Shown here: positions 1 to 64,000 of the stretch, piece after piece
How the letters are laid out: each line of letters starts with the position of its first letter
Position numbering within the stretch: the first letter of the stretch is position 1
Notes under the pieces: model-generated
The model's input: the letters and a program-made list of their open reading frames with translations, nothing else
What the model was told of the DNA's origin: nothing
The model's database searches: none
UHGV virus genome: UHGV-1451962
Source of the DNA: a virus
DNA length: 64,000 bases
Direction: 5' to 3' (one strand)
Made by a program: the position numbers and the translations under genes

Positions 1-146
1 TTTGTAAATTCTTTACCGCCAGTAAATGACCAAGTTTCAGGATTTTGACAATCTTTACAATGATTTTTACAACCTTGTACCCAAAAAGAAACATTTACTC
101 CTGGGCCATTTGCAATGTCATTTTCTTTTATAGCTGCATATCTCAT
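1..146 (-). CDS. nrdG: Anaerobic ribonucleotide reductase activating protein NrdG, N-terminal part (gene runs off the window start)
   Basis: Minus-strand ATG at 146-144 after GGGAGAT RBS; translation MRYAAIKENDIANGPGVNVSFWVQGCKNHCKDCQNPETW carries the NrdG GPG...GCxxxCxxCxN radical-SAM motif. Confidence 0.6.
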   Translation of the reverse strand, partial: MRYAAIKENDIANGPGVNVSFWVQGCKNHCKDCQNPETWSFTGGKEFT

Positions 147-490
147 TTCATTATCTCCCAAGAACAACAATAATTAGCACAGCAAGGAAGTATTATTATT
201 TTTAAAACTTCATAATTGTTATAGTTTTTAGATATTTTAACTTTATAAAATCTATAACCTCTAAAACCTTCTGACATTGGATGCCATATCCAATGTTCAT
301 TATTTTCTTGCCATTCTATAAAATTTTTTTGCATTTTAGCAATAGAAAGATTATTTTTATTTAAATAATTAATTACTTCTTGCTTATCTTCTGTAATATA
401 TACACATGTAACAATTTGGTTACTAACTGGATATCTTCGGCCTTCTTGTTTATTAAAATAACAAGCATATTTTTTTAATAAATTGTTCAT
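143..490 (-). CDS. hypothetical protein
   Basis: 115-aa ORF in co-directional array between nrdG and nrdD; no recognisable motif. Confidence 0.4.
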   Translation of the reverse strand: MNNLLKKYACYFNKQEGRRYPVSNQIVTCVYITEDKQEVINYLNKNNLSIAKMQKNFIEWQENNEHWIWHPMSEGFRGYRFYKVKISKNYNNYEVLKIIILPCCANYCCSWEIMK

Positions 491-503
491 ACTCTTCTAA
501 CCT

Positions 504-884
504 TTATACTGTGATTGTATGCTCATTGAACTCAAGTATAATATTTTTAGAAAAATAGTCTTGTAAATGTTCCATCTCATTTTCTTTCACAATGATACAA
601 TCAGCATTATCAGATGCATGTCCCCAAATATAGTTACAATTTTTTCCATGTATAGTATAGTAAGCAGAACTAATATTATCTAATTTAACTAAGTAATTGA
701 AAGCATCACTACTTTCTTTATTAGAATCACTGCCTTCTTTAGTAAGAGCGTAGCCACCCCTTGCTCTTACTTTACCAACAACAGTACCGCATGCCCTATC
801 TACAACATATGTATTTGAAATGCGAACTCTGTCTCCATAATAAAACTTAGACATATATTTTCTCCTTTTGCTACTGATTATCAA
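504..884 (-). CDS. hypothetical protein
   Basis: 126-aa ORF with GGAGAA RBS upstream; no recognisable motif. Confidence 0.4.
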   Translation of the reverse strand: MIISSKRRKYMSKFYYGDRVRISNTYVVDRACGTVVGKVRARGGYALTKEGSDSNKESSDAFNYLVKLDNISSAYYTIHGKNCNYIWGHASDNADCIIVKENEMEHLQDYFSKNIILEFNEHTITV

Positions 885-1048
885 ATATTTTTGTCTTATT
901 TGCCATTTTAGAAATCTATTCTTCTCCAGTACAAACTTTTGCCTCAGCAGTTAAGCGCTTTGTGCTCGCATCAACTAAAATTTGCTTAAATCTTTTAATC
1001 AAAAAAACATACCACACATTTTCCACATAAATGTTTGCCTTATATAGT

Positions 1049-3304
1049 TTATAAATGTTTTACTCTCATAGAGACTTCTTGCTGTTTACCTAGATTAAAT
1101 GCAGTTTTATAATCTCCTGTTAAATAACCGGTTACTCTTCTTAATTGTTGAATATGACTACTGCCACATTCAGGACAATTATCATTAAATTCATCACAAT
1201 ATCCGCACTCTAAACAAGTATCATTAGGTACATTAATTGCAAAATAAGGGATATCTTTATCCATAGCATAATTTACTATAATTTCTAATGCTTCTAAATT
1301 ATTTTTTACTGTTGAATCTAATTCAATATATGTAATACAACCAGCACTTGAATATCCTGTTAATTGAGATTCTATATCAATTTTTTCAAAAGGAGACATT
1401 TCCTTCCAAACAGGAACATGTATGCTATTTGTAAAGAAATCTTTATCTGAAACATTAGGAATAATACCATATTTTTCTTTAAATTTTTCCATTGCTGTAT
1501 AAGCTAAATTTTCTGCGGGAGTGTAGTAAACACCAAAATTTAACTTATAATATTCTTTAAATTCTGCACAACGCTTTTTAAATAAAGATTCAATTTTTTT
1601 TGCTAATTCCATTCCTTCTGGAGTGGTGTGATCCTGCCCAATTAGAATTTGAAGAGTTTCAGCAAGACCAATTTGACCCAAAGCTAAAGTCCCATGCTTC
1701 AGAGCACTACGGATACCTTCTTCTGGAATATATCCTGCCATAACATTATTTTCATACATGAATTTAGCTGACTCAGGAGATTGAGAACAAATCCATTCAA
1801 AGCGTTCAATTAACATATCTTTTGCTTCATTAATTTTTTGATCTAATTTATAAATAAATCTATCAATTAAAATTTGATTGCTATCGAAAGAATGATGATT
1901 TCTTACATCTTCCTCAAAATTAATTTTACATTCCATCGCCAAAGTAGGCATAATAATAGTTACAGGACAAATATTTCCACGTCCATCTTTACGTTGTCCT
2001 AGGCCATTAATGTCCCATCCATTAGCCGTTCTACACCCCATCGTCGAGAAATATGTACACGGATCGTCTGGATTATAACCTTCATTTCCACTCCAATCAA
2101 CATTTGCGTAATTAGGATATAATCTTTGAGCGGTTGATTTCAATGCTAATTGATATAAATCATAATTTGGATCTCCAGGTTTACGATTTATATTTTTCAT
2201 CATTTGGAAAATTCCGCAAGGGAAAATACTTGTTTTATGTAATTTTCCAATTCCTTTTATTGAAACATCAAGAAGAGCTTTAGTTACTAAACGTCCTTCT
2301 GGCAGTACACAAGTGCCATAGTTAATTGATGTAAAAGGTAATTGATTCCCAGAGCGTGATTGTAGTGTATTAAGATTGTGGTACATTCCTTCAACAGCTT
2401 GATAGATTTCTTTTATTGTCATATCCATAGCATATTTATATGGTCTATTTCCAATTCCTATCTGTGTTAAAAATTCAATATTATTTATAGAACAATTTTC
2501 TTTTAAAAGATTTATTTTCATTTCTGCGCAGCTACTATCAGACCAATCGCAAAAATATTTTAATCCATCACAATAATGTTTATAAAAACTTTTTCTTACA
2601 TAAGGTACCATTGTCCAATCTAAGTGAGTTGCGCTCACGCCGCCAAACTGCTGCAAAGATTGTAGCTGAAAAATAACTGCGACAAGTTGAAAGGCGGTAT
2701 TAACACTTTGAGCTGGTCTTACATCTGTTTGGCGTGTATTAAAACCATTAGCAAGCAAATCGTCAAAAGGAATAGATAAACAATTATGACTACCTACATA
2801 ATAACTACCCAAATCATGAATATAAATTTCATTATTTAAATGATTTTTTCTTGCCATAGGCGAAACAATATAATCCAAAGCTAATTGTTTTGTAACTATA
2901 TCACTTGCTTCTCCAGTTCTTCCACCAAAAGAAGATTCATCAACATTTGCATTTTGATTTTGAATATTGGAAGCATCAAGTTTTTCTCTAATAGCATTAA
3001 TAAAATCATTTTTCTTTTCTCTTGCTACTTCTTTTTTATATCTAAAACGAATATAAGCTCTAGCTACATCTCTTCGATAAGATTGCATTAAAAAATCTTC
3101 AACCCAATCTTGAATATCTTCAACGCCAATACTACCATCAGGATAATGCTGCATTTTTTTTTCAATTTCATTTGCTATATCTTTTGCGGTATCATCCTCA
3201 TATAATTGTCCATCTACTTCAATGAAAGCTTTATTAATTGCATTAATAATTTTATTTTTATTAAAAACCGCGATTGAACCATCGCGTTTAATTAAGTCAA
3301 ACAT
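1049..3304 (-). CDS. nrdD: Anaerobic ribonucleoside-triphosphate reductase (class III RNR)
   Basis: 751 aa; N-terminal ATP-cone, C-terminal Zn ribbon CLECGYCDEFNDNCPECG and glycyl-radical motif RRVTGYLTG. Confidence 0.9.
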   Translation of the reverse strand: MFDLIKRDGSIAVFNKNKIINAINKAFIEVDGQLYEDDTAKDIANEIEKKMQHYPDGSIGVEDIQDWVEDFLMQSYRRDVARAYIRFRYKKEVAREKKNDFINAIREKLDASNIQNQNANVDESSFGGRTGEASDIVTKQLALDYIVSPMARKNHLNNEIYIHDLGSYYVGSHNCLSIPFDDLLANGFNTRQTDVRPAQSVNTAFQLVAVIFQLQSLQQFGGVSATHLDWTMVPYVRKSFYKHYCDGLKYFCDWSDSSCAEMKINLLKENCSINNIEFLTQIGIGNRPYKYAMDMTIKEIYQAVEGMYHNLNTLQSRSGNQLPFTSINYGTCVLPEGRLVTKALLDVSIKGIGKLHKTSIFPCGIFQMMKNINRKPGDPNYDLYQLALKSTAQRLYPNYANVDWSGNEGYNPDDPCTYFSTMGCRTANGWDINGLGQRKDGRGNICPVTIIMPTLAMECKINFEEDVRNHHSFDSNQILIDRFIYKLDQKINEAKDMLIERFEWICSQSPESAKFMYENNVMAGYIPEEGIRSALKHGTLALGQIGLAETLQILIGQDHTTPEGMELAKKIESLFKKRCAEFKEYYKLNFGVYYTPAENLAYTAMEKFKEKYGIIPNVSDKDFFTNSIHVPVWKEMSPFEKIDIESQLTGYSSAGCITYIELDSTVKNNLEALEIIVNYAMDKDIPYFAINVPNDTCLECGYCDEFNDNCPECGSSHIQQLRRVTGYLTGDYKTAFNLGKQQEVSMRVKHL

Positions 3305-3366
3305 TATTACACCTCTATATATATTTTATTGATACATATTATATATACAAATTGTAGTATTTTTAT

Positions 3367-3927
3367 TTAAAAGATTTGTCCAGCAATACGTTGCACGCTA
3401 GTTGTAAAATCTTTTCTAGTTAAATTTTTTAAAACTTCACAATTAAATTCTGAAACAAAACTTCTAAAATCTTTTTCATCTGTCTCATATCTACGGATAA
3501 TTTCTTCAATATTAGGTTCTTTTTCTCTATTGAGTTGTCTTATCAATCTCTCCTTATTTGATACATCTATATAAAAAATCTTTAAAATAATATTTGGATT
3601 ATCTTTCAAAATTTCTAAACCTTCTGGATTAAAAACCCCAATATTAATTTTATCTGTATCAAGAGTAGAATAAGAAGTTCCATAACACCACCCGTTAAAT
3701 GAAGTAGCTTCTAGCATGTCTCCATTTAAAAGTTTAACCGCAAATTCTTCATTGGTAAGATAATGATAATCTTTTCCTTCTGTTTCATTATCTCTTTTAG
3801 GTCTAGTAGTACAAGAAATAATTGGATTTAATTGCGGATTAAGCTTAATGGCGGAGGAAAGAATAGAATCTTTCCCCGCACCACTTTTTCCTGCAATTGC
3901 AATAATTTTAATCTTCTTCATCTTCAA
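3367..3927 (-). CDS. Guanylate kinase-like nucleoside monophosphate kinase
   Basis: P-loop GKSGAGKDS and TTRPKR...EGKDYHY guanylate kinase signature. Confidence 0.7.
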   Translation of the reverse strand: MKMKKIKIIAIAGKSGAGKDSILSSAIKLNPQLNPIISCTTRPKRDNETEGKDYHYLTNEEFAVKLLNGDMLEATSFNGWCYGTSYSTLDTDKINIGVFNPEGLEILKDNPNIILKIFYIDVSNKERLIRQLNREKEPNIEEIIRRYETDEKDFRSFVSEFNCEVLKNLTRKDFTTSVQRIAGQIF

Positions 3928-6900
3928 TATCTCCCTGAAGTCTTGTATGTCTTAAAATTAAATCTCCATGTTCATCAATATTATCAATATGATATAATCG
4001 ATGAGAAATACTAGAAGCATATTTTTTACTAACAAATTCGTCCCCCCGACGAATACCCTGAATTAAAATCATATTACCTCTATTAAACCAACTCTTTTCA
4101 ATCACTTTCTTAGTTCCATCTGATTGACGTTCAGAAATTTGTTTATCAAAAACAGCGAAATGTTCCTTTCTTAACTTTACTGGTACTACTCCAGTAGTAG
4201 TTAAAAGATAAACAATTCCTTTTGGTTTATTTTTTGCAATACAAGTTCCGCAAATTTTATGCAGTTTATAAATAGGAATTTGAATAGCACCTTTTTTGAA
4301 AAACTTTTCTACTTCTGGTTCAGCAGGTAATTGCTCAAAATCAACAATACCATATTTGTTCTTATTAACATTAATCAATTCATGCGGATGATAATAAAAA
4401 CATAAAGCTTCCATTTCCCAAGAAGATAAATTACCAGAAGCATATTTTTCCCAATCTTTCATAAAAATACTTGTATTTAACTTATTTAAAATATTTTGTT
4501 TATCTTGATTAATCCAATTTCTAAAAACATCCATCCAAGTTTGATAAATGTTTTTATCCCAAATTTTCTTATTTAAGAAATAATTATTTTCAATCCAATG
4601 TCCATAATCCATTTCATAAATAAAATTTAAAGCTCTTTCATCAAGTTTATAATATTCATTGTCATATTTACATTCATTTTTTAAATATCTGTTAAATTCA
4701 TAAATTTTTCTTGCGGTTATTTGTTCTTCTGTTTCTTCTGGCAAAATTTTATGTCTAATTAATCCTGGAAGATTCTGTAAAGTTAATCTTGATTTTTTAT
4801 CACAAGTAAGCCACAAATAAGTAATCATTGTGTCATATCTAGGAGACAAATTATCAAAAGCACCGCCTTTAATCAAAGTAATCATTGCTTGTTTATTAGG
4901 TCTAACTCGATTGTAAAAATCTATCATAGAATTATAAGGACGTTTAGCAATAATATCTTTAATTAAATCATCTCCGACATTAAGCAAACTTTTTAAACCC
5001 ATCCAAATTAAATTCTGTTTTTCATCAGGAACAAAATTATATTGTGAATTATTAATATCTACAAGAGAAATTTTAATATTTGCTTTTTGCATTTTTCCTA
5101 AAGCAGTAGCAATTTTGTTATAATCAGTGCTTCCATCTTCTCCACCTGCATCATTAATAAGACAAGCGCAATTCCAATAAACAATAGGAAATTTAAAAGC
5201 TAAATTCATTTCTTGAACAGCAATGATAGAATAGGCAAGCGTATGAGATAGATTAAATCCATATCCTCGACTAGTTGCAATTAACACATTCCAAACATAA
5301 TTACAAAGATTTTGACTTAAACTTTTTTCTTTTACTTCTGTAAAATACTTTTTAGTAAGTTCATCATATGCAGCAGGATTTTTCTTTGCAATAGCTTTTC
5401 GCAAACTATCAGCAAAAGTCAAATCAAAACCACCGCACTCTGGAATTTGAACTAATTGCATAAATCCTTCCTGACTCTCACATATACCATAACTACCAGA
5501 AAGATATGGTTTAAGTAATTCTTGCTCTTGTTGAGTTAATCCATAGTTTTCCATTTCTTGATACCACAAATTAATATTTGCTTTAAAGCGAGCATATTTA
5601 TTTAAAGGTTGTTCTCCACCTTTTTCCTGAGCCATTAATCGAATAATTGAATTTAAGTGGGCTAAATCTTCAACTGATTTAGGGTGAGTTAATGCAATGC
5701 CTTGTATTCCACTTTGTTTTTCCATTTGGAATAAAGATTGAATTTCATGGTTATTAACCATTTTCCACATTTCAGAATCATTGCGTTCAATATTATATAC
5801 ACCTAAAATTTCTTCATAAGTTTCTCTTAAAGAACCTTTATCTTGAATTTTATTTGCTGCAAGTAAAAGATCGAGACAATTATGCATTTTATCCATAGCT
5901 TCAACGGATAATAGATCATACTTGATAAGACTTACATCTTCAGCCCGATGTAGATCATAACCTGTTACTATTGTTCCATCAGGAGCACGCATTAAAGAAG
6001 CGGACTCAGTAAAAGGTTCATCCACAAAAATAACTCCGCCTGCATGAATACCAGAACGACAAATCAAACCTTCAATTTTATGAGCTACATCCCACAATTC
6101 AGGATATTCTTTCATTTTATCAACAAAAGGTCTAATGATAGGATAACCATTTTCTTTATCACCATAATAACATTGAGATAAAGTGCGAATTAATCCTCTA
6201 TCTGCGGGAATAAGAGACGCAATATATTGAGCTTCATCTACATCAATACCTAAACCTCTACAAGCTGTTAAAATAGCACTTTTAGAAGTTTCTTTACCAA
6301 AAGTGATAACATTTGCAACTCTATCTTCACCATAAACTTCTCTTAGGTGAGAAAGAACTTGCGCTCTTTTAGATCCTTCAATATCTACATCTACATCCAA
6401 AACAGAAACTCGACTAGGGTTAAGAAATCTCCAACTAAAAGTTTGAACAGTTTCTCGCAAAGGATTAATTTGCGTTATATCTAAAAGATATAACAAAATA
6501 AAACCAACACCTGAACCACGACCTGGGCCAACTAAACTGCCAGCCTCCCAACAGCAATCAATAATTTTTTGAAGATTTAAATAATAAGCACTCCAATGAG
6601 TTTTATTTACTATTGATGATTCCCAAGTTTTATCCAAACAATCATTAATTGCTTCATAAGTCTTTTGATTTCTTAAAGTTTCATCTTTTTCTAATCGTTC
6701 AATAATAGCTTTAGCCAATTCTACATCACCAATATAATCAGATTCAATAAATTCCTTCAAAAGAGGAATATCATTTACCCAATCATATAAATTACTTTTT
6801 GGATTAAAAATTTTCCAAGGCAATTGTGGAATTTTTAGAGATTTCCGCAAATCATAATCTTCACATTGCGAAGCAATATAATTAATATTTTTATATGCTT

Positions 6901-7747
6901 CATCAAGAGAAAAATCAAAATGAGATTCAAGTTCTTCAGTAGTCATCATATAAGTTGTAGCATAAAAAGCATCAACTTCTCTCTCACCATCTTGAGAATT
7001 AAGATATGCTTTATGAATTGGTCGATCTTCTAATCGAGCATAATGTGAATCTGTAGTTACAATCCAAGGAATATTTAATTCTTTTGCAATTTTTAATAGC
7101 TGTTGATTAGCTAAGTATTGTTCATTATCTTTTTTCTCAGGTGGCTGCAATTCAATATAAAAATTACCTTCTCCAAATAATTTTACCATTGATTTACACC
7201 ATTTAATAAGATGATTTTTTCTTTCTTCATCTGGATTTTCAACTAACTTTAAACATTCTGAGGACAAAAAACCACCCAAACAAGCGCTTGATGCAATAAG
7301 ATGACCTTTATTATTATCAATAATATCAATTAAATCTTGATAATAAGTGGGGACTCTTCGCATTTTACCTGTTTTATAACTTCTTAACCATGCGCGAGTA
7401 GAAATTTCTCTAAGTTGTTTATGACCTTCTTTATCTTTTGCTAATAAGATAAAATGATAATAACTATCTTCTCCTGAAATAAAATTATCTTGATTTAATC
7501 CATTTCGACAAAGATAAATCTCATTACCTAAAATTAGTTTAAAATCAGGATTATCTTTTTTAATCTTTTCATAATAAGATAAGGCAGATAAATGTCCTGA
7601 TAAACAATCATGGTCAGTAATAGCTAATACTTTATGCCCCAAAGAAACAGCTGTATCAATTAAATTTTCTACTTTTATGATACAATCGCGTAGACGAATA
7701 TTACTGAACTCCGAGTGATTATGTACACTACCTGGAAATTTCAACAA
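3908..7747 (-). CDS. dnaE: DNA polymerase III alpha subunit-like replicative polymerase (PHP domain)
   Basis: 1279 aa; N-terminal PHP motifs HNHSEFS and LAITDHD; size and architecture of DnaE. Confidence 0.85.
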   Translation of the reverse strand: MLKFPGSVHNHSEFSNIRLRDCIIKVENLIDTAVSLGHKVLAITDHDCLSGHLSALSYYEKIKKDNPDFKLILGNEIYLCRNGLNQDNFISGEDSYYHFILLAKDKEGHKQLREISTRAWLRSYKTGKMRRVPTYYQDLIDIIDNNKGHLIASSACLGGFLSSECLKLVENPDEERKNHLIKWCKSMVKLFGEGNFYIELQPPEKKDNEQYLANQQLLKIAKELNIPWIVTTDSHYARLEDRPIHKAYLNSQDGEREVDAFYATTYMMTTEELESHFDFSLDEAYKNINYIASQCEDYDLRKSLKIPQLPWKIFNPKSNLYDWVNDIPLLKEFIESDYIGDVELAKAIIERLEKDETLRNQKTYEAINDCLDKTWESSIVNKTHWSAYYLNLQKIIDCCWEAGSLVGPGRGSGVGFILLYLLDITQINPLRETVQTFSWRFLNPSRVSVLDVDVDIEGSKRAQVLSHLREVYGEDRVANVITFGKETSKSAILTACRGLGIDVDEAQYIASLIPADRGLIRTLSQCYYGDKENGYPIIRPFVDKMKEYPELWDVAHKIEGLICRSGIHAGGVIFVDEPFTESASLMRAPDGTIVTGYDLHRAEDVSLIKYDLLSVEAMDKMHNCLDLLLAANKIQDKGSLRETYEEILGVYNIERNDSEMWKMVNNHEIQSLFQMEKQSGIQGIALTHPKSVEDLAHLNSIIRLMAQEKGGEQPLNKYARFKANINLWYQEMENYGLTQQEQELLKPYLSGSYGICESQEGFMQLVQIPECGGFDLTFADSLRKAIAKKNPAAYDELTKKYFTEVKEKSLSQNLCNYVWNVLIATSRGYGFNLSHTLAYSIIAVQEMNLAFKFPIVYWNCACLINDAGGEDGSTDYNKIATALGKMQKANIKISLVDINNSQYNFVPDEKQNLIWMGLKSLLNVGDDLIKDIIAKRPYNSMIDFYNRVRPNKQAMITLIKGGAFDNLSPRYDTMITYLWLTCDKKSRLTLQNLPGLIRHKILPEETEEQITARKIYEFNRYLKNECKYDNEYYKLDERALNFIYEMDYGHWIENNYFLNKKIWDKNIYQTWMDVFRNWINQDKQNILNKLNTSIFMKDWEKYASGNLSSWEMEALCFYYHPHELINVNKNKYGIVDFEQLPAEPEVEKFFKKGAIQIPIYKLHKICGTCIAKNKPKGIVYLLTTTGVVPVKLRKEHFAVFDKQISERQSDGTKKVIEKSWFNRGNMILIQGIRRGDEFVSKKYASSISHRLYHIDNIDEHGDLILRHTRLQGDIEDEED

Positions 7748-7769
7748 ATTATCACACCTTTCTTATTAT

Positions 7770-7798
7770 ATTATATCATATTTTTTTAATTTTTTAAA
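7770..7798 (-). promoter_or_regulatory. Sigma-70-type promoter (TTTAAA-N17-TGnTATAAT)
   Basis: Reverse complement reads TTTAAA, 17-nt spacer, TGATATAAT, upstream of dnaE RBS. Confidence 0.35.
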
Positions 7799-8991
7799 AC
7801 AAGAGTAAGTTTTTCAGATGCACGAGTCACTAAAGTATATAAATATCTTTTATGTTCTTCTTGTTTAAAAGGAAAGTTTTCTTCAATACCTAATACCTTT
7901 TGATATTCGCTGCCTTGTGCTTTCCAACAAGTAATTGCATAACCATAGTCAAAACTTTGAAGTTTGTAATTTTTAGGTAAAAGATAATAATTATCTTGAG
8001 TAACACTTGGCGTATGATTTACTAATTGATTATAATCTACATTATTCATAGAAAATAATCCTAAAAGATTTTCATCATCGTATTCTTCTGGCATAAAATC
8101 TAATTTAAGAATATTATCTTTTAAATTTTTATCATATAAAACCTTATAATTTTTGATAGTTCCAATTGCACCATTAATAAGTGGGTCTTCCAAAGAATTT
8201 AATTTTTTCCAATCATTATGCAGACAAATAATTTTATCTCCAACAACAGGAAGAGCACCTGAATCAACGCCCCAGAATAATTTGCGGCAAACATCATTTA
8301 AGTAATATCTAGTATCATTTTTAGCACAGATAATCTGATCTGCCCAAGCTAGCATACCTTGATTTAAATCAGAAGCACAAACTACATTTACCTCTTTTCC
8401 TTTAAAAGGTTTAATAAGTTTGCCATTTCTAATATCCATGCTTAACCTAATAATTTCACTTTCTTGCGCTTGTCGCATAATTTCATCAAGAAAAACATGT
8501 GGATTATTTAGAATATCTGTTCCTTCTGTTAAAGCAGGTAACTGACCAGGGTCACCAGTTGCTAGAACAGGAATGTGATGGGAGAGAAGAAGTTCCCACA
8601 TTTTTTTAGGTAACATGGAAATTTCATCTACCACAATAAGTTTATAATCATCAATAGTCAATTTAGGATAAAATCTATATGTTCCATTAGGATTTTTTAC
8701 AGCTTTATAAAGTAACTTATGAGCAGTCATTGCATTTTTATTACCTTTTGATTTTAAAACTTTAGCGGCTTTACCTGTATAAGCAATAAAAGCTACATCA
8801 TTTTCTTTATCTAAATTTAAAGCATCAATAATAAAACCTACTAATGTGCTTTTGCCAGCTCCAGCGTATCCCGAAATTACAGTATATGGTTCTTTAGATC
8901 TATATCTTTGTACTGCAATCTGCAATCCTTGGTATTGTTTATCAGTTAGAGTCATTTTTATCCTCCAAAAGGTTTTCTCTAAGAATATCAA
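7786..8991 (-). CDS. RecD/PIF1-like ATP-dependent DNA helicase
   Basis: Walker A GYAGAGKST, Walker B VVDEISML, C-terminal CWKAQGSEY motif; true start may be internal Met (MTLTDKQ). Confidence 0.7.
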   Translation of the reverse strand: MIFLEKTFWRIKMTLTDKQYQGLQIAVQRYRSKEPYTVISGYAGAGKSTLVGFIIDALNLDKENDVAFIAYTGKAAKVLKSKGNKNAMTAHKLLYKAVKNPNGTYRFYPKLTIDDYKLIVVDEISMLPKKMWELLLSHHIPVLATGDPGQLPALTEGTDILNNPHVFLDEIMRQAQESEIIRLSMDIRNGKLIKPFKGKEVNVVCASDLNQGMLAWADQIICAKNDTRYYLNDVCRKLFWGVDSGALPVVGDKIICLHNDWKKLNSLEDPLINGAIGTIKNYKVLYDKNLKDNILKLDFMPEEYDDENLLGLFSMNNVDYNQLVNHTPSVTQDNYYLLPKNYKLQSFDYGYAITCWKAQGSEYQKVLGIEENFPFKQEEHKRYLYTLVTRASEKLTLVLKN

Positions 8992-9178
8992 AGAAACGTA
9001 AACAATCTCTTCTCGCTAAATTCATTCGTGTTTCAAATTCTTGGCCATTTTTAACTTCATAAATAGCTAACATCATTCTTGCGTATTTATATCTTAAACA
9101 CAAACTGTCAAAAACATATTCTTTAATTTTCATATCTTTTTCTTCAAAAACTTCTTGCAACTTATAAATATCATCCAT
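8942..9178 (-). CDS. hypothetical protein
   Basis: 78-aa ORF with AGGAGAAAA RBS; first gene after conserved upstream element copy A. Confidence 0.4.
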   Translation of the reverse strand: MDDIYKLQEVFEEKDMKIKEYVFDSLCLRYKYARMMLAIYEVKNGQEFETRMNLARRDCLRFFDILRENLLEDKNDSN

Positions 9179-9204
9179 TTTAATTTTTCTCCTATTTACT
9201 TTAA

Positions 9205-9267
9205 AAATTACTAAACTCCATTTTAATTCATCGTCTCCGCGCCGATGAGCTTCCAGCTAAAACTTTC
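9205..9267 (-). promoter_or_regulatory. Conserved ~60-nt upstream element, copy A
   Basis: Minus strand GAAAGTTTTAGCTGG...CGGCGCGGAGACGATGAATTAAAATGGAGTTTAGTAATTT; near-identical copies at 48328 and 54625. Confidence 0.4.
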
Positions 9268-9272
9268 AAAAA

Positions 9273-11009
9273 TCAAAAGAAATAATCTTGATGAGATACA
9301 ATTTCATAATCTTGAATAATTAATTGCGGATTAATGTTCCCGCAATATTCATTTATCTCACACTTACAAAGAATATCTATAATTACACAACCTTGTTCAG
9401 TATATAAGTTATTATATTCTTCTTCTCCTGATTTAAACTTAATTGCTTTTATATTATCTTTTAAATCAATTTTTAATGTAGGATTTCTATCTTTTGCCAT
9501 AAGGTGAAGATTATTTGCAGTTACTCGAATTCCTTTTATAACTATCAAAGCTTCTTCTACGTCTTTTCCCCAAAGATGTTTTAAATTACCAATATCTAAA
9601 ATGTTTTTAGCCAAAATATCAGAATATTGCCATATAAAATCTACTCTATAATCAGGAGTAAATTCCACATTTTTTAATTCTTGATTGCAATAATCTATAA
9701 ATTTCGATAAATTTTCATCTGAAATAGATAAACCATGAGCATTAGCATGTCCTTGCGCCCAATTAATTAAATTAGATTTTTGTTCAAAGGTTTGTAAATC
9801 TTTTAATTGAGATTTTTCATACCCTCTTGCTGAACCTTCCCAAATTATTTTATTGTCTATATTATATTCATTTAAAATAATAACAGGACGCTGGTACTCT
9901 GAAACCAGTCGATTTGCAATTAATCCAGAAATAGATCTATTAATTGGCTCTTCTGGAGTTGATTGAATTATTAAAATTTTATTTTTTAATAAATCTTTTT
10001 CTTCAATTTGATTACTAATAATCTCAATGTTTTCATCTCTAATTTTATTTTGATGATTTTTAATATTATTACTCATTCTAACCGCTTGAGTAACAATTGC
10101 TTCCATTTGTCCTTTGCATCCTCGTTTAGTAGAAGGAATTTGATTTAAAGCTTTCCAATTAAGCATTGCTTCAAATAATATTTTCTTTTCTTCTTTTGTC
10201 CCCAATCTAGCAACTGCATTAATATAAGGTACAATATAAAAAGCAACTCCTATGGATGTAATATTGGTACCTAATTGATAACTATTTTTTTCTACCATTT
10301 CTCGCATAAAAGGATTTTGAATATTTTCTAATCCTTTTCTAGTTAAATAAGATGTTTCTAAATCTCTTAAACTCATAACGTCTCCTGTTAAACCAAGAGA
10401 CACTAAATCAAGAAAATTATCTGCGTAATCGAAGTTAAGTAAATTATCAATATACTTACAAAATTTATATACCATACCTGCACCGGATAATGATTTAGTT
10501 GGATAATCACAGAGTTGATTGTTTATCACACAGGCGAAAGGACTAACTTTATCTGCTTTATGATGGTCAATTACTAAAACATCAATTCCTTTATTGGATA
10601 ATTGTTCATGTATATCATACTCATTACTACTAGAGTCTAAAGCTATAACCAATTTAGTTTCTTGCGGAATTTGGTCTAACCAAATACCATGAGCTTTATG
10701 CGGGTGAAAATCATAAATAATATTTGCTTCTACTATTGATGGAACAATTTTATATAAATAATTTAAAAAAATAGCAGCAGAAGTAAATCCATCATCATCA
10801 TCATCTACAATTAAATAAATTAAATCTTTTCCTAAGTGACGAAAAAGCATTTCTACTCCTTGCTGCATATTATTTATTAAATTTGGATTATAAATAACAG
10901 AATCATTTGGATTCAAATAAGTTTGTATATCTTGAATCCCTCTGTTATTTAAAATTTGTTCCACTATTGATTTATTTGAATCAATAGGATTAATTAATTT
11001 ATAGTTCAT
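9273..11009 (-). CDS. RecJ-like DHH-family single-strand DNA exonuclease
   Basis: DHH phosphoesterase motifs IVDDDDDGFTSAAI and LVIDHHKA. Confidence 0.7.
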   Translation of the reverse strand: MNYKLINPIDSNKSIVEQILNNRGIQDIQTYLNPNDSVIYNPNLINNMQQGVEMLFRHLGKDLIYLIVDDDDDGFTSAAIFLNYLYKIVPSIVEANIIYDFHPHKAHGIWLDQIPQETKLVIALDSSSNEYDIHEQLSNKGIDVLVIDHHKADKVSPFACVINNQLCDYPTKSLSGAGMVYKFCKYIDNLLNFDYADNFLDLVSLGLTGDVMSLRDLETSYLTRKGLENIQNPFMREMVEKNSYQLGTNITSIGVAFYIVPYINAVARLGTKEEKKILFEAMLNWKALNQIPSTKRGCKGQMEAIVTQAVRMSNNIKNHQNKIRDENIEIISNQIEEKDLLKNKILIIQSTPEEPINRSISGLIANRLVSEYQRPVIILNEYNIDNKIIWEGSARGYEKSQLKDLQTFEQKSNLINWAQGHANAHGLSISDENLSKFIDYCNQELKNVEFTPDYRVDFIWQYSDILAKNILDIGNLKHLWGKDVEEALIVIKGIRVTANNLHLMAKDRNPTLKIDLKDNIKAIKFKSGEEEYNNLYTEQGCVIIDILCKCEINEYCGNINPQLIIQDYEIVSHQDYFF

Positions 11010-11046
11010 AGTGTTAATCTCCTTTCATGCGGAGATCACCACTACT

Positions 11047-12144
11047 TTATTTTGGAATAATTCTTTCAGATAATAATTTTTCAAATATGTCCCTCCCCAT
11101 ATCACTTGGACTAGATTTATAAGGAGTAATCATATTTTTATCAAAAATTGCTGTTATCTGAATTAAATTTCCATATTTTCTATTTAAATTAATTAATTTA
11201 TTCTTTAATCTTTGAAATTCATTATCACCTATTTCTTTAAACTGCCTATCAAAAGCAATGATAATTTCCTTTACCCCTAATTTTTCTAATAAATATATTT
11301 GGTAGCTTGAAATATTACTACCACAACACGCTACTGAAATATTATTTTCAAAGCCATAAAAAGTTTGTAATTGAAGAGTGCTTTTTTCAGATTCAAAAAT
11401 AATTGCGGTCTTACTAGCTTTAATATTTTCTTTACTATTGTTTAAATTATATAAATTCATACTTAAAGGATGACTATATATAATATTATTAATTTGCAGA
11501 GGTCTGTATTTGCCAAATCTCTCTGCATTTTCTTGAATTAAAGCTCTACCTCTAATTCCAATTAATCTATTGTTTATATCGAAATGCGGAATTGTTATTT
11601 GTTCTCCTGCTGGAAAATAACCAATTAAATTTTTTAAATTAATTTGATGTGAAATTCCTTCTTGCTCCCAATCAAAAATTCTTGGATAAGAAAAATTCTC
11701 TAAAATTTTTGGATTATATTCTTTTAAAATTGGATTTTGTTTTAAAGAAGGTAATGAAAAATCATGTCTCTTAAAAACTACCCATTGTTCAGAATTGTTA
11801 TTTTGGTTTGGGCGTTCCGCTTCTCCCAAACCAAAATAACTAGCAATATAAACCATTGCATCATATAATTCCCATTCATAACCTTTTTGAATTTTCATAG
11901 CTTTAATTACTAATTCAAAAACATCAAAAGTAGAATCACAATCTGTGAAACATTTAAACAAATGAGAATTTTGATAATAGTATAATTTTCTGGAACCTTC
12001 ACCTGGATAATTATGACAAATAGTCTGCGAAATAAGTCCAGTCTCTACATATTCTGGTTCTCCTCCTAGTTCTGCGACTAAATCATAAATATTTTCTAAA
12101 TCTAGCTGTTCTTTTAGAGAATCTTTATTGTAATAACCGGCCAT
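11047..12144 (-). CDS. DNA primase (DnaG-like zinc-binding plus TOPRIM)
   Basis: N-terminal CHN...HLFKCFTDC...FDVF zinc-finger pattern; acidic TOPRIM-like segments; sits beside DnaB-like helicase. Confidence 0.55.
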   Translation of the reverse strand: MAGYYNKDSLKEQLDLENIYDLVAELGGEPEYVETGLISQTICHNYPGEGSRKLYYYQNSHLFKCFTDCDSTFDVFELVIKAMKIQKGYEWELYDAMVYIASYFGLGEAERPNQNNNSEQWVVFKRHDFSLPSLKQNPILKEYNPKILENFSYPRIFDWEQEGISHQINLKNLIGYFPAGEQITIPHFDINNRLIGIRGRALIQENAERFGKYRPLQINNIIYSHPLSMNLYNLNNSKENIKASKTAIIFESEKSTLQLQTFYGFENNISVACCGSNISSYQIYLLEKLGVKEIIIAFDRQFKEIGDNEFQRLKNKLINLNRKYGNLIQITAIFDKNMITPYKSSPSDMGRDIFEKLLSERIIPK

Positions 12145-12146
12145 AA

Positions 12147-12353
12147 TTAATATGTAATTACATTAACAACTTTACCTCTCAGACCAAATTCATTATTAAC
12201 AATTTTAGTAACATATTCATAAGGATTCATTCGCTTCTCTTCCTTATTGCGAGTCTTCAATAAACCCTCAAACATAGAGATAGGCATCTTATAATCAATT
12301 TTCTTTTCATTCTTCACCGCGGGCATATGAGAGTTAGCATAATAAATAGTCAT
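12147..12353 (-). CDS. hypothetical protein
   Basis: 68-aa ORF abutting primase. Confidence 0.35.
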   Translation of the reverse strand: MTIYYANSHMPAVKNEKKIDYKMPISMFEGLLKTRNKEEKRMNPYEYVTKIVNNEFGLRGKVVNVITY

Positions 12354-12367
12354 TAATATTCTCCTTT

Positions 12368-13897
12368 TTAAAATGCGGAAGGTTCATCTTCCATAATAAT
12401 TTTTATATCTTCAATAGGAACTAAATCGTAGTTCCATTTTGTAACAAATTGTGGTTGAATTCTACAAATACCTAAATCAGAAGCACACCATAAATAAACC
12501 CCTTTATAAGAACCTCTTCTGTTTTTATAAACTGAAATCTTTTTATCAGGAATTTGAAAATTATTTGTAGACAAAATTGGCTTTAATGTTTCTAAATCCT
12601 CTTCTGTTACATCCAAAATAATTTCACCTATATCCACCTTATCTGCTAAGCTTTTTGCACCTCTTAGCAAACTTTGGTCAGGAGTATCAGTATTGCGGAA
12701 ATCACCTGAAAGCTGTGTTGCAGTAATAAGAAAAATGCCATACTCATTACAAATATCTTTAAGTCTAACGCTTAACATAAAAAGAATATTGTCTTCTCTT
12801 AATCTTACTCCACCACTTCGTCTTGTAACTTCCTCAAGAATCTTCATTGTACTTTGAATGTAGTCGAAACAAACATAAGCTATATCATGTTCTCTGATAT
12901 TTCTTTTAACAGTATTCTCTACATCCATTAAAGAATAATCAGGCAATAATTCTACCCAAATAGGTGATTCAGATAAAATCTTTCCTGCTTCAATAACTCG
13001 TTCTTCTTCTCCTGCTTTGTATTCACCTCTAAGAATATGGTCTTCATTTACCGCAGAAAGAAAAGCCAGCATCATAGTTTGAATTTCTTCTTTATCTTGT
13101 TCAGTACCAATAAATAAAGTTGGTAAAGAAGCTCCATTTTTAATCCACATACCAAAATTAGTATCATAAATTTTATTACAAGCAAAATTACAAGCATCTG
13201 CAATTAAAGCTCTAGTTTTACCTGCACCAGTAGCAGCGGATCTAAGATATAATTTTCTAAGTCTTGCACCTCTAGTAACGGTATTAACCAGTCTCCCATA
13301 AAGTGGAGCACCAACTTCAGGATTCTTTTTAAAATTTTCAATTAATTCTAAAATTCCTTCTCCTGCTTGATATCCTCCAATAACATTATTATCAATATAT
13401 TTGACTTTAATATCATCAATTCGTTTGTCAATAATATCAGCTATTTCAATAAGAGAAGTAGAATCCAGCCAGTCTTCTTGCTTTTGTTTCTTTTTTAAAT
13501 CTAAAATATTATTAGTATCATATAGAAAAGAAACATCTACTCCAAATTTATCATAAGCTCTTAATAAAGTAAATTTTTTTAATCGACTATAATAATATTT
13601 AAAAGTATCTCTAGTGGCTAATTCTGCGGCTTTAGTTACATACTCTAAACCACCATTTGCTTTAAACACAGCTTCATATTTGGGTCTAACTGCCAAATAA
13701 TCAACAATAGTATCTAAAGTAATTGCTGATTTTGCTTCATGTATATTGTACATAGACCCAAAAATAATTTTGTGAACTTCTTCTGTAAAATCTTCTTCAA
13801 AAATAGGAAATTCATCAGGTGCATCTAAAATTGAATTATCATTAAAAACACAACCAATAACTTGGGCTACTGCCGTTAAATCTATATATTTACTCAT
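12368..13897 (-). CDS. DnaB-like replicative DNA helicase
   Basis: N-terminal DnaB-like domain; Walker A SAATGAGKT; RecA-like C-terminal core. Confidence 0.8.
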   Translation of the reverse strand: MSKYIDLTAVAQVIGCVFNDNSILDAPDEFPIFEEDFTEEVHKIIFGSMYNIHEAKSAITLDTIVDYLAVRPKYEAVFKANGGLEYVTKAAELATRDTFKYYYSRLKKFTLLRAYDKFGVDVSFLYDTNNILDLKKKQKQEDWLDSTSLIEIADIIDKRIDDIKVKYIDNNVIGGYQAGEGILELIENFKKNPEVGAPLYGRLVNTVTRGARLRKLYLRSAATGAGKTRALIADACNFACNKIYDTNFGMWIKNGASLPTLFIGTEQDKEEIQTMMLAFLSAVNEDHILRGEYKAGEEERVIEAGKILSESPIWVELLPDYSLMDVENTVKRNIREHDIAYVCFDYIQSTMKILEEVTRRSGGVRLREDNILFMLSVRLKDICNEYGIFLITATQLSGDFRNTDTPDQSLLRGAKSLADKVDIGEIILDVTEEDLETLKPILSTNNFQIPDKKISVYKNRRGSYKGVYLWCASDLGICRIQPQFVTKWNYDLVPIEDIKIIMEDEPSAF

Positions 13898-14471
13898 TCA
13901 TATCTTCCTCCAAAAAAGTAAAAAATCTTTTCCTTTTTCTCATTGGCTCTCTTGTTTTAGGGGGAGTGATATGAATTTCTTCTGTAGGCAGAATAAAATT
14001 TTCTATTTCTTTATTTTCATTTCTTTGCTGATTTTCCCAAATTGTATAATAATAATTTCTAGCATTTTCATACTGATAAGGGACAATTCCAATTCTGCCT
14101 TGAGCCTTTCCTAAATCTCCACCTTTTACTTCAAAATGATATTTTAAAGTTTTTAAAATACCAGAATAAGTATAATGATTTTCATTTACATAGTCTTTAA
14201 TTTGTTTATAAACTACTTTAGGAATTATATCATAATTAAAAAGTTGTTTAATATATTCTTCTAAAGCAATCCGGTTTTTTTCTTCTTCTGCAATATTTTG
14301 ACTATATCTTTCATAACATAACTTATGTGCATATCTTCTTTTATTAGGAATTGGTATACATTCTTCTTTGTCTCGGTCAAATGTACTTCCGCACACAAAA
14401 CATTTTACTTTATGTGCAATTTTTATCACTTCCTTTTTTAATATTATAACATATATTTGAACAAAAGTCAA
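13890..14471 (-). CDS. hypothetical protein with CxxC...C/H zinc-finger-like motif
   Basis: KCFVCGS...HKLCYERY; annotated start overlaps terminator hairpin so true start may be downstream. Confidence 0.4.
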   Translation of the reverse strand: MTFVQIYVIILKKEVIKIAHKVKCFVCGSTFDRDKEECIPIPNKRRYAHKLCYERYSQNIAEEEKNRIALEEYIKQLFNYDIIPKVVYKQIKDYVNENHYTYSGILKTLKYHFEVKGGDLGKAQGRIGIVPYQYENARNYYYTIWENQQRNENKEIENFILPTEEIHITPPKTREPMRKRKRFFTFLEEDMNE

Positions 14472-14495
14472 GAGGATTATCCTCTTGACTTTTGT
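14464..14495 (-). terminator. Rho-independent terminator hairpin
   Basis: Perfect inverted repeat GTCAAGAGGAT/ATCCTCTTGAC flanked by A/T runs. Confidence 0.5.
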
Positions 14496-14509
14496 TATTA
14501 TTGCTATAA

Positions 14510-15481
14510 TTAATTCATTAAATCTTTCAAATCATGTACAATCAAATCCAACTGTTCAGACTGATCAGGAGTACATTCACCGACTTTCTTACCCTTACCC
14601 AAATACTTATCAGTAATTGCGGTAATCTTAACTGCATTTGTTTGATTGCTAGACATCAACTGTCCAACCAAATCCTGAAACTCATTCATCAAACCATCAA
14701 AATCATATTCAGTATCCTTAGAAACAACCTGTGTAGGTTTATCTGTAATATATTGACCATTTGTTTGCTGAGACTGCTTATCAATAGCTTCAGCAATAGC
14801 ATTTACTAGATTATCATAACTGAAATTAATATAATCAGGAATATAAGCAAATCGACTACCTGCAACAAATCTAGGAGTACCTCTCATATACAAACGAGTT
14901 TTAACTCCATCTTCTGTATTCACAGCAGTAGAATAACCAATAATATCACAAGTTCTTTCACAAATCAAGCGGCCTCTCTTATCAAGAGTAGGAACAATCT
15001 GATTAAATTCTGCTCCCGATTCATCCTTAAAGACTTTATCTGTGGCATGAGAAATAAGGACAAGACCATAATTTAGCTGTAAAATCTTTCTAATAGACTC
15101 ATCAAATTCATTGCCAACCATTGCATATCCCTTGCCGTATGCAAGATCAGCAATTGTATCTACACCTTCACGACTACAGATATAACGCTCACAATAACTA
15201 TAAGCAATATCCGCTGTATCAATTACAATAGTTGAAAACTTTTCCTGCACTTCAGAATTTTTTAATTCCTGCAAAGTTTTCTTAAACTCACCCCAAGAAT
15301 TAATGGGCTGGGCGTAAACACCAGGCAATGCATTATAACCTTTCTCGAAAGCTAACAAAAGTGAACCTGGGAATCTAGAAGCGACAGTCGTTTTACCACT
15401 CTTAGGTGCTCCGTAGAAAAGAACTGAATATCCCCGCAGATCTCTCGAAACTTCATGCGGCTTAATATCAAGCAAACCCAT
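14510..15481 (-). CDS. P-loop ATPase, RecA/Sak4-like
   Basis: Walker A GAPKSGKTT, Walker B-like IVIDTAD, VLISHA. Confidence 0.6.
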   Translation of the reverse strand: MGLLDIKPHEVSRDLRGYSVLFYGAPKSGKTTVASRFPGSLLLAFEKGYNALPGVYAQPINSWGEFKKTLQELKNSEVQEKFSTIVIDTADIAYSYCERYICSREGVDTIADLAYGKGYAMVGNEFDESIRKILQLNYGLVLISHATDKVFKDESGAEFNQIVPTLDKRGRLICERTCDIIGYSTAVNTEDGVKTRLYMRGTPRFVAGSRFAYIPDYINFSYDNLVNAIAEAIDKQSQQTNGQYITDKPTQVVSKDTEYDFDGLMNEFQDLVGQLMSSNQTNAVKITAITDKYLGKGKKVGECTPDQSEQLDLIVHDLKDLMN

Positions 15482-15563
15482 AAAACAATCTCCTTTTTAA
15501 ATAAAATAATTTTAAAGAAAAATATGAATGAGCTTTTTAAAGCTCATTCATATAAAATTTTAA

Positions 15564-16520
15564 TTAAAAATCATAATCATTCTTACTAGAATTAACTGTA
15601 ACTCCAGTTCCGCCACTAATAGCATTATTATTTGCTTTATTCTGATAATCAAGCTGATTCTTCTTAATAGTTGCAAGAGCAATCTCTCGTGCTGCAACAT
15701 AATCCTGAAGCTCAGAAGCAAGAATAGTATCTTCACTATCCCATTCATAAGGAGTTTGCTGCGCCCAATTAACTACATAATCCTTATAAGACTGAGGGGT
15801 TTCTCTTACAATTGCTTCGCCAAAAGCAGACTCTTCCTCAATCTTCTTTACCACAGTCTGAGAAATAATCTTACCCTGAATACGAGTAAAAACTGGATTC
15901 TTAGGACTTGCTTCCAGTCCCTCAAAATAATCCATCGCCGCAGGATTTACAGCAGTAAATTCAACAGGAAGCAATGCCTTACGGAAATCAAAAACTGCGC
16001 CCTTAATAACAACACGCTCAGGCTTACCTCTCTCATCATCTGCCTCATAATGCACACAATTATTAATCACAATATCTTCATTGAAGGTTGCACTCTTAGA
16101 TTCATCAATTCCCTCTTCGGGACAAACCTCAAGATGAATAAAACCACCTTCAAGACGTCGATTACTTACCAGCTTTTCCATATCATTCTTATCATAAAAT
16201 TCATTCAAAGCAATAGCAGTATCAATTCTTACATACGCTGCATTGTCCTTGCCATTATCCATGACATTACCCAGATCATTATTCAAAATTCGCTCAAGAA
16301 TATTATAAGTATCATTAGTACCACGAGCAGTAACCGCAGTCACATATCTAAAATGAACAGTAACAACATTCAAACACTTATTATCTGTTGCAATATTAAC
16401 GTCACCGCGAATATACTCAGTACCAGGATTCTTAGAAGCACTGCCAGAAACCTTCTTTTCAAGCTTGTGACTATGAACAAAACCATTCAAATGTACTGCA
16501 TTAATAAACTTCTTACTCAT
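15564..16520 (-). CDS. hypothetical protein (replication/recombination module)
   Basis: 318-aa protein-like ORF with AAAAGGAGAAAATAATG RBS; overlapping 261-aa plus-strand ORF is low-complexity. Confidence 0.5.
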   Translation of the reverse strand: MSKKFINAVHLNGFVHSHKLEKKVSGSASKNPGTEYIRGDVNIATDNKCLNVVTVHFRYVTAVTARGTNDTYNILERILNNDLGNVMDNGKDNAAYVRIDTAIALNEFYDKNDMEKLVSNRRLEGGFIHLEVCPEEGIDESKSATFNEDIVINNCVHYEADDERGKPERVVIKGAVFDFRKALLPVEFTAVNPAAMDYFEGLEASPKNPVFTRIQGKIISQTVVKKIEEESAFGEAIVRETPQSYKDYVVNWAQQTPYEWDSEDTILASELQDYVAAREIALATIKKNQLDYQNKANNNAISGGTGVTVNSSKNDYDF

Positions 16521-16595
16521 TATTTTCTCCTTTTGATTTAATTATTTTTTATTGCCACTTCTGAAAAGAGGCTTTTCTTTTTATTTTCTATAAAT

Positions 16596-16624
16596 ATTGT
16601 ATAATATTTTTTTTAATTTTTCAA
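16596..16624 (-). promoter_or_regulatory. Sigma-70-type promoter (TTGAAA-N17-TACAAT)
   Basis: Reverse complement TTGAAA, 17-nt spacer, TACAAT; upstream of ORF 15564..16520. Confidence 0.5.
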
Positions 16625-17272
16625 TTTACCGCAAGAATGCTTCTCGGTACATTTGCCGAAATATTGACATTTAGGAATAAATAAGTGATCTACCAAATAT
16701 TTCCATTCTTCTGAGTAAATAGCAAGTGCTTTTTTTATATCCTGCATAACATTTTGATATTCCCAATAAGCACGTTTACACATTCTTTGATGGGACATAT
16801 CAACTAAATTCCGCAAATTAGTTCTTACTACTACTTTTGTTTCCATACCAAGAGGAAGTAAAAGACTAGCATCTTCAATTGGCATCCCCATATCAACTAA
16901 TACTTTATAATTCTGAGCAATCGACTGCATACTTTCTTCATATTTTTGTTTCATTTCTTTAGAAGTAAAAGAAGGAGAAACAAAAGAAAAAGAATCATAG
17001 TTGATATAGCGAGTTGATGCCTGTAGTCGTGTGGGGCCACCTGAAATATGAGTATAAAATTCTCTTAAAGTTTTTGCGCTATATCCTTCAAGGATCATAT
17101 AAACTTGTGGAAATTCCATAACTCTTCCATGCCCAGATTCAATACATTCTTTAGCTCTTTTGATATTATTATATTTATTTGTGATTTTTGCGTTCCAACA
17201 TACTCCAGCTTCAACGCCGATAAGATGAAGAGGATTCTTAGTAGTTGCAGATTGGATAATAACTTTGCCCAA
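16613..17272 (-). CDS. thyX: Flavin-dependent thymidylate synthase ThyX-like
   Basis: 219 aa; ThyX-like segment LREFYTHISGGPTRLQASTRY resembling the RHR...S motif with Arg to Thr change. Confidence 0.5.
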   Translation of the reverse strand: MGKVIIQSATTKNPLHLIGVEAGVCWNAKITNKYNNIKRAKECIESGHGRVMEFPQVYMILEGYSAKTLREFYTHISGGPTRLQASTRYINYDSFSFVSPSFTSKEMKQKYEESMQSIAQNYKVLVDMGMPIEDASLLLPLGMETKVVVRTNLRNLVDMSHQRMCKRAYWEYQNVMQDIKKALAIYSEEWKYLVDHLFIPKCQYFGKCTEKHSCGKLKN

Positions 17273-17334
17273 TTTTATTACACCTCTTTAAGAGAAATAA
17301 AAGGAGGACAAAAGCCCTCCTTTTACATTAATTA

Positions 17335-17601
17335 TCAATCATCAATATCGTCAGGGGTAAAGTTCATACCTTCCTCGGTCAACTGAAGCAGTTTAATAGC
17401 CTTATGAGTACCATCAGGTAGCTCAACCTCAGCGGGAACACGAATGCCATAACCCTTACGCTGAATAGCGGAAGTAAAAATACCATCGACCTGACGCTTC
17501 TCCAAACCTAGTGCGCCAGCCACATCAGCACTTGTCATATCAGTACCAGCGTTATTCTTCAAATACTCAAAAACCTTCTTAGAATTGTCGGACATTGCCA
17601 T
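17335..17601 (-). CDS. hypothetical small protein
   Basis: 88-aa ORF with AAAAGGAGATAA RBS. Confidence 0.45.
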   Translation of the reverse strand: MAMSDNSKKVFEYLKNNAGTDMTSADVAGALGLEKRQVDGIFTSAIQRKGYGIRVPAEVELPDGTHKAIKLLQLTEEGMNFTPDDIDD

Positions 17602-17698
17602 AATTAATTATCTCCTTTTATTTAAATATTTTTTTTAATTTATATAATAATCTATGAGTATTATTTCTTTCATAGTTATTAACTTAATTTATGTATAT

Positions 17699-17727
17699 AT
17701 TATATCAAAAAAATTTTAATTTTTCAA
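17699..17727 (-). promoter_or_regulatory. Sigma-70-type promoter (TTGAAA-N17-TGnTATAAT)
   Basis: Reverse complement TTGAAA, 17 nt, TGATATAAT. Confidence 0.5.
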
Positions 17728-17925
17728 ATTCTTTTGAATAATTTCATCAATTTCTGCCATAACTTCAAAGCCTTGACCATGCGGCAACCGCATAATCATT
17801 TCTGTTAATTGCATAATACGCTTTTCAGCCTTAGCAATTTGATCTTGACTACTGTCTCCATCATTATGGATTTTTTCTAATGCAGTCATTTCAGATGCAA
17901 TTTTTTTAATTTGTTTTTTTGTCAT
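17716..17925 (-). CDS. hypothetical small protein
   Basis: 69-aa ORF, coiled-coil-like. Confidence 0.4.
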   Translation of the reverse strand: MTKKQIKKIASEMTALEKIHNDGDSSQDQIAKAEKRIMQLTEMIMRLPHGQGFEVMAEIDEIIQKNLKN

Positions 17926-17955
17926 TATTTTTTCCTTAACCTTTATTGTATTTAT

Positions 17956-17984
17956 ATTATATTATATTTTTTTAAAAAAATCAA
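17956..17984 (-). promoter_or_regulatory. Sigma-70-type promoter (TTGATT-N17-TATAAT)
   Basis: Reverse complement TTGATT, 17 nt, TATAAT. Confidence 0.45.
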
Positions 17985-19078
17985 GAAAAAATTTCTTCTA
18001 TTAAACAATCTTTTGCTGGTTTATCTTCTCTGATTTTAATAAAATGAGGATGCCGCAGAGTGTGTTCATTTTTATCAATTTGCATACAATCAATACTGAC
18101 AACATGATTTAAAAATTCTTCTGGATTTTTAAGAATTAGATTTTTATCTTCATCTGTTAAGCCAGAAGAAACTGTTCCAATTTTAACTAATTTTCCTGTA
18201 TTGTCATAGGCTCCTACCTCTAGTGCAGTTTTCCAACCAAAAAAATAAGGTTTAGTAATAGGAGTATAGTTGTCTTTATCTTTAATCCAGTTTATATAAT
18301 AACGTCCTTCTTGCAAACCATCAGGAGTTTCCCAATACTCCCATGTCTCTAAATCTTTTCCTGTATATTTTTTGGTAGCAGGACAAAAACCAATACAGAC
18401 TAAATCCACACTATCTGTACGTTTAATTTTAATAGTAGACCAAGCAGGACGTTTATCAGGATAATACGGCAAATTTTTCTTTTTTAAAACAAGTCCTTCT
18501 CCGCCCACTTTTAAAATAATATCAAGACGTTCTTGAATTTTTGTATCAAAAGCAAAAGCCAATTTAAGAAAATTAAACTGACCTAAATAATGTTTATCCC
18601 AAATTGCTTTTAAAATTTTATACCTATCCCAAGCAGGACAATTAACTAAATTACATCCATCATATTGAATAATATCATGGATATAATAATGAATAAGGTT
18701 ATTCTTTTGTCTTTTGATTGCGGTAGCTGGTAAACACCCCATAATAGTTGTTACTTCTTTTGAAGTTTTTCCTGGATAAAAAATTTCTCCAATTAAAGTA
18801 GTGTTAGGAGGAAGACAACTATCTAAAGCCTTCATAATATGAGGTACATTTTCACCCTTTTCAGAATAATATCCAGTTGTTTTAGAAATATTTCTACTAA
18901 AAAGATAGGAATAATGTTCTGTTTTTTCATACTGATACCAATAACCATCAATTTTTTCTTCAGCAAAATACTCTTTAGAATTTAAAATTTCTGGAAGTTT
19001 ATATGCTTCCATATCAGAAGGAATTTTCCAGATTTTCATTGGCGGAATCATTTTAGCTTCTGGATACAATAATATCAC
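17981..19078 (-). CDS. ATP-dependent DNA ligase
   Basis: Motif I AEEKIDGYW (KxDG), motif IV GGEGLVLKKK, motif V KIK; 365 aa, T7-ligase size. Confidence 0.7.
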   Translation of the reverse strand: MILLYPEAKMIPPMKIWKIPSDMEAYKLPEILNSKEYFAEEKIDGYWYQYEKTEHYSYLFSRNISKTTGYYSEKGENVPHIMKALDSCLPPNTTLIGEIFYPGKTSKEVTTIMGCLPATAIKRQKNNLIHYYIHDIIQYDGCNLVNCPAWDRYKILKAIWDKHYLGQFNFLKLAFAFDTKIQERLDIILKVGGEGLVLKKKNLPYYPDKRPAWSTIKIKRTDSVDLVCIGFCPATKKYTGKDLETWEYWETPDGLQEGRYYINWIKDKDNYTPITKPYFFGWKTALEVGAYDNTGKLVKIGTVSSGLTDEDKNLILKNPEEFLNHVVSIDCMQIDKNEHTLRHPHFIKIREDKPAKDCLIEEIFS

Positions 19079-21450
19079 TCCTCAATTTTAGATACCGAAT
19101 TTATTTTATTATTATTCTTAATAATTTTTACCCCTTGTGCAACTTTACTTCCTAATGTCAATTCTTTTGCTGAAATTTTAATAGTAGATTTATCTCCCAC
19201 AATCAATAAATTATTACTATTATTAATTAAACAACAGCCCGCAATAATTCCTCGATAGCCATAAGTACCTCTTCCACCTCTTTTTTGCAATACAAATTCT
19301 TTTAATAAAACTTGTTTGCCATTGCCATCTTCGCTAATAAAAGCTAGATTATTTTTATTATTTGTAACTGGTAAACAGGTAAATACACTATCTCCTTCGC
19401 GCAAATTAATTCCTTTTACTCCTTGCGCAATCCGAGAAGAAATTGGCATATCTTTTGAATCAAAATGTAAAACAGTACCATTCTTGGTAATTAATAGCAT
19501 TGTCTCTTCTTCAATAAAAGTTACAGCTCTAAGTGCATCATTTTCTTTTAAAGAGATTGCTACAACGCCCGTATTTCTTTTAGTATTATTAAATTCCTCT
19601 AAAGCAACCTTTTTAATAATACCATTCTTAGTTACAAAAAAAACATACTTTGCATTTGTTCCTTGATGTAAAGAAGCAAAAGCCATAGGAAATTCATTTT
19701 TATCAAACTTAATTAAAGTATTTAAATTACTTCCTTTGGAAGAGTTAGTCCCTTCTGGGATATTGTTCACCAGCAAACGATACATTTTCCCCTTAGAAGA
19801 AAAAACCATTAAAGTATCAATAGTATTAGTATCACAAATATAAGAAATAATATCATCATTATTTTTAATACCTACACCATTGCGCTTTTGTGTTTTATAA
19901 TTTTTGTTAGGAATGCGTTTAATATTACCAGATTTAGTAATAGATACAACGCAATTTTCAGGAACAATATCAGGAACTATTGCTTCAATATTATTATCTT
20001 CTAAATTTAATAGTTTAGTTCTTCTCTTATCTCCATATTTATCTTTTAATTCAGTAATAATATTAATTAAAGTATTATCGCGAATTTCTTTATTGGTTAA
20101 AATACCAATACAATATTCAATAAACTTCTTTTTATCTTCCAATTCTTGAATTAATTCATTTTTGTTAATTTTACTTAATTTGCCGAGTTTCATGTCTAAA
20201 ACTGCATTTGCCTGAACTTCATCAATAGAAAGAAAAGCCATCAAACTTTCTTTTGCCATTTGATTATTTTCAGATTGCTTAATAATTTTAATTACTTCAT
20301 CAATTTTATCTACCGCGGTAATAAGACCTTCCAAAATATGAACTCTAGCTTCTGCTTTCTCTTTGTCAAAAGTAGTAGAATTAATTAACATGTTTTCTTG
20401 ATGTAAAACATAATTCTTAATTAAATCTAACATAGAACAAAGTTTAGGAGTACCATTAACAATAAAGTTCATATTATAAGAAAGGGTAGTCTGCAAATCA
20501 GTTAATTTAAATAATCTATTTAAAGCAATTTGTGGATTTACATTTTTCTTAACGTAAAAGATTAACTTATTTTGTCCAACATTGGATTCATCATCAAAAT
20601 CCTCAATTACTTCTGCCAAAACATCTACATTTTTTTCAATCTGTTCTTTAATTTTATTTCGATAGGTTCTATAAGGAATGGTCGTAAAGATAATTTTATT
20701 ATCTTTAATCTCATAATCTCCTTGAATCTTTAAAGAAACAGAGGAATGACCAGTATTAAAAGCAGTATAAATATCTTTGATATTAATAATAGTACCGCCT
20801 AATGGAAAATCTGGCCCAGGTAAATATTTAAGCAGATCGTTAGTATTGGAAATTTTTTTCTGAATAAACGCGATTACAGTTTCACATACTTCTGTTAGAT
20901 TATGTGGGCTACTATTATGGCTCATAGATACACCAATAGCCTGTCTACCATTGCAAATTGCGTTAGGAAAAAGTGAAGGAAGAATAACTGGTTCCATAAA
21001 TTCACCATTATATGTCTCTTTTGTTGGGACAATATTCTTTTTAAAATCCTTCATCATCAAATCTGCATAAATACTAGGTTTAGCTTCTGTATATCTAGCA
21101 GAAGCCACCATATCATTATTCTCTTGCGTACCCAATGAACCCTGTCCCGCAATTAGAGGATACCGCATAAGATAATCCTGAGACATTTTACATAAAACTC
21201 CATAGCAACTAACATCACCATGAAAATAGCTAGTTGCTAATGTACTTCCCACAATAGCGTTACACTTTTTTGTTTTACTTTTGTTATTCATTTTAAGATA
21301 ATCTTCCATAGTCCAAAGAATTTTTCTTTGTGCGGAAAGAAGACCATCTTCAATTGAAGGAATAGCTCTATCTGTCAAAACTTCCGAACTGTAAGTTAAA
21401 AAGTTTTCTTTGGCTTCATCAAGAATATCAACTTCTGTAATTAAACTCAT
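19075..21450 (-). CDS. Type II topoisomerase subunit A (GyrA/ParC-like)
   Basis: AQRKILWTM, SYFHGD, ARYTE (active-site Tyr region) motifs. Confidence 0.85.
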   Translation of the reverse strand: MSLITEVDILDEAKENFLTYSSEVLTDRAIPSIEDGLLSAQRKILWTMEDYLKMNNKSKTKKCNAIVGSTLATSYFHGDVSCYGVLCKMSQDYLMRYPLIAGQGSLGTQENNDMVASARYTEAKPSIYADLMMKDFKKNIVPTKETYNGEFMEPVILPSLFPNAICNGRQAIGVSMSHNSSPHNLTEVCETVIAFIQKKISNTNDLLKYLPGPDFPLGGTIINIKDIYTAFNTGHSSVSLKIQGDYEIKDNKIIFTTIPYRTYRNKIKEQIEKNVDVLAEVIEDFDDESNVGQNKLIFYVKKNVNPQIALNRLFKLTDLQTTLSYNMNFIVNGTPKLCSMLDLIKNYVLHQENMLINSTTFDKEKAEARVHILEGLITAVDKIDEVIKIIKQSENNQMAKESLMAFLSIDEVQANAVLDMKLGKLSKINKNELIQELEDKKKFIEYCIGILTNKEIRDNTLINIITELKDKYGDKRRTKLLNLEDNNIEAIVPDIVPENCVVSITKSGNIKRIPNKNYKTQKRNGVGIKNNDDIISYICDTNTIDTLMVFSSKGKMYRLLVNNIPEGTNSSKGSNLNTLIKFDKNEFPMAFASLHQGTNAKYVFFVTKNGIIKKVALEEFNNTKRNTGVVAISLKENDALRAVTFIEEETMLLITKNGTVLHFDSKDMPISSRIAQGVKGINLREGDSVFTCLPVTNNKNNLAFISEDGNGKQVLLKEFVLQKRGGRGTYGYRGIIAGCCLINNSNNLLIVGDKSTIKISAKELTLGSKVAQGVKIIKNNNKINSVSKIEE

Positions 21451-21462
21451 TCTTTTCCTCCT

Positions 21463-23343
21463 TTAATCAAAAGTAAAACCAAGCTCGGTAGCATTTTCAT
21501 AAATATATTGTTTGCGGGGTTCTACTTTAACTCCCATTAAAATTTCAAGTAATTCATCTGCTTTTTCTGCATCACTAATAGTAATTCTTTTATAGCGTTC
21601 TTGCTCAAAACAAACTTTCTGAAGATCACGTGCGTTTAACTCGCCCAAACCTTTCGCTCTCACTAGCTCATAAGTGCCTTGATGCTGAGTTTTCCACTCT
21701 TCAAGTTCTTCATCAGTATAAGCATAGTATTCATTATTCTTCTGACGAATAATGTACAAAGGAGTAACTGCTCTATAAAGTTTTCCTGCTTCGACTAAAG
21801 GCCGCATATAAGTAAAAAAGAATGTAGTTAAAAGTAATTCAATACTAGCTCCATCAGAATCTGCATCCGAAGTAATTACGATTTTATCAAATTGCATTTT
21901 ATCTACATCAAAAGTTTTATCAAAACCTCCACCAATTACTTTAATAATATCAGAAATTTCTTGATTAGCAAGAATTTTTTCAACAGATTGTTTTCTAGGG
22001 CTAATAGTTTTACCTTTTAACATATAAATACAATCTGTTTTGGGATTCCGTGCTTCAACGGCAGATGATCCTGCGCTTAAACCCTCGACTAGCAGTAGAT
22101 TACGCTGGCTTGGATTCTTATTTGTGCAATCAATAAATTTATTACTTAGGGCGATTTTGGCTTTAAGACCAGTTTCTTTTTTACCCTTATCCCTAACAGC
22201 TTCTCTAGCTTTTCGAGCTGCTTCTCTAGCTTTTCGAGCATTGATCGCCTTATCTGCGATTTTCTTTATTTCTTTTTCATTTGCTTCAAACCAATATTGT
22301 AATTCTTGTGCAATGATTCCTGCAAAAGGGTGCATATCAATTTTAACAATTCTACTTTTGGTCTGAGCGTCATAAGCTATACCAGGAGCAGTAATATTAA
22401 AAACTAAATATAATCCTTCTTGACAATCATCGCCAGATAAATTGCTATCCTTTTCTTTCAACCAAGCTTTATCTCTAAAAAACTTATTCATTTCTCTTGT
22501 TAGAATAGTTTTAATTTGAGTAATATGCGGGCCAGTATCAGTAAGTCCTGTATTAACATAAGGAACAATAGTAGAAGAATATTTATCAGTATAAGTTAAT
22601 ACTAAATTTAATTCATTCTTATTATCTTTAAAATCAATTTTAAGTCTATTTTTAATAATTTCGCTATTTTTATCTACAGTAGAATCAACCAAATCAGTTA
22701 ATCCATTCTTAGAGAAAAAAGTTTTTTCATTTAAAGTGATAGTTAAACCTGGACATAAACAAACTAAAACTTCAAAAAGATTATTAATAATTTTTAAATC
22801 TACTTCTGGGTGAGTAAAAAATTCTTCACTTGCTTGCCAAGTAACAACAGTACCGGATTCTTTATCATTTTTTACTTTACCAGTTTTGCGGTTTTTGAAA
22901 ATTCCTTCTTCAAAAGAAACTTCTTCAAAATTTCCTTTTTGATAACTAAGTACCTTTGTCCAATGACTTAAAAATACAACTAGCTTACTGCCGATTCCGT
23001 TTAGACCTAACGCGGTACCTTCATAAACACCATCTTCAGTATATTTACCAGAAGTGTTAAGCACACTAAAAGCAGCTTCAAGAATTGTTTTTCCGTCTTC
23101 TCTAGTGGAATTAATTAAAAAACCTTGCCCATTATCTTTAACTGTGATTACATTATTATCTGAAATAGTTACATTAATTTCAGTGCAATGACCTGCTTTA
23201 AACTCGTCAACTGCATTAGAAACAATCTCAATCAATAGCTGAGTTGAATATTCAGTAGAACCAACATATACTCCAGGTCTAAGTCTTGTAAATTCTAGTG
23301 GAGTAAGACTTTGAATTGAATCTTTATTATATAAATTATTCAC
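21463..23343 (-). CDS. Type II topoisomerase subunit B (GyrB/ParE-like)
   Basis: GHKL ATPase N-terminus, TOPRIM EGLSAGSSA, MLKGKTISP; contains internal AREAARK repeat. Confidence 0.85.
   Translation of the reverse strand: MNNLYNKDSIQSLTPLEFTRLRPGVYVGSTEYSTQLLIEIVSNAVDEFKAGHCTEINVTISDNNVITVKDNGQGFLINSTREDGKTILEAAFSVLNTSGKYTEDGVYEGTALGLNGIGSKLVVFLSHWTKVLSYQKGNFEEVSFEEGIFKNRKTGKVKNDKESGTVVTWQASEEFFTHPEVDLKIINNLFEVLVCLCPGLTITLNEKTFFSKNGLTDLVDSTVDKNSEIIKNRLKIDFKDNKNELNLVLTYTDKYSSTIVPYVNTGLTDTGPHITQIKTILTREMNKFFRDKAWLKEKDSNLSGDDCQEGLYLVFNITAPGIAYDAQTKSRIVKIDMHPFAGIIAQELQYWFEANEKEIKKIADKAINARKAREAARKAREAVRDKGKKETGLKAKIALSNKFIDCTNKNPSQRNLLLVEGLSAGSSAVEARNPKTDCIYMLKGKTISPRKQSVEKILANQEISDIIKVIGGGFDKTFDVDKMQFDKIVITSDADSDGASIELLLTTFFFTYMRPLVEAGKLYRAVTPLYIIRQKNNEYYAYTDEELEEWKTQHQGTYELVRAKGLGELNARDLQKVCFEQERYKRITISDAEKADELLEILMGVKVEPRKQYIYENATELGFTFD
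22199..22240. repeat. 21-bp perfect tandem duplication inside topoisomerase B gene
   Basis: gcttctctagcttttcgagct repeated twice, encoding ARKAREAARKAREA. Confidence 0.7.
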
Positions 23344-23827
23344 CCAATACCTCCTTAACAGTCACTCTACCAGTAGCTAAATCATCAGCAAGTTCATTGC
23401 CTTCAATACCAGCATGACCTTTAATTTTTCTTAAATCAATCTTTCTATGCCATTTATTATATATTATATCATAAAATTTTATTAAATCCAAATTTTCAGG
23501 AGTTGATTTATCTGCTTTTCGCCAGTTATTATTTTTCCACCTGTACATCCAATCATTGAAAGTATTTACACAATATAAAGAATCTGTATAAACAATAGGA
23601 TAAGTAAAAGAATCTGCCGAAACCCCATAATTGTACAAAGCCCAAAGAATAGCTTTCATTTCTTCTCTATTGTTTGTAGTTCCAATAGTTTGACAAGCAA
23701 AAGCATCTACTAAATGTAGGTTTTTAGGGTCTTTAACATACTTATAAACAACTACCCCATAACCACCAGAAGCATCTTTACTACCATTCTTCAAAGTTGA
23801 GCCATCAGTATAAATAACAGTACCTAT
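23336..23827 (-). CDS. rnhA: Ribonuclease H (RNase HI-like), probable non-AUG start
   Basis: C-terminal GHAGIEGNELAD motif; catalytic-Asp motif VIYTDGS is encoded upstream of the TTG used by the ORF track, bounded by TAA at 23831-23833. Confidence 0.7.
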   Translation of the reverse strand: MGTVIYTDGSTLKNGSKDASGGYGVVVYKYVKDPKNLHLVDAFACQTIGTTNNREEMKAILWALYNYGVSADSFTYPIVYTDSLYCVNTFNDWMYRWKNNNWRKADKSTPENLDLIKFYDIIYNKWHRKIDLRKIKGHAGIEGNELADDLATGRVTVKEVLGE

Positions 23828-23947
23828 GATTTAACTCTCCTTTCTTTGATTTTCTTAAATAAAAGTAGTATAATATTAATAATAAATCAATCAATCTTTT
23901 ATTCTTTAATAATATTATATCATTTTTTTAAAATAAAAACAAATAAA

Positions 23948-23982
23948 GGGTTATAAACTCACCAAAGGTGAGTTTATAACCC
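23948..23982 (-). terminator. Rho-independent terminator hairpin
   Basis: GGGTTATAAACTCACC/GGTGAGTTTATAACCC inverted repeat after holin gene; same core reused at 53738. Confidence 0.5.
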
Positions 23983-23991
23983 ATATAATCT

Positions 23992-24333
23992 TCAAATCGG
24001 CCCAAAGACGTCCGGTTCATCGGAAGAGGTGGGCGTTTGTGGCGTCAGATTATTCATCACAGTTTCATATTTTATGCCATTTTTAGTATTCTCACGAGTG
24101 GCTTTATTATAATAAAAAGCTTGACTAACTGCATAAGCAGCCCAAGGTAAACTGGCTTCCGCGGCTAACCAAGGCAAAGAACCAGTAAATCCTTCGTGAA
24201 TGCAATAAAATGCTAGAATAATATGAGCGAGAGAATGAACCCATATTAAAGCAGATTCTTGAGCTAAAAGAACTTTTGAAAATTCTTTTTTCTTTTTTCT
24301 TTTGTTTCTATTCTTTTTAACGAAGTTTATCAT
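23992..24333 (-). CDS. Holin-like small membrane protein
   Basis: 113 aa, basic N-terminus then two hydrophobic segments; overlaps and follows endolysin gene. Confidence 0.45.
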   Translation of the reverse strand: MINFVKKNRNKRKKKKEFSKVLLAQESALIWVHSLAHIILAFYCIHEGFTGSLPWLAAEASLPWAAYAVSQAFYYNKATRENTKNGIKYETVMNNLTPQTPTSSDEPDVFGPI

Positions 24334-25114
24334 ATAATCTCTTCATTATAGTGACGCCTTCTAGTCTGGTTAAAAACTTATTAGGCATTAATTTGCCAGT
24401 TTCGTCACCTTTAATTAGTCCCATAGAAACTGCCCAATTTAATTCATCTTTGCCCCAATCAGCATTTTGTTTAGCTAATTGAACTAAATAATTATTCATC
24501 ATTTCATTAAATTTTTCTTGAGTCATGTCTTCATCCTCCTCTTGTTTAATTGTAGGTTTATTATTATTATTTGTTTTAGGTTTTTCAATTATAAAATAAT
24601 ATTTTACTTGTTGTTTGAAAAGACTATAATTACCTCTAGTGCGTGCGGTTTTTGTGCTGTTAGGGTCATTAATATAAATAGTGTTTCCTTGAATATTCCA
24701 CACTAAAATGAAATGACCACTACTTGTCCATAATCCTTTGCCCATACAAGCTATAACTAAATTACCTTTATCAATTTCAGCTTTTGCTAAATTATGATAT
24801 TTACTAGAACTATTACCATAAATATTTGCACCATTCAGCATATAGGCTGTTAAACCGTATCGTGCAGCAGCAGGTTTAAAATATCCATAATAAGTTCCTT
24901 GGTGAGGAGCTTTATAACCATGCGCTAAAGCCCAGGCACATTCAGTTTTTGGAGTAACTTTTTTATCTGCCCATGTAGCTAAAACCATAGACATTGCGGT
25001 GGGACCGCAGCCAGAAGCGCCGATTGTAGTTGATTCACCTTTTGCTGAATAGCTAATATTTTTCCATCTTGCGTCTGTTTGTAAATAAGATACAGGCTGT
25101 GTATTCATATACAT
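24317..25114 (-). CDS. Endolysin: papain-like (C39-type) cysteine peptidase with C-terminal SLH domain
   Basis: Catalytic Cys motif GASGCGPTAMSMVL, downstream SSGHFILV His; C-terminal WAVSMGLIKGDETGKLMPNKFLTRLEGVTIM matches SLH pattern. Confidence 0.65.
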   Translation of the reverse strand: MYMNTQPVSYLQTDARWKNISYSAKGESTTIGASGCGPTAMSMVLATWADKKVTPKTECAWALAHGYKAPHQGTYYGYFKPAAARYGLTAYMLNGANIYGNSSSKYHNLAKAEIDKGNLVIACMGKGLWTSSGHFILVWNIQGNTIYINDPNSTKTARTRGNYSLFKQQVKYYFIIEKPKTNNNNKPTIKQEEDEDMTQEKFNEMMNNYLVQLAKQNADWGKDELNWAVSMGLIKGDETGKLMPNKFLTRLEGVTIMKRLYDKLR

Positions 25115-25182
25115 TCTTCTTTCTTTTGTTTTAAAAAAAGAGCTAGGATAAAATCCTAGCTCTTTGATTATTATTATTATTA

Positions 25183-25611
25183 TTAAATTAATTCTGCGAG
25201 TTCTGCTATTTTAGATCTATGGATATTATTTAAAGTTACTTCTCCATAAATATCAGAACCTCTAAAAATTTTAGACATTCTTCTCATGCCATTGTTATTA
25301 CCAGAATAAGCTAATGAGTCAACTTGCGTTTTAGCATCACCATCAATAATACAAATACAATCTTCACCAATACGTTGAAGAGCTAATTTAATTAAAGTTC
25401 TGTCTAAATTTTGTGCTTCTGTTATATAAATACCTGCGTTCATTCCGCTAGTATCATAACCTCTAATATCGCTAAAAGGCAATAAAACTAATTTATCTTC
25501 TTCCATCATACGAAGAACACCTTCTTTACCGCCCAATTTGGCGGAAAGCATATTACCAATTTGTGAGTCAAGTAATTTATCGTCTTTTGTACCTGGGTAA
25601 ACATTAAACAT
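25183..25611 (-). CDS. phoH: PhoH-like ATPase, downstream exon (Walker B half)
   Basis: Contains PhoH motifs IYITEAQNL and IIDGDAKTQVD; lacks Walker A, which lies in ORF 26878..27747. Confidence 0.65.
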   Translation of the reverse strand: MFNVYPGTKDDKLLDSQIGNMLSAKLGGKEGVLRMMEEDKLVLLPFSDIRGYDTSGMNAGIYITEAQNLDRTLIKLALQRIGEDCICIIDGDAKTQVDSLAYSGNNNGMRRMSKIFRGSDIYGEVTLNNIHRSKIAELAELI

Positions 25612-26877
25612 TATAGCTTTCGCTATAAACCTGACTATATCTTATTTCAAACTATTTTTTAAACTAATATATTTATCATATTTTCTTTTTAAAAATCTTG
25701 GATTATTATCATAAAGAGTATTTAAAATATTTAATACTTGTATTCTACCTCTCCATTGTGTATGCCACGCGGTAGTATAAAAATTTTTGTTTTTTTTATC
25801 TGATTGTATTAGAAGGTTTATTATATTTTGAAAATCTTCAACTTCTGTCTCACAATAAGCTGTATAACTTAATGTTACATCTGTGCTAAAATTTTTACTA
25901 TATGAAAGACCGCCATCACCATCAAATAAACCTAAAGCATAAGCTGATAAATATTCTTTAGGGATTTTTTCATAAGGAATATGTGTTATTTTATAAGTTT
26001 TATTTGGCACTATATTATATTTTGCTAAGTCATTATAAATTTGTTCATCTACAAATTCAACTGAACAACAAGTGCTATTTGGACGAATATCATAGATAAT
26101 TTTACTATCTATTTGAATATCATTTTTAAATTTTTCAAGAAGTTCTATATCTTGTTCTTGAATTTGTAATCTAATTCGCCCAGTTTTTCGATAATGGTCT
26201 ACACTTCCATCTGTAAATAAAAATCCTAGCCAATATGCTTTAATAGGAGAGTCGATAATTGAAAAATAATCACTTTTAATTCTCCTATTAATTTTATTTG
26301 TATTTGTAACTTTGATATTTAATTCTTTTAACCTTTTCTTCGTTGTTTCAACATCCAAATTACAATATTTAGCAATTTCTTTAAGAAAAGCTCCTTCTTT
26401 AATCATTTTTTTAATAGTAATAATTTGTTCATCAGATAAATTTTTCTTTTTTCTTCCACCTCTTATTACAACATTATTATCTGTAAGAAGTTTTGTTAAA
26501 TTACGTCTATTATAAGAAGGATATTTTAAAAGTAATTTAGTTATTGACTGACCTTCTAAATACTCTTGTACAATTTGTTTTTCCATAAACTATCTCCTTT
26601 ATTTTAATATTATATATTATTTTTATTAAAGATAGTTTTTCTTTGTTTGTCCAAAATTTTTCAGTTTGAAATCCATGCGCTTCGGAATTTTACTTCCTAC
26701 TCTACTCCCTTACTATAGTTTCGATAGTCGATGAGCCTTCCTCTATTCGAGGCTTGGTTGCTGATTGTCCAATCTATATTATTTTTAAACGTTCACGCTT
26801 AGATTTATTTCATTCTTACGTTGTAGTTAATATAGCTCTAAGGATGTTCCAGCAGTTCACATGGTTTTACTTGAGCC
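25612..26877 (-). mobile_element. Putative group I intron interrupting phoH, carrying a LAGLIDADG homing endonuclease ORF
   Basis: GC-richer, stem-rich ~290-nt segment (26590-26880) plus free-standing endonuclease ORF between the two phoH halves; boundaries approximate. Confidence 0.5.
25642..26586 (-). CDS. LAGLIDADG homing endonuclease (double-motif)
   Basis: Two LAGLIDADG motifs: YWLGFLFTDGSV and AYALGLFDGDGGL; own RBS AAAGGAGATAG. Confidence 0.8.
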   Translation of the reverse strand: MEKQIVQEYLEGQSITKLLLKYPSYNRRNLTKLLTDNNVVIRGGRKKKNLSDEQIITIKKMIKEGAFLKEIAKYCNLDVETTKKRLKELNIKVTNTNKINRRIKSDYFSIIDSPIKAYWLGFLFTDGSVDHYRKTGRIRLQIQEQDIELLEKFKNDIQIDSKIIYDIRPNSTCCSVEFVDEQIYNDLAKYNIVPNKTYKITHIPYEKIPKEYLSAYALGLFDGDGGLSYSKNFSTDVTLSYTAYCETEVEDFQNIINLLIQSDKKNKNFYTTAWHTQWRGRIQVLNILNTLYDNNPRFLKRKYDKYISLKNSLK

Positions 26878-27747
26878 TTACCCTATTTTAATTAACCCAA
26901 GTCTTGCGGAATTAATAGTTGCCACTGTATTACAAAAGATTATAATTTTATCTATTCTATTTTTTTCTAACATATACATTAAAAAAGCTAGAGAAATGTA
27001 AGATTTTCCTACTCCTGCTGGGCCTTGTAACAAAGTAATTTTATTATTAGCTAAACTATCAAAAGCACATTTTTGATATATGTCTCCTTGATATGGTTGT
27101 ACTTTTCCAAACCAGGTAGAATCAAAAGTAGGAAATTTTAAGTAACGATAAGTTTCTCCTGACCAAACCCGCACATCTATAAGTTCATCAAAATTATCAG
27201 GATTTTTTAAAAGTAGATATTCTCCTTTTTTAAGATTAAAATGATTATAGTTAGGATTTTCATAAAATTTAGAAATTAATTCTTCACTAGCAGTAATTTC
27301 TGCAATTCCACTATAAGTATCTAAATCTTCCTCAATAGAAGAAACATTTTCTTTGGGAAACAAACATAAAGCAATATGTTTTAAACTTAAATCATTAGTT
27401 ATAAATTCTAAACATTTATTTGTTTCAAACTCATTCCAAGCATCAGACAAAATTCTAGCATCATCATTAATATCAAAATTCATTTTATCTAAAATGTATT
27501 CATAATTTATTTGATGAATTTTAACAGAATAATTATTTGGATATTTTTCAAATAAATGAAGCAAAAGTCTTGCGGAATATTTTATATCAGAATCTTTATT
27601 TGCCGCAGTTTTAATTCTTTCTAATTCTTTTAAAGTAATAGAAGAAATGATAAATTTCTCATCATCTTCAAAAGCTGATTCTCCGGCTAATAAAAGACTA
27701 CAAGTATCGTAGAATTTAATAATAATTTCCACTCTCCTATTGTTCAA
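26878..27747 (-). CDS. phoH: PhoH-like ATPase, upstream exon (PIN-like N-domain plus Walker A)
   Basis: Walker A LLQGPAGVGKSY near C-terminus; last residues probably intron-encoded read-through. Confidence 0.65.
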   Translation of the reverse strand: MNNRRVEIIIKFYDTCSLLLAGESAFEDDEKFIISSITLKELERIKTAANKDSDIKYSARLLLHLFEKYPNNYSVKIHQINYEYILDKMNFDINDDARILSDAWNEFETNKCLEFITNDLSLKHIALCLFPKENVSSIEEDLDTYSGIAEITASEELISKFYENPNYNHFNLKKGEYLLLKNPDNFDELIDVRVWSGETYRYLKFPTFDSTWFGKVQPYQGDIYQKCAFDSLANNKITLLQGPAGVGKSYISLAFLMYMLEKNRIDKIIIFCNTVATINSARLGLIKIG

Positions 27748-27800
27748 ATAAGATAAAATAAATTATCTTTCTTTATTAGATTAAAAAATAAATAAAATAA

Positions 27801-28238
27801 TTAATTATTTATGGCCTTTCTTTGTCTTTTTAGAGAAGTAATTACTTTACTTTGAGCTTTTAAATATGTATTTAATTCTTTTTCTTCTGTTTTAATATAA
27901 TCCAAATACTTATTAATTTGCTGTTTTAGTCTTACTATTTCTTTAATGACAATGATATACTCACATTTTTTATTTTCTCTTAAAATATCGTTATAAAATC
28001 TTTTTACAGCATTGTATTCAATATTAGTTTTTTCTTTAATATCTTTTAAAGCATTAATAATTGCTCTTTTGTGAGCTATTGTTTGACCTACTTTGGTTGA
28101 GAAAAAGTCCATATCATCAGAATGACAAGTAGCAGTCCCAGTATAGTATTTTCGTTCATAATAAACTATTGCCTCAATTGAATTATTTGTGTAATTAAAT
28201 TCTACGGGTAAAAGATTAATTGTTTTTCTTAGACTCAT
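27801..28238 (-). CDS. hypothetical protein
   Basis: 145-aa ORF, predicted coiled-coil C-terminus. Confidence 0.4.
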   Translation of the reverse strand: MSLRKTINLLPVEFNYTNNSIEAIVYYERKYYTGTATCHSDDMDFFSTKVGQTIAHKRAIINALKDIKEKTNIEYNAVKRFYNDILRENKKCEYIIVIKEIVRLKQQINKYLDYIKTEEKELNTYLKAQSKVITSLKRQRKAINN

Positions 28239-28324
28239 TAAAATTCTCCTATCTTATTTTATATTATAATTATATCATAAATTCTGAGAAAAATAAAATT
28301 CTTGGTATTTGCGTAAAAAATTGC

Positions 28325-28400
28325 TAGAGGCGCGAAAATTCGGCGACACGGGCTGCCACGAGTATGCACGAAGACCCTAGAGCAAAAGTACTCTAGGGTC
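28325..28400. other. GC-rich structured intergenic element with terminal 10-bp perfect hairpin
   Basis: ggcgcgaaaattcggcgacacgggctgccacgag then GACCCTAGAG...CTCTAGGGTC followed by TTT; composition sharply different from flanking AT-rich DNA. Confidence 0.35.
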
Positions 28401-28409
28401 TTTAATTTA

Positions 28410-28952
28410 TTACTTAATTCTATTTTTAATATCCTTAATAATCAAATCAATAGAAACAGGGAAATTATTATGAGCATCTAATTCTACATGATAAATAAGA
28501 CCTTTATCCCAATCCGCAAAAGCGTCCTGACTATGAGAGTGTCCGCACAAACTAATCATTCTTGCTTTAAGAGGTTTCTCATTATCAAAATTACTACAAA
28601 GTGTAGGATAATGGCTTAAATAAAAATGATATTTACCATATCTTAAAAATTGACCTTCAGTTACTTTAATAATATTATTACAATTATTATATAAATTTAC
28701 ACGAACTTCACTATCATGGTTTCCTCTAACTACATAAATTTGTCCTTTTAACTGTTTAATTTTTTCAATTCCTGCTTCATTATCATTTAGCATCAAATCA
28801 CCAAGCACATAAACTTTATCATTAGGACGAATAATTTTATTCCAATTTTCAATAATTGCGTTATCATGTTCTTGGATATTCTTAAATCCTCTTGGTTCAT
28901 AAAGAAAGGGCTTATTATGGCCTAGATGAAGATCACTGGTAAACCAAACCAT
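28410..28952 (-). CDS. Calcineurin-like metallophosphoesterase
   Basis: Motifs SDLHLGH, GDLMLND, GNHD, GHSH. Confidence 0.7.
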   Translation of the reverse strand: MVWFTSDLHLGHNKPFLYEPRGFKNIQEHDNAIIENWNKIIRPNDKVYVLGDLMLNDNEAGIEKIKQLKGQIYVVRGNHDSEVRVNLYNNCNNIIKVTEGQFLRYGKYHFYLSHYPTLCSNFDNEKPLKARMISLCGHSHSQDAFADWDKGLIYHVELDAHNNFPVSIDLIIKDIKNRIK

Positions 28953-28954
28953 TA

Positions 28955-29467
28955 TTACACCTCCTCAGGATAATGCAAAATAGTATTCACATTATGAAAA
29001 CCCCAATCAAAATATTTATTCATTTCATCCTTAGAAGGAATAGAAGATTTAAAATAAAAATTTTTTATTGCTTCTTCTGGGACTTTAGCGAAACCTTCTC
29101 TTTCAGAATTTCTTCTTAAAGCAACATCTAAAAGAATAGGAAAATAATCAAAAGTAAGATTAATATTATTCTTATCTTTCAGATCAAAAAAATTGTTTAA
29201 AAGTTTAGCTCTTGAAGAAATATCAATATGAGTCGCATCTATATAAATATTTTCTACATTTTCTTTAATCGCGATTTTAATATTTGCAATCATTTCTTTA
29301 TATACCTGTTTTTCTTTACTAAAATAATTTTTTCCAGGATTTTCGTCTACATAATTCTTGCGGATTTCATCTCTTGAGATAATCTTACCATTCTGCTGTT
29401 TTGCCCAAGTAGATTTGCCGGAAGCAGGAATACCACAAAGAATATGCAAATTAATCATAAATACCAA
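28955..29467 (-). CDS. Polynucleotide 5'-kinase-like P-loop kinase (T4 Pnk kinase-domain type)
   Basis: CGIPASGKSTWA...ISRDEIR matches T4 Pnk GCPGSGKSTWA...RDDYR pattern. Confidence 0.6.
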   Translation of the reverse strand: MVFMINLHILCGIPASGKSTWAKQQNGKIISRDEIRKNYVDENPGKNYFSKEKQVYKEMIANIKIAIKENVENIYIDATHIDISSRAKLLNNFFDLKDKNNINLTFDYFPILLDVALRRNSEREGFAKVPEEAIKNFYFKSSIPSKDEMNKYFDWGFHNVNTILHYPEEV

Positions 29468-29744
29468 ACTCCTTTACATAAGAAATACTATTTTGTGCTT
29501 CTTCTTTAAAAAGTCCTTCTTCAAAATCTAGTTTAAAATTATATGCTTCTTCATCATTTCTACATTCTACCATATTAACAGTTTCTTTACAATGGGGACA
29601 ATACATAACTTTCTTATGCCCAACTTCTCTAAAACGTCCTCTTAATCGAGGAATTGACATTGACTTCTTTCCGCAATTCATACAATAAAAATCGTGCATT
29701 TCATATTTTCTAGGGTCTTTAGACATTTTTATCAAACTCCTCAA
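29451..29744 (-). CDS. Zinc-ribbon protein
   Basis: CMNCG...CPHCK double CxxC. Confidence 0.45.
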   Translation of the reverse strand: MRSLIKMSKDPRKYEMHDFYCMNCGKKSMSIPRLRGRFREVGHKKVMYCPHCKETVNMVECRNDEEAYNFKLDFEEGLFKEEAQNSISYVKEFGIYD

Positions 29745-29898
29745 TTTGTTTTTTTACAATTTCAAAATATTCTTTAAGCTCTTTATTTTCTTTACTTTTG
29801 TTTATTCTTTTAATTTCTGTTTTTTTCCAAAATTTATATTTTAATGTTTCTATATAATTTGTAAAAATAATATGTATATTGTTATCTTTTAAATATTT

Positions 29899-30126
29899 TT
29901 ATGTATAAAGAGGTTTTAAAAAAACAACTGAATGTTCCTGTAAATTATAAATTTCTGGATCTAAATTATAAAAAGAAACAAAATCTTTTAATTTTAAAAT
30001 TATATATTTATGTGTTTTTGTAATTTTGCGGTCTGTTCTATAATTATCATATTGACATATAATATAAAATCCTATGAAAGGTAACGCTAATCCTAATATT
30101 AATTTTGCCATAATTATTTCCTCCAT
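29899..30126 (-). CDS. small membrane protein
   Basis: 75 aa with one hydrophobic segment LILGLALPFIGFYIICQY. Confidence 0.35.
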   Translation of the reverse strand: MEEIIMAKLILGLALPFIGFYIICQYDNYRTDRKITKTHKYIILKLKDFVSFYNLDPEIYNLQEHSVVFLKPLYT

Positions 30127-30839
30127 TAAATAGAAAAGATATGTTCATCAAAAGTATTTAAATCAAAAAGAATAATTTGTTTACTCCAATGAGTATCTAA
30201 ATCAAGATTAACCTTTTGATTATTATTATACCAACAAGCTCCACCTTCATATTTAGGAGGATTGCGAAATTCTCCTATATCTTCTATCATTAGAGGAATT
30301 GGGGTATGGCCATGAACAATTAATTCATTTGGATTAATTAAACATCTAAATTTATAATGTAATCTATTCCAAAGAAAATCAAATTCATCACCAGAAATAT
30401 TATTAGGAGAAAAACCTGCATGACTTAAATGAATTTTAATTCCATTTTTATTAGTGTATTGTTCATAAACTGGAAGTTTATTAATTACATTTAAATACTC
30501 AATAGCATTTTTTTCTTTAGACCAATCTAATAAAGTAGATAAACCTCCATTGTTCATATGAAGATAAATATCATCTCCATATAAACATTTTTCATTTTTT
30601 AGAAATTCTCTTCCAGAATTTACTAACATTTGTTCATGGTTTCCTTTAAGAAGGATAAATCTATCATCTTTTAAAATTTCTTTAAGGATTTTCCAACCTT
30701 CTGTCCCTCTGTCAATTACATCACCCAACACAAATACTTTATCTTCTGCTTGAATGAAATTTTTAATCTGCTTAAACAAATTTGAATTGCCATGAAGGTC
30801 AGTAAAACAATAAACTTTACCCTTATTCATAAACATCAA
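30126..30839 (-). CDS. Metallophosphoesterase (PPP/ApaH-like phosphatase)
   Basis: Motifs TDLHGN, GDVIDRG, GNHE, GHTP. Confidence 0.7.
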   Translation of the reverse strand: MMFMNKGKVYCFTDLHGNSNLFKQIKNFIQAEDKVFVLGDVIDRGTEGWKILKEILKDDRFILLKGNHEQMLVNSGREFLKNEKCLYGDDIYLHMNNGGLSTLLDWSKEKNAIEYLNVINKLPVYEQYTNKNGIKIHLSHAGFSPNNISGDEFDFLWNRLHYKFRCLINPNELIVHGHTPIPLMIEDIGEFRNPPKYEGGACWYNNNQKVNLDLDTHWSKQIILFDLNTFDEHIFSI

Positions 30840-30892
30840 TTCCTTTCTTAATTTCTATATATATTATATAATATTTTTTTAAAAAAATAAAT

Positions 30893-30923
30893 TAAGGGCA
30901 AAAGATCTTAATCTTTGCCCTTA
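30893..30923 (-). terminator. Rho-independent terminator hairpin
   Basis: AAGGGCAAAGAT/ATCTTTGCCCTT inverted repeat in AT-rich context. Confidence 0.5.
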
Positions 30924-30929
30924 ATTCTT

Positions 30930-31148
30930 TTAATCTTCAATTTCTTCTATTTCACCATTAATAATTCTTTTACAATATTCTTCTTCACAAATATCATCTA
31001 AATTATGAATTGTATCAAAAGAATAATATAAATTAATATAATCTTCTTTCGTTGCGTAAGGATTTGCAAACATAAAATTGTCAAAATCCTTATCTACCAT
31101 AGCACGAATATATTCCATAAAATCTTTTTTATCAATTACAATTTTCAA
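30930..31148 (-). CDS. hypothetical small acidic protein
   Basis: 72-aa ORF. Confidence 0.4.
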   Translation of the reverse strand: MKIVIDKKDFMEYIRAMVDKDFDNFMFANPYATKEDYINLYYSFDTIHNLDDICEEEYCKRIINGEIEEIED

Positions 31149-31325
31149 AGAATAAAGCCTCCGAGCCGCAAGATTTCAAAAATAAACCAAAATACACAAA
31201 AAAGAAACCAGAAAATACGCATTTTCTTTTCTTGACATCTATTGTGTAAAATTGTTTCGCATAGCAAAACTCCATTAATACACATTAAAATGCCCCAAAT
31301 AATCGTCATTATTAAATGAAACATA

Positions 31326-31775
31326 TTAGGTCATTACCTCCGATACAATTTGATTAACAATTTTCATATCTGCCTTACCCTTAAAAACAGGAGCAAAAAG
31401 TTTCATTGCTCTACCTTTGTTTGCCTTAGTTGCATCAAGTTCATTTTCGGCAAGCATTTTTTCAATTTGAGTTTTAATTGTTTCTTTATCGGTAAGAAGC
31501 TGTGGTGCATACTGCTTTACAACAGCCATATCAAGATTATATTGAATAAATAACTCTTTGCGGTTTTCTGGACAAGTATCAATCATTTCTTGAATCATCT
31601 TTTGATACTTAATTAAAGTATTATTAACAAGCTCTTCGGTAATTTCAATTCTGCCTTTTGGCGTAATTGCTGCTTTTTGTACTTCACCAATCATATTGGA
31701 AAGTACATTCTTCTTTTGAGTATCACCATTCTTCAAAGCCTGCATCATATCATTGTGCATAATTTCTAAAGTCAT
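31326..31775 (-). CDS. GatB/YqeY-domain protein
   Basis: 149 aa with YqeY-like pattern including C-terminal KGKADMKIVNQIV. Confidence 0.55.
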   Translation of the reverse strand: MTLEIMHNDMMQALKNGDTQKKNVLSNMIGEVQKAAITPKGRIEITEELVNNTLIKYQKMIQEMIDTCPENRKELFIQYNLDMAVVKQYAPQLLTDKETIKTQIEKMLAENELDATKANKGRAMKLFAPVFKGKADMKIVNQIVSEVMT

Positions 31776-31777
31776 AT

Positions 31778-33055
31778 TTAAACCTCCTGTGCTTCTTCCA
31801 TATCGGGCTGGGTTTCAGTATCTTTAACTAGACCTTCAAGAACTTTAAATTCCCAGGTTTTTTGTTTTAATGCAGTAAAAGTACGTCTATTAGCGATTCT
31901 AACCACTACACCTTCTTTAACATGAGTTAAACCAATTGGGTCAACAATATCTTCAAAATATTTGTCAATTTTAGCGAGCAAGTCATCAATAGTAGTAAAC
32001 TCAAAATCCTCAATGATAGGAACACGATTAAAACCATATTCATTGCACCAAGTAGTAATTTCCTCTGGAGAATATTCATATTCACCATTATGAGAAGTAA
32101 TTCTATAAATCCACATTGCAGAATGACCAGGAGTACAACCATAAGAAAAAGTAGTATATTTACCAAACTTTTTCATAAATTTCTTGTCATTGATTTTACT
32201 ATTATCTACAATTGGCATAATAGTTTCATTTTCTTTTGCTCCATACCAACCAACTACTTCATAAAAAACCTCCATACCTTCATTAAGATAAGGTTTCAAA
32301 GCTTCATGGTGACTAAATCTAAATTTGTCATTACCATAATAACCTGCTCCATCAGTGGTAACAACAGTTCTACGAGTACCTAAAACATACTGCAACTTTC
32401 TCTTAGGTTTCATGTGAAATAGCTTTCTAAACCAAGACATAGGATATTCTGCCCAAGTATATGCACTACGTTGGCTAGTACCATGCATTTTAAGGGTTAG
32501 ATTAATTTTATCTCCAGGTCTAAAGATTCCAAGATTATAAGCTAATTGGGCAGTATTAATATGCATGGCAAAATCAGGATACTTAATTCCAGCTGCTTTA
32601 CGACCTTTATAAGAAGTTTTAGGAGTAGTGCGAGGAGTAGCCGAAGGTTTAGGAATATATTTATAACAAAATAGCTTATTATTAATTTCAGTGACTTGAT
32701 CGCCATCTTTCCAATTTTGCTCACCAAAATGCTCAACAATAGTAGAATAAGAAATAACAATACCAGAAGATTCATTACCTCTTAGCTTAATTGCTCTAAT
32801 ATGAGCATTATTTTCCAAATAACCACCTTGTGCGGTACCATCTAAATTCTTGCGGAAAAGCTTAAACTCATCACCAAACCAACGCTCAATAGCTCCATCA
32901 GTAGGAAGATAAAGAACTAATTCATCTTCCTTCATATCAGGGCCTACAATAACTCCTTCTCTAAAACAATCTGCTAAATAGAGTCTATCAGAATTAGGGT
33001 CTTTTCTTACATTTTCAATTTTAGTTACTAAACCATAGTACGCCATAAATGTCAA
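31778..33055 (-). CDS. ATP-dependent RNA ligase (Rnl2-like nucleotidyltransferase) with N-terminal extra domain
   Basis: Motif I LKMHGTS (KxHGT as T4 Rnl2 KIHGTN), motif III EVFYEVVG, motif IV EGVVVRI, motif V KQKTWEFK. Confidence 0.65.
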   Translation of the reverse strand: MTFMAYYGLVTKIENVRKDPNSDRLYLADCFREGVIVGPDMKEDELVLYLPTDGAIERWFGDEFKLFRKNLDGTAQGGYLENNAHIRAIKLRGNESSGIVISYSTIVEHFGEQNWKDGDQVTEINNKLFCYKYIPKPSATPRTTPKTSYKGRKAAGIKYPDFAMHINTAQLAYNLGIFRPGDKINLTLKMHGTSQRSAYTWAEYPMSWFRKLFHMKPKRKLQYVLGTRRTVVTTDGAGYYGNDKFRFSHHEALKPYLNEGMEVFYEVVGWYGAKENETIMPIVDNSKINDKKFMKKFGKYTTFSYGCTPGHSAMWIYRITSHNGEYEYSPEEITTWCNEYGFNRVPIIEDFEFTTIDDLLAKIDKYFEDIVDPIGLTHVKEGVVVRIANRRTFTALKQKTWEFKVLEGLVKDTETQPDMEEAQEV

Positions 33056-33065
33056 ACTCCTTTAT

Positions 33066-33377
33066 TTAAATTTCATAACCTTGCACCTCCATAACTGCTA
33101 AAGATTTATAGACCATTTTACCACTTTTACTTTTAGCTTTTGTTACCATACCCATTTCAATCAAATGCCCAAGAATCCTAGCCATTTTTTGAGTGGAAAC
33201 ACCTGTTAATTGAATACTATTCTTTTTAATTTCATCTATTGTCATGGCTTCTGCTGATTGAGCAAGAATAACCGCAGTTTCACCTTGCCAAATTGCAGTC
33301 TGATCTTTACTATATTTGCTTTTTCTATAAGTCATAAAATTCAACTCCTCAATTTTTAATAAACCATTCTTTGCCAA
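33066..33377 (-). CDS. hypothetical protein
   Basis: 103-aa ORF. Confidence 0.4.
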   Translation of the reverse strand: MAKNGLLKIEELNFMTYRKSKYSKDQTAIWQGETAVILAQSAEAMTIDEIKKNSIQLTGVSTQKMARILGHLIEMGMVTKAKSKSGKMVYKSLAVMEVQGYEI

Positions 33378-34179
33378 AGTAAGTAGTATGATGAGTAATA
33401 CATGAAGTTAATTTTTTTTCAATTGCAGAAATGGTAGTTCGGTTCTTTTCTTTAACCATTAAATTATAAATTGCTTCAACAGCAGTTTTTTTATCAAAAA
33501 AATAACCACTACAATTTGTTTTTTTACAGTTAGAGTTTTTAAAATATACTACTCCTTGCGGGACATCTTTTAAAGCTGTTTTCTTTTTAATAATTTTTTT
33601 ATCTTCTTCTTCAATTTCAATAAAATCCATAATTGGAAAAAGAAAATTTCTAGCTGCGTTCCAATTAAAATCTTTTTGAGTTTCCACAGCAATATTATAT
33701 AACATAATAGCATCATCTAAACTATTATGATTCTGTAAATTATCATATTTATTTAAATAAGAATAAAATTTAGTTAGTTTAATATTGTCGATTTTTAATT
33801 TTTTACAAATTTTTCTTGAAAAATCTCTAATAGAACCACTCATATATCCTAAAATAGAACGTGCTTTTAAAGAGTTAGTTCTTTTAAATGTATGTCGAAT
33901 ATATTCTACATCACAACTACCCCAAGTATAAAATTCAGGAAAATTATCCTCCAATTTATTAAAAACCCAATCATATAACTTTTCAAAAACTTCTTCGGAA
34001 TTTGGAGCGTTATTTAATTTTTCTTTTGTTAAACCAGTTAATTCAATAAGAGCGTTAGTAATTTTTCCTTCTTTAGGTTTTACAAGAGAATAAAAAGTTT
34101 TTCCATCTTCTCTTACAACACCTACTGAAATAATTTCCTCAACATATTTTGCAGCTTCAAAGTCAATATAGTATTTCAT
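33349..34179 (-). CDS. DEDDh 3'-5' exonuclease (DnaQ-like)
   Basis: Exo I YIDFEA, Exo III HNSLDDA. Confidence 0.7.
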   Translation of the reverse strand: MKYYIDFEAAKYVEEIISVGVVREDGKTFYSLVKPKEGKITNALIELTGLTKEKLNNAPNSEEVFEKLYDWVFNKLEDNFPEFYTWGSCDVEYIRHTFKRTNSLKARSILGYMSGSIRDFSRKICKKLKIDNIKLTKFYSYLNKYDNLQNHNSLDDAIMLYNIAVETQKDFNWNAARNFLFPIMDFIEIEEEDKKIIKKKTALKDVPQGVVYFKNSNCKKTNCSGYFFDKKTAVEAIYNLMVKEKNRTTISAIEKKLTSCITHHTTYFGKEWFIKN

Positions 34180-34259
34180 AAAACTTCAACCTCTTTCTTA
34201 TTTATTTATTCCTTAACTTTCTATATATATTATATAATATTTTTTTAAAAAAATAAATT

Positions 34260-34289
34260 AAGGACAAAACTTTTAAAAGTTTTGTCCTT
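34260..34289 (-). terminator. Rho-independent terminator hairpin
   Basis: AAGGACAAAACTTTT/AAAAGTTTTGTCCTT inverted repeat. Confidence 0.5.
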
Positions 34290-34310
34290 AAATTTAAAAT
34301 AAATTTCTTT

Positions 34311-34829
34311 TTAACTAGAACATTCATTTACAGAATCTTCGATAGCATTTTTATTACTTATTGCTTCAATACAGTAATCCAATGCCTTTTCAGTAAAAAC
34401 ACCAATTCCAATCATTGCTTTTACTTGTTCTTTACTGAGATAACGCGCAGTCATTTTCTCATTTACTTTCATTTTTTTGCTGCCATTATAGAAACAATGG
34501 TAGCCATAGTCATATCGTGTAGCATAGTCAGAGTTATTATCAAAAATCCTTTCGCCAGGAGTAAAAATAACCTTATAAAAACGATTCATTTCTTCTCCTG
34601 TAAATACTTGACGGCTGATGCTTGAGTTGTATAAAAATGTGATAGTTTCATCAGGATTATTTCGATCGGGCATTTTGCGGGCACCCATAGCTAAAGTGCT
34701 TCCACCAGTATGACAATTACATACAATCAACAATTCTTTATCAGCTTTGATGGCATCTTCTAAATCTTTGCTTTTGTAAAACGCGATACGTCCATTGGGG
34801 AAAATTCGTGCTTCATATTTATTAGTCAT
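34311..34829 (-). CDS. hypothetical protein
   Basis: 172-aa ORF, no confident motif. Confidence 0.4.
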   Translation of the reverse strand: MTNKYEARIFPNGRIAFYKSKDLEDAIKADKELLIVCNCHTGGSTLAMGARKMPDRNNPDETITFLYNSSISRQVFTGEEMNRFYKVIFTPGERIFDNNSDYATRYDYGYHCFYNGSKKMKVNEKMTARYLSKEQVKAMIGIGVFTEKALDYCIEAISNKNAIEDSVNECSS

Positions 34830-34831
34830 TA

Positions 34832-35161
34832 TTATTTCTCCCTTAAAGTAATTGTATAAATTTTTCCATCTACTTTTAGTATTTCATAATCTTTATATAA
34901 TTCATTAACTGAAACAGAATCATTTATAATAACATCATAACGACAAGGAGAAGAATCATCAGATTTTAAATAAAAAGCAGCTAATAAACCAATCGTTACT
35001 CCCCATATAAGAGGTACTAAATTTCCTTCAGGTGTCATATCAAACCAAAGCATTTTAACTAAAAAGAAAAACAATATACCAGTTAAAATACTAAGAATAA
35101 TAATTAAACTTGCATCCAAAGTAAAATCATATTGTTTTAAAACTGTAACGCCATCAATCAT
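34832..35161 (-). CDS. small membrane protein
   Basis: 109 aa with two hydrophobic segments. Confidence 0.4.
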   Translation of the reverse strand: MIDGVTVLKQYDFTLDASLIIILSILTGILFFFLVKMLWFDMTPEGNLVPLIWGVTIGLLAAFYLKSDDSSPCRYDVIINDSVSVNELYKDYEILKVDGKIYTITLREK

Positions 35162-35900
35162 TAATTAAATCCTCTAAATTATAAATATTTTCAAATAACA
35201 TATATCTACCATCATAGTAATCTGTATTTGCGTGAAAATGTCCCCAGAACCAATTATTCCAAGAAAACTTATCTTTTAAATCATTCATCCAAATTTCCAT
35301 AGTATTGTCAATAGTAGATTGATCAATTCCAGGAAGAAATAAAGCAGTAGGACGCCAATCAAAAGGACAAGTATGAGATAGAACTAAATCATAATGATGA
35401 TTAATCACTTTATTGTTAATATCTAACATCTCTTGCTGTGTTAATTGTTCATCAGGAAACCAACCAGTCCAATCATCGGTACGATTCAAAGTAGCCTGCA
35501 TTAATCTATAATGTTTATCAACCGAATAAGCACCACCAAGAACAATAGCAGAATGACCATTAAAGTAGTAAGTATTTCCGTCAATCAAATATTTAAGGTT
35601 AGGAAAATCCGGTTGAGTATAAATCCAACCTTGAATTTCTGCATCCCAAATTTCTTGAATATTAGGTAAATTTTTAGGATGCTCTTCATGGTTTCCCCGC
35701 ACACAATAAATTGAATATCCTAAATCATTTACTCTTTTCTTCCACTTTTGCTCTTTTTTATCTAACCAAAAATTAAATCCTGCATCTCCAAGAATAATAA
35801 GAGAAGAATTTTTAGGAGAGCAAGAATATTGTTCAATCATTTGACAAATACGTTGATAATTTTTACCGTGCGTATCTCCAGTAATAAAGTACTGTTTCAC
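35154..35900 (-). CDS. Metallophosphoesterase
   Basis: Motifs GDTHG, GDAGFN, GNHE, GHFH. Confidence 0.7.
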   Translation of the reverse strand: MKQYFITGDTHGKNYQRICQMIEQYSCSPKNSSLIILGDAGFNFWLDKKEQKWKKRVNDLGYSIYCVRGNHEEHPKNLPNIQEIWDAEIQGWIYTQPDFPNLKYLIDGNTYYFNGHSAIVLGGAYSVDKHYRLMQATLNRTDDWTGWFPDEQLTQQEMLDINNKVINHHYDLVLSHTCPFDWRPTALFLPGIDQSTIDNTMEIWMNDLKDKFSWNNWFWGHFHANTDYYDGRYMLFENIYNLEDLIND

Positions 35901-35912
35901 TAGAATTCCTCC

Positions 35913-36809
35913 TTAAAAAGTAGTAGGTTGAAAATATGAGCATAAATAACTTTCAATGATATTTAATAATACTTCATCCATGTAATTAGAAATTTCTACA
36001 TTAATAGAATAATTTTTTCTTTCATTACTTAATCGCTCATACTGATTCTTTACCCATTCTTGCTGATCTTCAACAAAAATTTTTACAAAACTTAAATCTT
36101 CATATCCATTTTTATAAAAGATTAATCTTTCTCTCCAAAAACTATCATAACACTTTAAACAAATAGAATAAGAATCATTCAAGTAACAACTATAAAATAA
36201 TCTAAGTCTATTTAAATGGCTAAAGCACTTTGGGTCATAACCAAATTTTTCTACAACTTCTTTTCGACTCTCTGTTGGTTTAAACATGCGATTAATCTCA
36301 TTTTGCATCATGCCAAGCATACTATTTAAAGCTCTAAACTCATCATAATGAGCAATTTCATCTCTTTTATAAATTAATTTATTCCAAAAAGATTGATATT
36401 TTGGATTTACATAATAGTAATCAGTGTATAAAATTTCTAAAAAATTAATATTCTGTTTGCGGAATTCATTCATATAAAGCCGCACATCTTTAAAATCAAT
36501 GTGTTCATTATTATCTAAAACATGAGTATAACTCACTGGTTTTTTATTAAAAGCCAAATCTTCAATAGTAGGAATAATAAGACATTTAGTATCAACATCC
36601 GAATTTGCTGTATCAAGACCATAATTAGCGGCACCTTGATAAAAAATACCAAGAATATTTTCTTCAGAAAAAATTTTTAAAGCTTCTTGGTAATGCTCCA
36701 TTACTCTTGTTTGAATTTCAATATAAGAATGATAATTGGTAGATTTTTCCTCTTGCTTTTGAATATAAATAGTTTTAATAATATTATATAAATTTTGATA
36801 ATTATTCAT
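35913..36809 (-). CDS. Pol-beta-superfamily nucleotidyltransferase
   Basis: GAANYGLDTANSDVDTKCLI fits GS-x9-13-DxD nucleotidyltransferase signature. Confidence 0.55.
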   Translation of the reverse strand: MNNYQNLYNIIKTIYIQKQEEKSTNYHSYIEIQTRVMEHYQEALKIFSEENILGIFYQGAANYGLDTANSDVDTKCLIIPTIEDLAFNKKPVSYTHVLDNNEHIDFKDVRLYMNEFRKQNINFLEILYTDYYYVNPKYQSFWNKLIYKRDEIAHYDEFRALNSMLGMMQNEINRMFKPTESRKEVVEKFGYDPKCFSHLNRLRLFYSCYLNDSYSICLKCYDSFWRERLIFYKNGYEDLSFVKIFVEDQQEWVKNQYERLSNERKNYSINVEISNYMDEVLLNIIESYLCSYFQPTTF

Positions 36810-36810
36810 A

Positions 36811-37155
36811 TTAAATCTCCTCCCAATGATTATGCTGAATAATTCTTCTCATATTTTGAACTCCCACAGGATTTTGGGAATGAAGATGAAATTTACAAGA
36901 AAGAGGCCAAGCAAAAGCATTTTGAACTCTCTCTAACCAATTTAAAATTTCAATATAATCGCCACCATCAGAAGCAAAATCTCCAGCATCATAGTCGAGA
37001 GATATTAAATCAAGAAAAATATCATCAGTTAATCCAATTAAAAAACCATTTTGAGCAAAAGAAATCATAGTTTTCGCTTGTTCGACAGATTTAGCCCAAA
37101 TATAACCAGTAGGCGCAGGTCGAATATCATCCACCCATAATTTCATAAACATCAA
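36811..37155 (-). CDS. hypothetical protein
   Basis: 114-aa ORF. Confidence 0.4.
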   Translation of the reverse strand: MMFMKLWVDDIRPAPTGYIWAKSVEQAKTMISFAQNGFLIGLTDDIFLDLISLDYDAGDFASDGGDYIEILNWLERVQNAFAWPLSCKFHLHSQNPVGVQNMRRIIQHNHWEEI

Positions 37156-37207
37156 TTCCTTTCTTAATTTCTATATATTATATAATAATTTTTTAAAAAA
37201 ATAAAAA

Positions 37208-37226
37208 GGGAGTCAAAATGACTCCC
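37208..37226 (-). terminator. Rho-independent terminator hairpin
   Basis: GGGAGTCA/TGACTCCC inverted repeat. Confidence 0.45.
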
Positions 37227-37232
37227 TTAAAA

Positions 37233-38294
37233 TTATTTTATAATATTTTTAAAACGCTCTAACATAACTGCCATTTGCTCTCTAGTTAAATAAGCTTTGG
37301 GTAAAAGATAGCCTTTATCATCACCTTGAAGAATACCTGTACTAACAGCCCATTCAACACTTGCTTTAGCCCAATTAGAAATATCATTTTTATCTTTAAA
37401 TTTATCTAATGTATTCATATTTGTCCTCCCAATATTATAATATTTATCAATATCAATAGAATTTGGTTCAGGTAAAATTACCGCACCAAATCCTGTTTTT
37501 GGATCAATTCCCTTATCGCCTATATCTTTACAATTATCTTTGAAGAATTGAATCATTCCTTCTCTTGTTAGAGGTAATCCTTTTTTATCAATAAAGAAAT
37601 CATCTACCAGACAGCTCATTCCACATAACCAAGGTGTAGAAAAAGAAGTGCCAGAATTGGAATAAGTTGCTGCGTCTGGTTTTGTAGCTTGCGGATTTAA
37701 ATAAATCATACTAGGCGCAGAAAAGTCTACATAATTACTAATACTAGAATAATAAGCAGGATTTACTGTACCATCTACCATTAAAGTATAAGCAGCTACG
37801 CCGATTACTTCTTCAATTTCCATAATTGGATTATATTTTTTAGAAGAATCATTTCCTGCGCTCCAAAAGGGTTTAAAATTAGGATGTTTAATATACCAAT
37901 TTTTTAAATCTTCAAAAAATTTGGTATGTCTACTACAATTTAAAGAGGTAAACATATTGGTAATATTATATTTTTCAATAATTTCTACTGATTCATTAAA
38001 AAATTTAGAGTTATAATTATCTCCACCGCCATAACTGCCATCAATGGAATAAAGCATAAATAAATGAGCTTTTGGAGCTACTTGGAAAAATGTTGCCGCG
38101 GTATTTATTGGATGTTCATTTGACATTTGTTTATCTTTTAAACAATTTCTTACTAAATTATCTGGATTATATCTATTAATATCCCAGGTTTCTCCACTTG
38201 CAGCATTTACTCTTTCTCCAAAATAGCCCGCATTATGGAAACGAGTTACACCTGTAAAGTTTCTATGTCTATTATCATCATTTAATAATATCAT
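37233..38294 (-). CDS. Putative serine peptidase-like cell-wall protein with C-terminal SLH domain
   Basis: SGTSFSTPW resembles subtilase GTSxAxP Ser motif; C-terminal WAVSTGILQGDDKGYLLPKAYLTREQMAVML matches SLH pattern. Confidence 0.45.
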   Translation of the reverse strand: MILLNDDNRHRNFTGVTRFHNAGYFGERVNAASGETWDINRYNPDNLVRNCLKDKQMSNEHPINTAATFFQVAPKAHLFMLYSIDGSYGGGDNYNSKFFNESVEIIEKYNITNMFTSLNCSRHTKFFEDLKNWYIKHPNFKPFWSAGNDSSKKYNPIMEIEEVIGVAAYTLMVDGTVNPAYYSSISNYVDFSAPSMIYLNPQATKPDAATYSNSGTSFSTPWLCGMSCLVDDFFIDKKGLPLTREGMIQFFKDNCKDIGDKGIDPKTGFGAVILPEPNSIDIDKYYNIGRTNMNTLDKFKDKNDISNWAKASVEWAVSTGILQGDDKGYLLPKAYLTREQMAVMLERFKNIIK

Positions 38295-38350
38295 TTTAAT
38301 CCTCCTTATAAAAAAAGAGAGGTAAAATTACCTCTCTCTTAAAATACTAT

Positions 38351-46667: not shown

Positions 46668-47900
46668 TTATTCTCCTTCCTTACTTATTATATAATATCC
46701 ATCCTTATATTTTTGAACATATCCGTCCAATAAATATTTTTCAGGAACTTGATGATTAAATTTACCACCTTTAATAATTATTTGCGCGGTTTCATCATCT
46801 ATTTTAAAATTGGATTCTCCGTTAGAATCAAAAGTACCGCCATTAATATAGGTTGTAGCTTTATTTATATTATCATTTAGTTTTCTAACTCTTAGATTAT
46901 AACTTCCATCGTCAATAGAAAAAATACCATCATTGATAGTTAATTCAAAACCATTATGTAAAATAGTTCCGAAAAAGTTACCATTATTTAATATAGCCTT
47001 AGAATTATCATCATTTTTAATAATATAAATTTTACTAATAAAAGTACCGCCATCAATAGTAAGAGAAGGATATTGTTTATTAGTTCCTTCGACATATTGG
47101 GCATTATAATCAGTATAACCATTTTCTATCATACTAGATAAATTGCCAGGAGAGCTAAAAACGCCATCTGTAATATTTAAATCACCATGATTTACTACTA
47201 CATAAAAACCATTGTTTTTTTCATCAATAGATTTAAGATAAGAACCATTCTCAATAATAGTAGTTCCATCATTAGATAACACAGGAGTAGCATGTTTGTT
47301 GCACTCTACTGTTCCTTCACCTTTTAAAGTTACTATTCCATTACTATTTATTGTTATTGGTGTTTTATCATTATTTAAAATATAAGCAGAATTTAAATCT
47401 AAAGAAATTTGTTTATTAATTTCAATAGTAGATAAATTTTTTGTAATAGTAATAGTATCAGTAGGAGAGGCAGCTGCGATTGCTTCTTCTATTGTTGCAT
47501 AATTTTTACCATCAATAGTACAAGAACTTTGCTCCTCAGAAGAATCTTTTATAACTTCTTGAGATGCACTTGCAGGAACCCATTCGCCTTTTGTCTGTAT
47601 ATATAAAACACCTTTAACAATACAAAAAGTATTTTCTTTTACGCTTGCGGGATCCGGTAAAGTTTCTTGCACGCCAGTAAATTTAGCCGCTTCTTCTGGA
47701 AGAACTATATTCTCAGTAATATATTTTAAATCATTATAACGAGTTACACCATCACCAATTTTTAGTTTTCCTGATTCTCCTACTTTTTCAGGATATTCAT
47801 AACAAGGTTCGCCATATCTTAATAATAAATTTTTATTAGATAAAGCAGTTTTAGAACCACGTCTAATTTGGAAAATAGTATTTAAAATAACTTCAGCCAT
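46668..47900 (-). CDS. Tail fibre / receptor-binding protein
   Basis: N-terminus IFQIRRGSKTALSNKNLLLRYGEPCYEYPEKVGESGKLKIGDGVTRYNDLKY matches phage tail-fibre N-terminal domain pattern; Asn/Gly/Thr-rich repetitive body. Confidence 0.55.
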   Translation of the reverse strand: MAEVILNTIFQIRRGSKTALSNKNLLLRYGEPCYEYPEKVGESGKLKIGDGVTRYNDLKYITENIVLPEEAAKFTGVQETLPDPASVKENTFCIVKGVLYIQTKGEWVPASASQEVIKDSSEEQSSCTIDGKNYATIEEAIAAASPTDTITITKNLSTIEINKQISLDLNSAYILNNDKTPITINSNGIVTLKGEGTVECNKHATPVLSNDGTTIIENGSYLKSIDEKNNGFYVVVNHGDLNITDGVFSSPGNLSSMIENGYTDYNAQYVEGTNKQYPSLTIDGGTFISKIYIIKNDDNSKAILNNGNFFGTILHNGFELTINDGIFSIDDGSYNLRVRKLNDNINKATTYINGGTFDSNGESNFKIDDETAQIIIKGGKFNHQVPEKYLLDGYVQKYKDGYYIISKEGE

Positions 47901-47959
47901 TTAATATAATTAACTCCTTTCTTTAAAAAATAGTTAATATATGTAAAATAGAAAAGAAG

Positions 47960-48229
47960 TTAAGTTACTTCTCCACCATCATATATGTAAGTATTGTCAG
48001 GTGAAGGTGAATCTCCGCCACCACTTCCGCCAGAATTTTTTTGTAAAATCCATTCTTTTGAACTATTTAACATATATCTTTCTGAAGTAGAGATAACTAA
48101 AGCTTCACTTCCTGTGGCGTAATTCTTATAATTATCTAAATTAGGTATATCAGCTTTTGTATCACAAAGAAGTCTAATAGTTCCATAAGCTTTTCCACCT
48201 AAATTAAATTTACTATCTATAGTAATCAT
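47960..48229 (-). CDS. hypothetical protein
   Basis: 89 aa, Gly/Ser-rich C-terminus; first gene after conserved upstream element copy B. Confidence 0.4.
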   Translation of the reverse strand: MITIDSKFNLGGKAYGTIRLLCDTKADIPNLDNYKNYATGSEALVISTSERYMLNSSKEWILQKNSGGSGGGDSPSPDNTYIYDGGEVT

Positions 48230-48327
48230 TTAAATTACTCCTTTCTTTTAAAAGTTTAGTTTAAATTTATCCCTTCTATTTTTTTTAAAATTTAAGTAAA
48301 TTCTTAAAATATCTTTGACCAAGAAAA

Positions 48328-48385
48328 AAATTACTAAACTCCATTTTAATTTGCCCGTGTCCGCGCCGGCCTGTTTTCTGCATAA
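48328..48385 (-). promoter_or_regulatory. Conserved ~60-nt upstream element, copy B
   Basis: Minus strand ...GGCCGGCGCGGACACGGGCAAATTAAAATGGAGTTTAGTAATTT; 24-nt core identical to copy A. Confidence 0.4.
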
Positions 48386-48390
48386 AAAAA

Positions 48391-48415
48391 TACCTCAAGT
48401 TTTAAACTTGAGGTA
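48391..48415. terminator. Bidirectional rho-independent terminator hairpin
   Basis: TACCTCAAGTTT/AAACTTGAGGTA flanked by A7 and T5. Confidence 0.55.
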
Positions 48416-48465
48416 TTTTTCAGAAAGGGGGAGTTTTAAAAGTAAGCTACTTAAAATAGCTAAAA

Positions 48466-48541
48466 TGGCAGCGGCAGTTGGATTTGAACCAACGGATATA
48501 CGGGTCAAAGCCGTACGTCTTAACCACTTGACTATGCCGCT
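48466..48541 (-). tRNA. tRNA-Gln (anticodon TTG)
   Basis: Acceptor AGCGGCA/TGCCGCT, anticodon arm TACGG-CTTTGAC-CCGTA, T-arm GTTGGTTCAAATCCAAC, CCA. Confidence 0.75.
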
Positions 48542-48559
48542 ATATCAAGATGCTATTAA

Positions 48560-48680
48560 TAAACCTTATAGAAATATATTTACTATATAGTATTTTAATA
48601 AACTTTATAGAAATATATTTACTATAATATACTATTTTTATAAACCCTATAAAAATATATTTGTAATAATTATTGCTGGA
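48560..48680. repeat. Three ~38-bp imperfect direct repeats (iteron-like)
   Basis: aaccttatagaaatatatttactata... repeated three times. Confidence 0.5.
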
Positions 48681-48886
48681 AGCATCTTATAAAGAAGAAA
48701 GAAAGGATAAAATAAGAAAAAACTAGACACAAAAAATTTCTTGTAAGTCTCATTATATTAAAGAAATTTTCACAAAAGATAATATAAATCATTGACATAC
48801 TTTTTCATTAAATGGAGCTGTTAATAGGGCCACAGCAAGCCGCAAATTATAATATCAGTATTATAAAATTGCTGTATGTGTCTAAA

Positions 48887-48962
48887 TGGTAGAAAATGTC
48901 AGATTTGAACTGCGACTCTAGCTCCCAAAGCTAGCGTGTTACCAGATTACACTACATTCTCT
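48887..48962 (-). tRNA. tRNA-Pro (anticodon TGG), irregular T-stem
   Basis: Acceptor AGAGAAT/ATTTTCT, anticodon arm CTAGC-TTTGGGA-GCTAG, T-loop TTCAAAT, CCA. Confidence 0.6.
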
Positions 48963-49056
48963 TGGCGGAAACGGTGGGTGCCGACCCCACTCGCCTATTT
49001 TCATAGACCTAACGGTTTAGCAAACCGTCCTCTTTGCCAACATTGAGTACATTTCC
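48963..49056 (-). tRNA. tRNA-Ser (anticodon GCT), class II, non-canonical T-loop
   Basis: Acceptor GGAAATG/CGTTTCC, anticodon arm ACGGT-TTGCTAA-ACCGT, variable-arm hairpin with GAAA loop, T-arm GTGGG-GTCGGCA-CCCAC, CCA. Confidence 0.55.
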
Positions 49057-49175
49057 ATATAAATTAGAAATAATTATCTATCACTAATAGTAATTACTTC
49101 ATCAGAAAAAATCATATCATCCAAATCCATAAGGCAGCTCTCCTTTCTATATTTAATTTTTGCTAGACTCTTTTA

Positions 49176-49250
49176 AACCAGAAATGGGAATCGAACCCAT
49201 ATTTTTACCTTTTCAAGGGTAATGTCTTAACCTTTTGACTATTTCAGAAT
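49176..49250 (-). tRNA. Atypical tRNA-like element (possible pseudo-tRNA or expanded-anticodon-loop tRNA)
   Basis: Canonical T-arm ATGGGTTCGATTCCCAT but apparent 8-nt anticodon loop CTTGAAAA on TTACC/GGTAA stem, poorly paired acceptor, no CCA. Confidence 0.35.
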
Positions 49251-49278
49251 TAAAGAATTTTTGCTGTATGAGTCTATA

Positions 49279-49352
49279 TGGATGCAGACTTTGGAATCGA
49301 ACCAAAATAACTTAGCTTATGAGACTAAGCGGAGAACCAACTCTGCCTGCAA
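49279..49352 (-). tRNA. tRNA-Met/Ile (anticodon CAT), short D-arm
   Basis: Acceptor TGCAGGC/GTCTGCA, anticodon arm TTAGT-CTCATAA-GCTAA, T-arm TTTGGTTCGATTCCAAA, CCA. Confidence 0.6.
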
Positions 49353-49430
49353 TATATAAACAAGACACTTGTATTAAAATTTTATGCCATTTTTTATTAT
49401 AAAATAAATTGCTGTATGTGTCTTTTGTTA

Positions 49431-49506
49431 TGGTACTCCTAGCGGGCTACGATCCCGCGACTCTAGCTTGAAGGGCTAGCGACTTAGCCTACTTGTCGAT
49501 AGGAGC
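49431..49506 (-). tRNA. tRNA-Glu (anticodon TTC), variant T-loop
   Basis: Acceptor GCTCCTA/TAGGAGT, anticodon arm CTAGC-CCTTCAA-GCTAG, T-arm GCGGG-ATCGTAG-CCCGC, CCA. Confidence 0.6.
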
Positions 49507-49517
49507 TAATTAATATA

Positions 49518-49594
49518 TGGCGGATCCAGTTCGACTTGAACGAACAACCCACGGATTAACAGTCCGTTGCGCTAACCAATTACGCTATGGATCC
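49518..49594 (-). tRNA. tRNA-Asn (anticodon GTT)
   Basis: Acceptor GGATCCA/TGGATCC, anticodon arm ACGGA-CTGTTAA-TCCGT, T-arm GTTCGTTCAAGTCGAAC, CCA. Confidence 0.75.
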
Positions 49595-49789
49595 AAATTT
49601 CTTTTTTCTTTTAAAGGAACCTTTACCCTTTTTAGGTTTTACTTTACTACCTCTGCGGCGAAACTGCAAATACTCTTGAAGTTCATCGCCATTCTTTTTC
49701 GCCCATAAATTCTTGTTCTTCTGTTTCTTCATAATCATTCTCCTGATTGGTAACACTACCAACTTCATCAGATTGAATCTCGCAATCAA
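49580..49789 (-). CDS. hypothetical small Lys/Arg-rich protein (first gene of tRNA array 2 transcript)
   Basis: 69-aa ORF, about one-third K/R, preceded by consensus promoter; 3' end overlaps tRNA-Asn by ~15 nt. Confidence 0.35.
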   Translation of the reverse strand: MIARFNLMKLVVLPIRRMIMKKQKNKNLWAKKNGDELQEYLQFRRRGSKVKPKKGKGSFKRKKKFGSIA

Positions 49790-49834
49790 AGGAATCCCAG
49801 TAAAACATTAAATCAACCTCAACTTTCTATAAAT

Positions 49835-49863
49835 ATTATATCATAAAATTTTTAATTTTTCAA
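49835..49863 (-). promoter_or_regulatory. Sigma-70-type promoter (TTGAAA-N17-TGnTATAAT)
   Basis: Reverse complement TTGAAA, 17 nt, TGATATAAT. Confidence 0.55.
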
Positions 49864-49927
49864 ATTGAGATTTACTAGACAGTTTTAAACAAAATAAATA
49901 CCTTACCAATAGGCTACTTTACAGACT

Positions 49928-49961
49928 TGTAAAGACAGGAATCGAACCTGCATGTCATTAC
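49928..49961 (-). ncRNA. tRNA minihelix-like element (acceptor stem plus T-arm only)
   Basis: Minus strand GTAATGA-CATG-CAGGTTCGATTCCTG-TCTTTAC: canonical T-arm between 7-nt complementary arms, no D or anticodon arm. Confidence 0.3.
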
Positions 49962-49989
49962 TTATATAAATATTGCTGTGTCTGTCTAA

Positions 49990-50071
49990 TGGTGTTGGAT
50001 AAGAGACTCGAACTCTTACGCTTGTGCGGTAGCTTCTAAGGCTACTATGTCTACCATTCCATCAATCCAAC
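49990..50071 (-). tRNA. tRNA-Leu (anticodon TAG), class II
   Basis: Acceptor GTTGGAT/ATCCAAC, anticodon arm GTAGC-CTTAGAA-GCTAC, long variable arm, T-arm GAGTTCGAGTCTC, CCA. Confidence 0.7.
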
Positions 50072-50140
50072 ATTTCTTTGGTTAATCTTATATAAATATT
50101 ATATCATATTTATTAATTAAAGTCAACCAAAAATTTTTAA

Positions 50141-50170
50141 CGGTTTTAATTTCTTTAAGACCGCGAACTT
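50141..50170. repeat. Direct repeat flanking tRNA(TAA), copy 1
   Basis: cggttttaatttctttaagaccgcgaactt, resembling copy at 50281. Confidence 0.4.
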
Positions 50171-50197
50171 AAAATTAAATCGCACAATATTCTGCGC

Positions 50198-50276
50198 TGG
50201 TAGCACTGATGGGACTCGAACCCACACTGAATAGATTTTAAGTCTACTGCCTGCTTCCAATTGGGCTACAGTGCCA
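50198..50276 (-). tRNA. Class I tRNA with anticodon TAA (short variable arm; identity uncertain)
   Basis: Acceptor GGCACTG/CAGTGCT, anticodon arm GTAGA-CTTAAAA-TCTAT, 5-nt variable loop, T-arm GTGGGTTCGAGTCCCAT, CCA. Confidence 0.55.
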
Positions 50277-50280
50277 TATG

Positions 50281-50310
50281 CGGTTTTACAATTTAGACCG
50301 CAAACTAAAA
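50281..50310. repeat. Direct repeat flanking tRNA(TAA), copy 2
   Basis: cggttttacaatttagaccgcaaactaaaa. Confidence 0.4.
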
Positions 50311-50506
50311 GATATAATTTAAAAGTTAATATAAAAGTGAAAAAGTTTTAGTTAATAACATTGATACTCGGTTGCCTAAAAGTAATTCCACGTGATTTTC
50401 TATCACTCTTTCTAAATGTAAATCAAACGTTGATTGTAGCAAAGGGAGGGATTCAAATGACGCAACATTTAAATACATCAAACTTTTATTACATTTAAAT
50501 TATTAA

Positions 50507-50582
50507 TGGTAGTGCTGTTGGGATTTGAACCCACGTCTAGCGATTATAAGTCACTGGCTCTAACCTACTGAGCTACAACACT
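50507..50582 (-). tRNA. tRNA-Ile (anticodon TAT)
   Basis: Acceptor AGTGTTG/CAGCACT, D-arm GCTCAGTAGGTTAGAGC, anticodon arm AGTGA-CTTATAA-TCGCT, T-loop TTCAAAT, CCA. Confidence 0.7.
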
Positions 50583-50814
50583 ATATAAGGTTCTTTTTCG
50601 ATTTTAGAAGTCACCAATCATTGAACCTTAGTATTTATGTTTCGCTCTTCAGCGAAAGGTGTTTTATCTTCTTGGTTAAGCCGTAGCCTTGTGACCCATC
50701 CGTGAACCTCACCTATGAACCTTCTTTTTAAGAGTGAAGTTTAGGTAGTAATATCTCTCAAGTAATTTTGATTGGTTAGTATAGAAAATATTGTATTTCT
50801 TATTTTCTATTAAT

Positions 50815-50843
50815 ATTATATCATAATTTTTTTATAAAATCAA
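50815..50843 (-). promoter_or_regulatory. Sigma-70-type promoter (TTGATT-N17-TGnTATAAT)
   Basis: Reverse complement TTGATT, 17 nt, TGATATAAT; ~230-nt structured leader precedes tRNA-Ile. Confidence 0.5.
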
Positions 50844-51152
50844 TTAATCAACAATGCCCAGAGTTTCCTTTAATCTTTTGATTGTCTCAGCATCTTCATC
50901 ACTAATTTCCGCAGTCTTAACTTCCTTCTCAGTCCAATCATTTGGATTACCAGTGGTAATATTTCGATTAGTAGAACCACCAGTAACAGGTGTCTTTGGC
51001 ATTGTCAAACTAATAGCGAATTGAATAGTTTCGCCACCTTCATGACCATTCACATAAATCTTCTTATTGTCAATACAGCAGAAATCATCACCAAAAACAT
51101 CAACAATCTTCTGCATTACCTGTTCTCTTGCTTTGTCACCACGTCTAGCCAT
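50844..51152 (-). CDS. hypothetical protein
   Basis: 102-aa ORF after promoter 51185. Confidence 0.45.
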   Translation of the reverse strand: MARRGDKAREQVMQKIVDVFGDDFCCIDNKKIYVNGHEGGETIQFAISLTMPKTPVTGGSTNRNITTGNPNDWTEKEVKTAEISDEDAETIKRLKETLGIVD

Positions 51153-51184
51153 TATTTTTATTCCTTTCTTAACTTTGTATATAT

Positions 51185-51213
51185 ATTATATCATTTATTT
51201 TTTAAATTTTCAA
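51185..51213 (-). promoter_or_regulatory. Sigma-70-type promoter (TTGAAA-N17-TGnTATAAT)
   Basis: Reverse complement TTGAAA, 17 nt, TGATATAAT. Confidence 0.55.
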
Positions 51214-51214
51214 A

Positions 51215-51520
51215 TTAATTTTCTTTTAAATCAATAATCTCAAAATAAGACTTATCAACAACAAATTCATTAACTAAAAAATTTACTACCTTTTCAGCTT
51301 CTTCTTTAGAAGAAAAATGTTTTGCACAACTAAAAATAGTTATTATATCGTGAAAATTTTTACCAATATAATTATCTAAAAATTTAATAACATAATCTTT
51401 TTCATATTCTTTAAAAAGAAACTCTGGAGATTTTTCTAATATGACAAAAGTATTATAATAAGGATCATAAAGAAGATAATCATTAATCAAAAGACGATAC
51501 TCTACTCCATTAATATTCAA
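51215..51520 (-). CDS. hypothetical protein (TTG start per ORF track)
   Basis: 101-aa ORF; frame stays open upstream to TAA at 51581-51583 without an ATG. Confidence 0.4.
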   Translation of the reverse strand: MNINGVEYRLLINDYLLYDPYYNTFVILEKSPEFLFKEYEKDYVIKFLDNYIGKNFHDIITIFSCAKHFSSKEEAEKVVNFLVNEFVVDKSYFEIIDLKEN

Positions 51521-51701
51521 AATAATTTTATTACTTTCATTATTATCAGCAATATAATAATCAATATCTGAAACATTTGATTAATAAAATCTTTTAAATA
51601 AAAAATGGCTGAAATTTTAACCAAAATATAATGCCATTTAAAACTTTTACTTCATGCTCTTTTACAGTCATATTTTATTCCTTTCTTAATTTTTTAAATA
51701 T

Positions 51702-51730
51702 ATTATAATATATTTTTATTAAAAATTCAA
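51702..51730 (-). promoter_or_regulatory. Sigma-70-type promoter (TTGAAT-N17-TATAAT)
   Basis: Reverse complement TTGAAT, 17 nt, TATAAT. Confidence 0.45.
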
Positions 51731-53023
51731 TTGACGTTCAAATGATTTAATTTCTCGCCAACAAGAATTACAATAAATACCCTCTTCTTCTTGTCTATAA
51801 CTTTGTTTATCTTCTAAATTTATTCTTTTTCCACAACAAGAGCAAATTGGATATAAATTTCCTTCAGCATTATATTTTTCTGCACAAGTATCACAAATAA
51901 AGCTCGCCGAATTATTTACTTTTCTGCCACATCCACAAGTGCAAGCAACAGGATAACCAATTTTAGTTAAAAATAAATCTATTGTCTTTTGCTTATCTTT
52001 GCTATAATAATATTTATATTTTTTGTTAATACTAACTTGTGTTTGATGAAATGAAGAATATACAATATCATTATAATTCAACGAATTTTCTGGAATATCA
52101 ATTAATTCTAAAGTATCAAAAACTTTATTATTTAATGCCATATAATTATGGTCTAAATCAATACAATTATCTTGATTTAAATTAATTTGGTCAAAAGTAA
52201 CTTCTTTAGGAGGCATAAAATCTCTATCATAAAATAATTTATTATAAACTAAATCTAATAAATTTTTATTATAAGAAGGGTATTGTCTTCCATAATAAAT
52301 TATATTATCATTTTGATTTATATGAATTAACATTCTCCATTTTTTATTATAAACTTTAATAAATTTTGGTAAACAATCTACATTGATTTTTTCTTCATTT
52401 GCTAAAAATACAATAATAGTAGATGGATCATTCATATAACTAATATTTCCTGCACGATAATCACCGTCTAATGAATGACAAGAACGCCAATTGCAATTAT
52501 TCTCACTAGAAGTTAAAAATTCAAATGGATCAATAGAAGCAAATAAATACCCAGAAATTTTTTGTGTTTGAATTAACTCACTTGCCATATCCTGGATTTT
52601 TCTAAGCTTTTGTTTATCTTTAACAAAATACTTAAAAGATTTAATAATTTTACTTCCACGTTTTACAATATTTAAAAAATCTGAAGTAACAATATTAGAA
52701 TAAAAATTATTTACATTATCACTAAGAAAATCATAAAAATTATAATATAGTTCTACTTCACTATCTGGAGCATCTTCAGATGGTTCCAGCAAATTCATAA
52801 CTTTATCAATAAATTCAAAAAAACTATCTCTTCTAAAGGTTTCATCAAGAGTAATAGATACTGGTTCATCAGTTAATTGTAAAGTAATTTTTTCGTTCAA
52901 ATATTCTTTATTCAATTTAGCTTTATTAATTTCCCAAGAAGTAATTATTTCTTCACAGTCAAGAGGAAAAGAATAATTTTGAGAATATTTAATTGCCGCT
53001 TCCAGTGATTTCTGTAAATTCAA
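51719..53023 (-). CDS. Large zinc-ribbon protein, paralogue of ORF 55129..56784, function unknown
   Basis: 434 aa; shared core KISGYL..SIDPF...NCNWRSCHSLDGDYRAG...KKWRMLIHI; C-terminal CTCGCG...CDTC...CSCCG...CNSC. Confidence 0.6.
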   Translation of the reverse strand: MNLQKSLEAAIKYSQNYSFPLDCEEIITSWEINKAKLNKEYLNEKITLQLTDEPVSITLDETFRRDSFFEFIDKVMNLLEPSEDAPDSEVELYYNFYDFLSDNVNNFYSNIVTSDFLNIVKRGSKIIKSFKYFVKDKQKLRKIQDMASELIQTQKISGYLFASIDPFEFLTSSENNCNWRSCHSLDGDYRAGNISYMNDPSTIIVFLANEEKINVDCLPKFIKVYNKKWRMLIHINQNDNIIYYGRQYPSYNKNLLDLVYNKLFYDRDFMPPKEVTFDQINLNQDNCIDLDHNYMALNNKVFDTLELIDIPENSLNYNDIVYSSFHQTQVSINKKYKYYYSKDKQKTIDLFLTKIGYPVACTCGCGRKVNNSASFICDTCAEKYNAEGNLYPICSCCGKRINLEDKQSYRQEEEGIYCNSCWREIKSFERQLNF

Positions 53024-53714
53024 AGTTTTTTGTCCTCTTTTCTTCTAAAATTAAACAAACCTTATCAATAGTATCAAATAAAGCTGGGTAATAAAGCATT
53101 TCCGCATAACTATGTTCATTAAAATAACCAACAGAAAGATTAACTGCGGGAATATCCCAAATTGGGCCTAGAATACAAATATCTGTAAATACACCTACCG
53201 CAGTTTCAAATCCATAATTATTGATATAATTTTCAAAATCAATGTTATTTAATGAATAATATACTGCATCTTTTGTTCCTTGGCGGTCTAGCTCAATAAG
53301 CATTTCAAAATTGGTGAAAGGTTTTGGAAAATCTTTAGTCAGTTGATAAGCACCTAAACCGCCATTTTCCTCATCGCAACAAAAAATTACAGTAGGCTTA
53401 TAACCACATTCTAAAATATTTAAAATAGCAAAAACGCCCGCTCTATCATCTGCACCTAAACCATTTGTTCCCCAAATAATATTATATTCTGGATCATGAA
53501 AAATCTGTTTAGGTGGTTCTGGATATACAGTGTCTAAATGAGCAACTAAAGCTACTGGGATATCACCTTTAGCGCAAATATAATTGTTGGTAATAATAAT
53601 ATCTTCTTTGCGGTAGATAGCATTAAGCGCTTTAGGCAAAAATTCTAATAGTTCATGCTGTGTAGATTGTAACAACTTTTTTAAAAACTTATAATCATAA
53701 TTATTTAGTTTCAT
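52989..53714 (-). CDS. Putative Zn-dependent peptidase-like protein (M42/M28-type motifs)
   Basis: VALVAHLDTV and GLGADDRAGV resemble metal-ligand motifs of M42/M20 aminopeptidases; only 241 aa. Confidence 0.4.
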   Translation of the reverse strand: MKLNNYDYKFLKKLLQSTQHELLEFLPKALNAIYRKEDIIITNNYICAKGDIPVALVAHLDTVYPEPPKQIFHDPEYNIIWGTNGLGADDRAGVFAILNILECGYKPTVIFCCDEENGGLGAYQLTKDFPKPFTNFEMLIELDRQGTKDAVYYSLNNIDFENYINNYGFETAVGVFTDICILGPIWDIPAVNLSVGYFNEHSYAEMLYYPALFDTIDKVCLILEEKRTKNFEFTEITGSGN

Positions 53715-53737
53715 ATCATCCCCATCTTTCTTATTTG

Positions 53738-53772
53738 TTTTATAAAACTCACCAAAGGTGAGTTTTATAAAA
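53738..53772 (-). terminator. Rho-independent terminator hairpin
   Basis: TTTTATAAAACTCACC/GGTGAGTTTTATAAAA; same core as 23948. Confidence 0.5.
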
Positions 53773-53823
53773 CTTATTATTTCTTTTATTATATAAATAT
53801 TATATTATATTTTTTAAAGAAAA

Positions 53824-54600
53824 TCAATTTTTTTCTGTCAAACTAATATATTCATTCATTTTATTAGAAATTAAAATTGCGTTTCTACATAAATGACAAG
53901 AAATATCTGGTTCTTGACATCTCTGTCCGCAATTCAATCTGTTTGAACAAAAACTATTTGCAATATAAATATTATTAGTTGGTAAATTTAGTTGTCTAAT
54001 TAAATTATTTAAATCAAAAGGAAAAATCTTTCTTTTATAAATATTGAATAAAGTTTCTTCTGCATCTTTGCTGTTATCTCTAAAGTCTAAAATATCTATA
54101 TATTTAGAATAATTATCTATATCTTCTGGTCGAATATAAAAAGAATTTTCATTATCTGAAGATGCCCATTGCGCGTTTGGCGACATATGCGGAGTGACCC
54201 TAATCTTTATTTTTCCTTTTGCTTTTCCAATTTTTTCCATTTGGAATCCTAAAGCTCCGTCAATATAAATATCTGAAACTCCAATATTTTTTAAATTATT
54301 AAAAGTTTCCCAATCTGAAACCGGCAAATCTAAATATACATTATAGCCTTTTGCTTTTAATTTCCGCAAATCTTGGAAATTAATTACAGCTATTGTATAA
54401 TCTTTTGCCACTTCTTTAATGAAATCAATTTGTTCATCCAATTTTTTTTCAGATAATTCACCCATATTAGTGTATTGAATATTACATCTAATATCTGGAT
54501 TTTCTTTAATTAAATCAAAAATGTCTCCCAATCTATTTACTTGACATTTGATTTCATCTGGCATTAATTTTTTTAGTCTTGTATTTAAACTATATAACAT
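53824..54600 (-). CDS. hypothetical protein with C-terminal Cys cluster
   Basis: 258 aa; CSNRLNCGQRCQEPDISCHLC; first gene after conserved upstream element copy C. Confidence 0.45.
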   Translation of the reverse strand: MLYSLNTRLKKLMPDEIKCQVNRLGDIFDLIKENPDIRCNIQYTNMGELSEKKLDEQIDFIKEVAKDYTIAVINFQDLRKLKAKGYNVYLDLPVSDWETFNNLKNIGVSDIYIDGALGFQMEKIGKAKGKIKIRVTPHMSPNAQWASSDNENSFYIRPEDIDNYSKYIDILDFRDNSKDAEETLFNIYKRKIFPFDLNNLIRQLNLPTNNIYIANSFCSNRLNCGQRCQEPDISCHLCRNAILISNKMNEYISLTEKN

Positions 54601-54624
54601 TGTTATTCTCCTTTATCTTTTAAA

Positions 54625-54687
54625 AATTTGTTAAAGCCATTTTTATTCGCACGTCTCCGCCCCGGCATAAGCCAAGCTAAAAGTTTC
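54625..54687 (-). promoter_or_regulatory. Conserved ~60-nt upstream element, copy C
   Basis: Minus strand GAAACTTTTAGCTTGGCTTATGCCGGGGCGGAGACGTGCGAATAAAAATGGCTTTAACAAATTT; aligns with copies A and B. Confidence 0.4.
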
Positions 54688-54735
54688 AAACTTTATTTTT
54701 AGCAAAAAATATGTTATTATAATTATGGTAATAAA

Positions 54736-54761
54736 AAAGAGGAGAAAAAATTCTCCTCTTT
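54736..54761. terminator. Bidirectional rho-independent terminator hairpin
   Basis: AGAGGAGAAAAAATTCTCCTCT. Confidence 0.5.
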
Positions 54762-54767
54762 ATCTTC

Positions 54768-55145
54768 TTAAATTTTTCTATATCCAGTCTTTTTCTGACC
54801 TTCAAAAGAAATTTCTTGTTTCTCAATTTTGTTTAATTTAAATAATTGAGTTAAACGTGCAGAAATTTTTTGAGAAGTAATTAAATCATTATTTAAAATT
54901 TCTTTTATTTTAGAAACAGGGATGGGGTTTTCTTCACAGCTGGGCAAAATGTCATAAATCTGTTCACGCAGTTCGTCACCTTTTTCTTTTGCTTCAATAG
55001 CTTTTAACTTTGCAGACTCTGTTTTTCTATCAAGCAACATAATTTCATTTTCAAGAAAATTTCTAATCATTTCTGATTCTGGGCAATTATCTCCAAAATG
55101 CTGGAGAATTTTTTTATAATAATCTTTTTTAGTCATTTTCTTCAT
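54768..55145 (-). CDS. hypothetical protein
   Basis: 125-aa ORF overlapping upstream gene stop. Confidence 0.45.
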   Translation of the reverse strand: MKKMTKKDYYKKILQHFGDNCPESEMIRNFLENEIMLLDRKTESAKLKAIEAKEKGDELREQIYDILPSCEENPIPVSKIKEILNNDLITSQKISARLTQLFKLNKIEKQEISFEGQKKTGYRKI

Positions 55146-56784
55146 TTAAATACTCCTTGTTAATAAAGTATTCTGGATTATACAAAATTGTTTCATTAAC
55201 AGTTAAATCATGGTAAAAACAATAAGTAGAAATCATTTTATGTCCTTCTTTGTTATTATAACGAGTAACTTGGCTAATATATTCTGAAGTTATAAAATCA
55301 ACAGTAGCTACAAAGTATTTTTCATCTTCATATTCTACTTCAATAATATTTCCACATTCAAGATTTTCATTAATACATTCAGGACATAAATAGTTAAGCA
55401 CTCTTAATTCTACTCGTTCACAATTTTTGTCTTTGTAAGCAATACAAATTGCGGTGTTTTCATCTTCATCATTCCAATGAAATTCCTCACACTCACCACA
55501 AAAGAAACCATGATCTAACATACATTCTTCACAATACCAGTTTCCATTGTGTTCAACGCCATAATCTTCTGGATTAATTAAATCGCCACAATCCGCACAA
55601 AATATCAAACCTGCACAGCTAGGACAAAGAAACATACTAGATAAAGTATCTGAATCTGTCCAATCTTCGGAAATAATTTCACCGCATCTTAAACATCTTG
55701 CATATCCACTATAATTAAATTCAATTTCTTCATCTGCTTCAATAGCATCTTCTGAGTAGTATAAAAAACATTCTCCATTTGCATTAATATCATTATACAT
55801 TAGAATAGTTTCAAATGTAATTTTTTTATCATAGCGGAAATTAGTTCTATCAAACTTATTGTGATAATATTCCTCAACTAAATCTGCTAACCAATTAGCG
55901 CACATAGTCTCCAAATAAACACTAGGATATGGATAACTTTTGATACCACAAATAAAATCTTTATCAACAATAAATAATTCCCGCCATTTCTTATTATTCC
56001 AGGAATAATCATCATTGATATTCCAAGGTTTTTTGCTTTCAAGATAACAAACTACAACAGAAGAGGAATTAAGCATTTCCAAAGTACCTACTTTATAGTC
56101 TCCTCCGCCATCACCCCAGCGCATACAAGATTCCCAATTATTACCATTATCGCTCATGGTAATATAATCCATAGGATGAATTGAGATACATAAATTGCCG
56201 GAAATCTTTTTTTGATTAAATACTTGAGAATGTTGAATCCGCAAATATTCAATAAAATCATTTATTTCATCATATTCAATTTGTTCAATAAGTTTATTTT
56301 TCAATGCAAAATTAACAAAAGATTTAAGAGCTTTAAAAACTTTTGTACCTTGCGGAATTTTAAAATTGTTGTATTCAAAGGTGGTTGTAGTTTTATTTTC
56401 CGCTAAAACACGAAAATTTAAGCAAGAACTCACCCAAAGATTAGAATTAAGATAAATTTCTTGATTTACATCAGGAAATAAATTATCAATAATTTCAAAT
56501 AATCTATTTTTAAGTTTGTAATAAATATTAGAATTTTTATTATTCTTGAGAAAAAGCTTATTGATTCTTGAAATAAGAATTTCAGTATCTACATCAAAAC
56601 TAATTTCTTTCTTGTAAATAAGCTGATTCTTGAAAAGAGGAAGCAAGTATTCACTTTTGGCTTCATGCCAAAATTTGAGATAGTCTCTTGCTGGCATAGC
56701 TTCATCATCGCCATAAGTTTGAAAATAAAAATCTAACAAATCTTCATCTTTAGTAAGATTTAATTTGTTCATAAAATCTTCCAT
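55129..56784 (-). CDS. Large zinc-ribbon protein, paralogue of ORF 51719..53023, function unknown
   Basis: 551 aa; shared core KISGNL..SIHPMDY...NNWESCMRWGDGGGDYKVG...KKWRELFIV; C-terminus with at least six CxxC pairs. Confidence 0.6.
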   Translation of the reverse strand: MEDFMNKLNLTKDEDLLDFYFQTYGDDEAMPARDYLKFWHEAKSEYLLPLFKNQLIYKKEISFDVDTEILISRINKLFLKNNKNSNIYYKLKNRLFEIIDNLFPDVNQEIYLNSNLWVSSCLNFRVLAENKTTTTFEYNNFKIPQGTKVFKALKSFVNFALKNKLIEQIEYDEINDFIEYLRIQHSQVFNQKKISGNLCISIHPMDYITMSDNGNNWESCMRWGDGGGDYKVGTLEMLNSSSVVVCYLESKKPWNINDDYSWNNKKWRELFIVDKDFICGIKSYPYPSVYLETMCANWLADLVEEYYHNKFDRTNFRYDKKITFETILMYNDINANGECFLYYSEDAIEADEEIEFNYSGYARCLRCGEIISEDWTDSDTLSSMFLCPSCAGLIFCADCGDLINPEDYGVEHNGNWYCEECMLDHGFFCGECEEFHWNDEDENTAICIAYKDKNCERVELRVLNYLCPECINENLECGNIIEVEYEDEKYFVATVDFITSEYISQVTRYNNKEGHKMISTYCFYHDLTVNETILYNPEYFINKEYLNEEND

Positions 56785-56879
56785 ACTTTTAAAACTCCTT
56801 TTTTATTTTCTATAAATATTATATCATAAAATTTTTAAAAGGTCAACAGTGTTACAAAATCTGTTGACCTTTGTTTTAT

Positions 56880-57122
56880 TTACTTAATCCTATTGATAAG
56901 ATGCCCATTGCGAGCGTACCAATCAGCAGAAATCCCCAACTTTCTAAATAAAAGATTGATATTATCATCAAGAGTTTTAAGGGTTAATCTTTCTTCATCT
57001 GTTTCTTCTGCTTGGCCATAATCAATAGCAGATTCAATTACTGCATCAAGAGCGTTCATAAATCTATTGATTTCAAGAGAATAATGCTCAGTATGATTGA
57101 TAATTCCGTGATGAGTTTCCAT
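56880..57122 (-). CDS. hypothetical small protein
   Basis: 80-aa ORF. Confidence 0.4.
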   Translation of the reverse strand: METHHGIINHTEHYSLEINRFMNALDAVIESAIDYGQAEETDEERLTLKTLDDNINLLFRKLGISADWYARNGHLINRIK

Positions 57123-57123
57123 A

Positions 57124-57369
57124 TTAAACTACCTCATTTCTTTTAATTTCATTAATAATTTCTTCAGAAAAACTTACACTACCAAGAGAGTCAATTTCTG
57201 ACAATAGAATAGATTTAATATTATTATACTGATGGATAATATCATCAAGAGCAGAATAATAATCTTCCGCACTAATAATGCCTTGGCGAATTTCATTATT
57301 CTTTAATACAATGTTGTACTCATAATATTGGTAAGTCATAATTATCAGCTCCTTTTGAATACAATACAA
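57124..57369 (-). CDS. hypothetical small protein
   Basis: 81-aa ORF. Confidence 0.4.
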   Translation of the reverse strand: MYCIQKELIIMTYQYYEYNIVLKNNEIRQGIISAEDYYSALDDIIHQYNNIKSILLSEIDSLGSVSFSEEIINEIKRNEVV

Positions 57370-57554
57370 ACATCTTTAGAAGAAATATTAAAAGCTTTTA
57401 AGTACATCTTTTTTGTAACTATTGCTTCTCGCATACTTAAAAAAGAAATAGCTTTAGCGCGATGTTTTTTCCAAGTCCAAATAAGTTGTCCACCTAAAAC
57501 TTTAATATTTAACCATTCTTTTTTCTTATCAACAATTCGATAAATATAATACAT
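57345..57554 (-). CDS. hypothetical small protein, tandem paralogue 1
   Basis: Start taken at internal Met (MYYIYRIVDKKKEWLNIK) after AAAGG RBS; similar to next gene. Confidence 0.4.
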   Translation of the reverse strand: MYYIYRIVDKKKEWLNIKVLGGQLIWTWKKHRAKAISFLSMREAIVTKKMYLKAFNISSKDVCIVFKRS

Positions 57555-57564
57555 ATTTAACCTT

Positions 57565-57768
57565 TTAAAAAAATTCTGCAATATAAATTTGAAAAGAAGG
57601 AAACCCAAAATTTATTAAATATTTTTCTTTACATTTTAATGCTTTATGCAAAGAAGGAAAAGAAGTGCCTGCATAACTTCCTTTTTCCCAAAGATATTGA
57701 ATACCTCTAATATGAAGCCATTCTTTTTCTTGAGTAGGTGCAATTCTATAAAGTTTAAAAATTTTCAT
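57565..57768 (-). CDS. hypothetical small protein, tandem paralogue 2
   Basis: Start taken at internal Met (MKIFKLYRIAPTQEKEWLHIR); shares KEWL-I core with 57345..57554. Confidence 0.4.
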   Translation of the reverse strand: MKIFKLYRIAPTQEKEWLHIRGIQYLWEKGSYAGTSFPSLHKALKCKEKYLINFGFPSFQIYIAEFF

Positions 57769-57778
57769 ATTTTTTTCT

Positions 57779-58018
57779 TTAATCATTATAACAAAATTCC
57801 ATAGCTTCACAAACTGGTAAAGTATCAGGTACAATAGTATTATATCTTTCACATTTCTTTTCAAAGATGTACTGTACATCTCCATAGGGGTCATGAGGAT
57901 TTTTTCTAGTATATTCATATGTCTTTTTAGAAGCAAAAGGACATTCACCGCAAACTGTAATCAAGGTGGACTGATTATCAATAGTCTTAAAACCACTCAT
58001 TTTCAATATTCCTTTCAT
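57779..58018 (-). CDS. hypothetical small Cys-containing protein
   Basis: 79-aa ORF with CGECP...C...C pattern. Confidence 0.4.
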   Translation of the reverse strand: MKGILKMSGFKTIDNQSTLITVCGECPFASKKTYEYTRKNPHDPYGDVQYIFEKKCERYNTIVPDTLPVCEAMEFCYND

Positions 58019-58208
58019 TATAAATAGTCTGAATGTTTAGCTGAAGATTGTGCGTTTTAAGGTAATTTTCTGCAATTTTTACAGAATTAAAAATAAAAGC
58101 AGTAGAAGAAGAAGGTGTAAAATATGTAGTCATATTAAGAAAATCATAACTCAAATAAGAGTTTTTATAATTTTCATCAATTTTATAAAGAATACATCTT
58201 GTTCTCAT
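57987..58208 (-). CDS. hypothetical small protein
   Basis: 73-aa ORF. Confidence 0.35.
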   Translation of the reverse strand: MRTRCILYKIDENYKNSYLSYDFLNMTTYFTPSSSTAFIFNSVKIAENYLKTHNLQLNIQTIYNERNIENEWF

Positions 58209-58495
58209 ACAGATACCTCCAAAGGTTTATAAATTCGCTTTAATCGAAAATAATTCTCATAAACTGTATTGTACTTTACTGATGTAAATTTGTTGATTCC
58301 TTCTCTATTGATTATTTCTAATTGGCGATGAAAAATATCTGTAACAAATTTTTCAATATATAACTGAGCGTTTGTTTTATTAAACCAAATTGCTGCTTCT
58401 TCTAAATCGGATGTCCAAATTTTACCATTATGAGTAAGATAAGTCAGCTTTGGAGAAGCAGATATATCACAAATAACAAATACTGAATGTTTCAC
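58205..58495 (-). CDS. hypothetical small protein
   Basis: 96-aa ORF with ATGA start/stop overlap to upstream gene. Confidence 0.4.
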   Translation of the reverse strand: MKHSVFVICDISASPKLTYLTHNGKIWTSDLEEAAIWFNKTNAQLYIEKFVTDIFHRQLEIINREGINKFTSVKYNTVYENYFRLKRIYKPLEVSV

Positions 58496-58779
58496 TCAAT
58501 TCCTCCAAAAGATTCTTTGAATTTATCTCTGTGACAATAAGAATAAACATAATGATTATCTTTATCAATCACTAAAATGTCGCCACAAAAAGTATGTGCA
58601 GTCCAACCATATTCAGATTCAATGCAAAGACCATATTTAAGTTCATCAGAACTAAAAATTATAACATTATGATTGATGGATTTAAAAAAATTTTTTAAAG
58701 ATTGTAAAGCCTCTTCTTTGTTCCAAATCATATTCCATTCCCAAAAATCAACGTCATGTGCTTTATAAATGGCTTTCAT
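58492..58779 (-). CDS. hypothetical small protein
   Basis: 95-aa ORF with AGGAGAATAAAGA RBS. Confidence 0.45.
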   Translation of the reverse strand: MKAIYKAHDVDFWEWNMIWNKEEALQSLKNFFKSINHNVIIFSSDELKYGLCIESEYGWTAHTFCGDILVIDKDNHYVYSYCHRDKFKESFGGIE

Positions 58780-58946
58780 TCTTTATTCTCCTTTTTCTGT
58801 TCTGCTTCAACGCATTTCATAGCAATCATACAAGCTGCCCAAGTAGCACCTGTAATAAAAGCTTCTTTATGCTCAGGCTGGCTATTTGCCAATTCCTGAA
58901 TTTCGCCAGACTGGATAAAATCAGTTACAATTTTTGCAATATTCAT
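58776..58946 (-). CDS. hypothetical small protein (below 60-aa ORF-track cutoff)
   Basis: 56-codon minus-strand ORF MNIAKIVTDFIQSGEIQ... with strong TAAGGAGGA RBS; stop overlaps next gene's ATG. Confidence 0.45.
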   Translation of the reverse strand: MNIAKIVTDFIQSGEIQELANSQPEHKEAFITGATWAACMIAMKCVEAEQKKENKE

Positions 58947-58956
58947 TTAGTCCTCC

Positions 58957-59415
58957 TTAACAAAAAGTAATAGTTTTATTAGCTTCAAGTTTGCGGGTAA
59001 TGATTGCAGCGAGTTGCTTAGAGGTTTTAGAATGAAAATCATCTTTGCCTTTAAATTCATCCCAGGTAAGAAGTACATATTTGAGGTTTTTGGGCATTTC
59101 TGTAGGAAGTTCTTCTTCAGAAACAAAATGCCAACCAATACCTACTGCGTATCTTGCGTTGGATTCTTTACACCAGAGTTCATCCGCATGAGTTTTAATG
59201 TTGCGAACCACAAGAATGGGGCCTTTACTGAAACCGCGCACTCTTTTAAGATTGGGATTTCCGCTATTAGTTTTCTTTACTTTTGTTTCTTCATACCATC
59301 TTGCTTTGCGGATAGTACCAGTTTTAGGATTCTGAAGTTGAATATACATCTTGCCATTTTCTTCATAAGGTTCAGACAGTTTGGTAAAATTTTCATAAGA
59401 TTTAGCAACACTCAT
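58957..59415 (-). CDS. hypothetical protein
   Basis: 152-aa ORF with GGAGGTTGATTATTA RBS. Confidence 0.45.
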   Translation of the reverse strand: MSVAKSYENFTKLSEPYEENGKMYIQLQNPKTGTIRKARWYEETKVKKTNSGNPNLKRVRGFSKGPILVVRNIKTHADELWCKESNARYAVGIGWHFVSEEELPTEMPKNLKYVLLTWDEFKGKDDFHSKTSKQLAAIITRKLEANKTITFC

Positions 59416-59421
59416 TAATAA

Positions 59422-59640
59422 TCAACCTCCAAACATATCAGCAGCAGTAGTTCCACAAACGGGACAACTAAGATTATTATTGTTTAGAAAATCAAATTCA
59501 GCAAAATCACCATTGTAAATAGGTTCTCCGCATTCAGGGCAGACGAAATAATGATTTTCATCAGGTTCATCTGCGTCAATGTCATACTCACCGCCAAAGT
59601 GAATGATTAAATCACAAAGTTCATCCCAATTTGTATACAT
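59422..59640 (-). CDS. Zinc-ribbon small acidic protein
   Basis: CPECGEP...CPVCG. Confidence 0.45.
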   Translation of the reverse strand: MYTNWDELCDLIIHFGGEYDIDADEPDENHYFVCPECGEPIYNGDFAEFDFLNNNNLSCPVCGTTAADMFGG

Positions 59641-59723
59641 TATTTTGTCCTCCCTTAACTTTCTATATATATTATATCATTTATTTTTTTTAAATTTTCA
59701 ATTTTGGTTACAAAATCTTGTAA

Positions 59724-60446
59724 TCATTTGTTTTTTCTTTTTTGTTTTCTTCCAGTAGCTGAATCAATAGTAAGTCTATGAATAGAAGGAATTTTAGATA
59801 AATAACCTTCTTTCATAAATTTATTTAGATTAATGGGTTTGTAATTAATCACATCCGCGTTAAAGTTATAATGATATTTGTCGGGGTGCGGAACACCAAA
59901 ATGATTGTGGCCATGCAGATTTAATGCCCAATTAATGTTAGCAATAGGCTCATGCGAAAGAATAAGTTTTTCGCCAATGATTAATGCGCCTTCATAAACT
60001 TCATCAAAAAGTCTATTATCTAAAGTTACTTCCCACCAATCAAAAGGATTGTGAAAACCAAAACCTTCATCAATAGAGAAAGAATATTCGGGGAATATTT
60101 CTCTTACTTCTGCTTTTACACCTTTATAGGAAATGTAGTCTTGCGGATAACGCTTATAAAAAATTTCTCTTTGGTAGAGAGAAGAACCTGCATCATGGTT
60201 TCCTTTAATAAGGATTTTATAACCTTTAAGCTTGCGGACATAAGATAAATCACCTACATCGCCTAGAACAATAAGAGTATCTTTCTTGCCAACGCAAGAG
60301 TTAATGTTCTTTAAAAGCTGTTCATCAGAAGGACGTTTAGTAATGCCCTTCCGCAATTCTTTATCGCCAAAGTGAAGGTCAGAAATAATCCAAATGGTGT
60401 TTTGACCCCATTGTTTTTGATAGTTTGCATAAAGACCAGGAATCAT
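59724..60446 (-). CDS. Metallophosphoesterase (fourth paralogue class in window)
   Basis: Motifs SDLHFGD, GDVGD, GNHD, GHNH. Confidence 0.7.
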   Translation of the reverse strand: MIPGLYANYQKQWGQNTIWIISDLHFGDKELRKGITKRPSDEQLLKNINSCVGKKDTLIVLGDVGDLSYVRKLKGYKILIKGNHDAGSSLYQREIFYKRYPQDYISYKGVKAEVREIFPEYSFSIDEGFGFHNPFDWWEVTLDNRLFDEVYEGALIIGEKLILSHEPIANINWALNLHGHNHFGVPHPDKYHYNFNADVINYKPINLNKFMKEGYLSKIPSIHRLTIDSATGRKQKRKNK

Positions 60447-60480
60447 ATAAATTCAACTTCCTTTCTTATTTTCTATATAT

Positions 60481-60509
60481 ATTATAATATATTTTTTTTA
60501 TTTTTTCAA
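60481..60509 (-). promoter_or_regulatory. Sigma-70-type promoter (TTGAAA-N17-TATAAT)
   Basis: Reverse complement TTGAAA, 17 nt, TATAAT. Confidence 0.5.
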
Positions 60510-60587
60510 TTTTGATTAAAAGATTTTGGAGCATTGCGGTTTTGAGTATAAAAAAAGACTTAATGATTTCTCATTAAGTCTTATAAA

Positions 60588-60941
60588 TTATTTATTATTT
60601 TTTAAGAGTTCTAGTTCAAAGACTGAATCTGGAATAGGTGACCAATTTCCCCAAGCAGTTTTTATAGATTTGAAACGAATTAAATTATCATTAATTTCAG
60701 TTAAATTTTCAATTGTTTTATAATTTTCCGCAATAGTAATTCTTGCAGGTTCATAATTATCTGCATAAAAACAATTATATTCTAAAATTTGAAGAAAACC
60801 AATGAACATAAAAATAAAAGCAATTAGAACTCCAGCTACGGAAATATAATAAAAATCTACAATATTTTTGCATGTTAAAACTAATCCAATAATACCAATA
60901 ATTAAACTAATAAGAGCGACAATAAATAAATTACATATTAT
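60588..60941 (-). CDS. Two-TM membrane protein, probable non-AUG (AUA) start
   Basis: First in-frame ATG (60809) lies inside second hydrophobic segment; frame open upstream to TAA at 60948-60950, with AAGGAG RBS before ATA codons. Confidence 0.4.
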   Translation of the reverse strand: MICNLFIVALISLIIGIIGLVLTCKNIVDFYYISVAGVLIAFIFMFIGFLQILEYNCFYADNYEPARITIAENYKTIENLTEINDNLIRFKSIKTAWGNWSPIPDSVFELELLKNNK

Positions 60942-61084
60942 ATCTCCTTAAATATATCTATATTTTCTCTCATGACCGCATTTTTTACACTTATAAGTCT
61001 TTATATAATAACCCTTCGCGAAAGTGGTATGAGCGAAAAAAGATTAACTCAAAATCATGTTTGCAGAATAGGGAATGAAAATAA

Positions 61085-61354
61085 TTAATAATAGCCCTCA
61101 TGTTTCTCAGTTCTCCTTGTATAAAAATGTCCATCTTTATCTTTGGCGATTAAATGTGTACCTGGTTCAACAATATGAATTTTATCATCTTTGCTTTCTT
61201 GAACTAAAATATAAGTTCCATTCGGACTATCATAAATATTAGGATAATCTGCAATCTCTTCTGTATTTTCCACGATAAATTTAAGAAATTTTTTTTTATT
61301 TACAGAAAATGGAACATTAGTGTTCCAATAAAAAATACTATTATTAGCAGTCAT
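61085..61354 (-). CDS. hypothetical small protein
   Basis: 89-aa ORF. Confidence 0.4.
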   Translation of the reverse strand: MTANNSIFYWNTNVPFSVNKKKFLKFIVENTEEIADYPNIYDSPNGTYILVQESKDDKIHIVEPGTHLIAKDKDGHFYTRRTEKHEGYY

Positions 61355-61525
61355 TTAATTTTCCTTTCTTGGGACATTATTCATATAGGTTTTGACGCGG
61401 TCGCCGTCATACCTAGAAGCGCACTTATTACAGAAATAGGTACCCCACTTTCGGCAATGATGTACTTCTTCTTTTGTTTTGAAATCAAGAGTAGGATTAA
61501 TTGTATCATAAGCGCAATAAATCAT
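61355..61525 (-). CDS. hypothetical small Cys-containing protein (below ORF-track cutoff)
   Basis: 56-codon ORF MIYCAYDT...HCRKWGTYFCNKCASRYDG with GAAGGAGAA RBS. Confidence 0.4.
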   Translation of the reverse strand: MIYCAYDTINPTLDFKTKEEVHHCRKWGTYFCNKCASRYDGDRVKTYMNNVPRKEN

Positions 61526-61527
61526 TA

Positions 61528-61809
61528 TTATTCTCCTTCAATTTTACTAATATAATATTCGATTATTGATGGATTTTTATTATCTTCTAATTCTCGCCAA
61601 GATATTGTTGTCCATTTGGTTTCCCAATTTCTTTGTGTTACTATTTGCGTAAGATAATTAAAAGCTTCTTCTTCTGAGTCAAAAATTCTATTATCAATTC
61701 TGCTCCAAGGAATAGCTACTAATTGATATTTATTATCGCTATTTCGGCAAACAAGATAATAAGATTGTGTTATATTATTATTATCATAAGTAGTTTTAAT
61801 AGCTTTCAT
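61528..61809 (-). CDS. hypothetical small protein
   Basis: 93-aa ORF. Confidence 0.4.
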   Translation of the reverse strand: MKAIKTTYDNNNITQSYYLVCRNSDNKYQLVAIPWSRIDNRIFDSEEEAFNYLTQIVTQRNWETKWTTISWRELEDNKNPSIIEYYISKIEGE

Positions 61810-61814
61810 TTTAA

Positions 61815-62066
61815 TTAGTCCTTTTTATTATGGATTCCAATGAAAATTGCAAAATAAGAAGCAATCCAACCAATGGCTCCGGCAATTAGAGGAATCATAT
61901 CTTTAGTAAAAGCAGCGTTGAAAGTAGTATTTAGAGCGTAGCAAAGAGAATTACCAATTACAAAAGAAGCAATCCAGCCAAAGAAATATGATATCCAGAA
62001 AACTGCGATTGGTTCAATAATAAGTGAAAGGGCAAGAATCCCAAGTCCAATTAAGATTTTTTTCAT
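61815..62066 (-). CDS. small membrane protein
   Basis: 83 aa, three hydrophobic segments. Confidence 0.45.
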   Translation of the reverse strand: MKKILIGLGILALSLIIEPIAVFWISYFFGWIASFVIGNSLCYALNTTFNAAFTKDMIPLIAGAIGWIASYFAIFIGIHNKKD

Positions 62067-62226
62067 ATATTTTTCTCCTTGTTAATATTTATGGTAAAAC
62101 CAAAATGATAGTTTCAATGTATATAATTAGTAATTAATTCTTTTTCTGTTGTTTTTGTTATGTAAAAACAATTATTTATGGGGTCGTATTTATTAATATT
62201 ATACCATTTATCCATTATAATCTCCT

Positions 62227-62436
62227 TTAAACTTGAGAATTTAAAATAGTTTCTGCGGTGGCTTCGTCAGGGAACATAAAAGGGTCTTCAAGTGGAGTAA
62301 AGCAAATGGAAATAAGATCATCACCGTAGAAGCTTTGCGCCCATTCACCGGCTTCCCGCATATTATTGGCGGAAATGAGGCCAGCGTCAGTTTGCATTTT
62401 ATCGTCAAAAACCCATTCAGCGGTATAGTACATCAT
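62227..62436 (-). CDS. hypothetical small acidic protein
   Basis: 69-aa ORF. Confidence 0.4.
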   Translation of the reverse strand: MMYYTAEWVFDDKMQTDAGLISANNMREAGEWAQSFYGDDLISICFTPLEDPFMFPDEATAETILNSQV

Positions 62437-62720
62437 TAATTATCTACCTCCGTATAGTAATAGTAGCGATCGCAAGTCTTAAAAGGTTTCGCGGAATCTT
62501 TACAGCGTTGATAAAGAGTTTTATTCCAAAACATCCAAAGGTCAGTATAAGCGGAATTATAGGTTTCGCCAATAACAGAGCTCCAACCATGATAAGTGTA
62601 TTCTTTGGCGATTTGGCGAATTTGATCTAGGGTTGTGTAGTGGTTGCGGAAATTTAGGTGAACATATCTTGCGTTTGGATTATAAGCGAAGTATTCGTTG
62701 ATATAGGCATCAATATTCAT
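62436..62720 (-). CDS. hypothetical small protein
   Basis: 94-aa ORF with AGGGAGAT RBS. Confidence 0.4.
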   Translation of the reverse strand: MNIDAYINEYFAYNPNARYVHLNFRNHYTTLDQIRQIAKEYTYHGWSSVIGETYNSAYTDLWMFWNKTLYQRCKDSAKPFKTCDRYYYYTEVDN

Positions 62721-63016
62721 TTGTTAAATCTCCCTGAATAATTTTTTAAATTCTTTATCGGTGTATTTAGCGAATTTACCAGATTCAAAAACAAGCCAAT
62801 CATTTTGATAAAGATAAAATATCCATCTTCAGAAAAAATTTCTATTTTTAATTTATCTGAATTTCCAGATATGTTAAGTCCTAAATCTTTAACTTTTTTG
62901 AAATATTTTTTAAAGAGTGGTGTATTTTGATAAGCTATTACTCCAAGTCTACGACAATAAGTTTTCATTTTTAAACCTCCAAAAAACAAAAGTGCCAATA
63001 ATGATTTATACCGCAA
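62717..63016 (-). CDS. hypothetical small protein
   Basis: 99-aa ORF with GGAGGTTTAAAA RBS. Confidence 0.4.
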   Translation of the reverse strand: MRYKSLLALLFFGGLKMKTYCRRLGVIAYQNTPLFKKYFKKVKDLGLNISGNSDKLKIEIFSEDGYFIFIKMIGLFLNLVNSLNTPIKNLKNYSGRFNK

Positions 63017-63135
63017 TCTTTAAGCGCGTTTATTGCTTTAAAAAGAGTAGCTTCGCTCTAAGGTATAAAATTTCTTTGATATAAATTTAAAATATAAGGT
63101 TTTGCACTGATGATTTTTAGTATTTACATATATGC

Positions 63136-63402
63136 TTATCTGTATCTCCATTCATTATAAATAGACTTTGCGGTTTTAATCATTTCCGCGACTTCTTCTT
63201 CGGAAAAATCATCATCGAACTCATAGGAGAAATAAGTATTGCCTTCCCGCAAATCCGCGACCATCATTTGAATAATTTCTCTTTTCTCTTGTTCATGTTT
63301 CGTATAAGCGCCAAATAGTGCATCCCGCATATTTTTCAATCCTTTCTTAATTTCTATATATATATTATATAATATTTTTTTAAAAAAATAAAGACTTCTC
63401 AT
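63136..63402 (-). CDS. hypothetical small protein
   Basis: 88-aa ORF, last ORF before ORF-free terminal region. Confidence 0.4.
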   Translation of the reverse strand: MRSLYFFKKILYNIYIEIKKGLKNMRDALFGAYTKHEQEKREIIQMMVADLREGNTYFSYEFDDDFSEEEVAEMIKTAKSIYNEWRYR

Positions 63403-63416
63403 TTTGAGAAGTCTTT
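63390..63416. terminator. Hairpin (terminator-like)
   Basis: AAAGACTTCTCA/TGAGAAGTCTTT inverted repeat. Confidence 0.4.
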
Positions 63417-63867
63417 AAAAATTAATTATTTAGAATGGGGATTTCAATAAGTGGCATTTTTCATAAAGGTTGAATGCGGTAGAACTTACCTCTTGATTAT
63501 AAGTAGTAATGTTTTCATAAAGAGCAGAAGAACCAACGGTAGAAATGATTCCATTTTCTAAACAATAGGAAGAGTTAGTGGATATAATCGTTTAGATAAG
63601 TAAGTTCTACTCTTTTACCCAGATTTGGAAATGTTTATTTTCACGATTGGTGAAAATATGATTATTGTCTTCGAAGACTTTGAGAATTTGGGTTCTACTT
63701 GGCGAATTACGATATAGTGTCGGGAAAAAATTACTTGAAAACTAGAGGAAAGATTATGGAAGTGTTGGGGAAAATTACTTTTTTATTCATTTAAAATCAC
63801 CTTAGAAGTTATTTTTTCAATGGAAATAAAGAAGATTAAGGGGAAGGAGTTTACGAATTAAAGAGAT

Positions 63868-64000: not shown

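Follow-up and report, generated by a model that had tools for sequence, protein, structure and literature searches.

Short control sites upstream of promoters are known from several phages and bacteria. Activator or operator sites of this kind include the phi29 p4 site upstream of promoter A3, the P2 Ogr/P4 Delta sites at -55 and class I CRP-type sites. Other promoters are preceded by UP elements or upstream curved A-tracts, as in rrnB P1 and in the promoters of the Bacillus phage SP82, where the rotational setting matters. T4 middle promoters combine a MotA box at -30 with a sigma-70 -10 hexamer. Mycobacteriophages carry intergenic motifs, namely the stoperators of Cluster A and the start-associated sequences (SAS/ESAS) of Cluster K. 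Origins that consist of a promoter and an AT-rich unwinding region are represented by T4 oriF/oriG and the T7 primary origin. For jumbo phages of the AR9/PBS1 type, early promoters with the sequence AAATATATATTAT-N6-G and late promoters with AACA-N6-TA/G have been described (PMC5312081).

Here we analysed an intergenic element that is present in three copies (A, B and C) in a 64,000-nucleotide stretch of the viral genome UHGV-1451962 (the window). The element is a two-part motif in which a GC-rich part (GC box) is followed by an AT-rich part (AT box). It represents a genuine conserved motif family, previously undescribed, in a large group of uncultivated phages, and it falls outside all families tested: Rfam RNAs, sigma-70 promoters, UP elements (as judged by sequence), MotA promoters, intrinsic terminators and AR9 promoters.

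By analogy, the element appears most like phage activator/operator sites or the phased curved DNA of Bacillus phage promoters. With the phi29 p4 and P2 Ogr sites it would share a specific 20-30 bp upstream of -35, partial dyad symmetry, A/T tracts, a dependence on the helix face and a low copy number per genome that defines a regulon. It differs from them in that the GC box is found at a variable distance, the partner promoters are near consensus and some copies have no promoter. As in UP elements, A- and T-runs are phased, and in one spacing class the AT box is located at about -38 to -59; the other spacing classes are displaced by ~1 and ~2 helical turns. Unlike a UP element, the motif has conserved G/C positions (TTTAG, G after the T-run) and a GC box, and it marks few promoters. 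T4 middle promoters likewise have a phage-specific box that precedes replication genes and is often found in tandem with early units and terminators or downstream of them, and a few copies of the element read AAATGCTTA (L058, L024), like the MotA box. In contrast to the T4 MotA TGCTT(t/c)A promoters, the element lacks a TAnnnT hexamer 11-13 bp downstream, TGCTT is not conserved among the aligned copies, and no MotA or AsiA homologue was seen. The mycobacteriophage stoperators and SAS likewise are short, lineage-specific spacer motifs that are oriented with transcription and lie by gene starts or stops, but they differ in sequence, lack the bipartite build, have a far higher copy number and belong to unrelated phages. 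The window helicase is 40% identical to that of AR9, and AR9-type phages also have lineage-specific promoter motifs; however, the element contains neither AR9 promoter consensus, and no split beta/beta' polymerase genes are present in the window.

Results

Gene content of the window

The window has a G+C content of ~29%, its genes lie essentially all on the minus strand, and 17 of them encode tRNAs. It is part of a 137.5-kb genome that is available as two circularly permuted assemblies (ENA ERZ28662716 scaffold_29 and ERZ27261203 k119_109814). The replication genes in the window code for PolIII alpha, a RecD/Dda-like helicase, RecJ, a DnaB-like helicase and a primase-like protein. GyrA/GyrB, an ATP-dependent DNA ligase, RNase H, NrdD, ThyX and guanylate kinase are also encoded, as are an RNA-repair set and a tail-spike-like block, and the genome codes for a recombinase-like AAA_24 protein. 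A Pfam/PHROGs scan of ~60 window ORFs recognised no regulator, sigma factor or RNA polymerase. No DNA similarity to the window was found among GenBank phages. The closest helicases of cultured phages are those of Enterococcus phages of ~140 kb (43% identity), ahead of AR9/PBS1. Enterococcus phage EF1 also has the boundary between RecJ and helicase, but the element has no significant match there.

Three copies of the element in the window

The original prediction, made from the sequence of the window, had placed three copies in intergenic regions on the minus strand, and these are confirmed (Table 1). The window consensus is CGG[C/G]GCGGA[G/C]ACG for the GC box and AAAAT-GGN(N)-TTTA[G/A]-N-AATTTTT for the AT box. 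The GC box pattern CGGSGCGGASACG matches exactly at the three sites and nowhere else in the 64 kb; with up to three mismatches allowed, 10 matches were obtained in the window compared with 1.07 expected. An identity of copies A and B over 24 nt had been noted before, and it is in fact slightly longer, the AT boxes of the two copies being identical across 26 nt (AATTAAAATGGAGTTTAGTAATTTTT).

The prediction further assigned an upstream block, GAAA(G/C)TTTTAGCT(G/T)G, to all three sites. This is correct for copies A and C, where the block reads TTGAAA(G/C)TTTTAGCT(G/T)G, and incorrect for copy B. Upstream of copy A the block TTGAAAGTTTTAGCTGG holds a possible orphan -35-like hexamer, TTGAAA; it is common to copy C, partly shared with L001/L003/L007 and absent from copy B. 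Because the upstream block is missing in B and carries two substitutions in L249 (see below), it was treated as flank, which leaves the GAAAGTTTTAGCT block outside the conserved core.

Copy A follows the stop codon of the RecJ-like gene and lies 10 nt before a Shine-Dalgarno sequence; a 78-aa ORF and the RecD/Dda-like helicase gene are located downstream. Copy B is found downstream of tRNA-Gln and a strong intrinsic terminator and 95 nt upstream of an 89-aa ORF, in a block that includes a tail-spike-like 410-aa ORF. Copy C is located 73 nt past a terminator, and the Shine-Dalgarno sequence of a 258-aa ORF follows ~10 nt on. At A, B and C alike, the element thus lies past a terminator or gene end and ahead of the first gene of a block, as had been stated. 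At copy B, a perfect GATATT is present 19 nt past TTTAGT; this pairing is not repeated elsewhere.

A profile based on sequence only revealed no fourth copy in the window, and none is present in 9.9 kb and 8.7 kb of the same genome past the window ends, so that the copy number is three per 82.6 kb of genome. A GC-rich stretch at ~28290-28350, located between a terminator and a promoter, was considered as a fourth copy and rejected, since the profile gave no match.

Table 1. Positions of the three copies of the element and of neighbouring features in the window.
Feature	Position	Strand	Score or remark
Copy A core (GC box to T-run)	9199..9256	-	27.7 bits (profile)
Copy A GC box, CGGCGCGGAGACG	9232..9244	-	exact pattern match
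Copy A AT box, AATTAAAATGGAGTTTAGTAATTTTT	9203..9228	-	
Flank block TTGAAAGTTTTAGCTGG upstream of copy A	9253..9269	-	
Shine-Dalgarno AGGAGA after copy A	9188-9193		ATG 9176-9178
RecJ-like gene	9273-11009		
78-aa ORF	8942-9178		
RecD/Dda-like helicase	7786-8991		
Copy B core	48325..48377	-	30.8 bits (profile)
Copy B GC box, CGGCGCGGACACG	48356..48368	-	exact pattern match
Copy B AT box, AATTAAAATGGAGTTTAGTAATTTTTTT	48324..48351	-	
tRNA-Gln	48466-48541		
Intrinsic terminator upstream of copy B	48384-48420		
89-aa ORF	47960-48229		
Copy C core	54619..54670	-	37.5 bits; E = 3.5e-7 (profile without window sequences)
Copy C GC box, CGGGGCGGAGACG	54652..54664	-	exact pattern match
Copy C AT box, AATAAAAATGGCTTTAACAAATTTTT	54622..54647	-	
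Terminator upstream of copy C	54736-54761		
258-aa ORF	53824-54600		

Conservation in related phages

The sample of relatives consisted of 80 IMG/VR loci that were fetched through the helicase protein only (44-55% amino-acid identity); the loci are from contigs of up to ~200 kb, and a few are mere fragments. An nhmmer profile of 29 copies matched 41 of the 80 helicase loci with one copy each. All 41 matches are on the gene strand, 0-700 nt upstream of the helicase. When a profile was built from relatives only, the three window sites ranked 1-3 (E = 3.5e-7, 1.3e-3 and 8e-3), all on the minus strand.

In most relatives the GC box reads (C)TGCT-CCGGCCGG-AGAC. It is followed by a non-conserved stretch with a constant length of 15 nt, by CCG or TCG, and by ~10 nt ending in CCAAAT. 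The AT box of the relatives is AAAAAT-NNN-TTTAG-N-AAATTTTT-G. Partial dyad symmetry is seen in CCGGCCGG and also in the arms AAAAAT...ATTTTT. The distance between the GC box and the A-run of the AT box is 12-13 nt in the window and in L064, 21 nt in L022/L023 and 29-30 nt in most relatives. A short 'type II' form of the GC box is present in all three window copies, and the long form in both known copies within one relative contig (L114, L150). Such a use of one form per genome would be consistent with co-evolution with a single recogniser.

Additional copies elsewhere in relatives were detected by a scan with the pattern CCGGCCGG-N26-32-AAAAATNNNTTT. According to blastx against the window ORFs, the RecJ/helicase boundary of site A together with the element is also found in L099/L104/L116/L131/L146/L150, and the site C boundary with the element in L085/L096/L151. 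At site C the synteny covers homologues of a 551-aa and a 125-aa ORF upstream and of the 258-aa, a 241-aa and a 434-aa protein downstream; these proteins are 27-48% identical to those of the relatives. Over all syntenic sites the flanking proteins show merely 27-52% identity, which means that its neighbours are less well conserved than the element itself. In L114 the element precedes a homologue of a 146-aa ORF, and in L148 it follows a homologue of a Ro-like gene.

Scans of metagenomes and genomes returned mostly chance matches, the real ones being L326, L366 and the near-identical L249. In L249 (97.2% identical) the 54-nt core of copy A (GAAGCTCATCGG...AATTTTTA) has no changes, whereas the remaining ~40 nt of the spacer have five, two of them in the TTTTAGCTGG block. 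This argues for purifying selection on the core. Upstream of the tail-fibre homologues in relatives L156-L166 the element was not found, and a peptide-pattern search for homologues of the 258-aa protein returned none. A comparison of gene families with the presence of the element picked up a lysozyme-like cargo gene alone, which reflects phylogeny. In L085 a stretch resembling the AT box after a tRNA-like sequence turned out to be part of an ordinary promoter (its A-tract and -35 hexamer).

Promoters, terminators and helical spacing

In 25 of 43 distinct copies from relatives, a sigma-70-type promoter begins -2 to +21 nt past the T-run, and in four more at 36-68 nt; these partner promoters have 9-12 of 12 hexamer matches. 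None of 46 copies has a promoter of this type within 200 nt upstream. Most of the promoter-adjoining copies lie 10-22 nt past an intrinsic terminator, and the typical order in relatives is gene, terminator, element, promoter, gene. With this arrangement, the main transcripts do not include the element, which precedes the RNA polymerase binding site. A second layout with neither an upstream terminator nor a downstream promoter is found in 14 of the 43 relatives' copies and in window copy A; here, a Shine-Dalgarno sequence and start codon are located at most 7 nt past the T-run in eight relatives' copies and 10 nt past it in copy A.

At all three window sites, hexamer scans detected no sigma-70-type promoter. 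The best matches there are 9-of-12, which is chance level, and the transcription start would fall inside or after the start codon. At the homologous units of relatives, a promoter does lie beside the element. The element had been described as distinct from TTGAAA-N17-TATAAT promoters; this holds for the window, but in relatives the element usually adjoins such a promoter.

Measured from the end of the A-run, the -35 hexamer falls into clusters at 16-19, 26-28 and 35-38 nt, and outliers are seen at 54, 76 and 86 nt. In L151, L018 and L085 the A-run ends 16-19 nt before the -35, which corresponds to the range of about -40 to -60 typical of UP elements, and in other copies 10 or 20 bp further away. 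Within each spacing class, the sequences between element and -35 are unrelated. The best fit was obtained with a period of 9.3-9.7 bp (p between about 2e-4 and 8e-4 when compared with a uniform distribution), and since the lineages are not fully independent, the phasing is suggestive, not proven. A spacing of ~9.5 bp suggests a same-face-of-helix relation between element and promoter; against such phasing, this period is shorter than 10.5 bp.

The best match to the UP consensus AAAWWTWTTTTNNAAAA averages 10.67 of 15 positions, compared with 10.58 for random windows with at least 78% A+T, and many other strong promoters of the same genome have no AT box. Thus, by sequence, the AT box looks like a specific site and not like a generic UP element. 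Comparisons by eye with consensus sequences for the host sigma factors 54, B, D, H and E/F/G/K and for SPO1 gp28 and gp33/34 gave no consistent match, and the resemblance to CodY, IHF and NrdR sites, invertase crossover sites and CRISPR-repeat mimicry is superficial only.

A candidate regulatory site on the DNA

The element likely has a role in transcription control. As the best explanation, to which we assign a probability of about 0.4, we propose that it is a DNA-level control site for a trans-acting factor and marks a small regulon. This tentative assignment draws on sequence conservation without RNA structure, co-orientation, placement upstream of promoters, phasing, partial dyad symmetry and the few copies at unit starts. 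The element would be an orientation-specific cis-regulatory module that works at the DNA level and is neither RNA nor coding. A trans-acting protein, either phage-encoded or from the host, would bind the module and act from a fixed helix face on the RNA polymerase at the promoter directly downstream. The helicase unit, the unit of the 258-aa gene and the tail-spike-like block would belong to the regulon, along with further units of relatives. The usual partner in relatives is a near-consensus sigma-70-type promoter; in the window genome the module might support a weak non-consensus core promoter, or it might itself have taken the promoter role. The consequence of the presumed protein binding could be activation, repression or insulation. 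A phage-specific promoter and an activator-binding site were both among the options of the original prediction, and both fit the position, co-orientation, synteny and ~9.5-bp steps to the -35.

Several observations speak against a regulator site. The copies of the second layout are simply intercistronic, with Shine-Dalgarno sequence and ATG following at once; a pure promoter accessory would be pointless there, and the site seems to have a life of its own. The partner promoters are near consensus, which argues against a simple need for activation. In addition, the spacing between the two boxes varies by 8-9 and 17 nt, which are not integral helical turns and would be awkward for one protein complex touching both. 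The scan of ~60 window ORFs, within the 60% of the genome that was covered, also returned no candidate for a DNA-binding regulator.

Alternative explanations

An unlikely alternative to the regulator site is autonomous promoter function, the element then belonging to a distinct promoter class that would be read in the middle or late phase by the host polymerase with a phage-encoded or modified specificity factor. Doubtful to the same degree is the corresponding architecture, in which the AT box would provide a -10-like TAGNAA/NAATTT, transcription would start just past the T-run, and the promoter would stand in tandem with the sigma-70-type promoter in relatives. The three window units without a sigma-70-type promoter are in line with this. 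Some promoter must exist at B and C, which lie behind terminators, and as the homologous units in relatives have a promoter by the element, the element alone may suffice in the window genome. Element and genes always point the same way, the A at position 2 of TAGNAA is kept in most copies, and relatives in the phage group encode a sigma factor of their own. However, this 286-aa protein, which is encoded in one group of relatives, is SigA-like, would read ordinary TTGACA/TATAAT and is absent from the window. (The 12-nt GC-box string of copy C, GGGGCGGAGACG, recurs in the intergenic spacer after the sigma-factor gene of L145.) The two conserved boxes also have no fixed spacing (12-13, 21 or 29-30 nt), and A- and T-runs, not a mixed hexamer, make up the invariant positions. 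The Shine-Dalgarno sequence directly adjoins the T-run in L001/L003/L004/L005/L007/L015/L064, so that hardly any room is left for a start that retains the ribosome-binding site. A replication unit and a tail-spike-like block would moreover be an unusual mix for one temporal class. It is with considerable reservation that we consider the element as the recognition site of an undescribed phage-encoded transcription factor or specificity subunit. Such a factor might define a small 'middle' regulon in a large phage family. In the window genome the element might have taken the place of the sigma-70-type promoter completely, which would result in a new bipartite promoter class with a variable linker. 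The family concerned would, with the same reservation, be uncultivated phages of 100-200 kb that infect gut and rumen Firmicutes. A function outside transcription, as a replication origin built of a promoter and an AT-rich unwinding region, a preferred site of the phage gyrase or a recombination or nicking site, seems improbable. The low copy number per genome, the position of the best-conserved site at the head of the helicase/polymerase region and the GC-rich box adjoining phased A- and T-tracts would suit such a site, and the genome has GyrA/GyrB, a DnaB-like helicase, a primase and the recombinase-like AAA_24 protein. It would also fit the occurrence both within operons and between terminator and promoter. 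But iterons, repeated boxes and an adjacent initiator gene are all lacking, the other copies precede the tail-spike-like block and genes of unknown function, and the strict co-orientation and the phasing to the -35 would be unexpected for an origin or topoisomerase site.

The original prediction also named a structured leader RNA, an option that the results argue against. More broadly, an element acting as RNA could be an intercistronic or 5'-leader translational operator or enhancer, a processing site or a nut/put-type protein-bound hairpin, all of which we regard as quite improbable. The strand specificity is strict, as expected for an RNA, and the element is located 0-15 nt ahead of the Shine-Dalgarno sequence, within a polycistronic transcript, in at least eight lineages as well as in window copies A and C. 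In five sequences a C-to-T change in the CCG partner retains G-U pairing with the CGG of the box, and between L085 and L145 an A-to-G and a C-to-T change retain a 5-bp stem around the GC box. Nevertheless, none of the three sites matched an Rfam family, whether the gathering threshold or E <= 10 was applied, and the folding proposed as a check gave no conserved structure: RNAalifold returned zero consensus pairs on 29 sequences, and the single-sequence folds are no better than shuffles (z-scores -0.7, -0.8 and +0.5). The sole candidate helix, CGG of the box with CCG/TCG, is paired in 62% of cells, and its covariation is within that of shuffles, 78 of 500 and 186 of 500 of which reach the observed values. 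The stem registers differ among the window copies, and the majority layout places the element outside the main transcript, with no promoter up to 200 nt upstream. Three individual hairpins were rejected: the register of the CATCG/CGATG stem around the GC box of copy A is lost in B, C and L064, the hairpin AGCTGGAAGCT upstream of copy A is destroyed in L249, and the GCGGC/GCCGC stem of the L027 group gains A-C and C-A mismatches. A small coding gene or leader peptide (MEFSNF-stop, MALTNF-stop and so on) was rejected for lack of a conserved frame and start codon. Of 29 aligned copies, 13 have no ATG where the A-run ends, and the frame of TTTAG relative to the ATG varies. A 1-nt shift separates copy A from B and C, and copy A contains an in-frame stop. 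Two frames of the consensus are closed by TAG and TGA, and the sole frame left open is the one used by all ORFs crossing the element in L065/L066, L080, L099/L131 and L039. Very improbable, finally, is a terminator-related function, either as a second or backup terminator or as an insulator protecting the downstream promoter against read-through. The AT box is part of a hairpin with the T-run or a second T-run behind it in L010, L022/L023, L024, L029 and L031, and a canonical terminator often precedes the element. A hairpin of -5 kcal/mol or better that ends at most 2 nt from the T-run was, however, found in only 7 of the 18 copies examined, the hairpin partners are non-homologous between lineages, no terminator hairpin overlaps the window copies, and the central TTTAG is kept even where TTTGG would pair better.

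Discussion

Very little is known about gene regulation in large uncultivated phages, which are abundant in gut and rumen metagenomes. The element described here recurs at the same gene boundaries across relatives, with identities of the flanking proteins down to ~27%. If it is a regulator site or a promoter class, it would provide a sequence handle for predicting co-regulated operons and a bait for the factor, as well as a test case for the timing of replication versus tail genes. If it is an origin or a topoisomerase site, it would instead locate replication control in this phage group.

Promoters, leaders and a sigma factor in relatives

The common promoters of the window have the form TTGAAA-N17-TGATATAAT and are followed across many spacers by a conserved leader, ATATATAGAAAGTTAAGGAAAGG, whose recurrence suggests a 5′ untranslated region module held in common. 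A G+C-rich stretch of 60 nt, ending in CTCTAGCAATTTTTT, has a terminator on one side and a sigma-70-type promoter on the other. This arrangement is the same as that of the element (the conserved GC box and AT box motif) in relatives; the stretch gave no match to the element profile.

One group of related phage contigs (L085, L096, L132 and L145) encodes a SigA-like sigma factor of 286 amino acids with regions 2-4, which is not present in the window. Directly upstream of its gene lies a tRNA-like sequence that received no ARAGORN call.

Gene content near the element and beyond the window

In many relatives a gene for a secreted lysozyme-like protein (motif ILGNIMxExGG) is located between the RecJ-like gene and the element; in some it forms two separate ORFs. 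Comparison of L061 with its close relative L062 revealed in-frame TAG codons in L061 at positions where L062 has GAA, a hint that some relatives may recode stop codons. A serine recombinase gene (Resolvase domain) is part of an opposite-strand block of the same genome just beyond the window, approximately 7 kb past window position 1.

The PhoH-like gene is apparently in two pieces, the N-terminal one carrying a PIN domain. Between them lie a LAGLIDADG ORF and a 291-nt spacer richer in G+C. This arrangement probably reflects an intron that carries a homing endonuclease; no group I intron was called by Rfam.

tRNA genes and a Ro-like gene

Altogether, 17 tRNA genes are encoded in two arrays in the window, one of them with a four-base anticodon (tgaa) according to ARAGORN. 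Upstream of tRNA-Gln, a unit of about 42 nt occurs as three direct repeats, and the window carries a set of 22/31-nt tandem repeats at its right end.

Coordinates of the features described (window positions unless a contig is named).
Feature	Position	Strand
SigA-like sigma factor gene	L085 9603-10460	
Lysozyme-like gene insertion	L010, L014, L018, L039, L058 and others, about 2400-3800	
In-frame TAG codons	L061 vs L062, about 3640-3800	
Serine recombinase gene	L168 16803-17420	
PhoH-like gene, whole	25183-27747	-
PhoH-like C-terminal part	25183-25611	-
LAGLIDADG ORF	25642-26586	-
PhoH-like N-terminal part	26878-27747	-
G+C-rich stretch	28290-28350	-
RNA ligase, RlaP, cREC_REC, kinase and phosphoesterase genes	28.4-37.2 kb	
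Ro60/TROVE-like gene	38351-39874	-
tRNA arrays	39.9-41.2 kb, 48.5-50.6 kb	
Promoter and leader, example spacers	41550-41692, 51153-51214, 59641-59723	-
Direct repeats	48546-48668	
tRNA (tgaa)	49175-49250	-
YrlA match	49873-49988	-
Tandem repeats	63864-63996	

The window also encodes a Ro60/TROVE-like protein (DUF2828 and DUF7788), and Rfam gave a weak match to YrlA, a Y RNA-like family, within a tRNA array (30.2 bits, E = 0.016, below gathering). A further region contains genes for an RNA ligase, RlaP, cREC_REC, a kinase and a phosphoesterase. Taken together, these look like a toolkit, carried by the phage, that combines Ro/Y-RNA with RNA repair.

Follow-up and report, generated by a model that had tools for sequence, protein, structure and literature searches.

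A phage RNase HI gene probably translated from a near-cognate AUA or AUC codon behind a strong Shine-Dalgarno sequence

The RNase HI gene on the minus strand of a 64,000-nucleotide segment of the virus genome UHGV-1451962 (this whole stretch of DNA is referred to as the window) is, on the strength of its sequence and that of its relatives, very probably translated from a near-cognate codon that lies behind a strong Shine-Dalgarno (SD) sequence. Two such codons stand side by side, and AUA at 23827 appears about twice as likely to be the start as AUC at 23830. The locus combines the absence of an upstream canonical codon, an SD at functional spacing and a conserved codon followed by coding-type evolution, as would be expected of a near-cognate start, and as many as three further genes in the window appear to show a comparable pattern.

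Read on the minus strand, the beginning of the gene is AAAGAAAGGAGAGTTAA ATC ATA GGT ACT GTT ATT TAT ACT GAT GGC TCA ACT TTG. The frame is closed by an in-frame TAA (23831-23833) directly 5' of the candidate starts (23825-23830; ATC at 23830-23828 and ATA at 23827-23825), and inspection of the sequence between this TAA and the codon of the catalytic Asp finds no ATG, GTG or TTG. From the favoured AUA the coding sequence would extend over 23336-23827, comprising 163 codons plus a TAA stop at 23338-23336, and from AUC it would comprise 164 codons starting at 23830. The GAT at 23804-23806 encodes the first catalytic Asp, the equivalent of D10 in E. coli RNase HI, and is located four codons 5' of the sole canonical codon nearby, the TTG at 23792-23794 (minus strand) that the mechanical ORF track had picked. 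Initiation at this TTG would remove the D10 equivalent, and with an SD duplex of only -2.4 kcal/mol and TTA at the same place in 13 of 13 relatives it is not a credible start. The first β-strand, with Asp10, would belong to the product only if translation begins at ATA or ATC. A sequence-only reading of the window had placed the catalytic Asp (VIYTDGS) 5' of the TTG and a TAA just upstream of it; the sequence and the alignment to E. coli RNase HI confirm both, with a trivial offset of 3 nt in that the end it gave, 23833, is the T of the TAA while the frame opens at 23830.

The 164-residue product of the extended reading frame matches the Pfam RNase_H profile (PF00075) over residues 4-153 with E=3.5e-26 (92.5 bits, cut-off 25.8; profile positions 4-137 of 141), and E. 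coli RNase HI chains match it with E about 1e-15; 2RN2 and 1RNH are examples of E. coli rnhA structures. I6-Y-T-D9 of the product aligns with I7-F-T-D10 of the E. coli enzyme, so that the N-terminal extension does carry the D10 equivalent, as an alignment to the family had been expected to reveal, and equivalents of D10, E48, D70, H124 and D134 are all present. The catalytic motifs pair as follows, phage before E. coli: IYTDGS and IFTDGS (residues 7-12), TTNNREE and TTNNRME, YTDS and STDS, GHAG...NELADDLA and GHAG...NERCDELA. The likeness to bacterial type 1 RNase H includes the domain, the DEDD carboxylates with His124 and the region of the basic protrusion, all of which align, whereas the phage protein differs from E. 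coli RNase HI in overall identity (~35%) and in having small insertions behind β2 and close to the αB region. The best reading of the gene is an RNase HI of the active type, with cleavage of RNA:DNA hybrids as its predicted activity. RNase HI is carried by many large phages.

The extended SD, AGAAAGGAG, is found at 23837-23845 on the minus strand, where it can form 9 contiguous pairs with a Firmicute-type 16S 3' end. The calculated duplex energy of -13.4 to -13.7 kcal/mol places it 7th of 87 ORFs in SD strength, and it ends 9 nt 5' of ATA and 6 nt 5' of ATC; the GGAGAG singled out previously (23840-23835) ends 7 nt before ATA, as had been claimed. Relatives keep the SD of this gene as AGAAGGGAG or AGAAAGGAG. 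The leader folds no better than shuffled sequences (z=0.26), and a regulatory RNA or riboswitch was rejected on the basis of this value and of an Rfam search of the window that returned tRNAs only. Farther 5', at 23867-23894 on the same strand, is a promoter-like site, TTGATT-16 nt-TATACT, which is a consensus match only and whose spacer differs by 4 nt in the relatives, making it weak evidence. An intrinsic-terminator-like hairpin with a T-run marks the end of the upstream gene (23948-23982, minus strand; 16-pair stem, 0.1 expected in shuffles) and cuts RNase H off from upstream translation. RNase H opens an rnh-gyrB-gyrA unit as its first cistron, and the gyrase genes that follow keep strong SDs of their own and canonical starts.

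Relatives were found through protein-cluster and contig look-ups, yielding 13 metagenome contigs from different samples and studies that fall into three sub-lineages with amino acid identities of about 92-99%. A DNA search of a phage collection gave no close relative and yielded just a match of 62 bp in Staphylococcus phages, and among IMG/VR viral contigs a scan likewise detected no near relative of the RNase H gene or of the membrane ORF described below. ATC-ATA is unchanged in the window and in all 13 contigs. In ten of these (L001-L010) no canonical codon occurs in frame before Met58, which lies 3' of both D10 and E48, and because codons 1-57 nevertheless show pN/pS of 0.07-0.14, a sign of purifying selection, we conclude that they are translated; the corresponding values are 0-0.18 for codons 1-13 and 0.08-0.12 for the entire gene. 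The codon that closes the frame upstream is TGA in three relatives (L011, L012, L035) and AAA in L007, where a canonical start farther 5' in frame is still absent, and such variability fits an untranslated position. Beyond the clade, syntenic RNase H orthologues of 58-61% identity have an ATG at about the same place and 117 of 120 close database homologues start with ATG, whereas the window's clade is without it. It had been proposed that a functional enzyme needs either AUA/AUC initiation or a recoding event, with an upstream ATG or the loss of the DGS strand as the outcomes that would speak against this. No relative has an upstream ATG, the DGS strand and the catalytic residues are present, and the invariant ATC-ATA, the pN/pS values and the SD support near-cognate initiation. 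Recoding finds no support, as no frame offers a start anywhere from the promoter-like site to the gene.

Gene callers do give truncated products, of 152 aa in the window and 139, 127 and 107 aa in relatives, as would be produced if the locus were a decaying pseudogene or if a catalytically dead protein were made from TTG 23794 or a later ATG. We consider this improbable, given that the frame is intact in three sub-lineages, that pN/pS is 0.07-0.14 in the very 57 codons that the truncated models drop, that every catalytic residue is kept and that a strong SD stands precisely where the open frame begins, while the TTG lacks an SD and is missing from all relatives. Less probable again is a recoding or RNA event that provides a canonical start, be it a frameshift from a mini-ORF, readthrough, a spliced upstream exon or editing of AUA to AUG. 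The lineage does show RNA processing, given that PhoH holds an insertion of 1292 bp with a LAGLIDADG sequence and that relatives have GIY-YIG ORFs in gyrB, but 5' of RNase H come a terminator and a promoter-like site, followed by a leader that is rich in A+T and has stops in all frames, no SD-preceded ATG, GTG or TTG and no structure (z=0.26). Moreover, a group I intron would not fit into the upstream gap of 158 nt, the Rfam matches in the window are confined to tRNAs, the upstream stop varies (TAA, TGA, AAA) without conserved context, and the upstream ORF, slippery context or intron that a programmed frameshift, readthrough or split gene requires was not found at RNase H. Finally, one G-to-A change is enough to turn ATG into ATA, and a true ATG might in principle have been erased by an indel or miscall in sequencing or assembly. 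Such an error is scarcely conceivable, with the same ATC-ATA present amid other real polymorphisms in 13 assemblies that are independent of one another and stem from different studies and samples, and the re-check for indels that had been advised effectively excludes it.

A closer competitor to AUA 23827 is its neighbor AUC 23830, which would operate by the same mechanism and give a product one residue longer (fMet-Ile-Gly-Thr...). ATC directly follows the stop and is as invariant as ATA, a distance of 6 nt from GGAG is physically workable, in relatives the ATG of the membrane gene lies even nearer its SD (spacing 4), and AUC initiation with an N-terminal Met has been shown by mass spectrometry in E. 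coli (bioRxiv 10.1101/063800). Nevertheless, we regard it as rather unlikely. By the measure applied to the genes of the window, ATA has an SD spacing of 8 and ATC one of 5, and among 30 ATG genes with strong SDs, 24 of which fall in the main range of 6-9, a spacing of 8 is seen in 4 and a spacing of 5 in 1. The Tyr of YTDGS would be 5 residues from ATA and 6 from ATC, and the distance from Met to this Tyr in the 117 homologues is 3 residues in 43, 4 in 58, 5 in 7 and 6 in only 2. The three other cases in the window, in addition, use ATA or ATT and never ATC.

The sequence-only reading had also pointed to the same pattern at a membrane-protein ORF, 60588-60941, and this proved correct. The ORF begins TAA GGA GAT ATA ATA TGT AAT, with its first canonical start 44 codons 3', and the second ATA (60938-60936, preceded by the SD AAGGAG at 60949-60944; gene 60588-60938, minus strand) is the exact ortholog of an ATG in relatives L019-L021. 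The proteins P0121-P0128 all start MCNLF, and use of the next canonical Met, at 60809, would delete the first predicted membrane helix. Frameshifting from an ATG-TAA mini-ORF that overlaps the start of the gene, with an optimally spaced ATG (ATATGTAA), was set aside as unnecessary, the relatives having an in-frame neighboring ATG, and the mini-ORF is a by-product of the G-to-A change.

Two further starts are probable. Exon 1 of PhoH would begin at ATT 27724-27726 (minus strand; SD -11.1 kcal/mol), the sequence being GGAGAGTGGAA ATT ATT ATT AAA in the window, L001 and L005 and GGAGAGTGAAA ATG ATT TAT AAA in L011, of a sister clade; the alternative in-frame GTG at 27732 lies just 1 nt after GGAG. 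A YorH-like (PF26927) zinc-finger protein would begin at ATT 14418-14420 on the minus strand, a position that corresponds to Met1 of homologues starting MAHKVKC, MAHRVKC or MAHPVKC (I-AHKVKC in the window). This ATT is kept in L025-L032, and the alternative GTG 14429 falls within the extended SD. An SD-only scan of the window flagged further candidate non-canonical starts, of which ATT 43574, CTG 54971, CTG 32691, ATC 25024, ATA 15730, ATA 40862 and ATT 61518 were rejected because they lie beside a good ATG, inside longer genes, or in tRNA or non-coding ORFs. Our count from sequence is thus 2 firm plus 2 probable near-cognate starts among about 90 genes, or 2-4%.

A dedicated initiator tRNA might offer another route to AUA starts. 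An initiator tRNA is marked by an anticodon stem with three G:C pairs and by a 1:72 position that is left unpaired, and no tRNA with this identity was found in the 64-kb window of the ~137-kb genome. The tRNA-Ile(UAU) at 50582-50507 has, by eye, an anticodon stem AGUGA/UCGCU and an A1-U72 pair, and the tRNA(CAU) at 49351-49279 has UUAGU/GCUAA and a U1-A72 pair. With neither carrying the identity elements, a phage-encoded AUA initiator is rejected for the window.

We propose, then, that AGAAAGGAG, long and strong and on a short, unstructured leader, would position the ribosome at AUA/AUC, where the usual initiator, fMet-tRNA, would decode the codon. Because AUA, AUC and AUU initiate weakly, the expected outcome is low, IF3-sensitive RNase H synthesis, and the purpose of the weak start may be translational attenuation. 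Retention of a near-cognate start across sub-lineages suggests selection for a low dosage of RNase H relative to the co-transcribed gyrase genes. Strains appear to toggle between ATG and ATA or ATT at orthologous starts, as in the membrane gene and PhoH and possibly, when compared with its distant ATG orthologues, in RNase H. It is conceivable, and we put it forward tentatively, that AUH starts are tolerated unusually often in this lineage of phages or by the translation machinery of its low-GC host. If so, third-position start mutations behind extended SDs would heritably dim the expression of replication-module and accessory genes, and in gut-phage catalogues standard gene callers would systematically cut such genes short or misplace them. 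Public records of this RNase H are fragments of 107, 127 and 139 aa without one or two of the catalytic residues, including the nr entry 'MAG TPA: ribonuclease HI [Caudoviricetes sp.]', because common gene callers accept only ATG, GTG and TTG. The membrane protein is likewise miscalled, at 73 aa instead of 116, and the starts of PhoH and the YorH-like protein are probably misplaced by 2-3 codons. The ATG/ATH polymorphisms at orthologous starts also provide a natural series on the rescue of weak starts by extended SDs in gut Firmicute-type systems.

IF3 discriminates against near-cognate starts, as established for infC. E. coli infC (AUU) and pcnB (AUU) resemble phage RNase H in that initiator tRNA reads a third-position near-cognate codon, yet no autoregulatory logic of the infC type is evident for the phage gene and, unlike the E. 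coli examples, several genes of one 64-kb phage segment share near-cognate starts. ATG, GTG and TTG make up ~99.95% of annotated starts in well-annotated bacterial genomes, and in E. coli, where all 64 codons were measured, AUA, AUC and AUU group together at about 1-2% of the AUG level (bioRxiv 10.1101/063800); given this figure, output from the phage start could be very low. In S. aureus, extended SD motifs direct AUA/AUU starts at infC, ccpN, citZ and cvfC1 (PMC13009471; bioRxiv 10.1101/2025.06.19.660503), and near-cognate starts in reporters reach 10-30% of AUG (PMC13009471). These cases share with phage RNase H an AUH start, a low-GC context, SD pairing past the GGAGG core and conservation of the codon among relatives. 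The S. aureus genes are cellular and validated by Ribo-RET and luciferase, with translational attenuation as the consequence, whereas RNase H comes from an uncultured gut phage and its attenuation is presumed. Searches of the literature for phage genes documented to start at ATA or ATC gave nothing specific. Near-cognate initiation is a known but rare mechanism, and its recurrence within one window is the noteworthy part.

On the evidence of its sequence, the minus-strand gene that ends at the stop codon 23338-23336 encodes a bona fide RNase HI whose N-terminal strand is predicted to be essential. Pfam RNase_H matches residues 4-153 of the 164-aa conceptual product with 92.5 bits, E. coli RNase HI structures align to it at E of about 1e-15, and equivalents of all the catalytic residues are found (E. 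coli numbering): D10 (IYTDGS), E48 (TTNNREE), D70 (YTDS), and H124 with D134 (GHAG...NELADD). The start region reads, 5' to 3' on the minus strand, CAAAGAAAGGAGAGTTAA ATC ATA GGT ACT GTT ATT TAT ACT GAT GGC TCA ACT TTG AAG; an in-frame TAA (23833-23831) closes the frame and is followed by the candidate start codons ATC (23830-23828) and ATA (23827-23825). An earlier, sequence-only reading described this region accurately, save that the position it gave as the gene's upstream limit, 23833, falls on the T of the TAA that closes the frame. As it had claimed, no ATG, GTG or TTG precedes the catalytic Asp (GAT, 23806-23804), the first canonical codon being the TTG at 23794-23792. D10 lies four codons 5' of this TTG, so that a protein started there would be without one catalytic carboxylate, and alignment to the RNase HI family indicates that the N-terminal extension, since it carries D10, would be needed.

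The region upstream holds an intrinsic terminator-like hairpin (23982-23948, minus strand) and, between it and the leader, a promoter-like TTGATT-16-TATACT (23894-23867, minus strand). Within the leader AGAAAGGAG (23845-23837, minus strand) can form 9 contiguous pairs with a 16S 3' end of Firmicute type; the resulting Shine-Dalgarno (SD) duplex of -13.4 to -13.7 kcal/mol is the seventh strongest among 87 window ORFs, compared with -2.4 kcal/mol at the TTG, and relatives retain AGAAGGGAG or AGAAAGGAG as SD. Structure in the leader was not significant (z=0.26). From the promoter-like site to the gene, no frame holds an ATG, GTG or TTG behind an SD and every frame is interrupted by stops; with Rfam finding only tRNAs across the window, frameshifting, readthrough and splicing have no substrate upstream of RNase H. 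At the other end the last 8 nt of the gene (23336-23343) are shared with gyrB, whose GTG start is at 23343, and the gyrB SD, AAGGAGG, lies within the 3' end of RNase H, suggesting that rnh-gyrB-gyrA is one transcription unit in which translation of each gene is tuned independently.

No close relative of the gene was found in a curated phage collection. A large protein collection gave three near-identical clusters, cut by gene callers to 139, 127 and 107 aa, and 13 contigs with these clusters were recovered, which stem from different studies and different samples. The relatives are human-gut metagenome contigs of about 137 kb. All 13 read ATC ATA GGT ACT ATT ATT TAY ACT GAT GG and have TTA at the position of the window's TTG. 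The codon before ATC is TAA, TGA (L011, L012, L035) or AAA (L007), and in L007 the frame extends further 5', still without a canonical start; in L001-L010 the first in-frame ATG, GTG or TTG is Met58, 3' of both D10 and E48. Nei-Gojobori pN/pS between the window, L001 and L011 is 0.07-0.14 for codons 1-57, 0-0.18 for codons 1-13 and 0.03-0.11 for the rest of the gene, so that the segment dropped by every automatic model behaves as coding sequence. A pseudogene or a truncated product is therefore very unlikely, and the same comparison, with the shared ATC-ATA, excludes a sequencing error; a check for an indel had been advised, and none of the 13 separate contigs restores an upstream ATG. Among the best 120 homologue clusters, a called N-terminus missing the YTDGS strand is confined to this clade. 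Distant syntenic orthologues (L022, L023; 58-61% identity; lysin - small ORF - RNase H - gyrB - gyrA) start with ATG and begin M-I-x-I-Y-T-D-G-S. Initiation at AUA or AUC, as originally proposed, is thus supported by comparative evidence.

Both ATC and ATA are invariant among relatives. Measured from the AAGGAGG-aligned 7-mer, spacing is 8 for ATA, a value shared by 4 of 30 strong-SD ATG genes of the window, and 5 for ATC (1 of 30), 24 of the 30 having 6-9. The distance from Met to the Y of YTDGS would be 5 residues from ATA and 6 from ATC; among 117 homologues it is 3 in 43, 4 in 58, 5 in 7 and 6 in 2. SD spacing and N-terminal length therefore make ATA the favoured start, with initiation at ATC, or at both codons, a possible if less probable alternative.

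The pattern had also been reported for the membrane-protein ORF 60588..60941 (minus strand), and indeed the window reads AAGGAGATATA ATA TGT AAT TTA where relatives L019-L021 (70-87% aa identity) have AAGGAGATATA ATG TGT AAT TTA. MCNLF is the N-terminus in 8/8 homologue clusters, and the comparison shows an ATG>ATA start-codon change in the window strain and the ZEEV15 137-kb contig (L013, L018); the next canonical start, 60809, would remove the first hydrophobic helix. The change creates an out-of-frame ATG-TAA mini-ORF (60931-60936, minus strand) at optimal SD spacing (AAGGAGATATAATATGTAA), which could draw ribosomes away from the frame that starts at ATA or, by re-initiation, supply it with them. 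A systematic SD-guided scan of the window recovered both cases and added two, PhoH and a YorH-like protein (PF26927). PhoH reads GGAGAGTGGAA ATT ATT ATT AAA in the window and L001-L010 and GGAGAGTGAAA ATG ATT TAT AAA in L011/L012. The candidate YorH-like start, ATT GCA CAT AAA GTA AAA TGT (I-AHKVKC), is kept in 8 contigs, its ATT aligning with Met1 of homologues (MAHKVKC, MAHRVKC, MAHPVKC). Each gene has an in-frame GTG 2-3 codons upstream (GGAGAGTG, GGAAGTGAT), a poor start because it lies inside or abuts the 16S-complementary SD element GGAGGUGAU; the ATT starts are probable, not firm. A 193-aa YorH-like model from TTG 14471 is an artefact: this TTG falls within a terminator hairpin (AAAAGTCAAGAGG...CCTCTTGACTTTT, followed by a TATAAT box; 14441-14500, minus strand), where the frame is broken by a TAA in relatives. 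Two firm and two probable near-cognate starts among about 90 genes are far above the roughly 0.05% left among annotated bacterial starts by ATG (81.8%), GTG (13.8%) and TTG (4.35%) (Hecht et al.; bioRxiv 10.1101/063800).

The G+C content of the window is about 30%, and almost all genes lie on one strand. Its products include NrdD, RecJ, DnaB, gyrase, a PolIII-alpha-type polymerase and an SPbeta-like replication module (YorF/YorH), and its strong SDs of AAGGAG type hint at a Gram-positive host of low GC. Homing-endonuclease insertions are plentiful in the lineage and differ by strain. PhoH is split by a precise 1292-bp insertion (25602-26893, minus strand), common to L008 and L009, with a free-standing 314-aa LAGLIDADG-type ORF (25642-26586, minus strand) that has its own SD, and is uninterrupted (418 aa) in L001-L007. 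The insertion resembles a mobile intron that carries a homing endonuclease; Rfam group I and group II models gave no match to it even at E<=0.1. The window gyrB is intact (626 aa), and in L011 (3413-5575), L012 and L008/L009 it is split into 427- or 565-aa fragments by inserted GIY-YIG endonuclease ORFs. Two arrays (39930-41241 and 48466-50582, minus strand) hold 17 tRNA genes, among them tRNA-Ile(UAU), a direct AUA reader uncommon in bacteria, and a tRNA(CAU) of low score and reduced D-arm, which is missing from the Rfam matches. Neither has the three G:C pairs in the anticodon stem, and in neither is 1:72 unpaired, speaking against a phage initiator tRNA that reads AUA among the tRNAs of the window. 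ARAGORN gives the tRNA at 49175-49250 (minus strand; Rfam tRNA model, 48 bits) an anticodon loop of 8 nt (CUUGAAAA), 'anticodon tgaa' and no amino acid; possible identities are a variant tRNA-Phe/Ser and a frameshift-suppressor-like tRNA that decodes four bases.

We propose that fMet-tRNA initiates on AUA, positioned by the long SD, and that the outcome would be low RNase H output, with gyrB (AAGGAGG and GTG) and gyrA translated independently from the same transcription unit; IF3 sensitivity or any temporal effect during infection is speculation. Near-cognate initiation is itself an established mechanism. This case adds deep codon conservation in a phage RNase HI, recurrence within one genome with ATG/ATH polymorphism (ATH being ATA, ATC or ATT) at the start codons of orthologues, and public-database entries that are demonstrably mis-annotated. 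In E. coli AUA, AUC and AUU initiate at about 1-2% of AUG, and mass spectrometry confirmed that an AUC start yields an N-terminal Met (bioRxiv 10.1101/063800). S. aureus uses AUA in infC, ccpN and citZ and AUU in cvfC1, all directed by extended SDs and yielding about 10-30% of AUG (PMC13009471); the phage RNase H site, as read from its sequence, has the same anatomy of a near-cognate codon behind a long SD.

Follow-up and report, generated by a model that had tools for sequence, protein, structure and literature searches.

The region from 25.2 to 39.9 kb of the 64,000-nucleotide window (the whole stretch of phage DNA analyzed here), together with two flanking tRNA arrays, appears to form an island for RNA repair in a large uncultured phage, a reading to which we assign a probability of about two in three. 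Our analysis of the gene set suggests that the island probably serves RNA end-healing and sealing, directed against host tRNA-cleaving nucleases. The analysis assigned the proteins of the island to families and folds and showed conserved active sites, coupled genes and a conserved gene set. The original prediction had proposed a healing-and-sealing toolkit beside phage tRNAs, and profile, fold and gene context all back this proposal. The ORFs that it named for the RNA-repair set are all present on the minus strand where it had placed them, and their broad families hold. The gene "syntax" of phage RNA repair has been described previously (PMC7824862, PMC9503650). Phage counter-defence kits are known from comparative genomics, and the present island would be an unusually complete example rather than a new kind.

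The phage carrying the island is approximately 137 kb in size and uncultured; it probably originates from the human gut, with an anaerobic Firmicute as the probable host. Several mechanically defined ORFs are longer than the likely genes. Based on the gene calls of the source contig and on the SD/ATG context, the starts of four of them were corrected to positions that probably lie a few codons inside the ORFs: 29458 for the kinase, 33046 for the ligase, 30830 for the PPP phosphatase (MPE2) and 37146 for cREC.

The RNA ligase and the polynucleotide kinase

The ATP-dependent ligase (31778..33046, minus strand) has an N-terminal OB domain and a C-terminal nucleotidyltransferase domain, the same order of domains as in the Naegleria and Deinococcus Rnl enzymes. 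Its score for RNA_ligase (PF09414) is 27.4 bits (cut-off 27), and it matches phrog_968 with an E-value of 1.8e-45. When the family profile was compared with the PDB, the Naegleria RNA ligase was retrieved with E 3e-11 and T4 Rnl2 with E 0.057. A Foldseek search with the AF2 model (pLDDT 79.7) gave NgrRnl for all of the best 13 matches, at full length and down to E 8e-15, followed by Rnl3 (4e-7), REL1/Rnl2 (1e-6), DNA ligases (8e-5 or weaker) and Rnl1 (4e-4). The NCBIfam model TIGR02306 (DraRnl) was also matched, with E 1.5e-7 and 30.6 bits, far under its equivalog cut-off of 151. From this agreement of profile, modeled fold and NCBIfam, the enzyme is assigned to the RNA ligases of the Rnl5 type. 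Thus, the predicted RNA ligase stands, while its assignment to the Rnl2 type was rejected because the Naegleria enzyme is far ahead in both the PDB profile and Foldseek comparisons. The expected KxHGT/EGxxxR motifs are present as KMHGTS and EGVVVR and are invariant across the family. Among 60 diverse relatives, K189, E266, Y305, E381-G382, K397 and K399 are invariant, including the catalytic Lys, Glu and Lys. To our knowledge, the characterized Rnl5 enzymes (DraRnl and NgrRnl) are duplex nick sealers and not anticodon-loop specialists.

Directly downstream of the ligase gene lies the anticipated GatB/YqeY gene (31326..31775, minus strand), whose GatB-tail-like product matches YqeY (PF09424, 59.2 bits) and phrog_1460. 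It also occurs near the ligase in three relatives and may encode a tRNA-binding accessory protein. A different reading, which we regard as quite unlikely, is that these are co-located auxiliary genes without a common pathway, clustered by the usual packing of early and middle genes, with the ligase sealing RNA-DNA junctions or nicks in replication or recombination. Such a role would agree with the ability of Rnl5 enzymes to seal 3'-OH RNA strands that are paired with a DNA template, but the replication module has an ATP-dependent DNA ligase of its own, found as predicted at 17981-19078 (phrog_114, E 1.4e-33).

The predicted Pnk-type kinase (28955..29458, minus strand) is a stand-alone polynucleotide 5'-kinase of the T4 PseT/Pnkp clade. 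It matches AAA_33 (47 bits) and phrog_505 "polynucleotide kinase" (E 2.8e-17), and its solved relatives include PSTK (E 4e-8) and the RNA-repair enzyme Pnkp1 (4xrp, E 1e-3). Matches were found in 315 phage records, mostly annotated as pseT or polynucleotide kinase. Comparison with four phage proteins (a T4-like PseT, a Staphylococcus phage kinase-phosphatase-ligase fusion, a Bacillus phage kinase-HD protein and a Microbacterium phage Pnk) revealed that G14-K15-S16, D30, R33, R116 and R120 are invariant; the active site is of the same type as that of T4 PseT. The stop of a small zinc-ribbon gene (29451..29726, minus strand; phrog_1257, E 6.8e-11; weak Pfam matches to zinc-ribbon families) overlaps the kinase start in an ATGA-type arrangement.

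Candidate 3'-end enzymes

MPE1 (28410..28952, minus strand) is a small calcineurin-like metallophosphoesterase (Metallophos_2, 38.5 bits; phrog_547, E 1.9e-42) and a candidate 3'-end healing enzyme. One base separates the kinase stop TAA from the MPE1 ATG, with GAGGAGG upstream; judged from this arrangement, MPE1 is translationally coupled to the kinase. The DxH, GD, GNHD and GHxH motifs read from its sequence are intact. The search for solved relatives gave Aquifex aq_1665 (1xm7, E 7e-6) as the best one and no characterized close relative; weak matches to the YfcE, SbcD-related and PdeM families were also observed. The kinase and MPE1 genes are also adjacent in three relatives and in four IMG/VR loci. 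These IMG/VR contigs are unrelated to the window phage.

MPE2 (30126..30830, minus strand) belongs to the lambda-phosphatase/PPP family (Metallophos, 48.5 bits; phrog_246) and matches lambda phosphatase 1g5b with E 1.5e-6. A further match is to positions 170-308 of phrog_8238, the fused "RNA ligase" family, and BLASTP aligned MPE2 (E 2.5e-6) to residues 185-296 of the 766-aa kinase-phosphatase-ligase protein of Staphylococcus phage S-CoN_Ph14, whose N-terminus matches the window kinase (E 1.7e-10). This phage has in one protein the kinase, MPE2-like phosphatase and ligase that are encoded by separate genes in the window.

If the genes shared no pathway, the metallophosphoesterases could act on proteins as phosphatases, hydrolyze nucleotide signals or Ap4A, or be nucleases of DNA repair. 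MPE2 is as close to protein Ser/Thr phosphatases (lambda, PrpA/B) and ApaH as to any RNA enzyme, and the weak matches of MPE1 point in the same direction. The cluster also contains unrelated genes, for instance those for small membrane proteins and for an S8 protease that carries an SLH domain, and is divided into about three units by two terminator-like hairpins and one further hairpin, and NAD-salvage genes are inserted in relatives. On the other hand, the kinase-MPE1 coupling, the adjacency of the two genes in unrelated contigs and the Staphylococcus phage fusion argue against independent functions.

The third enzyme, MPE3 (35154..35900, minus strand; Metallophos, 47.8 bits; phrog_1649, E 1.1e-20), gave no informative solved or characterized close relative in the solved-structure search. 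A Metallophos gene of 260-289 aa follows an RlaP-like gene in six relatives. The original prediction had counted four metallophosphoesterases in the toolkit. Three are linked to the repair genes by context; the fourth (59724-60446, minus strand; Metallophos, 32.5 bits) is a distant paralogue 27 kb away.

The Pol-beta nucleotidyltransferase (35913..36809, minus strand) carries the motif GAANYGLDTANSDVD and matches PF10127 with 21.0 bits, under the gathering cut-off of 23, and an orthologue in one relative reaches 24.4 bits. As 29 of its 36 homologues match PF10127 (best E 6.4e-7) and no competing family was found, this enzyme is, on profile evidence, a divergent member of the RlaP family, which adds 3' nucleotides in RNA repair. 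It had been expected to have a CCA-adding or repair role; the repair role holds, and the CCA-adding class was rejected on the same counts. In vitro, RlaP extends damaged RNA by one or two NMPs at its 3'-OH (PMC12776372), and addition of 1-2 nucleotides onto such ends is the predicted activity of the window enzyme. Directly upstream lies the gene for cREC (36811..37146, minus strand; PF20274, 69.3 bits, cut-off 27), a receiver-like protein whose role in cyclic-phosphate processing is a prediction from earlier work (PMC7824862, PMC9503650). Its D51 and D53 (LDxDxG), H89 and NPVG are invariant, and it is kept in five relatives. The cREC-RlaP-MPE3 trio is conserved among relatives, which also speaks against unconnected auxiliary genes.

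Ro60-like protein, nucleases and tRNA arrays

Besides cREC, the original prediction did not include a DEDD exonuclease, a Ro60-like protein, PIN-PhoH or Y-RNA-like elements. The Ro60/TROVE-like ring protein with a vWA domain (38351..39874, minus strand; DUF7788, 132 bits; DUF2828, 105 bits) is encoded at the head of the cluster, first after a tRNA array, and has the MIDAS motif DTSSS. The best 13 Foldseek matches of its AF2 model (pLDDT 80.6) are all Ro60/TROVE structures (E 1e-8 to 2e-5, TM 0.47-0.57, 520-580 columns), among them Ro60 of Thermus phage phiLo; later matches cover the vWA domain only (E 4e-3 or weaker). The predicted number of about 17 phage tRNAs agrees with the 17 found by ARAGORN (15 by Rfam). 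Both arrays are on the minus strand and were called by both programs: one (39930..41241) has 7 tRNAs and lies just upstream of the Ro60-like gene, and the other (48466..50582) has 10 ARAGORN calls, including one odd tRNA-like element. Inside the latter, a candidate YrlA-like (Y RNA-like, tRNA-mimicking) non-coding RNA (49873..49988, minus strand) scores 30.2 bits (E 0.003) against RF02553, whose gathering score is 69. Its MFE fold has a closing stem and T-like, middle and D-like hairpins, and equivalent matches occur in two relatives.

The DEDD (RNase T/DnaQ-like) 3'-5' exonuclease (33349..34179, minus strand; RNase_T, 40.3 bits) is a candidate end-trimming enzyme. Its position is unchanged in two relatives, and Omega-like mycobacteriophages, too, have a DnaQ-like exonuclease close to their ligase. 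The cluster ends downstream with a PIN-PhoH (RNase and ATPase) gene (25183..27747, minus strand), identified from its Pfam domains, with PIN_4 and PhoH at 26878-27747 and the C-terminal part of PhoH at 25183-25611. It is interrupted by a LAGLIDADG endonuclease ORF (25642-26586, LAGLIDADG_3); two relatives have an uninterrupted 418-aa PIN-PhoH at the same place.

These genes raise the possibility that the island is a hub of RNA quality control and tRNA processing that serves the tRNAs and small RNAs encoded by the phage itself. Ro60/Y RNA, the RNase T-like exonuclease, PIN-PhoH, RlaP and YqeY would then mature or cull phage transcripts, and no host nuclease would be answered. Such a hub would explain why the cluster begins right behind a tRNA array and includes a Ro60-like protein and Y-RNA-like elements. 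Ro60 is a partner of exoribonucleases in RNA quality control (PMC4201824, PMC12135203), and relatives additionally carry Thg1 (a tRNA 5'-end polymerase) and have ROOL and tmRNA within the same tRNA arrays. However, CCA is already encoded in 15 of the 17 tRNA genes, and ligase-Pnk linkage is also observed in phages where tRNAs are scarce or absent in the vicinity. We know of no need for a polynucleotide 5'-kinase or an ATP-dependent RNA ligase in bacterial tRNA maturation, which weakens this explanation further, and we consider it unlikely.

PIN-PhoH and the DEDD nuclease might instead cleave host RNAs in an offensive or regulatory module, with the kinase, ligase and RlaP remodeling RNA ends. 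Such remodeling could produce or alter small RNAs, for example, or could serve to hijack host PNPase through Ro60/Y RNA, as has been proposed for Thermus phage phiLo, whose Ro60/Yrl complex binds this enzyme (PMC12135203). The data analyzed gave no pointer to a specific host target, and the enzymes fit the repair "syntax" one by one (PMC7824862), making such a module very unlikely.

Proposed pathway and conservation in other phages

For the RNA-repair reading, we infer as follows what the enzymes act on, in which order they do so and, by analogy, that they serve counter-defence. The first event would be cleavage of tRNA by a ribotoxin of the host, with an anticodon nuclease as the most plausible candidate, leaving 2',3'-cyclic-phosphate and 5'-OH ends. 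The cyclic or 3'-phosphate would be taken off by cREC and/or the metallophosphoesterases, among them the kinase-coupled MPE1 and MPE2, which is similar to the phosphatase domain of kinase-phosphatase-ligase fusions. The PseT-type kinase would then phosphorylate the 5'-OH. Where nucleotides had been excised, RlaP could restore one or two of them, perhaps once the DEDD exonuclease has trimmed the end, and the Rnl5-type ligase would use ATP to close the break between 3'-OH and 5'-phosphate. The Ro60-like ring and its Y-RNA-like partners would probably provide a platform for RNA binding or a branch for quality control.

The repair gene set was found again in related 140-250-kb metagenomic phage contigs, with ligase identities of 37-70%. 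At about 70% identity, the order Ro60-like, cREC, RlaP, MPE, exonuclease, ligase, YqeY, MPE, kinase, MPE, PIN-PhoH is shared; this synteny comes mostly from one phage lineage, so that shared ancestry accounts for part of it. A relative with a 37% identical ligase keeps the core set in a rearranged gene order, which is a further point against a chance assembly of auxiliary genes. Moreover, adjacency or fusion of ligase and kinase recurs in distant or unrelated phages, such as the distant Bacillus and Microbacterium phages, in which the ligase adjoins Pnk.

Enzymes of the proposed RNA-repair island

The minus-strand island at about 25.2-39.9 kb probably encodes an RNA healing-and-sealing repair pathway, a reading to which we assign a probability of roughly 0.65. 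All of the ORFs named in the original prediction are present, and Pfam and PHROG agree with each family assignment made there. Four genes of the cluster were absent from that prediction, namely those encoding a cREC protein, a DEDD exonuclease, a DUF2828+DUF7788 protein and a PIN-PhoH protein.

A single-sequence PDB search with the ligase (31778-33046, minus strand) gave no match. A profile built from 60 relatives at 29-53% identity matched the Naegleria gruberi RNA ligase NgrRnl (E = 3e-11) and, marginally, T4 Rnl2 (E = 0.057); the former alignment covers NgrRnl residues 8-178, from the OB domain through motif I, and a second stretch over motifs IIIa-IV. The best 13 Foldseek matches of the AlphaFold model (pLDDT 79.7) are NgrRnl entries, aligned over the full length with E-values as low as 8e-15, and weaker matches comprise archaeal Rnl3 (4e-7), REL1/Rnl2 (1e-6), DNA ligases (8e-5 or weaker) and Rnl1 (4e-4). 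The sole NCBIfam match is the DraRnl model TIGR02306 (RNA_lig_DRB0094), at 30.6 bits (E = 1.5e-7) and below the equivalog cut-off of 151. Nucleotidyltransferase motifs I, III, IIIa, IV and V are represented by K189 (in KxHGTS), E266, Y305, E381-G382, K397 and K399, which are invariant among the 60 relatives, and K189, E381 and K399 align with K170, E312 and K326 of NgrRnl in the profile alignment. An OB domain forms the N-terminal part of the protein and the nucleotidyltransferase domain its C-terminal part, without a further appendage at the C-terminus. Compared with NgrRnl, it has about 85 additional residues and carries insertions between motifs I and III, and the fold alignment has an identity of about 14-15% and a TM-score of 0.37-0.45.

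Taken together, the profile, the modelled fold, the NCBIfam match and the invariant residues identify the predicted product as an RNA ligase of the Rnl5 architecture, in a distinct, mostly phage-borne subfamily (phrog_968) that is distant from DraRnl. This family comprises 1823 clusters at 50% identity in a representative library and 379 phage records. The Rnl2-type label given originally should therefore be replaced, as profile, fold and NCBIfam all point to the Rnl5 type: the nucleotidyltransferase domain is C-terminal, the T4 Rnl2 profile match is marginal and the Rnl2 fold match is eight orders of magnitude weaker than that of NgrRnl. A DNA-ligase identity was also rejected, given the weak Foldseek matches to DNA ligases and the dedicated ATP-dependent DNA ligase at 17981-19078, within the replication module, whose separate presence had been anticipated correctly. 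Known Rnl5 enzymes seal nicks in duplexes, which is a caveat for the repair pathway; the class is characterised by ATP-dependent joining of 3'-OH/5'-PO4 nicks, with RNA needed on the 3'-OH side. Several homologues of the window ligase (P0134, P0140, P0145, P0163 and similar proteins) are 590-810 aa long and match the query in two separated stretches, which suggests that inteins or other large insertions may occur within the ligase gene of some phages.

The Pol-beta nucleotidyltransferase at 35913-36809 (minus strand), for which either a CCA-adding or a repair role had been proposed, probably belongs with the RlaP repair family. The protein itself scores 21.0 bits against PF10127 (gathering score 23), its orthologue on the related contig L003 exceeds the cut-off at 24.4 bits, and 29 of 36 homologues match the family (best E = 6.4e-7); the only other match is the generic NTP_transf_2, in three members. 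It carries the Pol-beta motif G[SA]...DxD (GAANYGLDTANSDVD), in which G59, S70, D71 and D73 are invariant. No solved relative was found by single-sequence or homologue-profile PDB search. The CCA-adding alternative was rejected, since neither the protein nor any of the 36 homologues has a PolyA_pol head domain at E = 0.01 or better; CCA is encoded by 15 of the 17 tRNA genes in the window. The RlaP gene lies 2.9 kb upstream of the ligase gene, and this linkage is kept in relatives. RlaP proteins, which were characterised only recently, in two Pseudomonas proteins, favour the 5' half of cleaved tRNA and restore aminoacylation after excessive damage (PMC12776372). Abutting the RlaP gene is that of cREC (36811-37146, minus strand), whose PF20274 score of 69.3 bits is well above the cut-off of 27. 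Of the acidic residues typical of the receiver-like fold, D51 and D53 do not vary, and an N-terminal DD is present in five of six sequences. cREC is predicted to open 2',3'-cyclic phosphates (PMC7824862, PMC9503650).

The kinase (28955-29458, minus strand) matches phrog_505 ('polynucleotide kinase'), TIGR04075 and, in the PDB, PSTK and the RNA-repair enzyme Pnkp1 (4xrp), and its matches in cultured phages are mostly annotated as pseT. It was aligned with the T4-like PseT of Acinetobacter phage PhT2, the kinase-phosphatase-ligase fusion of a Staphylococcus phage, the kinase-HD protein of a Bacillus phage and Pnk of a Microbacterium phage. G14-K15-S16, D30, R33, R116 and R120 are invariant in this alignment and correspond to the P-loop GxxxxGK(S/T), the catalytic RDxxR and a distal RNxxR. 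The proposed Pnk-type kinase is thus borne out by PseT-type active-site residues shared with four other Pnk proteins. With 167 aa, it is a stand-alone protein that lacks a HAD-type 3'-phosphatase domain. The stop codon of a zinc-ribbon gene overlaps the kinase start, and the start of the first metallophosphoesterase gene (MPE1) lies one base past the kinase stop, with a strong Shine-Dalgarno sequence.

All four metallophosphoesterases of the original prediction are present; they belong to different subfamilies, and metal-binding motifs are kept in each. Three of them are linked to repair genes, and the fourth is not. MPE1 (28410-28952), whose nearest relative is the uncharacterised Aquifex aq_1665, is translationally coupled to the kinase, and this adjacency is repeated in relatives and in four unrelated IMG/VR contigs. 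MPE2 (30126-30830) is of the lambda-phosphatase/PPP type and matches the middle domain of the Staphylococcus phage fusion, the first domain of which matches the window kinase. MPE3 (35154-35900) has no informative relative and follows the RlaP gene in all relatives examined. MPE4 (59724-60446) is a distant paralogue of MPE1 without any link to repair genes. We also considered whether the kinase and MPE1 represent a split Pnkp1-type enzyme; this identity is unsupported because MPE1 does not match the Pnkp1 phosphatase domain.

Ro60-like protein and Y-RNA-like elements

The DUF2828+DUF7788 gene (38351-39874, minus strand) lies directly after the first tRNA array. Its product gave no solved relative in a single-sequence PDB search, and the Pfam TROVE domain was not reported even at E up to 10, with DUF2828 and DUF7788 the only domains found. 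Its AlphaFold model (pLDDT 80.6) has Ro60/TROVE structures as all of its best 13 Foldseek matches, with TM-scores of about 0.5 over 520-580 columns and full-length coverage. These include Xenopus, human, Deinococcus and Thermus phage phiLo Ro60, beyond which vWA domains alone were matched. The predicted structure comprises a HEAT-repeat ring and a vWA domain with the MIDAS motif DTSSS. The locus thereby points to a Ro60-like annotation for Pfam DUF2828/DUF7788. In the literature on the DUF2828 family, PF11443 was unmentioned and mentions of DUF2828 were uninformative.

A permissive Rfam scan of the tRNA region detected a full-length YrlA (RF02553) match at 49873-49988 (minus strand), at 30.2 bits against a gathering score of 69. 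It is located directly 3' of tRNA-Leu(UAG) and 10 kb upstream of the Ro60-like gene on the same strand, and in its minimum free energy fold a closing stem of 9 bp encloses a T-like, an acceptor-like middle and a D-like hairpin, arranged as in YrlA. Equivalent matches in relatives score 32-34 bits, also below the threshold of 69. A motif derived from four RNAs (CAGCAA, T-loop and D-loop in the YrlA order) was then used to scan IMG/VR and returned at least 120 loci. Among the matches listed, 121 of 125 lie outside ARAGORN tRNAs, and 37 of 120 short loci encode a DUF2828-type protein, a raw, uncalibrated share of loci picked by the RNA motif alone. In all 38 RNA-protein pairs among these matches, both partners have the same orientation, and they lie a median of 836 nt apart. 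Of 109 distinct sequences listed, 100 form all three T-stem pairs that the pattern leaves free, compared with 19.5 (maximum 30) with shuffled partners, and the closing helix averages 8.0 bp in the listed matches versus 5.9 bp in controls. The motif is thus widespread in viral contigs, and these data suggest that the Ro60 proteins of phages include DUF2828/DUF7788 as a large family that has a Y RNA class of its own.

Within the window, AGAY-N5-CAGCAA occurs nine times (0.21 expected). Six of these copies are on the gene strand inside the tRNA arrays, at 41256-41320, 48546-48689, 48723-48885, about 49164-49276, 49362-49424 and 49874-49990 (all minus strand), and each opens a 7-9-bp closing helix; the last of them is the YrlA-like Rfam match. 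The six elements resemble a Y-RNA-like family that is present in several copies and varies in its inner modules. ARAGORN reported a 'tRNA-???' at 49175-49250 (minus strand), with the four-base anticodon tgaa and without an encoded CCA. An AGAC...CAGCAA closing stem (UAGACUC / GAGUCUA) encloses it, and the tRNA-like part of a Y-like RNA is a likelier identity for it than a frameshift-suppressor tRNA. A search for related tRNA arrays in IMG/VR through a neighbouring 434-aa protein yielded no relatives.

Ro60/Y RNA pairs are already known in phages (PMC4201824, PMC12135203). The window protein is predicted to share the ring-shaped TROVE and vWA fold with bacterial Rsr-YrlA and Thermus phage phiLo Ro60-Yrl, and, as in those systems, the neighbouring co-oriented RNAs combine a closing stem with a tRNA-like module whose T-arm and D-arm follow the YrlA order (PMC4201824, PMC12135203). 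They differ in that the window protein has no TROVE sequence match, that the RNA motif is CAGCAA as opposed to the reported GNCGAA/CGAA, that the window Y-like RNA is below the Rfam threshold, and that the linked ligase is ATP-dependent and Rnl5-like, whereas it is RtcB for Salmonella Rsr-YrlA. DUF2828 as a Ro60/Y RNA family alongside an ATP-dependent repair set may have gone unrecognised so far.

A more speculative, and on balance unlikely, version of the repair pathway is a Ro60/Y-RNA-scaffolded factory, in which the DUF2828-type Ro60, loaded with as many as six of the Y-RNA-like elements encoded among the tRNAs, would trap tRNAs that are broken or misfolded and pass them to cREC, the metallophosphoesterases, Pnk, RlaP and the Rnl5-type ligase. 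If true, a Ro ribonucleoprotein would be physically coupled to ATP-dependent healing and sealing, whereas known bacterial Ro loci are linked to RtcB, and DUF2828/DUF7788 would be the principal Ro60 family of phages, accompanied by a widespread CAGCAA-marked Y RNA class of its own. The Ro60-like protein and its RNAs could also belong to a hub for quality control of tRNAs and small RNAs, an explanation that we find improbable next to the repair pathway.

Proposed pathway and comparison with known systems

In the repair pathway that we favour, RNA broken by a metal-independent nuclease would be the substrate. cREC and/or the phosphoesterases would remove the 2',3'-cyclic or 3'-phosphate, the kinase would put a phosphate on the 5'-OH, RlaP would add back excised nucleotides, perhaps once an exonuclease has trimmed the end, and the Rnl5-type ligase would close the break, with Ro60/Y RNA probably acting as a platform or a quality-control branch. 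Beyond the family, fold, motif and context assignments, the substrates, the order of steps and a counter-defence purpose are extrapolated from T4 and from published comparative genomics.

This logic is the same as that of T4 Pnkp (PseT) and Rnl1 against PrrC, in which a 2',3'-cyclic phosphate/5'-OH break is healed and then sealed. T4 PseT and the window kinase have the P-loop, the catalytic Asp and the Arg residues in common, and T4 also encodes an RlaP protein, NrdC.11 (PMC12776372). Unlike T4, the window has no HAD 3'-phosphatase and its stand-alone kinase is followed by a metallophosphoesterase; its ligase is Rnl5-like, with Rnl1 a much weaker fold match; and it has, beyond the T4 system, cREC, the Ro60-like protein, the DEDD exonuclease and YqeY (31326-31775). 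An offensive or regulatory module that remodels RNA appears very improbable.

Pnkp/Hen1 of Clostridium thermocellum, Pnkp1-Rnl-Hen1 of Capnocytophaga and the phrog_8238 fusions combine, as the window does, a PseT-type kinase, a binuclear metallophosphoesterase and an ATP-dependent ligase. In the Staphylococcus phage fusion, the first domain matches the kinase and the second matches MPE2, and MPE1, a candidate RNA-end enzyme, is operon-coupled to the kinase. Here, however, each component has a gene of its own, and the ligase belongs to a different clade and does not match the ligase domain of the fusion. No methyltransferase such as the Hen1 2'-O-methyltransferase was found among the approximately 45 window ORFs scanned. 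Phage RNA-repair neighbourhoods were reportedly also described by Burroughs and Aravind in 2016 by comparative genomics. Surveys by Iyer et al. (2021, PMC7824862; 2022, PMC9503650) give the same list of components, including ligase, Pnk, calcineurin-like and other phosphoesterases, cREC, RlaP, ROT/TROVE and many tRNAs. These surveys centre on jumbo and cultured phages, whereas the window comes from a metagenomic phage of 137 kb and has nearly all components together in a single 15-kb stretch, with an Rnl5-type ligase and a DUF2828-type Ro60. This kind of system is known in phages, and the set in the window is an unusually complete member.

The biochemistry of phage RNA repair rests almost wholly on T4 Pnkp/Rnl1, and cREC is still a prediction. 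About 15 kb of an abundant gut-phage lineage encode a PseT-type kinase, three candidate end-healing phosphoesterases, cREC, RlaP, an Rnl5-type ligase, a Ro60-like protein and Y-RNA-like partners, and this set therefore offers a compact test bed for the division of labour among them, for Rnl5-type tRNA repair in vivo and for cooperation of Ro60/Y RNA with ATP-dependent repair.

Genomic setting and conservation of the island

The window is AT-rich (about 29% G+C), and nearly all genes are on the minus strand. A replication module at 1-24 kb encodes the anaerobic ribonucleotide reductase NrdD, a large DNA polymerase, Dda-like and DnaB-like helicases, RecJ, primase and topoisomerase II subunits. 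A metagenome scaffold of 137,488 bp in ENA shares the gene order of the window and encodes an identical ligase (422 aa from its ATG start); the label of the sample suggests that it came from a human-gut cohort. A near-identity DNA search with the 8.4-kb region against 50,697 phage records returned no match. Two proteins carry C-terminal S-layer-homology domains, an S8 subtilase (37233-38294) and a C39-like cysteine peptidase (24317-25114), both on the minus strand. These domains hint at an S-layer on the host and, together with NrdD, would fit an anaerobic Firmicute. In Bacillus phages vB_BcoS-136 and PBC2, a subtilisin-like gene is likewise found upstream of the ligase.

The predicted number of about 17 phage tRNAs agrees with the 17 genes found, in two arrays at 39930-41241 and 48466-50582. 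The set mostly reads A/U-ending codons (Lys-UUU, Glu-UUC, Gln-UUG, Arg-UCU and two copies of Leu-UAA), and a tRNA-Ile with a UAU anticodon is present at 50507-50582 (minus strand). The set is compatible both with codon-usage compensation and with replacement of the tRNAs that anticodon nucleases typically attack.

The cluster may form about three transcription units, as suggested by terminator-like hairpins at 37228-37206 and 34291-34258 (minus strand) and a further hairpin after MPE1, all identified as consensus matches. A promoter scan gave 95 sites versus 85.9 +/- 9.8 expected, which is not above chance, so no conclusions about promoters are drawn. Other members of the cluster are the RNase T-like DEDD exonuclease (33349-34179, minus strand) and two conserved ORFs without a Pfam or PHROG match, of 172 aa (34311-34829) and 145 aa (27801-28238), both on the minus strand; the place of the latter between MPE1 and PIN-PhoH is kept in relatives. 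A LAGLIDADG homing-endonuclease ORF (25642-26586) interrupts the PIN-PhoH gene (25183-27747, minus strand), whose N-terminal part is the ORF at 26878-27747 and whose C-terminal part is the ORF at 25183-25611. This is not an intein, because stop codons separate the ORFs, and an Rfam search detected no intron in the split gene. Relatives carry an unbroken PIN-PhoH gene of 418 aa.

On contigs of 140-250 kb with ligases about 70% identical to that of the window, the genes for the Ro60-like protein, an MVP/vault-like protein, cREC, an RlaP-like protein, a metallophosphoesterase, RNase T and the ligase occur in this order, followed by nicotinamidase, phosphoribosyltransferase, YqeY, NAPRTase, NAD synthase, a metallophosphoesterase, the kinase, another metallophosphoesterase and PIN-PhoH; single contigs additionally have Thg1, after the metallophosphoesterase that follows NAD synthase, or a Band_7 protein before PIN-PhoH. 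A relative with a 37% identical ligase retains the Ro60-like protein, ligase, RlaP, an MPE3-like protein and kinase-MPE1 in a changed order. More distantly, the ligase is followed by a kinase-HD protein in Bacillus siphophages, preceded by Pnk in Microbacterium phage Musetta, and flanked by a metallophosphoesterase and a DnaQ-like exonuclease in Omega-like mycobacteriophages. A modular 'syntax' with component displacement has been described for RNA-repair systems (PMC7824862), and the gene neighbourhoods of relatives and distant phages appear to vary in just this manner. On the other side, the synteny is drawn largely from one phage lineage, and unrelated genes are interspersed in the cluster. 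An assembly of unrelated auxiliary genes is improbable, and slightly more so than the quality-control hub.

Several insertions are found in these relatives. The genes of NAD+ salvage (nicotinamidase, phosphoribosyltransferase, NAPRTase and NAD synthase) lie between ligase and kinase, with the Thg1 3'-5' polymerase in one relative (L003 11515-16082 and 16873-17718; L008 11523-16286); the window has neither NAD+ salvage genes nor Thg1 in this interval. The tRNA arrays upstream of the Ro60-like gene include a ROOL RNA (362 bits) and a tmRNA (86.5 bits), at L013 1701-2299 and L015 1113-1437, neither of which was detected in the window. An MVP-like gene encoding 700-810 aa with MVP_shoulder, Vault and Vault_3 repeats (L003 3161-5596, L008 1485-3926, L013 11959-14355 and L014 12987-15110) is located one or two genes downstream of the Ro60/TROVE-like gene, at the place of the S8 protease in the window. 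Its pairing with a Ro60-like gene recalls the eukaryotic association of vaults with a TROVE protein.

Follow-up and report, generated by a model that had tools for sequence, protein, structure and literature searches.

Array B, the tRNA array around positions 48887-50582 of UHGV virus genome UHGV-1451962 (the window, i.e. the whole stretch of DNA analysed, comprises 64,000 nucleotides), is probably a mosaic of genuine tRNAs and of a modular small RNA that would serve as the partner of a Ro60-fold protein encoded in the same window. The array element with an 8-nt anticodon-like loop and the "minihelix" are tRNA-mimicking inserts of this repeated RNA family and not free-standing tRNAs or tRNA fragments. 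The original prediction of non-canonical elements in the array, all of which are located on the minus strand, was borne out, and its four descriptions match the sequence; for the first two elements, however, only the atypicality stood, whereas their interpretation as pseudo-tRNA or frameshift suppressor and as minihelix, respectively, did not, both being inserts of a repeated structured RNA. Ten genuine tRNAs are present in array B (among them Gln, Pro, Ser-GCU, Met, Glu, Asn, Leu-UAG, class I Leu-UAA, and Ile-UAU), each with encoded CCA; some of them possess unusual features that are structurally compensated. The positions of the features discussed are compiled in Table 1. No match was obtained when the array was compared with 50,697 phage records by Megablast, and no related loci were found in a search with the neighboring 434-aa protein.

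Table 1. Positions of the small RNA copies, unusual tRNAs, and associated features in the window.
Feature	Position	Strand	Remarks
Y-like copy i	49874..49990	-	stem AGACAG (49987-49982)/CUGUCU (49882-49877); CAGCAA 49978-49973; 1 nt past tRNA-Leu(UAG) CCA
Copy i T arm, core of "minihelix"	49935..49951	-	GCAGG UUCGAUU CCUGU; 98% paired in 11 homologues, compensatory changes
Copy i acceptor-like (AS) hairpin, closed	49917..49934	-	98.5% paired; 6/6 pairs compensatory
Copy i D-arm-like hairpin	49900..49914	-	GCCU AUUGGUA AGGU, UA before; 100% paired; 3/4 pairs compensatory
Y-like copy ii	49164..49276	-	stem AGACUC (49275-49270)/GAGUCU (49170-49165); CAGCAA 49266-49261; 2 nt past tRNA-Met CCA
Copy ii tRNA-like cloverleaf	49175..49250	-	8-nt loop; anticodon-like arm 49222-49205; no CCA
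Y-like copy iii	49362..49424	-	short form, 63 nt; stem AGACAC/GUGUCU; after tRNA-Glu
Y-like copy iv	48723..48885	-	163 nt; stem AGACAC/GUGUCU; insert non-tRNA-like; after tRNA-Pro
Y-like copy v	41256..41320	-	65 nt; stem AGACUU/GAGUCU, one U.G pair; head of first tRNA array
tRNA-Ser(GCU)	48963..49056	-	T loop GUCGGCA; 94/94 identical in L006
tRNA-Met(CAU), atypical	49279..49351	-	reduced D arm, 6-bp anticodon stem, U1-A72, CCA present
tRNA-Glu(UUC)	49431..49506	-	T loop AUCGUAG (A54/U58); T arm identical in L006
Class I tRNA(UAA), probable tRNA-Leu	50198..50275	-	short variable loop, A73, CCA; Rfam 57.1 bits
Sigma-70-like promoter, strong	50098..50126	-	TTGACT-17-TATAAT; ahead of tRNA-Leu(UAG) and copy i; consensus match only
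507-aa Ro60-fold protein (predicted), putative partner of the RNA	38351..39874	-	Pfam DUF2828 and DUF7788; PHROG 850 'RNA-binding protein'

A repeated structured RNA and its inserts

The ends of the RNA pair with each other in a covarying closing stem of 7-9 bp (5'-WAGACNN...N'N'GUCUW-3'), and the 5' strand of this stem is followed by the motif ACAGCAA, which is invariant in all copies. Four of the five copies in the window belong to array B, where they start 1-6 nt downstream of the CCA of a tRNA, and the fifth belongs to array A. The insert enclosed by the stem differs from copy to copy: it is almost lacking in copies iii and v, consists of an unrelated 150-nt sequence in copy iv, and resembles a tRNA in permuted order in copy i and in normal topology, with an 8-nt loop, in copy ii. 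The short copies matched no family of Rfam 15. In a census of seven non-redundant genomes (200 kb), the 5' motif was counted 45 times, in each case on the tRNA strand, at a chance expectation of 0.8; the exact complementary partner was present 35-330 nt downstream of 40 of these 45 motifs (upstream: 2; shuffled sequences: 2.5), and eleven different dinucleotides were seen at the two variable stem positions. In total, hundreds of instances of this closing stem with its motif were encountered, without exception on the tRNA strand, and tRNAs are present in 92% of the IMG/VR element loci. Compared to the corresponding array of a strain with approximately 97% identity (L006), copies i and ii have diverged by about 7% (array average: 3.2%). 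The interpretation as MITE-like mobile element was rejected, since the bases of the terminal pairs change in concert and are not conserved as such.

In copy i, a T arm, a closed hairpin, the dinucleotide UA, and a D arm follow each other within the long-range stem. Of the minihelix originally proposed at 49928-49961, the canonical T arm is thus retained, whereas the acceptor stem is not, as other segments pair. Among 11 homologues from very different phages, 92% of the cells pair (slid partners: 41-46%), and outer stem, T arm, acceptor-like hairpin, and D arm are each paired to 98-100% with many compensatory changes. These four helices were also predicted independently by RNAalifold, and the same stems were recovered in the minimum free energy fold; two inner helices that had first been drawn between closing stem and insert were rejected (73% and 47% paired). 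With the covariance model built from copy i, homologues were detected in all loci of related phages, in Bacillus phage PBC2, and immediately downstream of the gene for a 'Ro-like RNA binding protein' of a mycobacteriophage. Based on its covariation pattern, copy i is best described as a circularly permuted tRNA mimic of the kind present in the bacterial YrlA Y RNAs. The Rfam YrlA model itself matched copy i weakly (49873-49988; 30.2 bits) and its homologues with 28-48 bits, i.e. below the gathering score of 69, and at gathering thresholds no YrlA was detected by Rfam in Bacillus phage PBC2, a mycobacteriophage, and a Listeria phage; the relationship emerged only with the model derived from the element of the window.

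Copy ii encloses the element for which an 8-nt anticodon loop and a poorly paired acceptor stem had been proposed, and both features were recovered. ARAGORN reported a tRNA-?(Ser|Phe) with the 4-base anticodon tgaa in the 8-nt loop CUUGAAAA on a 5-bp stem, and the Rfam tRNA model aligned the element with 48.0 bits (gathering score: 29), an extra base in the loop, and two non-standard acceptor pairs.

Unusual but genuine tRNAs

The deviating T loops of tRNA-Glu and tRNA-Ser(GCU) given in the original prediction were likewise found; both are genuine variants restricted to this lineage, the Glu tRNAs of more distant relatives having the canonical T loop UUCGAAU. The tRNA-Ser(GCU) was not reported by the Rfam tRNA model at E <= 10. 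Its complete identity with L006 was dropped as a sign of selection, since the probability of no change in 94 nt is approximately 0.05 at 3.2% divergence and the identity is in consequence weakly informative. An additional oddity, absent from the original list, is the tRNA-Met(CAU) with a single nucleotide between acceptor and D stems and a 3-bp D stem. No match of the Rfam tRNA model was listed for it, and the only clan match shown was tRNA-Sec with 23.7 bits, so that any suppressed tRNA-model match would be below 23.7 bits and below the gathering score of 29. Two acceptor-stem changes of this tRNA relative to L006 keep the pairing (G-C to G.U and G.U to G-C).

The presence of a class I tRNA with anticodon UAA besides a second, class II tRNA-Leu(UAA) (41156-41241) proved correct. 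The former possesses the D loop CCAAUUGGAAG, a 3-bp D stem, A73, and the anticodon UAA, i.e. features of the Leu type that it shares with class II bacterial tRNA-Leu and with the class I tRNA-Leu of mitochondria; in contrast to the class II bacterial type, its variable region comprises only 4-5 nt and the long arm is absent, as it is in seven further phage homologues. In this family of eight, 19 of 21 pairs show compensatory changes, A73 is present throughout, the anticodons are exclusively those of Leu (UAA, UAG, CAA), and the D loop is Leu-like (CCAAYUGGCAG); members recur in phages of Enterococcus, Bacillus, Campylobacter, and enterobacteria. The tRNA(UAA) is accordingly assigned, by sequence comparison, to a recurrent phage family of short-armed tRNA-Leu, and its own identity as tRNA-Leu appears probable. 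Its anticodon arm equals that of the tRNA-Phe(GAA) of a relative except for position 34, and bacterial tRNA-Leu normally belongs to class II; both points would agree with another identity, e.g. a derivative of tRNA-Phe (G34U) by which UUA/UUG would be read as another amino acid. However, such an identity is quite improbable given a conserved phage family restricted to Leu anticodons, with A73 and the Leu-like D loop in all members and a 3-bp D stem in the tRNA of the window; moreover, the LeuRS of E. coli depends on A73 and the tertiary core and not on long arm or anticodon.

The predicted Ro60-fold protein and the proposed function of the RNA family

The homologues of the 507-aa protein are annotated as 'Ro-like RNA binding protein'. 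The 13 best matches of its AF2 model (pLDDT 78) in a Foldseek comparison with the PDB were all Ro60/TROVE structures (510-588 aligned columns, full length; E 2e-8 to 9e-5; TM 0.40-0.59), the Ro60 of Thermus phage phiLo being the best structural match; the DUF2828 protein is thus predicted to have the Ro60 fold. In the Pfam search, DUF2828 and DUF7788 were matched and TROVE was not, and the Ro60 relationship is therefore drawn from the predicted fold with TM values of 0.45-0.55; a sequence search against the PDB gave no match at E <= 1, and a literature search on DUF2828 retrieved nothing relevant. DUF2828 occurs in more than 700 sequenced phages, and the RNA signature adjoins DUF2828 genes in Enterococcus, Staphylococcus, Felixounavirus, Bacillus, and Mycobacterium phages. 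In the window, the copies share the strand of the DUF2828 gene at distances of 1.4 kb (copy v) and 8.8-10.1 kb (copies i-iv); in other phages, copies of the family abut this gene. Among 120 IMG/VR loci with one 16-mer version of the motif, a DUF2828 homologue was present within approximately 9 kb in 43 of the 93 loci that have the 3' partner but in none of the 27 loci that do not (Fisher p = 1.3e-6); about half of the IMG/VR element loci contain no DUF2828 gene in the short DNA stretch covered. In a Listeria and a Campylobacter phage, regular-expression and covariance-model searches around the DUF2828 gene revealed no copy. The genomic association suggests that the Y-like RNAs are bound by the DUF2828 protein.

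According to the proposed mechanism, the AGAC...ACAGCAA...GUCU RNAs would act for the Ro60-fold DUF2828 protein as Y RNAs do for Ro60. As every array B copy immediately follows a tRNA in transcription, its 5' end would be released by the 3' processing of that tRNA; the protein would bind the stem/ACAGCAA region in the way Ro60 binds the stem-bulge (CGAA-type) region of Y RNA, and through its variable modules, primarily the tRNA mimics, the RNA would tether the ring to, or gate it toward, tRNA-handling enzymes or exonucleases, e.g. the host PNPase. The system would likely serve to control the quality of tRNAs and other structured RNAs, or to turn them over, while the phage infects its host. A tentative and rather doubtful extension is that these RNAs represent an unrecognized, very widespread phage family, the cognate Y RNAs of the DUF2828 branch, whose exchangeable inserts would program a single Ro-like ring to perform several tasks. 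Within this extension, the role of greatest interest would be that of decoys or adaptors through which the tRNA pool is protected or remodeled in the face of tRNA-targeting defenses of the host. The cloverleaf copies might also give rise to free tRNA-like molecules after maturation by RNase P/Z and the CCA-adding enzyme.

As an alternative, the 8-nt-loop element may be regarded as a working tRNA whose UGAA reads the quadruplet UUCA or acts as +1 suppressor after RNase P/Z cleavage and CCA addition. Its 48-bit cloverleaf and the 4-base anticodon call are in line with this, as are the preservation of the loop relative to L006 despite two compensatory pair changes in the stem of the arm and the known RNase P cleavage and CCA receipt of the YrlA from M. 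smegmatis (PMC4201824). An exact-pattern scan of IMG/VR for the arm resulted in matches in two contigs only: in L001, an identical arm is located beside a T arm (no tRNA call; outside the Y-like family), whereas the match in L002 was discarded as a chance match within a gene. However, no CCA is encoded after the element, compared with its presence in 15 of the 16 other tRNAs of the window, the acceptor stem contains two mismatches in either register, and the whole cloverleaf is enclosed by the closing stem and ACAGCAA of the family. In L007 and L012, the orthologues located at this position behind the odd tRNA-Met possess loops of 7 nt with the readings GUU and UUU, and the enclosed cloverleaves carry many different 'anticodons' across 228 elements. 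With regard to the +1 frameshift sites that the original prediction had proposed to look for, no 0/+1 ORF junction with in-frame UUCA was found in the 64-kb window. Translation by this element is very improbable; lacking CCA and a well-paired acceptor stem, and with orthologues of 7-nt loop and other 'anticodons', it is probably not a decoder. The odd elements might also be considered functionless pseudo-tRNAs or fragments that decay after recombination and homing-endonuclease traffic: their G+C content is low (33%), the acceptor stem is poor, their divergence from L006 is faster than that of the neighboring tRNAs, and PDDEXK_5 and GIY-YIG endonuclease genes abound in the arrays of the relatives. 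Such decay is already hard to reconcile with the covariation and is most improbable: the two compensatory pairs with unchanged loop in copy ii argue against a decaying pseudogene, copy i covaries strongly in homologues from very different phages, and stem and motif recur on the tRNA strand only.

An unlikely, though less easily dismissed, interpretation is that of the repeats as punctuation of tRNA operons unrelated to the Ro-like protein, be it as promoters (AGACA as -35), RNase III/E/Y stems, or attenuators, with incidental tRNA-like inserts. Copies iii and iv indeed score as sigma-70-like (AAGACA-17-TATAAT, 10/12), the copies are located between tRNAs, most IMG/VR element loci contain tRNAs, and long-range stems are typical RNase III substrates. 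The promoter function was rejected, since the distance to -10-like hexamers is inconsistent between copies and promoter-like sites are not in excess in the region (12 versus 11.5 in shuffles). In addition, the 3' partner covaries with the 5' strand, and the motif is identical in phages whose hosts are Gram-positive, mycobacterial, or enterobacterial and differ in their promoters. One copy each adjoins the DUF2828 gene in a locus of a Staphylococcus phage, which has a single tRNA, and in a locus of a mycobacteriophage, which has none, and the unequal distribution of DUF2828 among loci with and without 3' partner speaks against this interpretation as well.

Significance and relation to known systems

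Elements that are tagged as 'undetermined' or 'pseudo' by tRNA finders in many large phages would be explained as Ro60/Y RNA-type ribonucleoprotein modules, and DUF2828 gains a putative RNA partner whose binding signature is defined and can be tested. The tRNA arrays of virulent phages may be part of a larger cassette that contributes to RNA surveillance besides tRNA supply. The class I tRNA-Leu family appears as an architecture widely used by phages and not by bacteria.

Frameshift-suppressor tRNAs of the sufD/sufJ type have 8-nt anticodon loops, and copy ii resembles them in its cloverleaf with such a loop on a 5-bp stem; it differs by the missing CCA, the poor acceptor stem, the embedding in a larger RNA, the 7-nt loops of its orthologues, and the window being devoid of a detectable quadruplet site.

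The YrlA RNAs bound by Ro60 carry tRNA-like domains in the order T/AS/D and occur in phages (RF02553; Chen et al. 2014, PMC4201824). They share with the family of the window the pairing of the RNA ends in a stem, a conserved motif on the 5' side, the location on the same strand as the gene of a Ro60-fold protein, which for copy v is also near, and the presence of several paralogues per genome; the insert of copy i moreover contains T arm, closed acceptor-like hairpin, and D arm in the same order. In contrast, the 5' motif GNCGAAN0-1G, published as putative contact of Ro60, is absent, and ACAGCAA at the equivalent place is similar but does not fit. The YrlA criterion is a distance of about 4 kb from a Ro60 orthologue, whereas copy i is about 10 kb from the gene of DUF2828, a partner undetected as TROVE by sequence. 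The copies are also more numerous (five in the window, up to 11 or more in relatives) and interleaved with tRNAs, and most are devoid of a tRNA-like module (absent in iii, iv, and v) or, in some cases such as copy ii, contain a non-permuted cloverleaf.

In Thermus phage phiLo, the phage-encoded Ro60 binds two Y-like RNAs of stem-bulge-stem type that are likewise encoded by the phage (Yrl1/Yrl2) as well as the host PNPase (PMC12135203; PDB 9KOP, 9L5Y), and the arrangement of a phage Ro60-fold protein with stem-bulge-stem RNAs beside its gene is shared with the window. The phiLo system differs in that its two RNAs have a CGAA bulge, no tRNA array or tRNA-like inserts are mentioned in the passages covered of its description, the protein is a recognized Ro60 homologue, and RNA binding and PNPase recruitment were established by experiment, whereas for the DUF2828 protein of the window both are proposed.

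A repeated RNA element in the tRNA arrays

The 17 tRNA-type genes that ARAGORN reported for the window form two arrays and share the minus strand (see table). A megablast search of 50,697 phage records with the array revealed no close DNA-level relative among sequenced phages; protein searches retrieved one strain of about 97% identity (L006) and many further relatives (45-71% protein identity, contigs of 130-200 kb), with a conserved order of radical SAM gene, tRNA arrays, DUF2828 gene and SLH protein gene. Directly 3' of the CCA of four tRNAs stands the string AGACACAUACAGCAAU, and a complementary partner lies downstream of every occurrence. The five window members of this modular RNA family (copies i-v; closing stem WAGACNN/N'N'GUCUW, motif ACAGCAA) have closing stems that vary with compensation: AG/CU, UC/GA, AC/GU and UU/GA (one U.G pair). 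Across 200 kb from seven non-redundant genomes, 45 instances of the 5' motif were counted versus 0.8 expected, and all 45 lay on the tRNA strand; an exact partner was located 35-330 nt downstream of 40 of the 45 motifs (upstream: 2; shuffles: 2.5), and the variable stem positions were filled by 11 different dinucleotides. The short copies matched no Rfam 15 family. Membership of a possible sixth copy, which overlaps an ORF start, is doubtful.

Features of the window considered in this analysis
Feature	Position	Strand	Description
First tRNA array	39930-41241	minus	ARAGORN
Second tRNA array	48466-50582	minus	ARAGORN
507-aa ORF	38351-39874	minus	Pfam DUF2828 and DUF7788; end of first tRNA array
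Copy i	49990-49874	minus	insert: permuted tRNA mimic
T arm in copy i	49951-49935		canonical
YrlA match	49873-49988		weak
Copy ii	49276-49164	minus	insert: 8-nt-loop cloverleaf
8-nt-loop element	49175-49250	minus	ARAGORN: tRNA-?(Ser|Phe)
Copy iii	49424-49362	minus	short form, 63 nt
Copy iv	48885-48723	minus	163 nt, insert not tRNA-like
Copy v	41320-41256	minus	short form, 65 nt
Possible sixth copy	27694-27933	minus	AAGACUAAAACAGCAA ... UAGUCUU, 240 nt, outside tRNA arrays
Class I tRNA(UAA)	50198-50275	minus	A73 and CCA
Class II tRNA-Leu(UAA)	41156-41241	minus	ARAGORN
tRNA-Met(CAU)	49279-49351	minus	atypical: reduced D arm, 6-bp anticodon stem, U1-A72, U73
tRNA-Ser(UGA)	40739-40828	minus	array one; no encoded CCA
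tRNA-Pro	48887-48962	minus	
tRNA-Asn	49594-49518	minus	
50-aa ORF	49580-49732	minus	basic; weak Pfam ArfA match

An IMG/VR scan with a single 16-mer version of the motif gave at least 120 loci. Among the matches listed, an exact 3' partner was present in 93 of 120 loci; 43 of these 93 (median 9 kb of DNA) carried a DUF2828 homologue with 27-60% identity to the window protein, and 86 carried tRNAs, versus 0/27 and 2/27, respectively, of the listed loci without partner, i.e. chance matches (Fisher test: DUF2828, p = 1.3e-6; tRNAs, p = 2e-17). Enterococcus phage 113 and a mycobacteriophage likewise have the signature right next to a DUF2828 gene, as do a Felixounavirus, with four copies, and a Staphylococcus phage, whose single copy lies in a locus with one tRNA. 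In a set of 228 distinct elements (median length 90 nt), at least 32 contain permuted T...D modules, 11 hold a cloverleaf that ARAGORN can call and 136 are without a T loop. The "anticodons" of the enclosed cloverleaves vary (GUU, AUA, UUU, UAA, UCC, CUC), with 8-nt loops in two lineages.

Upstream of tRNA-Leu(UAG) lies a strong sigma-70-like promoter, identified by consensus match, and copy i starts 1 nt past the CCA of this tRNA; both therefore appear to be co-transcribed. That the repeat itself is a promoter or a processing signal is a reading weakened by its covarying 3' partner, by the inconsistent -10 spacing among the copies and by its association with DUF2828.

tRNA-like inserts of copies i and ii

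Part of copy i had been described in the original prediction as a minihelix of acceptor stem and T arm only. The canonical T arm is indeed present; its context, however, is a permuted tRNA mimic inside a long-range stem. In a permissive Rfam scan the segment fell within a weak YrlA match (30.2 bits versus a gathering score of 69), whose alignment order of T arm, hairpin, and UA plus D arm corresponds to a circularly permuted tRNA enclosed in a long-range stem, and the MFE fold of copy i independently recovered these parts. A covariance model built from copy i of the window and L006 detected homologues in all relatives and in Bacillus phage PBC2, and further matches in the gap that immediately follows the Ro-like gene in mycobacteriophage Wamburgrxpress, in the gap preceding the Enterococcus phage 113 DUF2828 gene and downstream of the DUF2828 gene in a Felixounavirus. 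Over 11 sequences, 92% of the cells paired (41-46% for slid partners), with 98-100% for closing stem, T arm, acceptor-like hairpin and D arm; compensatory changes affected 15/22 pairs of these four main helices and 19/29 pairs of the whole structure, and RNAalifold independently gave the same four helices. Two inner helices first drawn for copy i were not supported on the 11 sequences. The Rfam YrlA model scored consistently below threshold (28-48 bits) and only on copies of the permuted type. In the permuted copies of two relatives (L014:753-885, L007:7944-8076), a tRNA-Leu-like D arm and a UAA anticodon arm stand where the D arm would be, resulting in a nearly complete permuted tRNA.

The insert of copy ii (G+C 33%; 48 bits with the Rfam tRNA model) was not normalised to a 7-nt loop by ARAGORN, which placed the four-base anticodon tgaa in the 8-nt loop CUUGAAAA, whose stem has 5 bp; the poor acceptor pairing noted before corresponds to two mismatches. 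Such an element had been proposed to be either a pseudo-tRNA or a frameshift-suppressor-like tRNA. Its mismatched acceptor might point to a pseudogene, but this is contradicted by compensatory changes: in the comparison with L006 the arm changes from UUACC/GGUAA to UCACU/AGUGA (two compensatory pairs). The loop is identical despite the stem changes, and the differences in the acceptor region improve pairing. The four-base anticodon would suit a suppressor tRNA; this is nevertheless unlikely, since positional orthologues have 7-nt loops and different anticodons, CCA is encoded neither in the window nor in L006, and no +1 ORF junction of the window has an in-frame UUCA. CCA is encoded by 15/16 of the other window tRNAs, tRNA-Ser(UGA) being the sole exception. 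The same arm, CAUUACCCUUGAAAAGGUAA, with a T arm after it, occurs in an unrelated 110-kb viral contig of IMG/VR (L001:6640-6730), where it receives no tRNA call and the AGAC/ACAGCAA signature is absent.

Unusual tRNAs and other genes of the arrays

The original observations were confirmed and their interpretation partly supported: apart from the inserts of copies i and ii, the oddities are real tRNAs. The class I tRNA with anticodon UAA scored 57 bits with the Rfam tRNA model and coexists, as stated, with a class II tRNA-Leu(UAA). It is one of a family of class I tRNA-Leu that recurs in phages, aligning with short-armed Leu-anticodon tRNAs of Enterococcus phage 113 (UAG), Bacillus phage PBC2 (UAG), a Felixounavirus (UAG, CAA, UAA) and Campylobacter phage CP8 (UAA), with compensatory changes in 19/21 pairs, A73 in all members and the D loop CCAAYUGGCAG in most; anticodon arm and variable loop of the Enterococcus tRNA are near-identical, base for base, to those of the window. 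Because bacterial LeuRS relies chiefly on A73 and the tertiary core, leucine is the likeliest identity. The reported T loops AUCGUAG (tRNA-Glu) and GUCGGCA (tRNA-Ser(GCU), unreported by the Rfam tRNA model) were found as described; both are the same in L006 and absent from the corresponding tRNAs of more distant relatives, and are thus lineage-specific. For the atypical tRNA-Met(CAU), no match to the Rfam tRNA model was listed, the sole clan match shown being tRNA-Sec (23.7 bits). Its acceptor pairing is preserved relative to L006 through two one-sided changes, and counterparts with reduced D arm (69-73 nt, without CCA) occupy the same position in the relatives L007 and L012, preceding a cloverleaf-bearing Y-like copy.

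In L006, the anticodon loop of tRNA-Pro (window position 48925) is the precise site of an 808-nt insertion with a PDDEXK_5 ORF (L006:2384-3192), which resembles an intron or homing element and is missing from the window. Sister phages possess suppressor-type tRNAs with CUA anticodon (L009:7214-7304, L011:992-1067, L014:2132-2202), which suggests that the TAG stop codon is reassigned there; none was found in the window. The 50-aa ORF, which is kept in four relatives, matches the alternative ribosome-rescue factor ArfA weakly (E 0.0027, below cut-off) at a KGKGS(F/Y)xRKxK motif. Since the final five codons and the stop of the ORF lie inside tRNA-Asn, RNase P cleavage would leave its mRNA without a stop codon, which recalls how arfA is regulated in E. 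coli; the L007 orthologue likewise overlaps tRNA-Glu(CUC).

The DUF2828 protein and known Ro60/Y RNA systems

Homologues of the 507-aa protein were found in 704 phage records, those of mycobacteriophages being annotated as "Ro-like RNA binding protein". TROVE was not recognisable by sequence (Pfam; PDB sequence search), whereas the AlphaFold2 model (pLDDT 78) matched exclusively Ro60/TROVE structures at E <= 1e-4, each over the full length, among them those of Thermus phage phiLo Ro60, Xenopus and human Ro60 and Deinococcus Rsr. A DUF2828 gene directly downstream of a same-strand tRNA array occurs in the window (38351-41241) and in loci L003, L005, L016 and L019, the order being found in phages of Bacillus, Listeria, Enterococcus and Campylobacter. 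The DUF2828 gene of the Listeria phage is followed by one for an RtcB RNA ligase; the adjoining arrays contain a drum RNA in Listeria phage LMTA-34 (L005:15980-16078) and ROOL and tmRNA in Enterococcus phage 113 (L016:1416-2002 and 7525-7875).

Ro60 binds Y RNAs via their terminal stem and a conserved motif on the 5' side; bacterial YrlA RNAs, present in some phages, additionally carry a T/AS/D tRNA mimic (PMC4201824), and Ro60 of phage phiLo binds two phage-encoded stem-bulge-stem RNAs and host PNPase (PMC12135203). Architecture and genomic partnership are common to these systems and the window RNAs; in consequence, the 8-nt-loop element and the minihelix are read as tRNA-like modules of Y-like RNAs. 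By analogy, the DUF2828 protein would bind these RNAs, and their processing and function are likewise putative. The repeats are a modular, multi-copy family, probably of Ro60/Y RNA type, embedded in phage tRNA arrays, which accounts for the two "odd tRNAs". It differs from these systems in its motif (ACAGCAA instead of GNCGAA/CGAA), its protein family (DUF2828), its copy number, the interleaving of its members with tRNAs and their exchangeable inserts.
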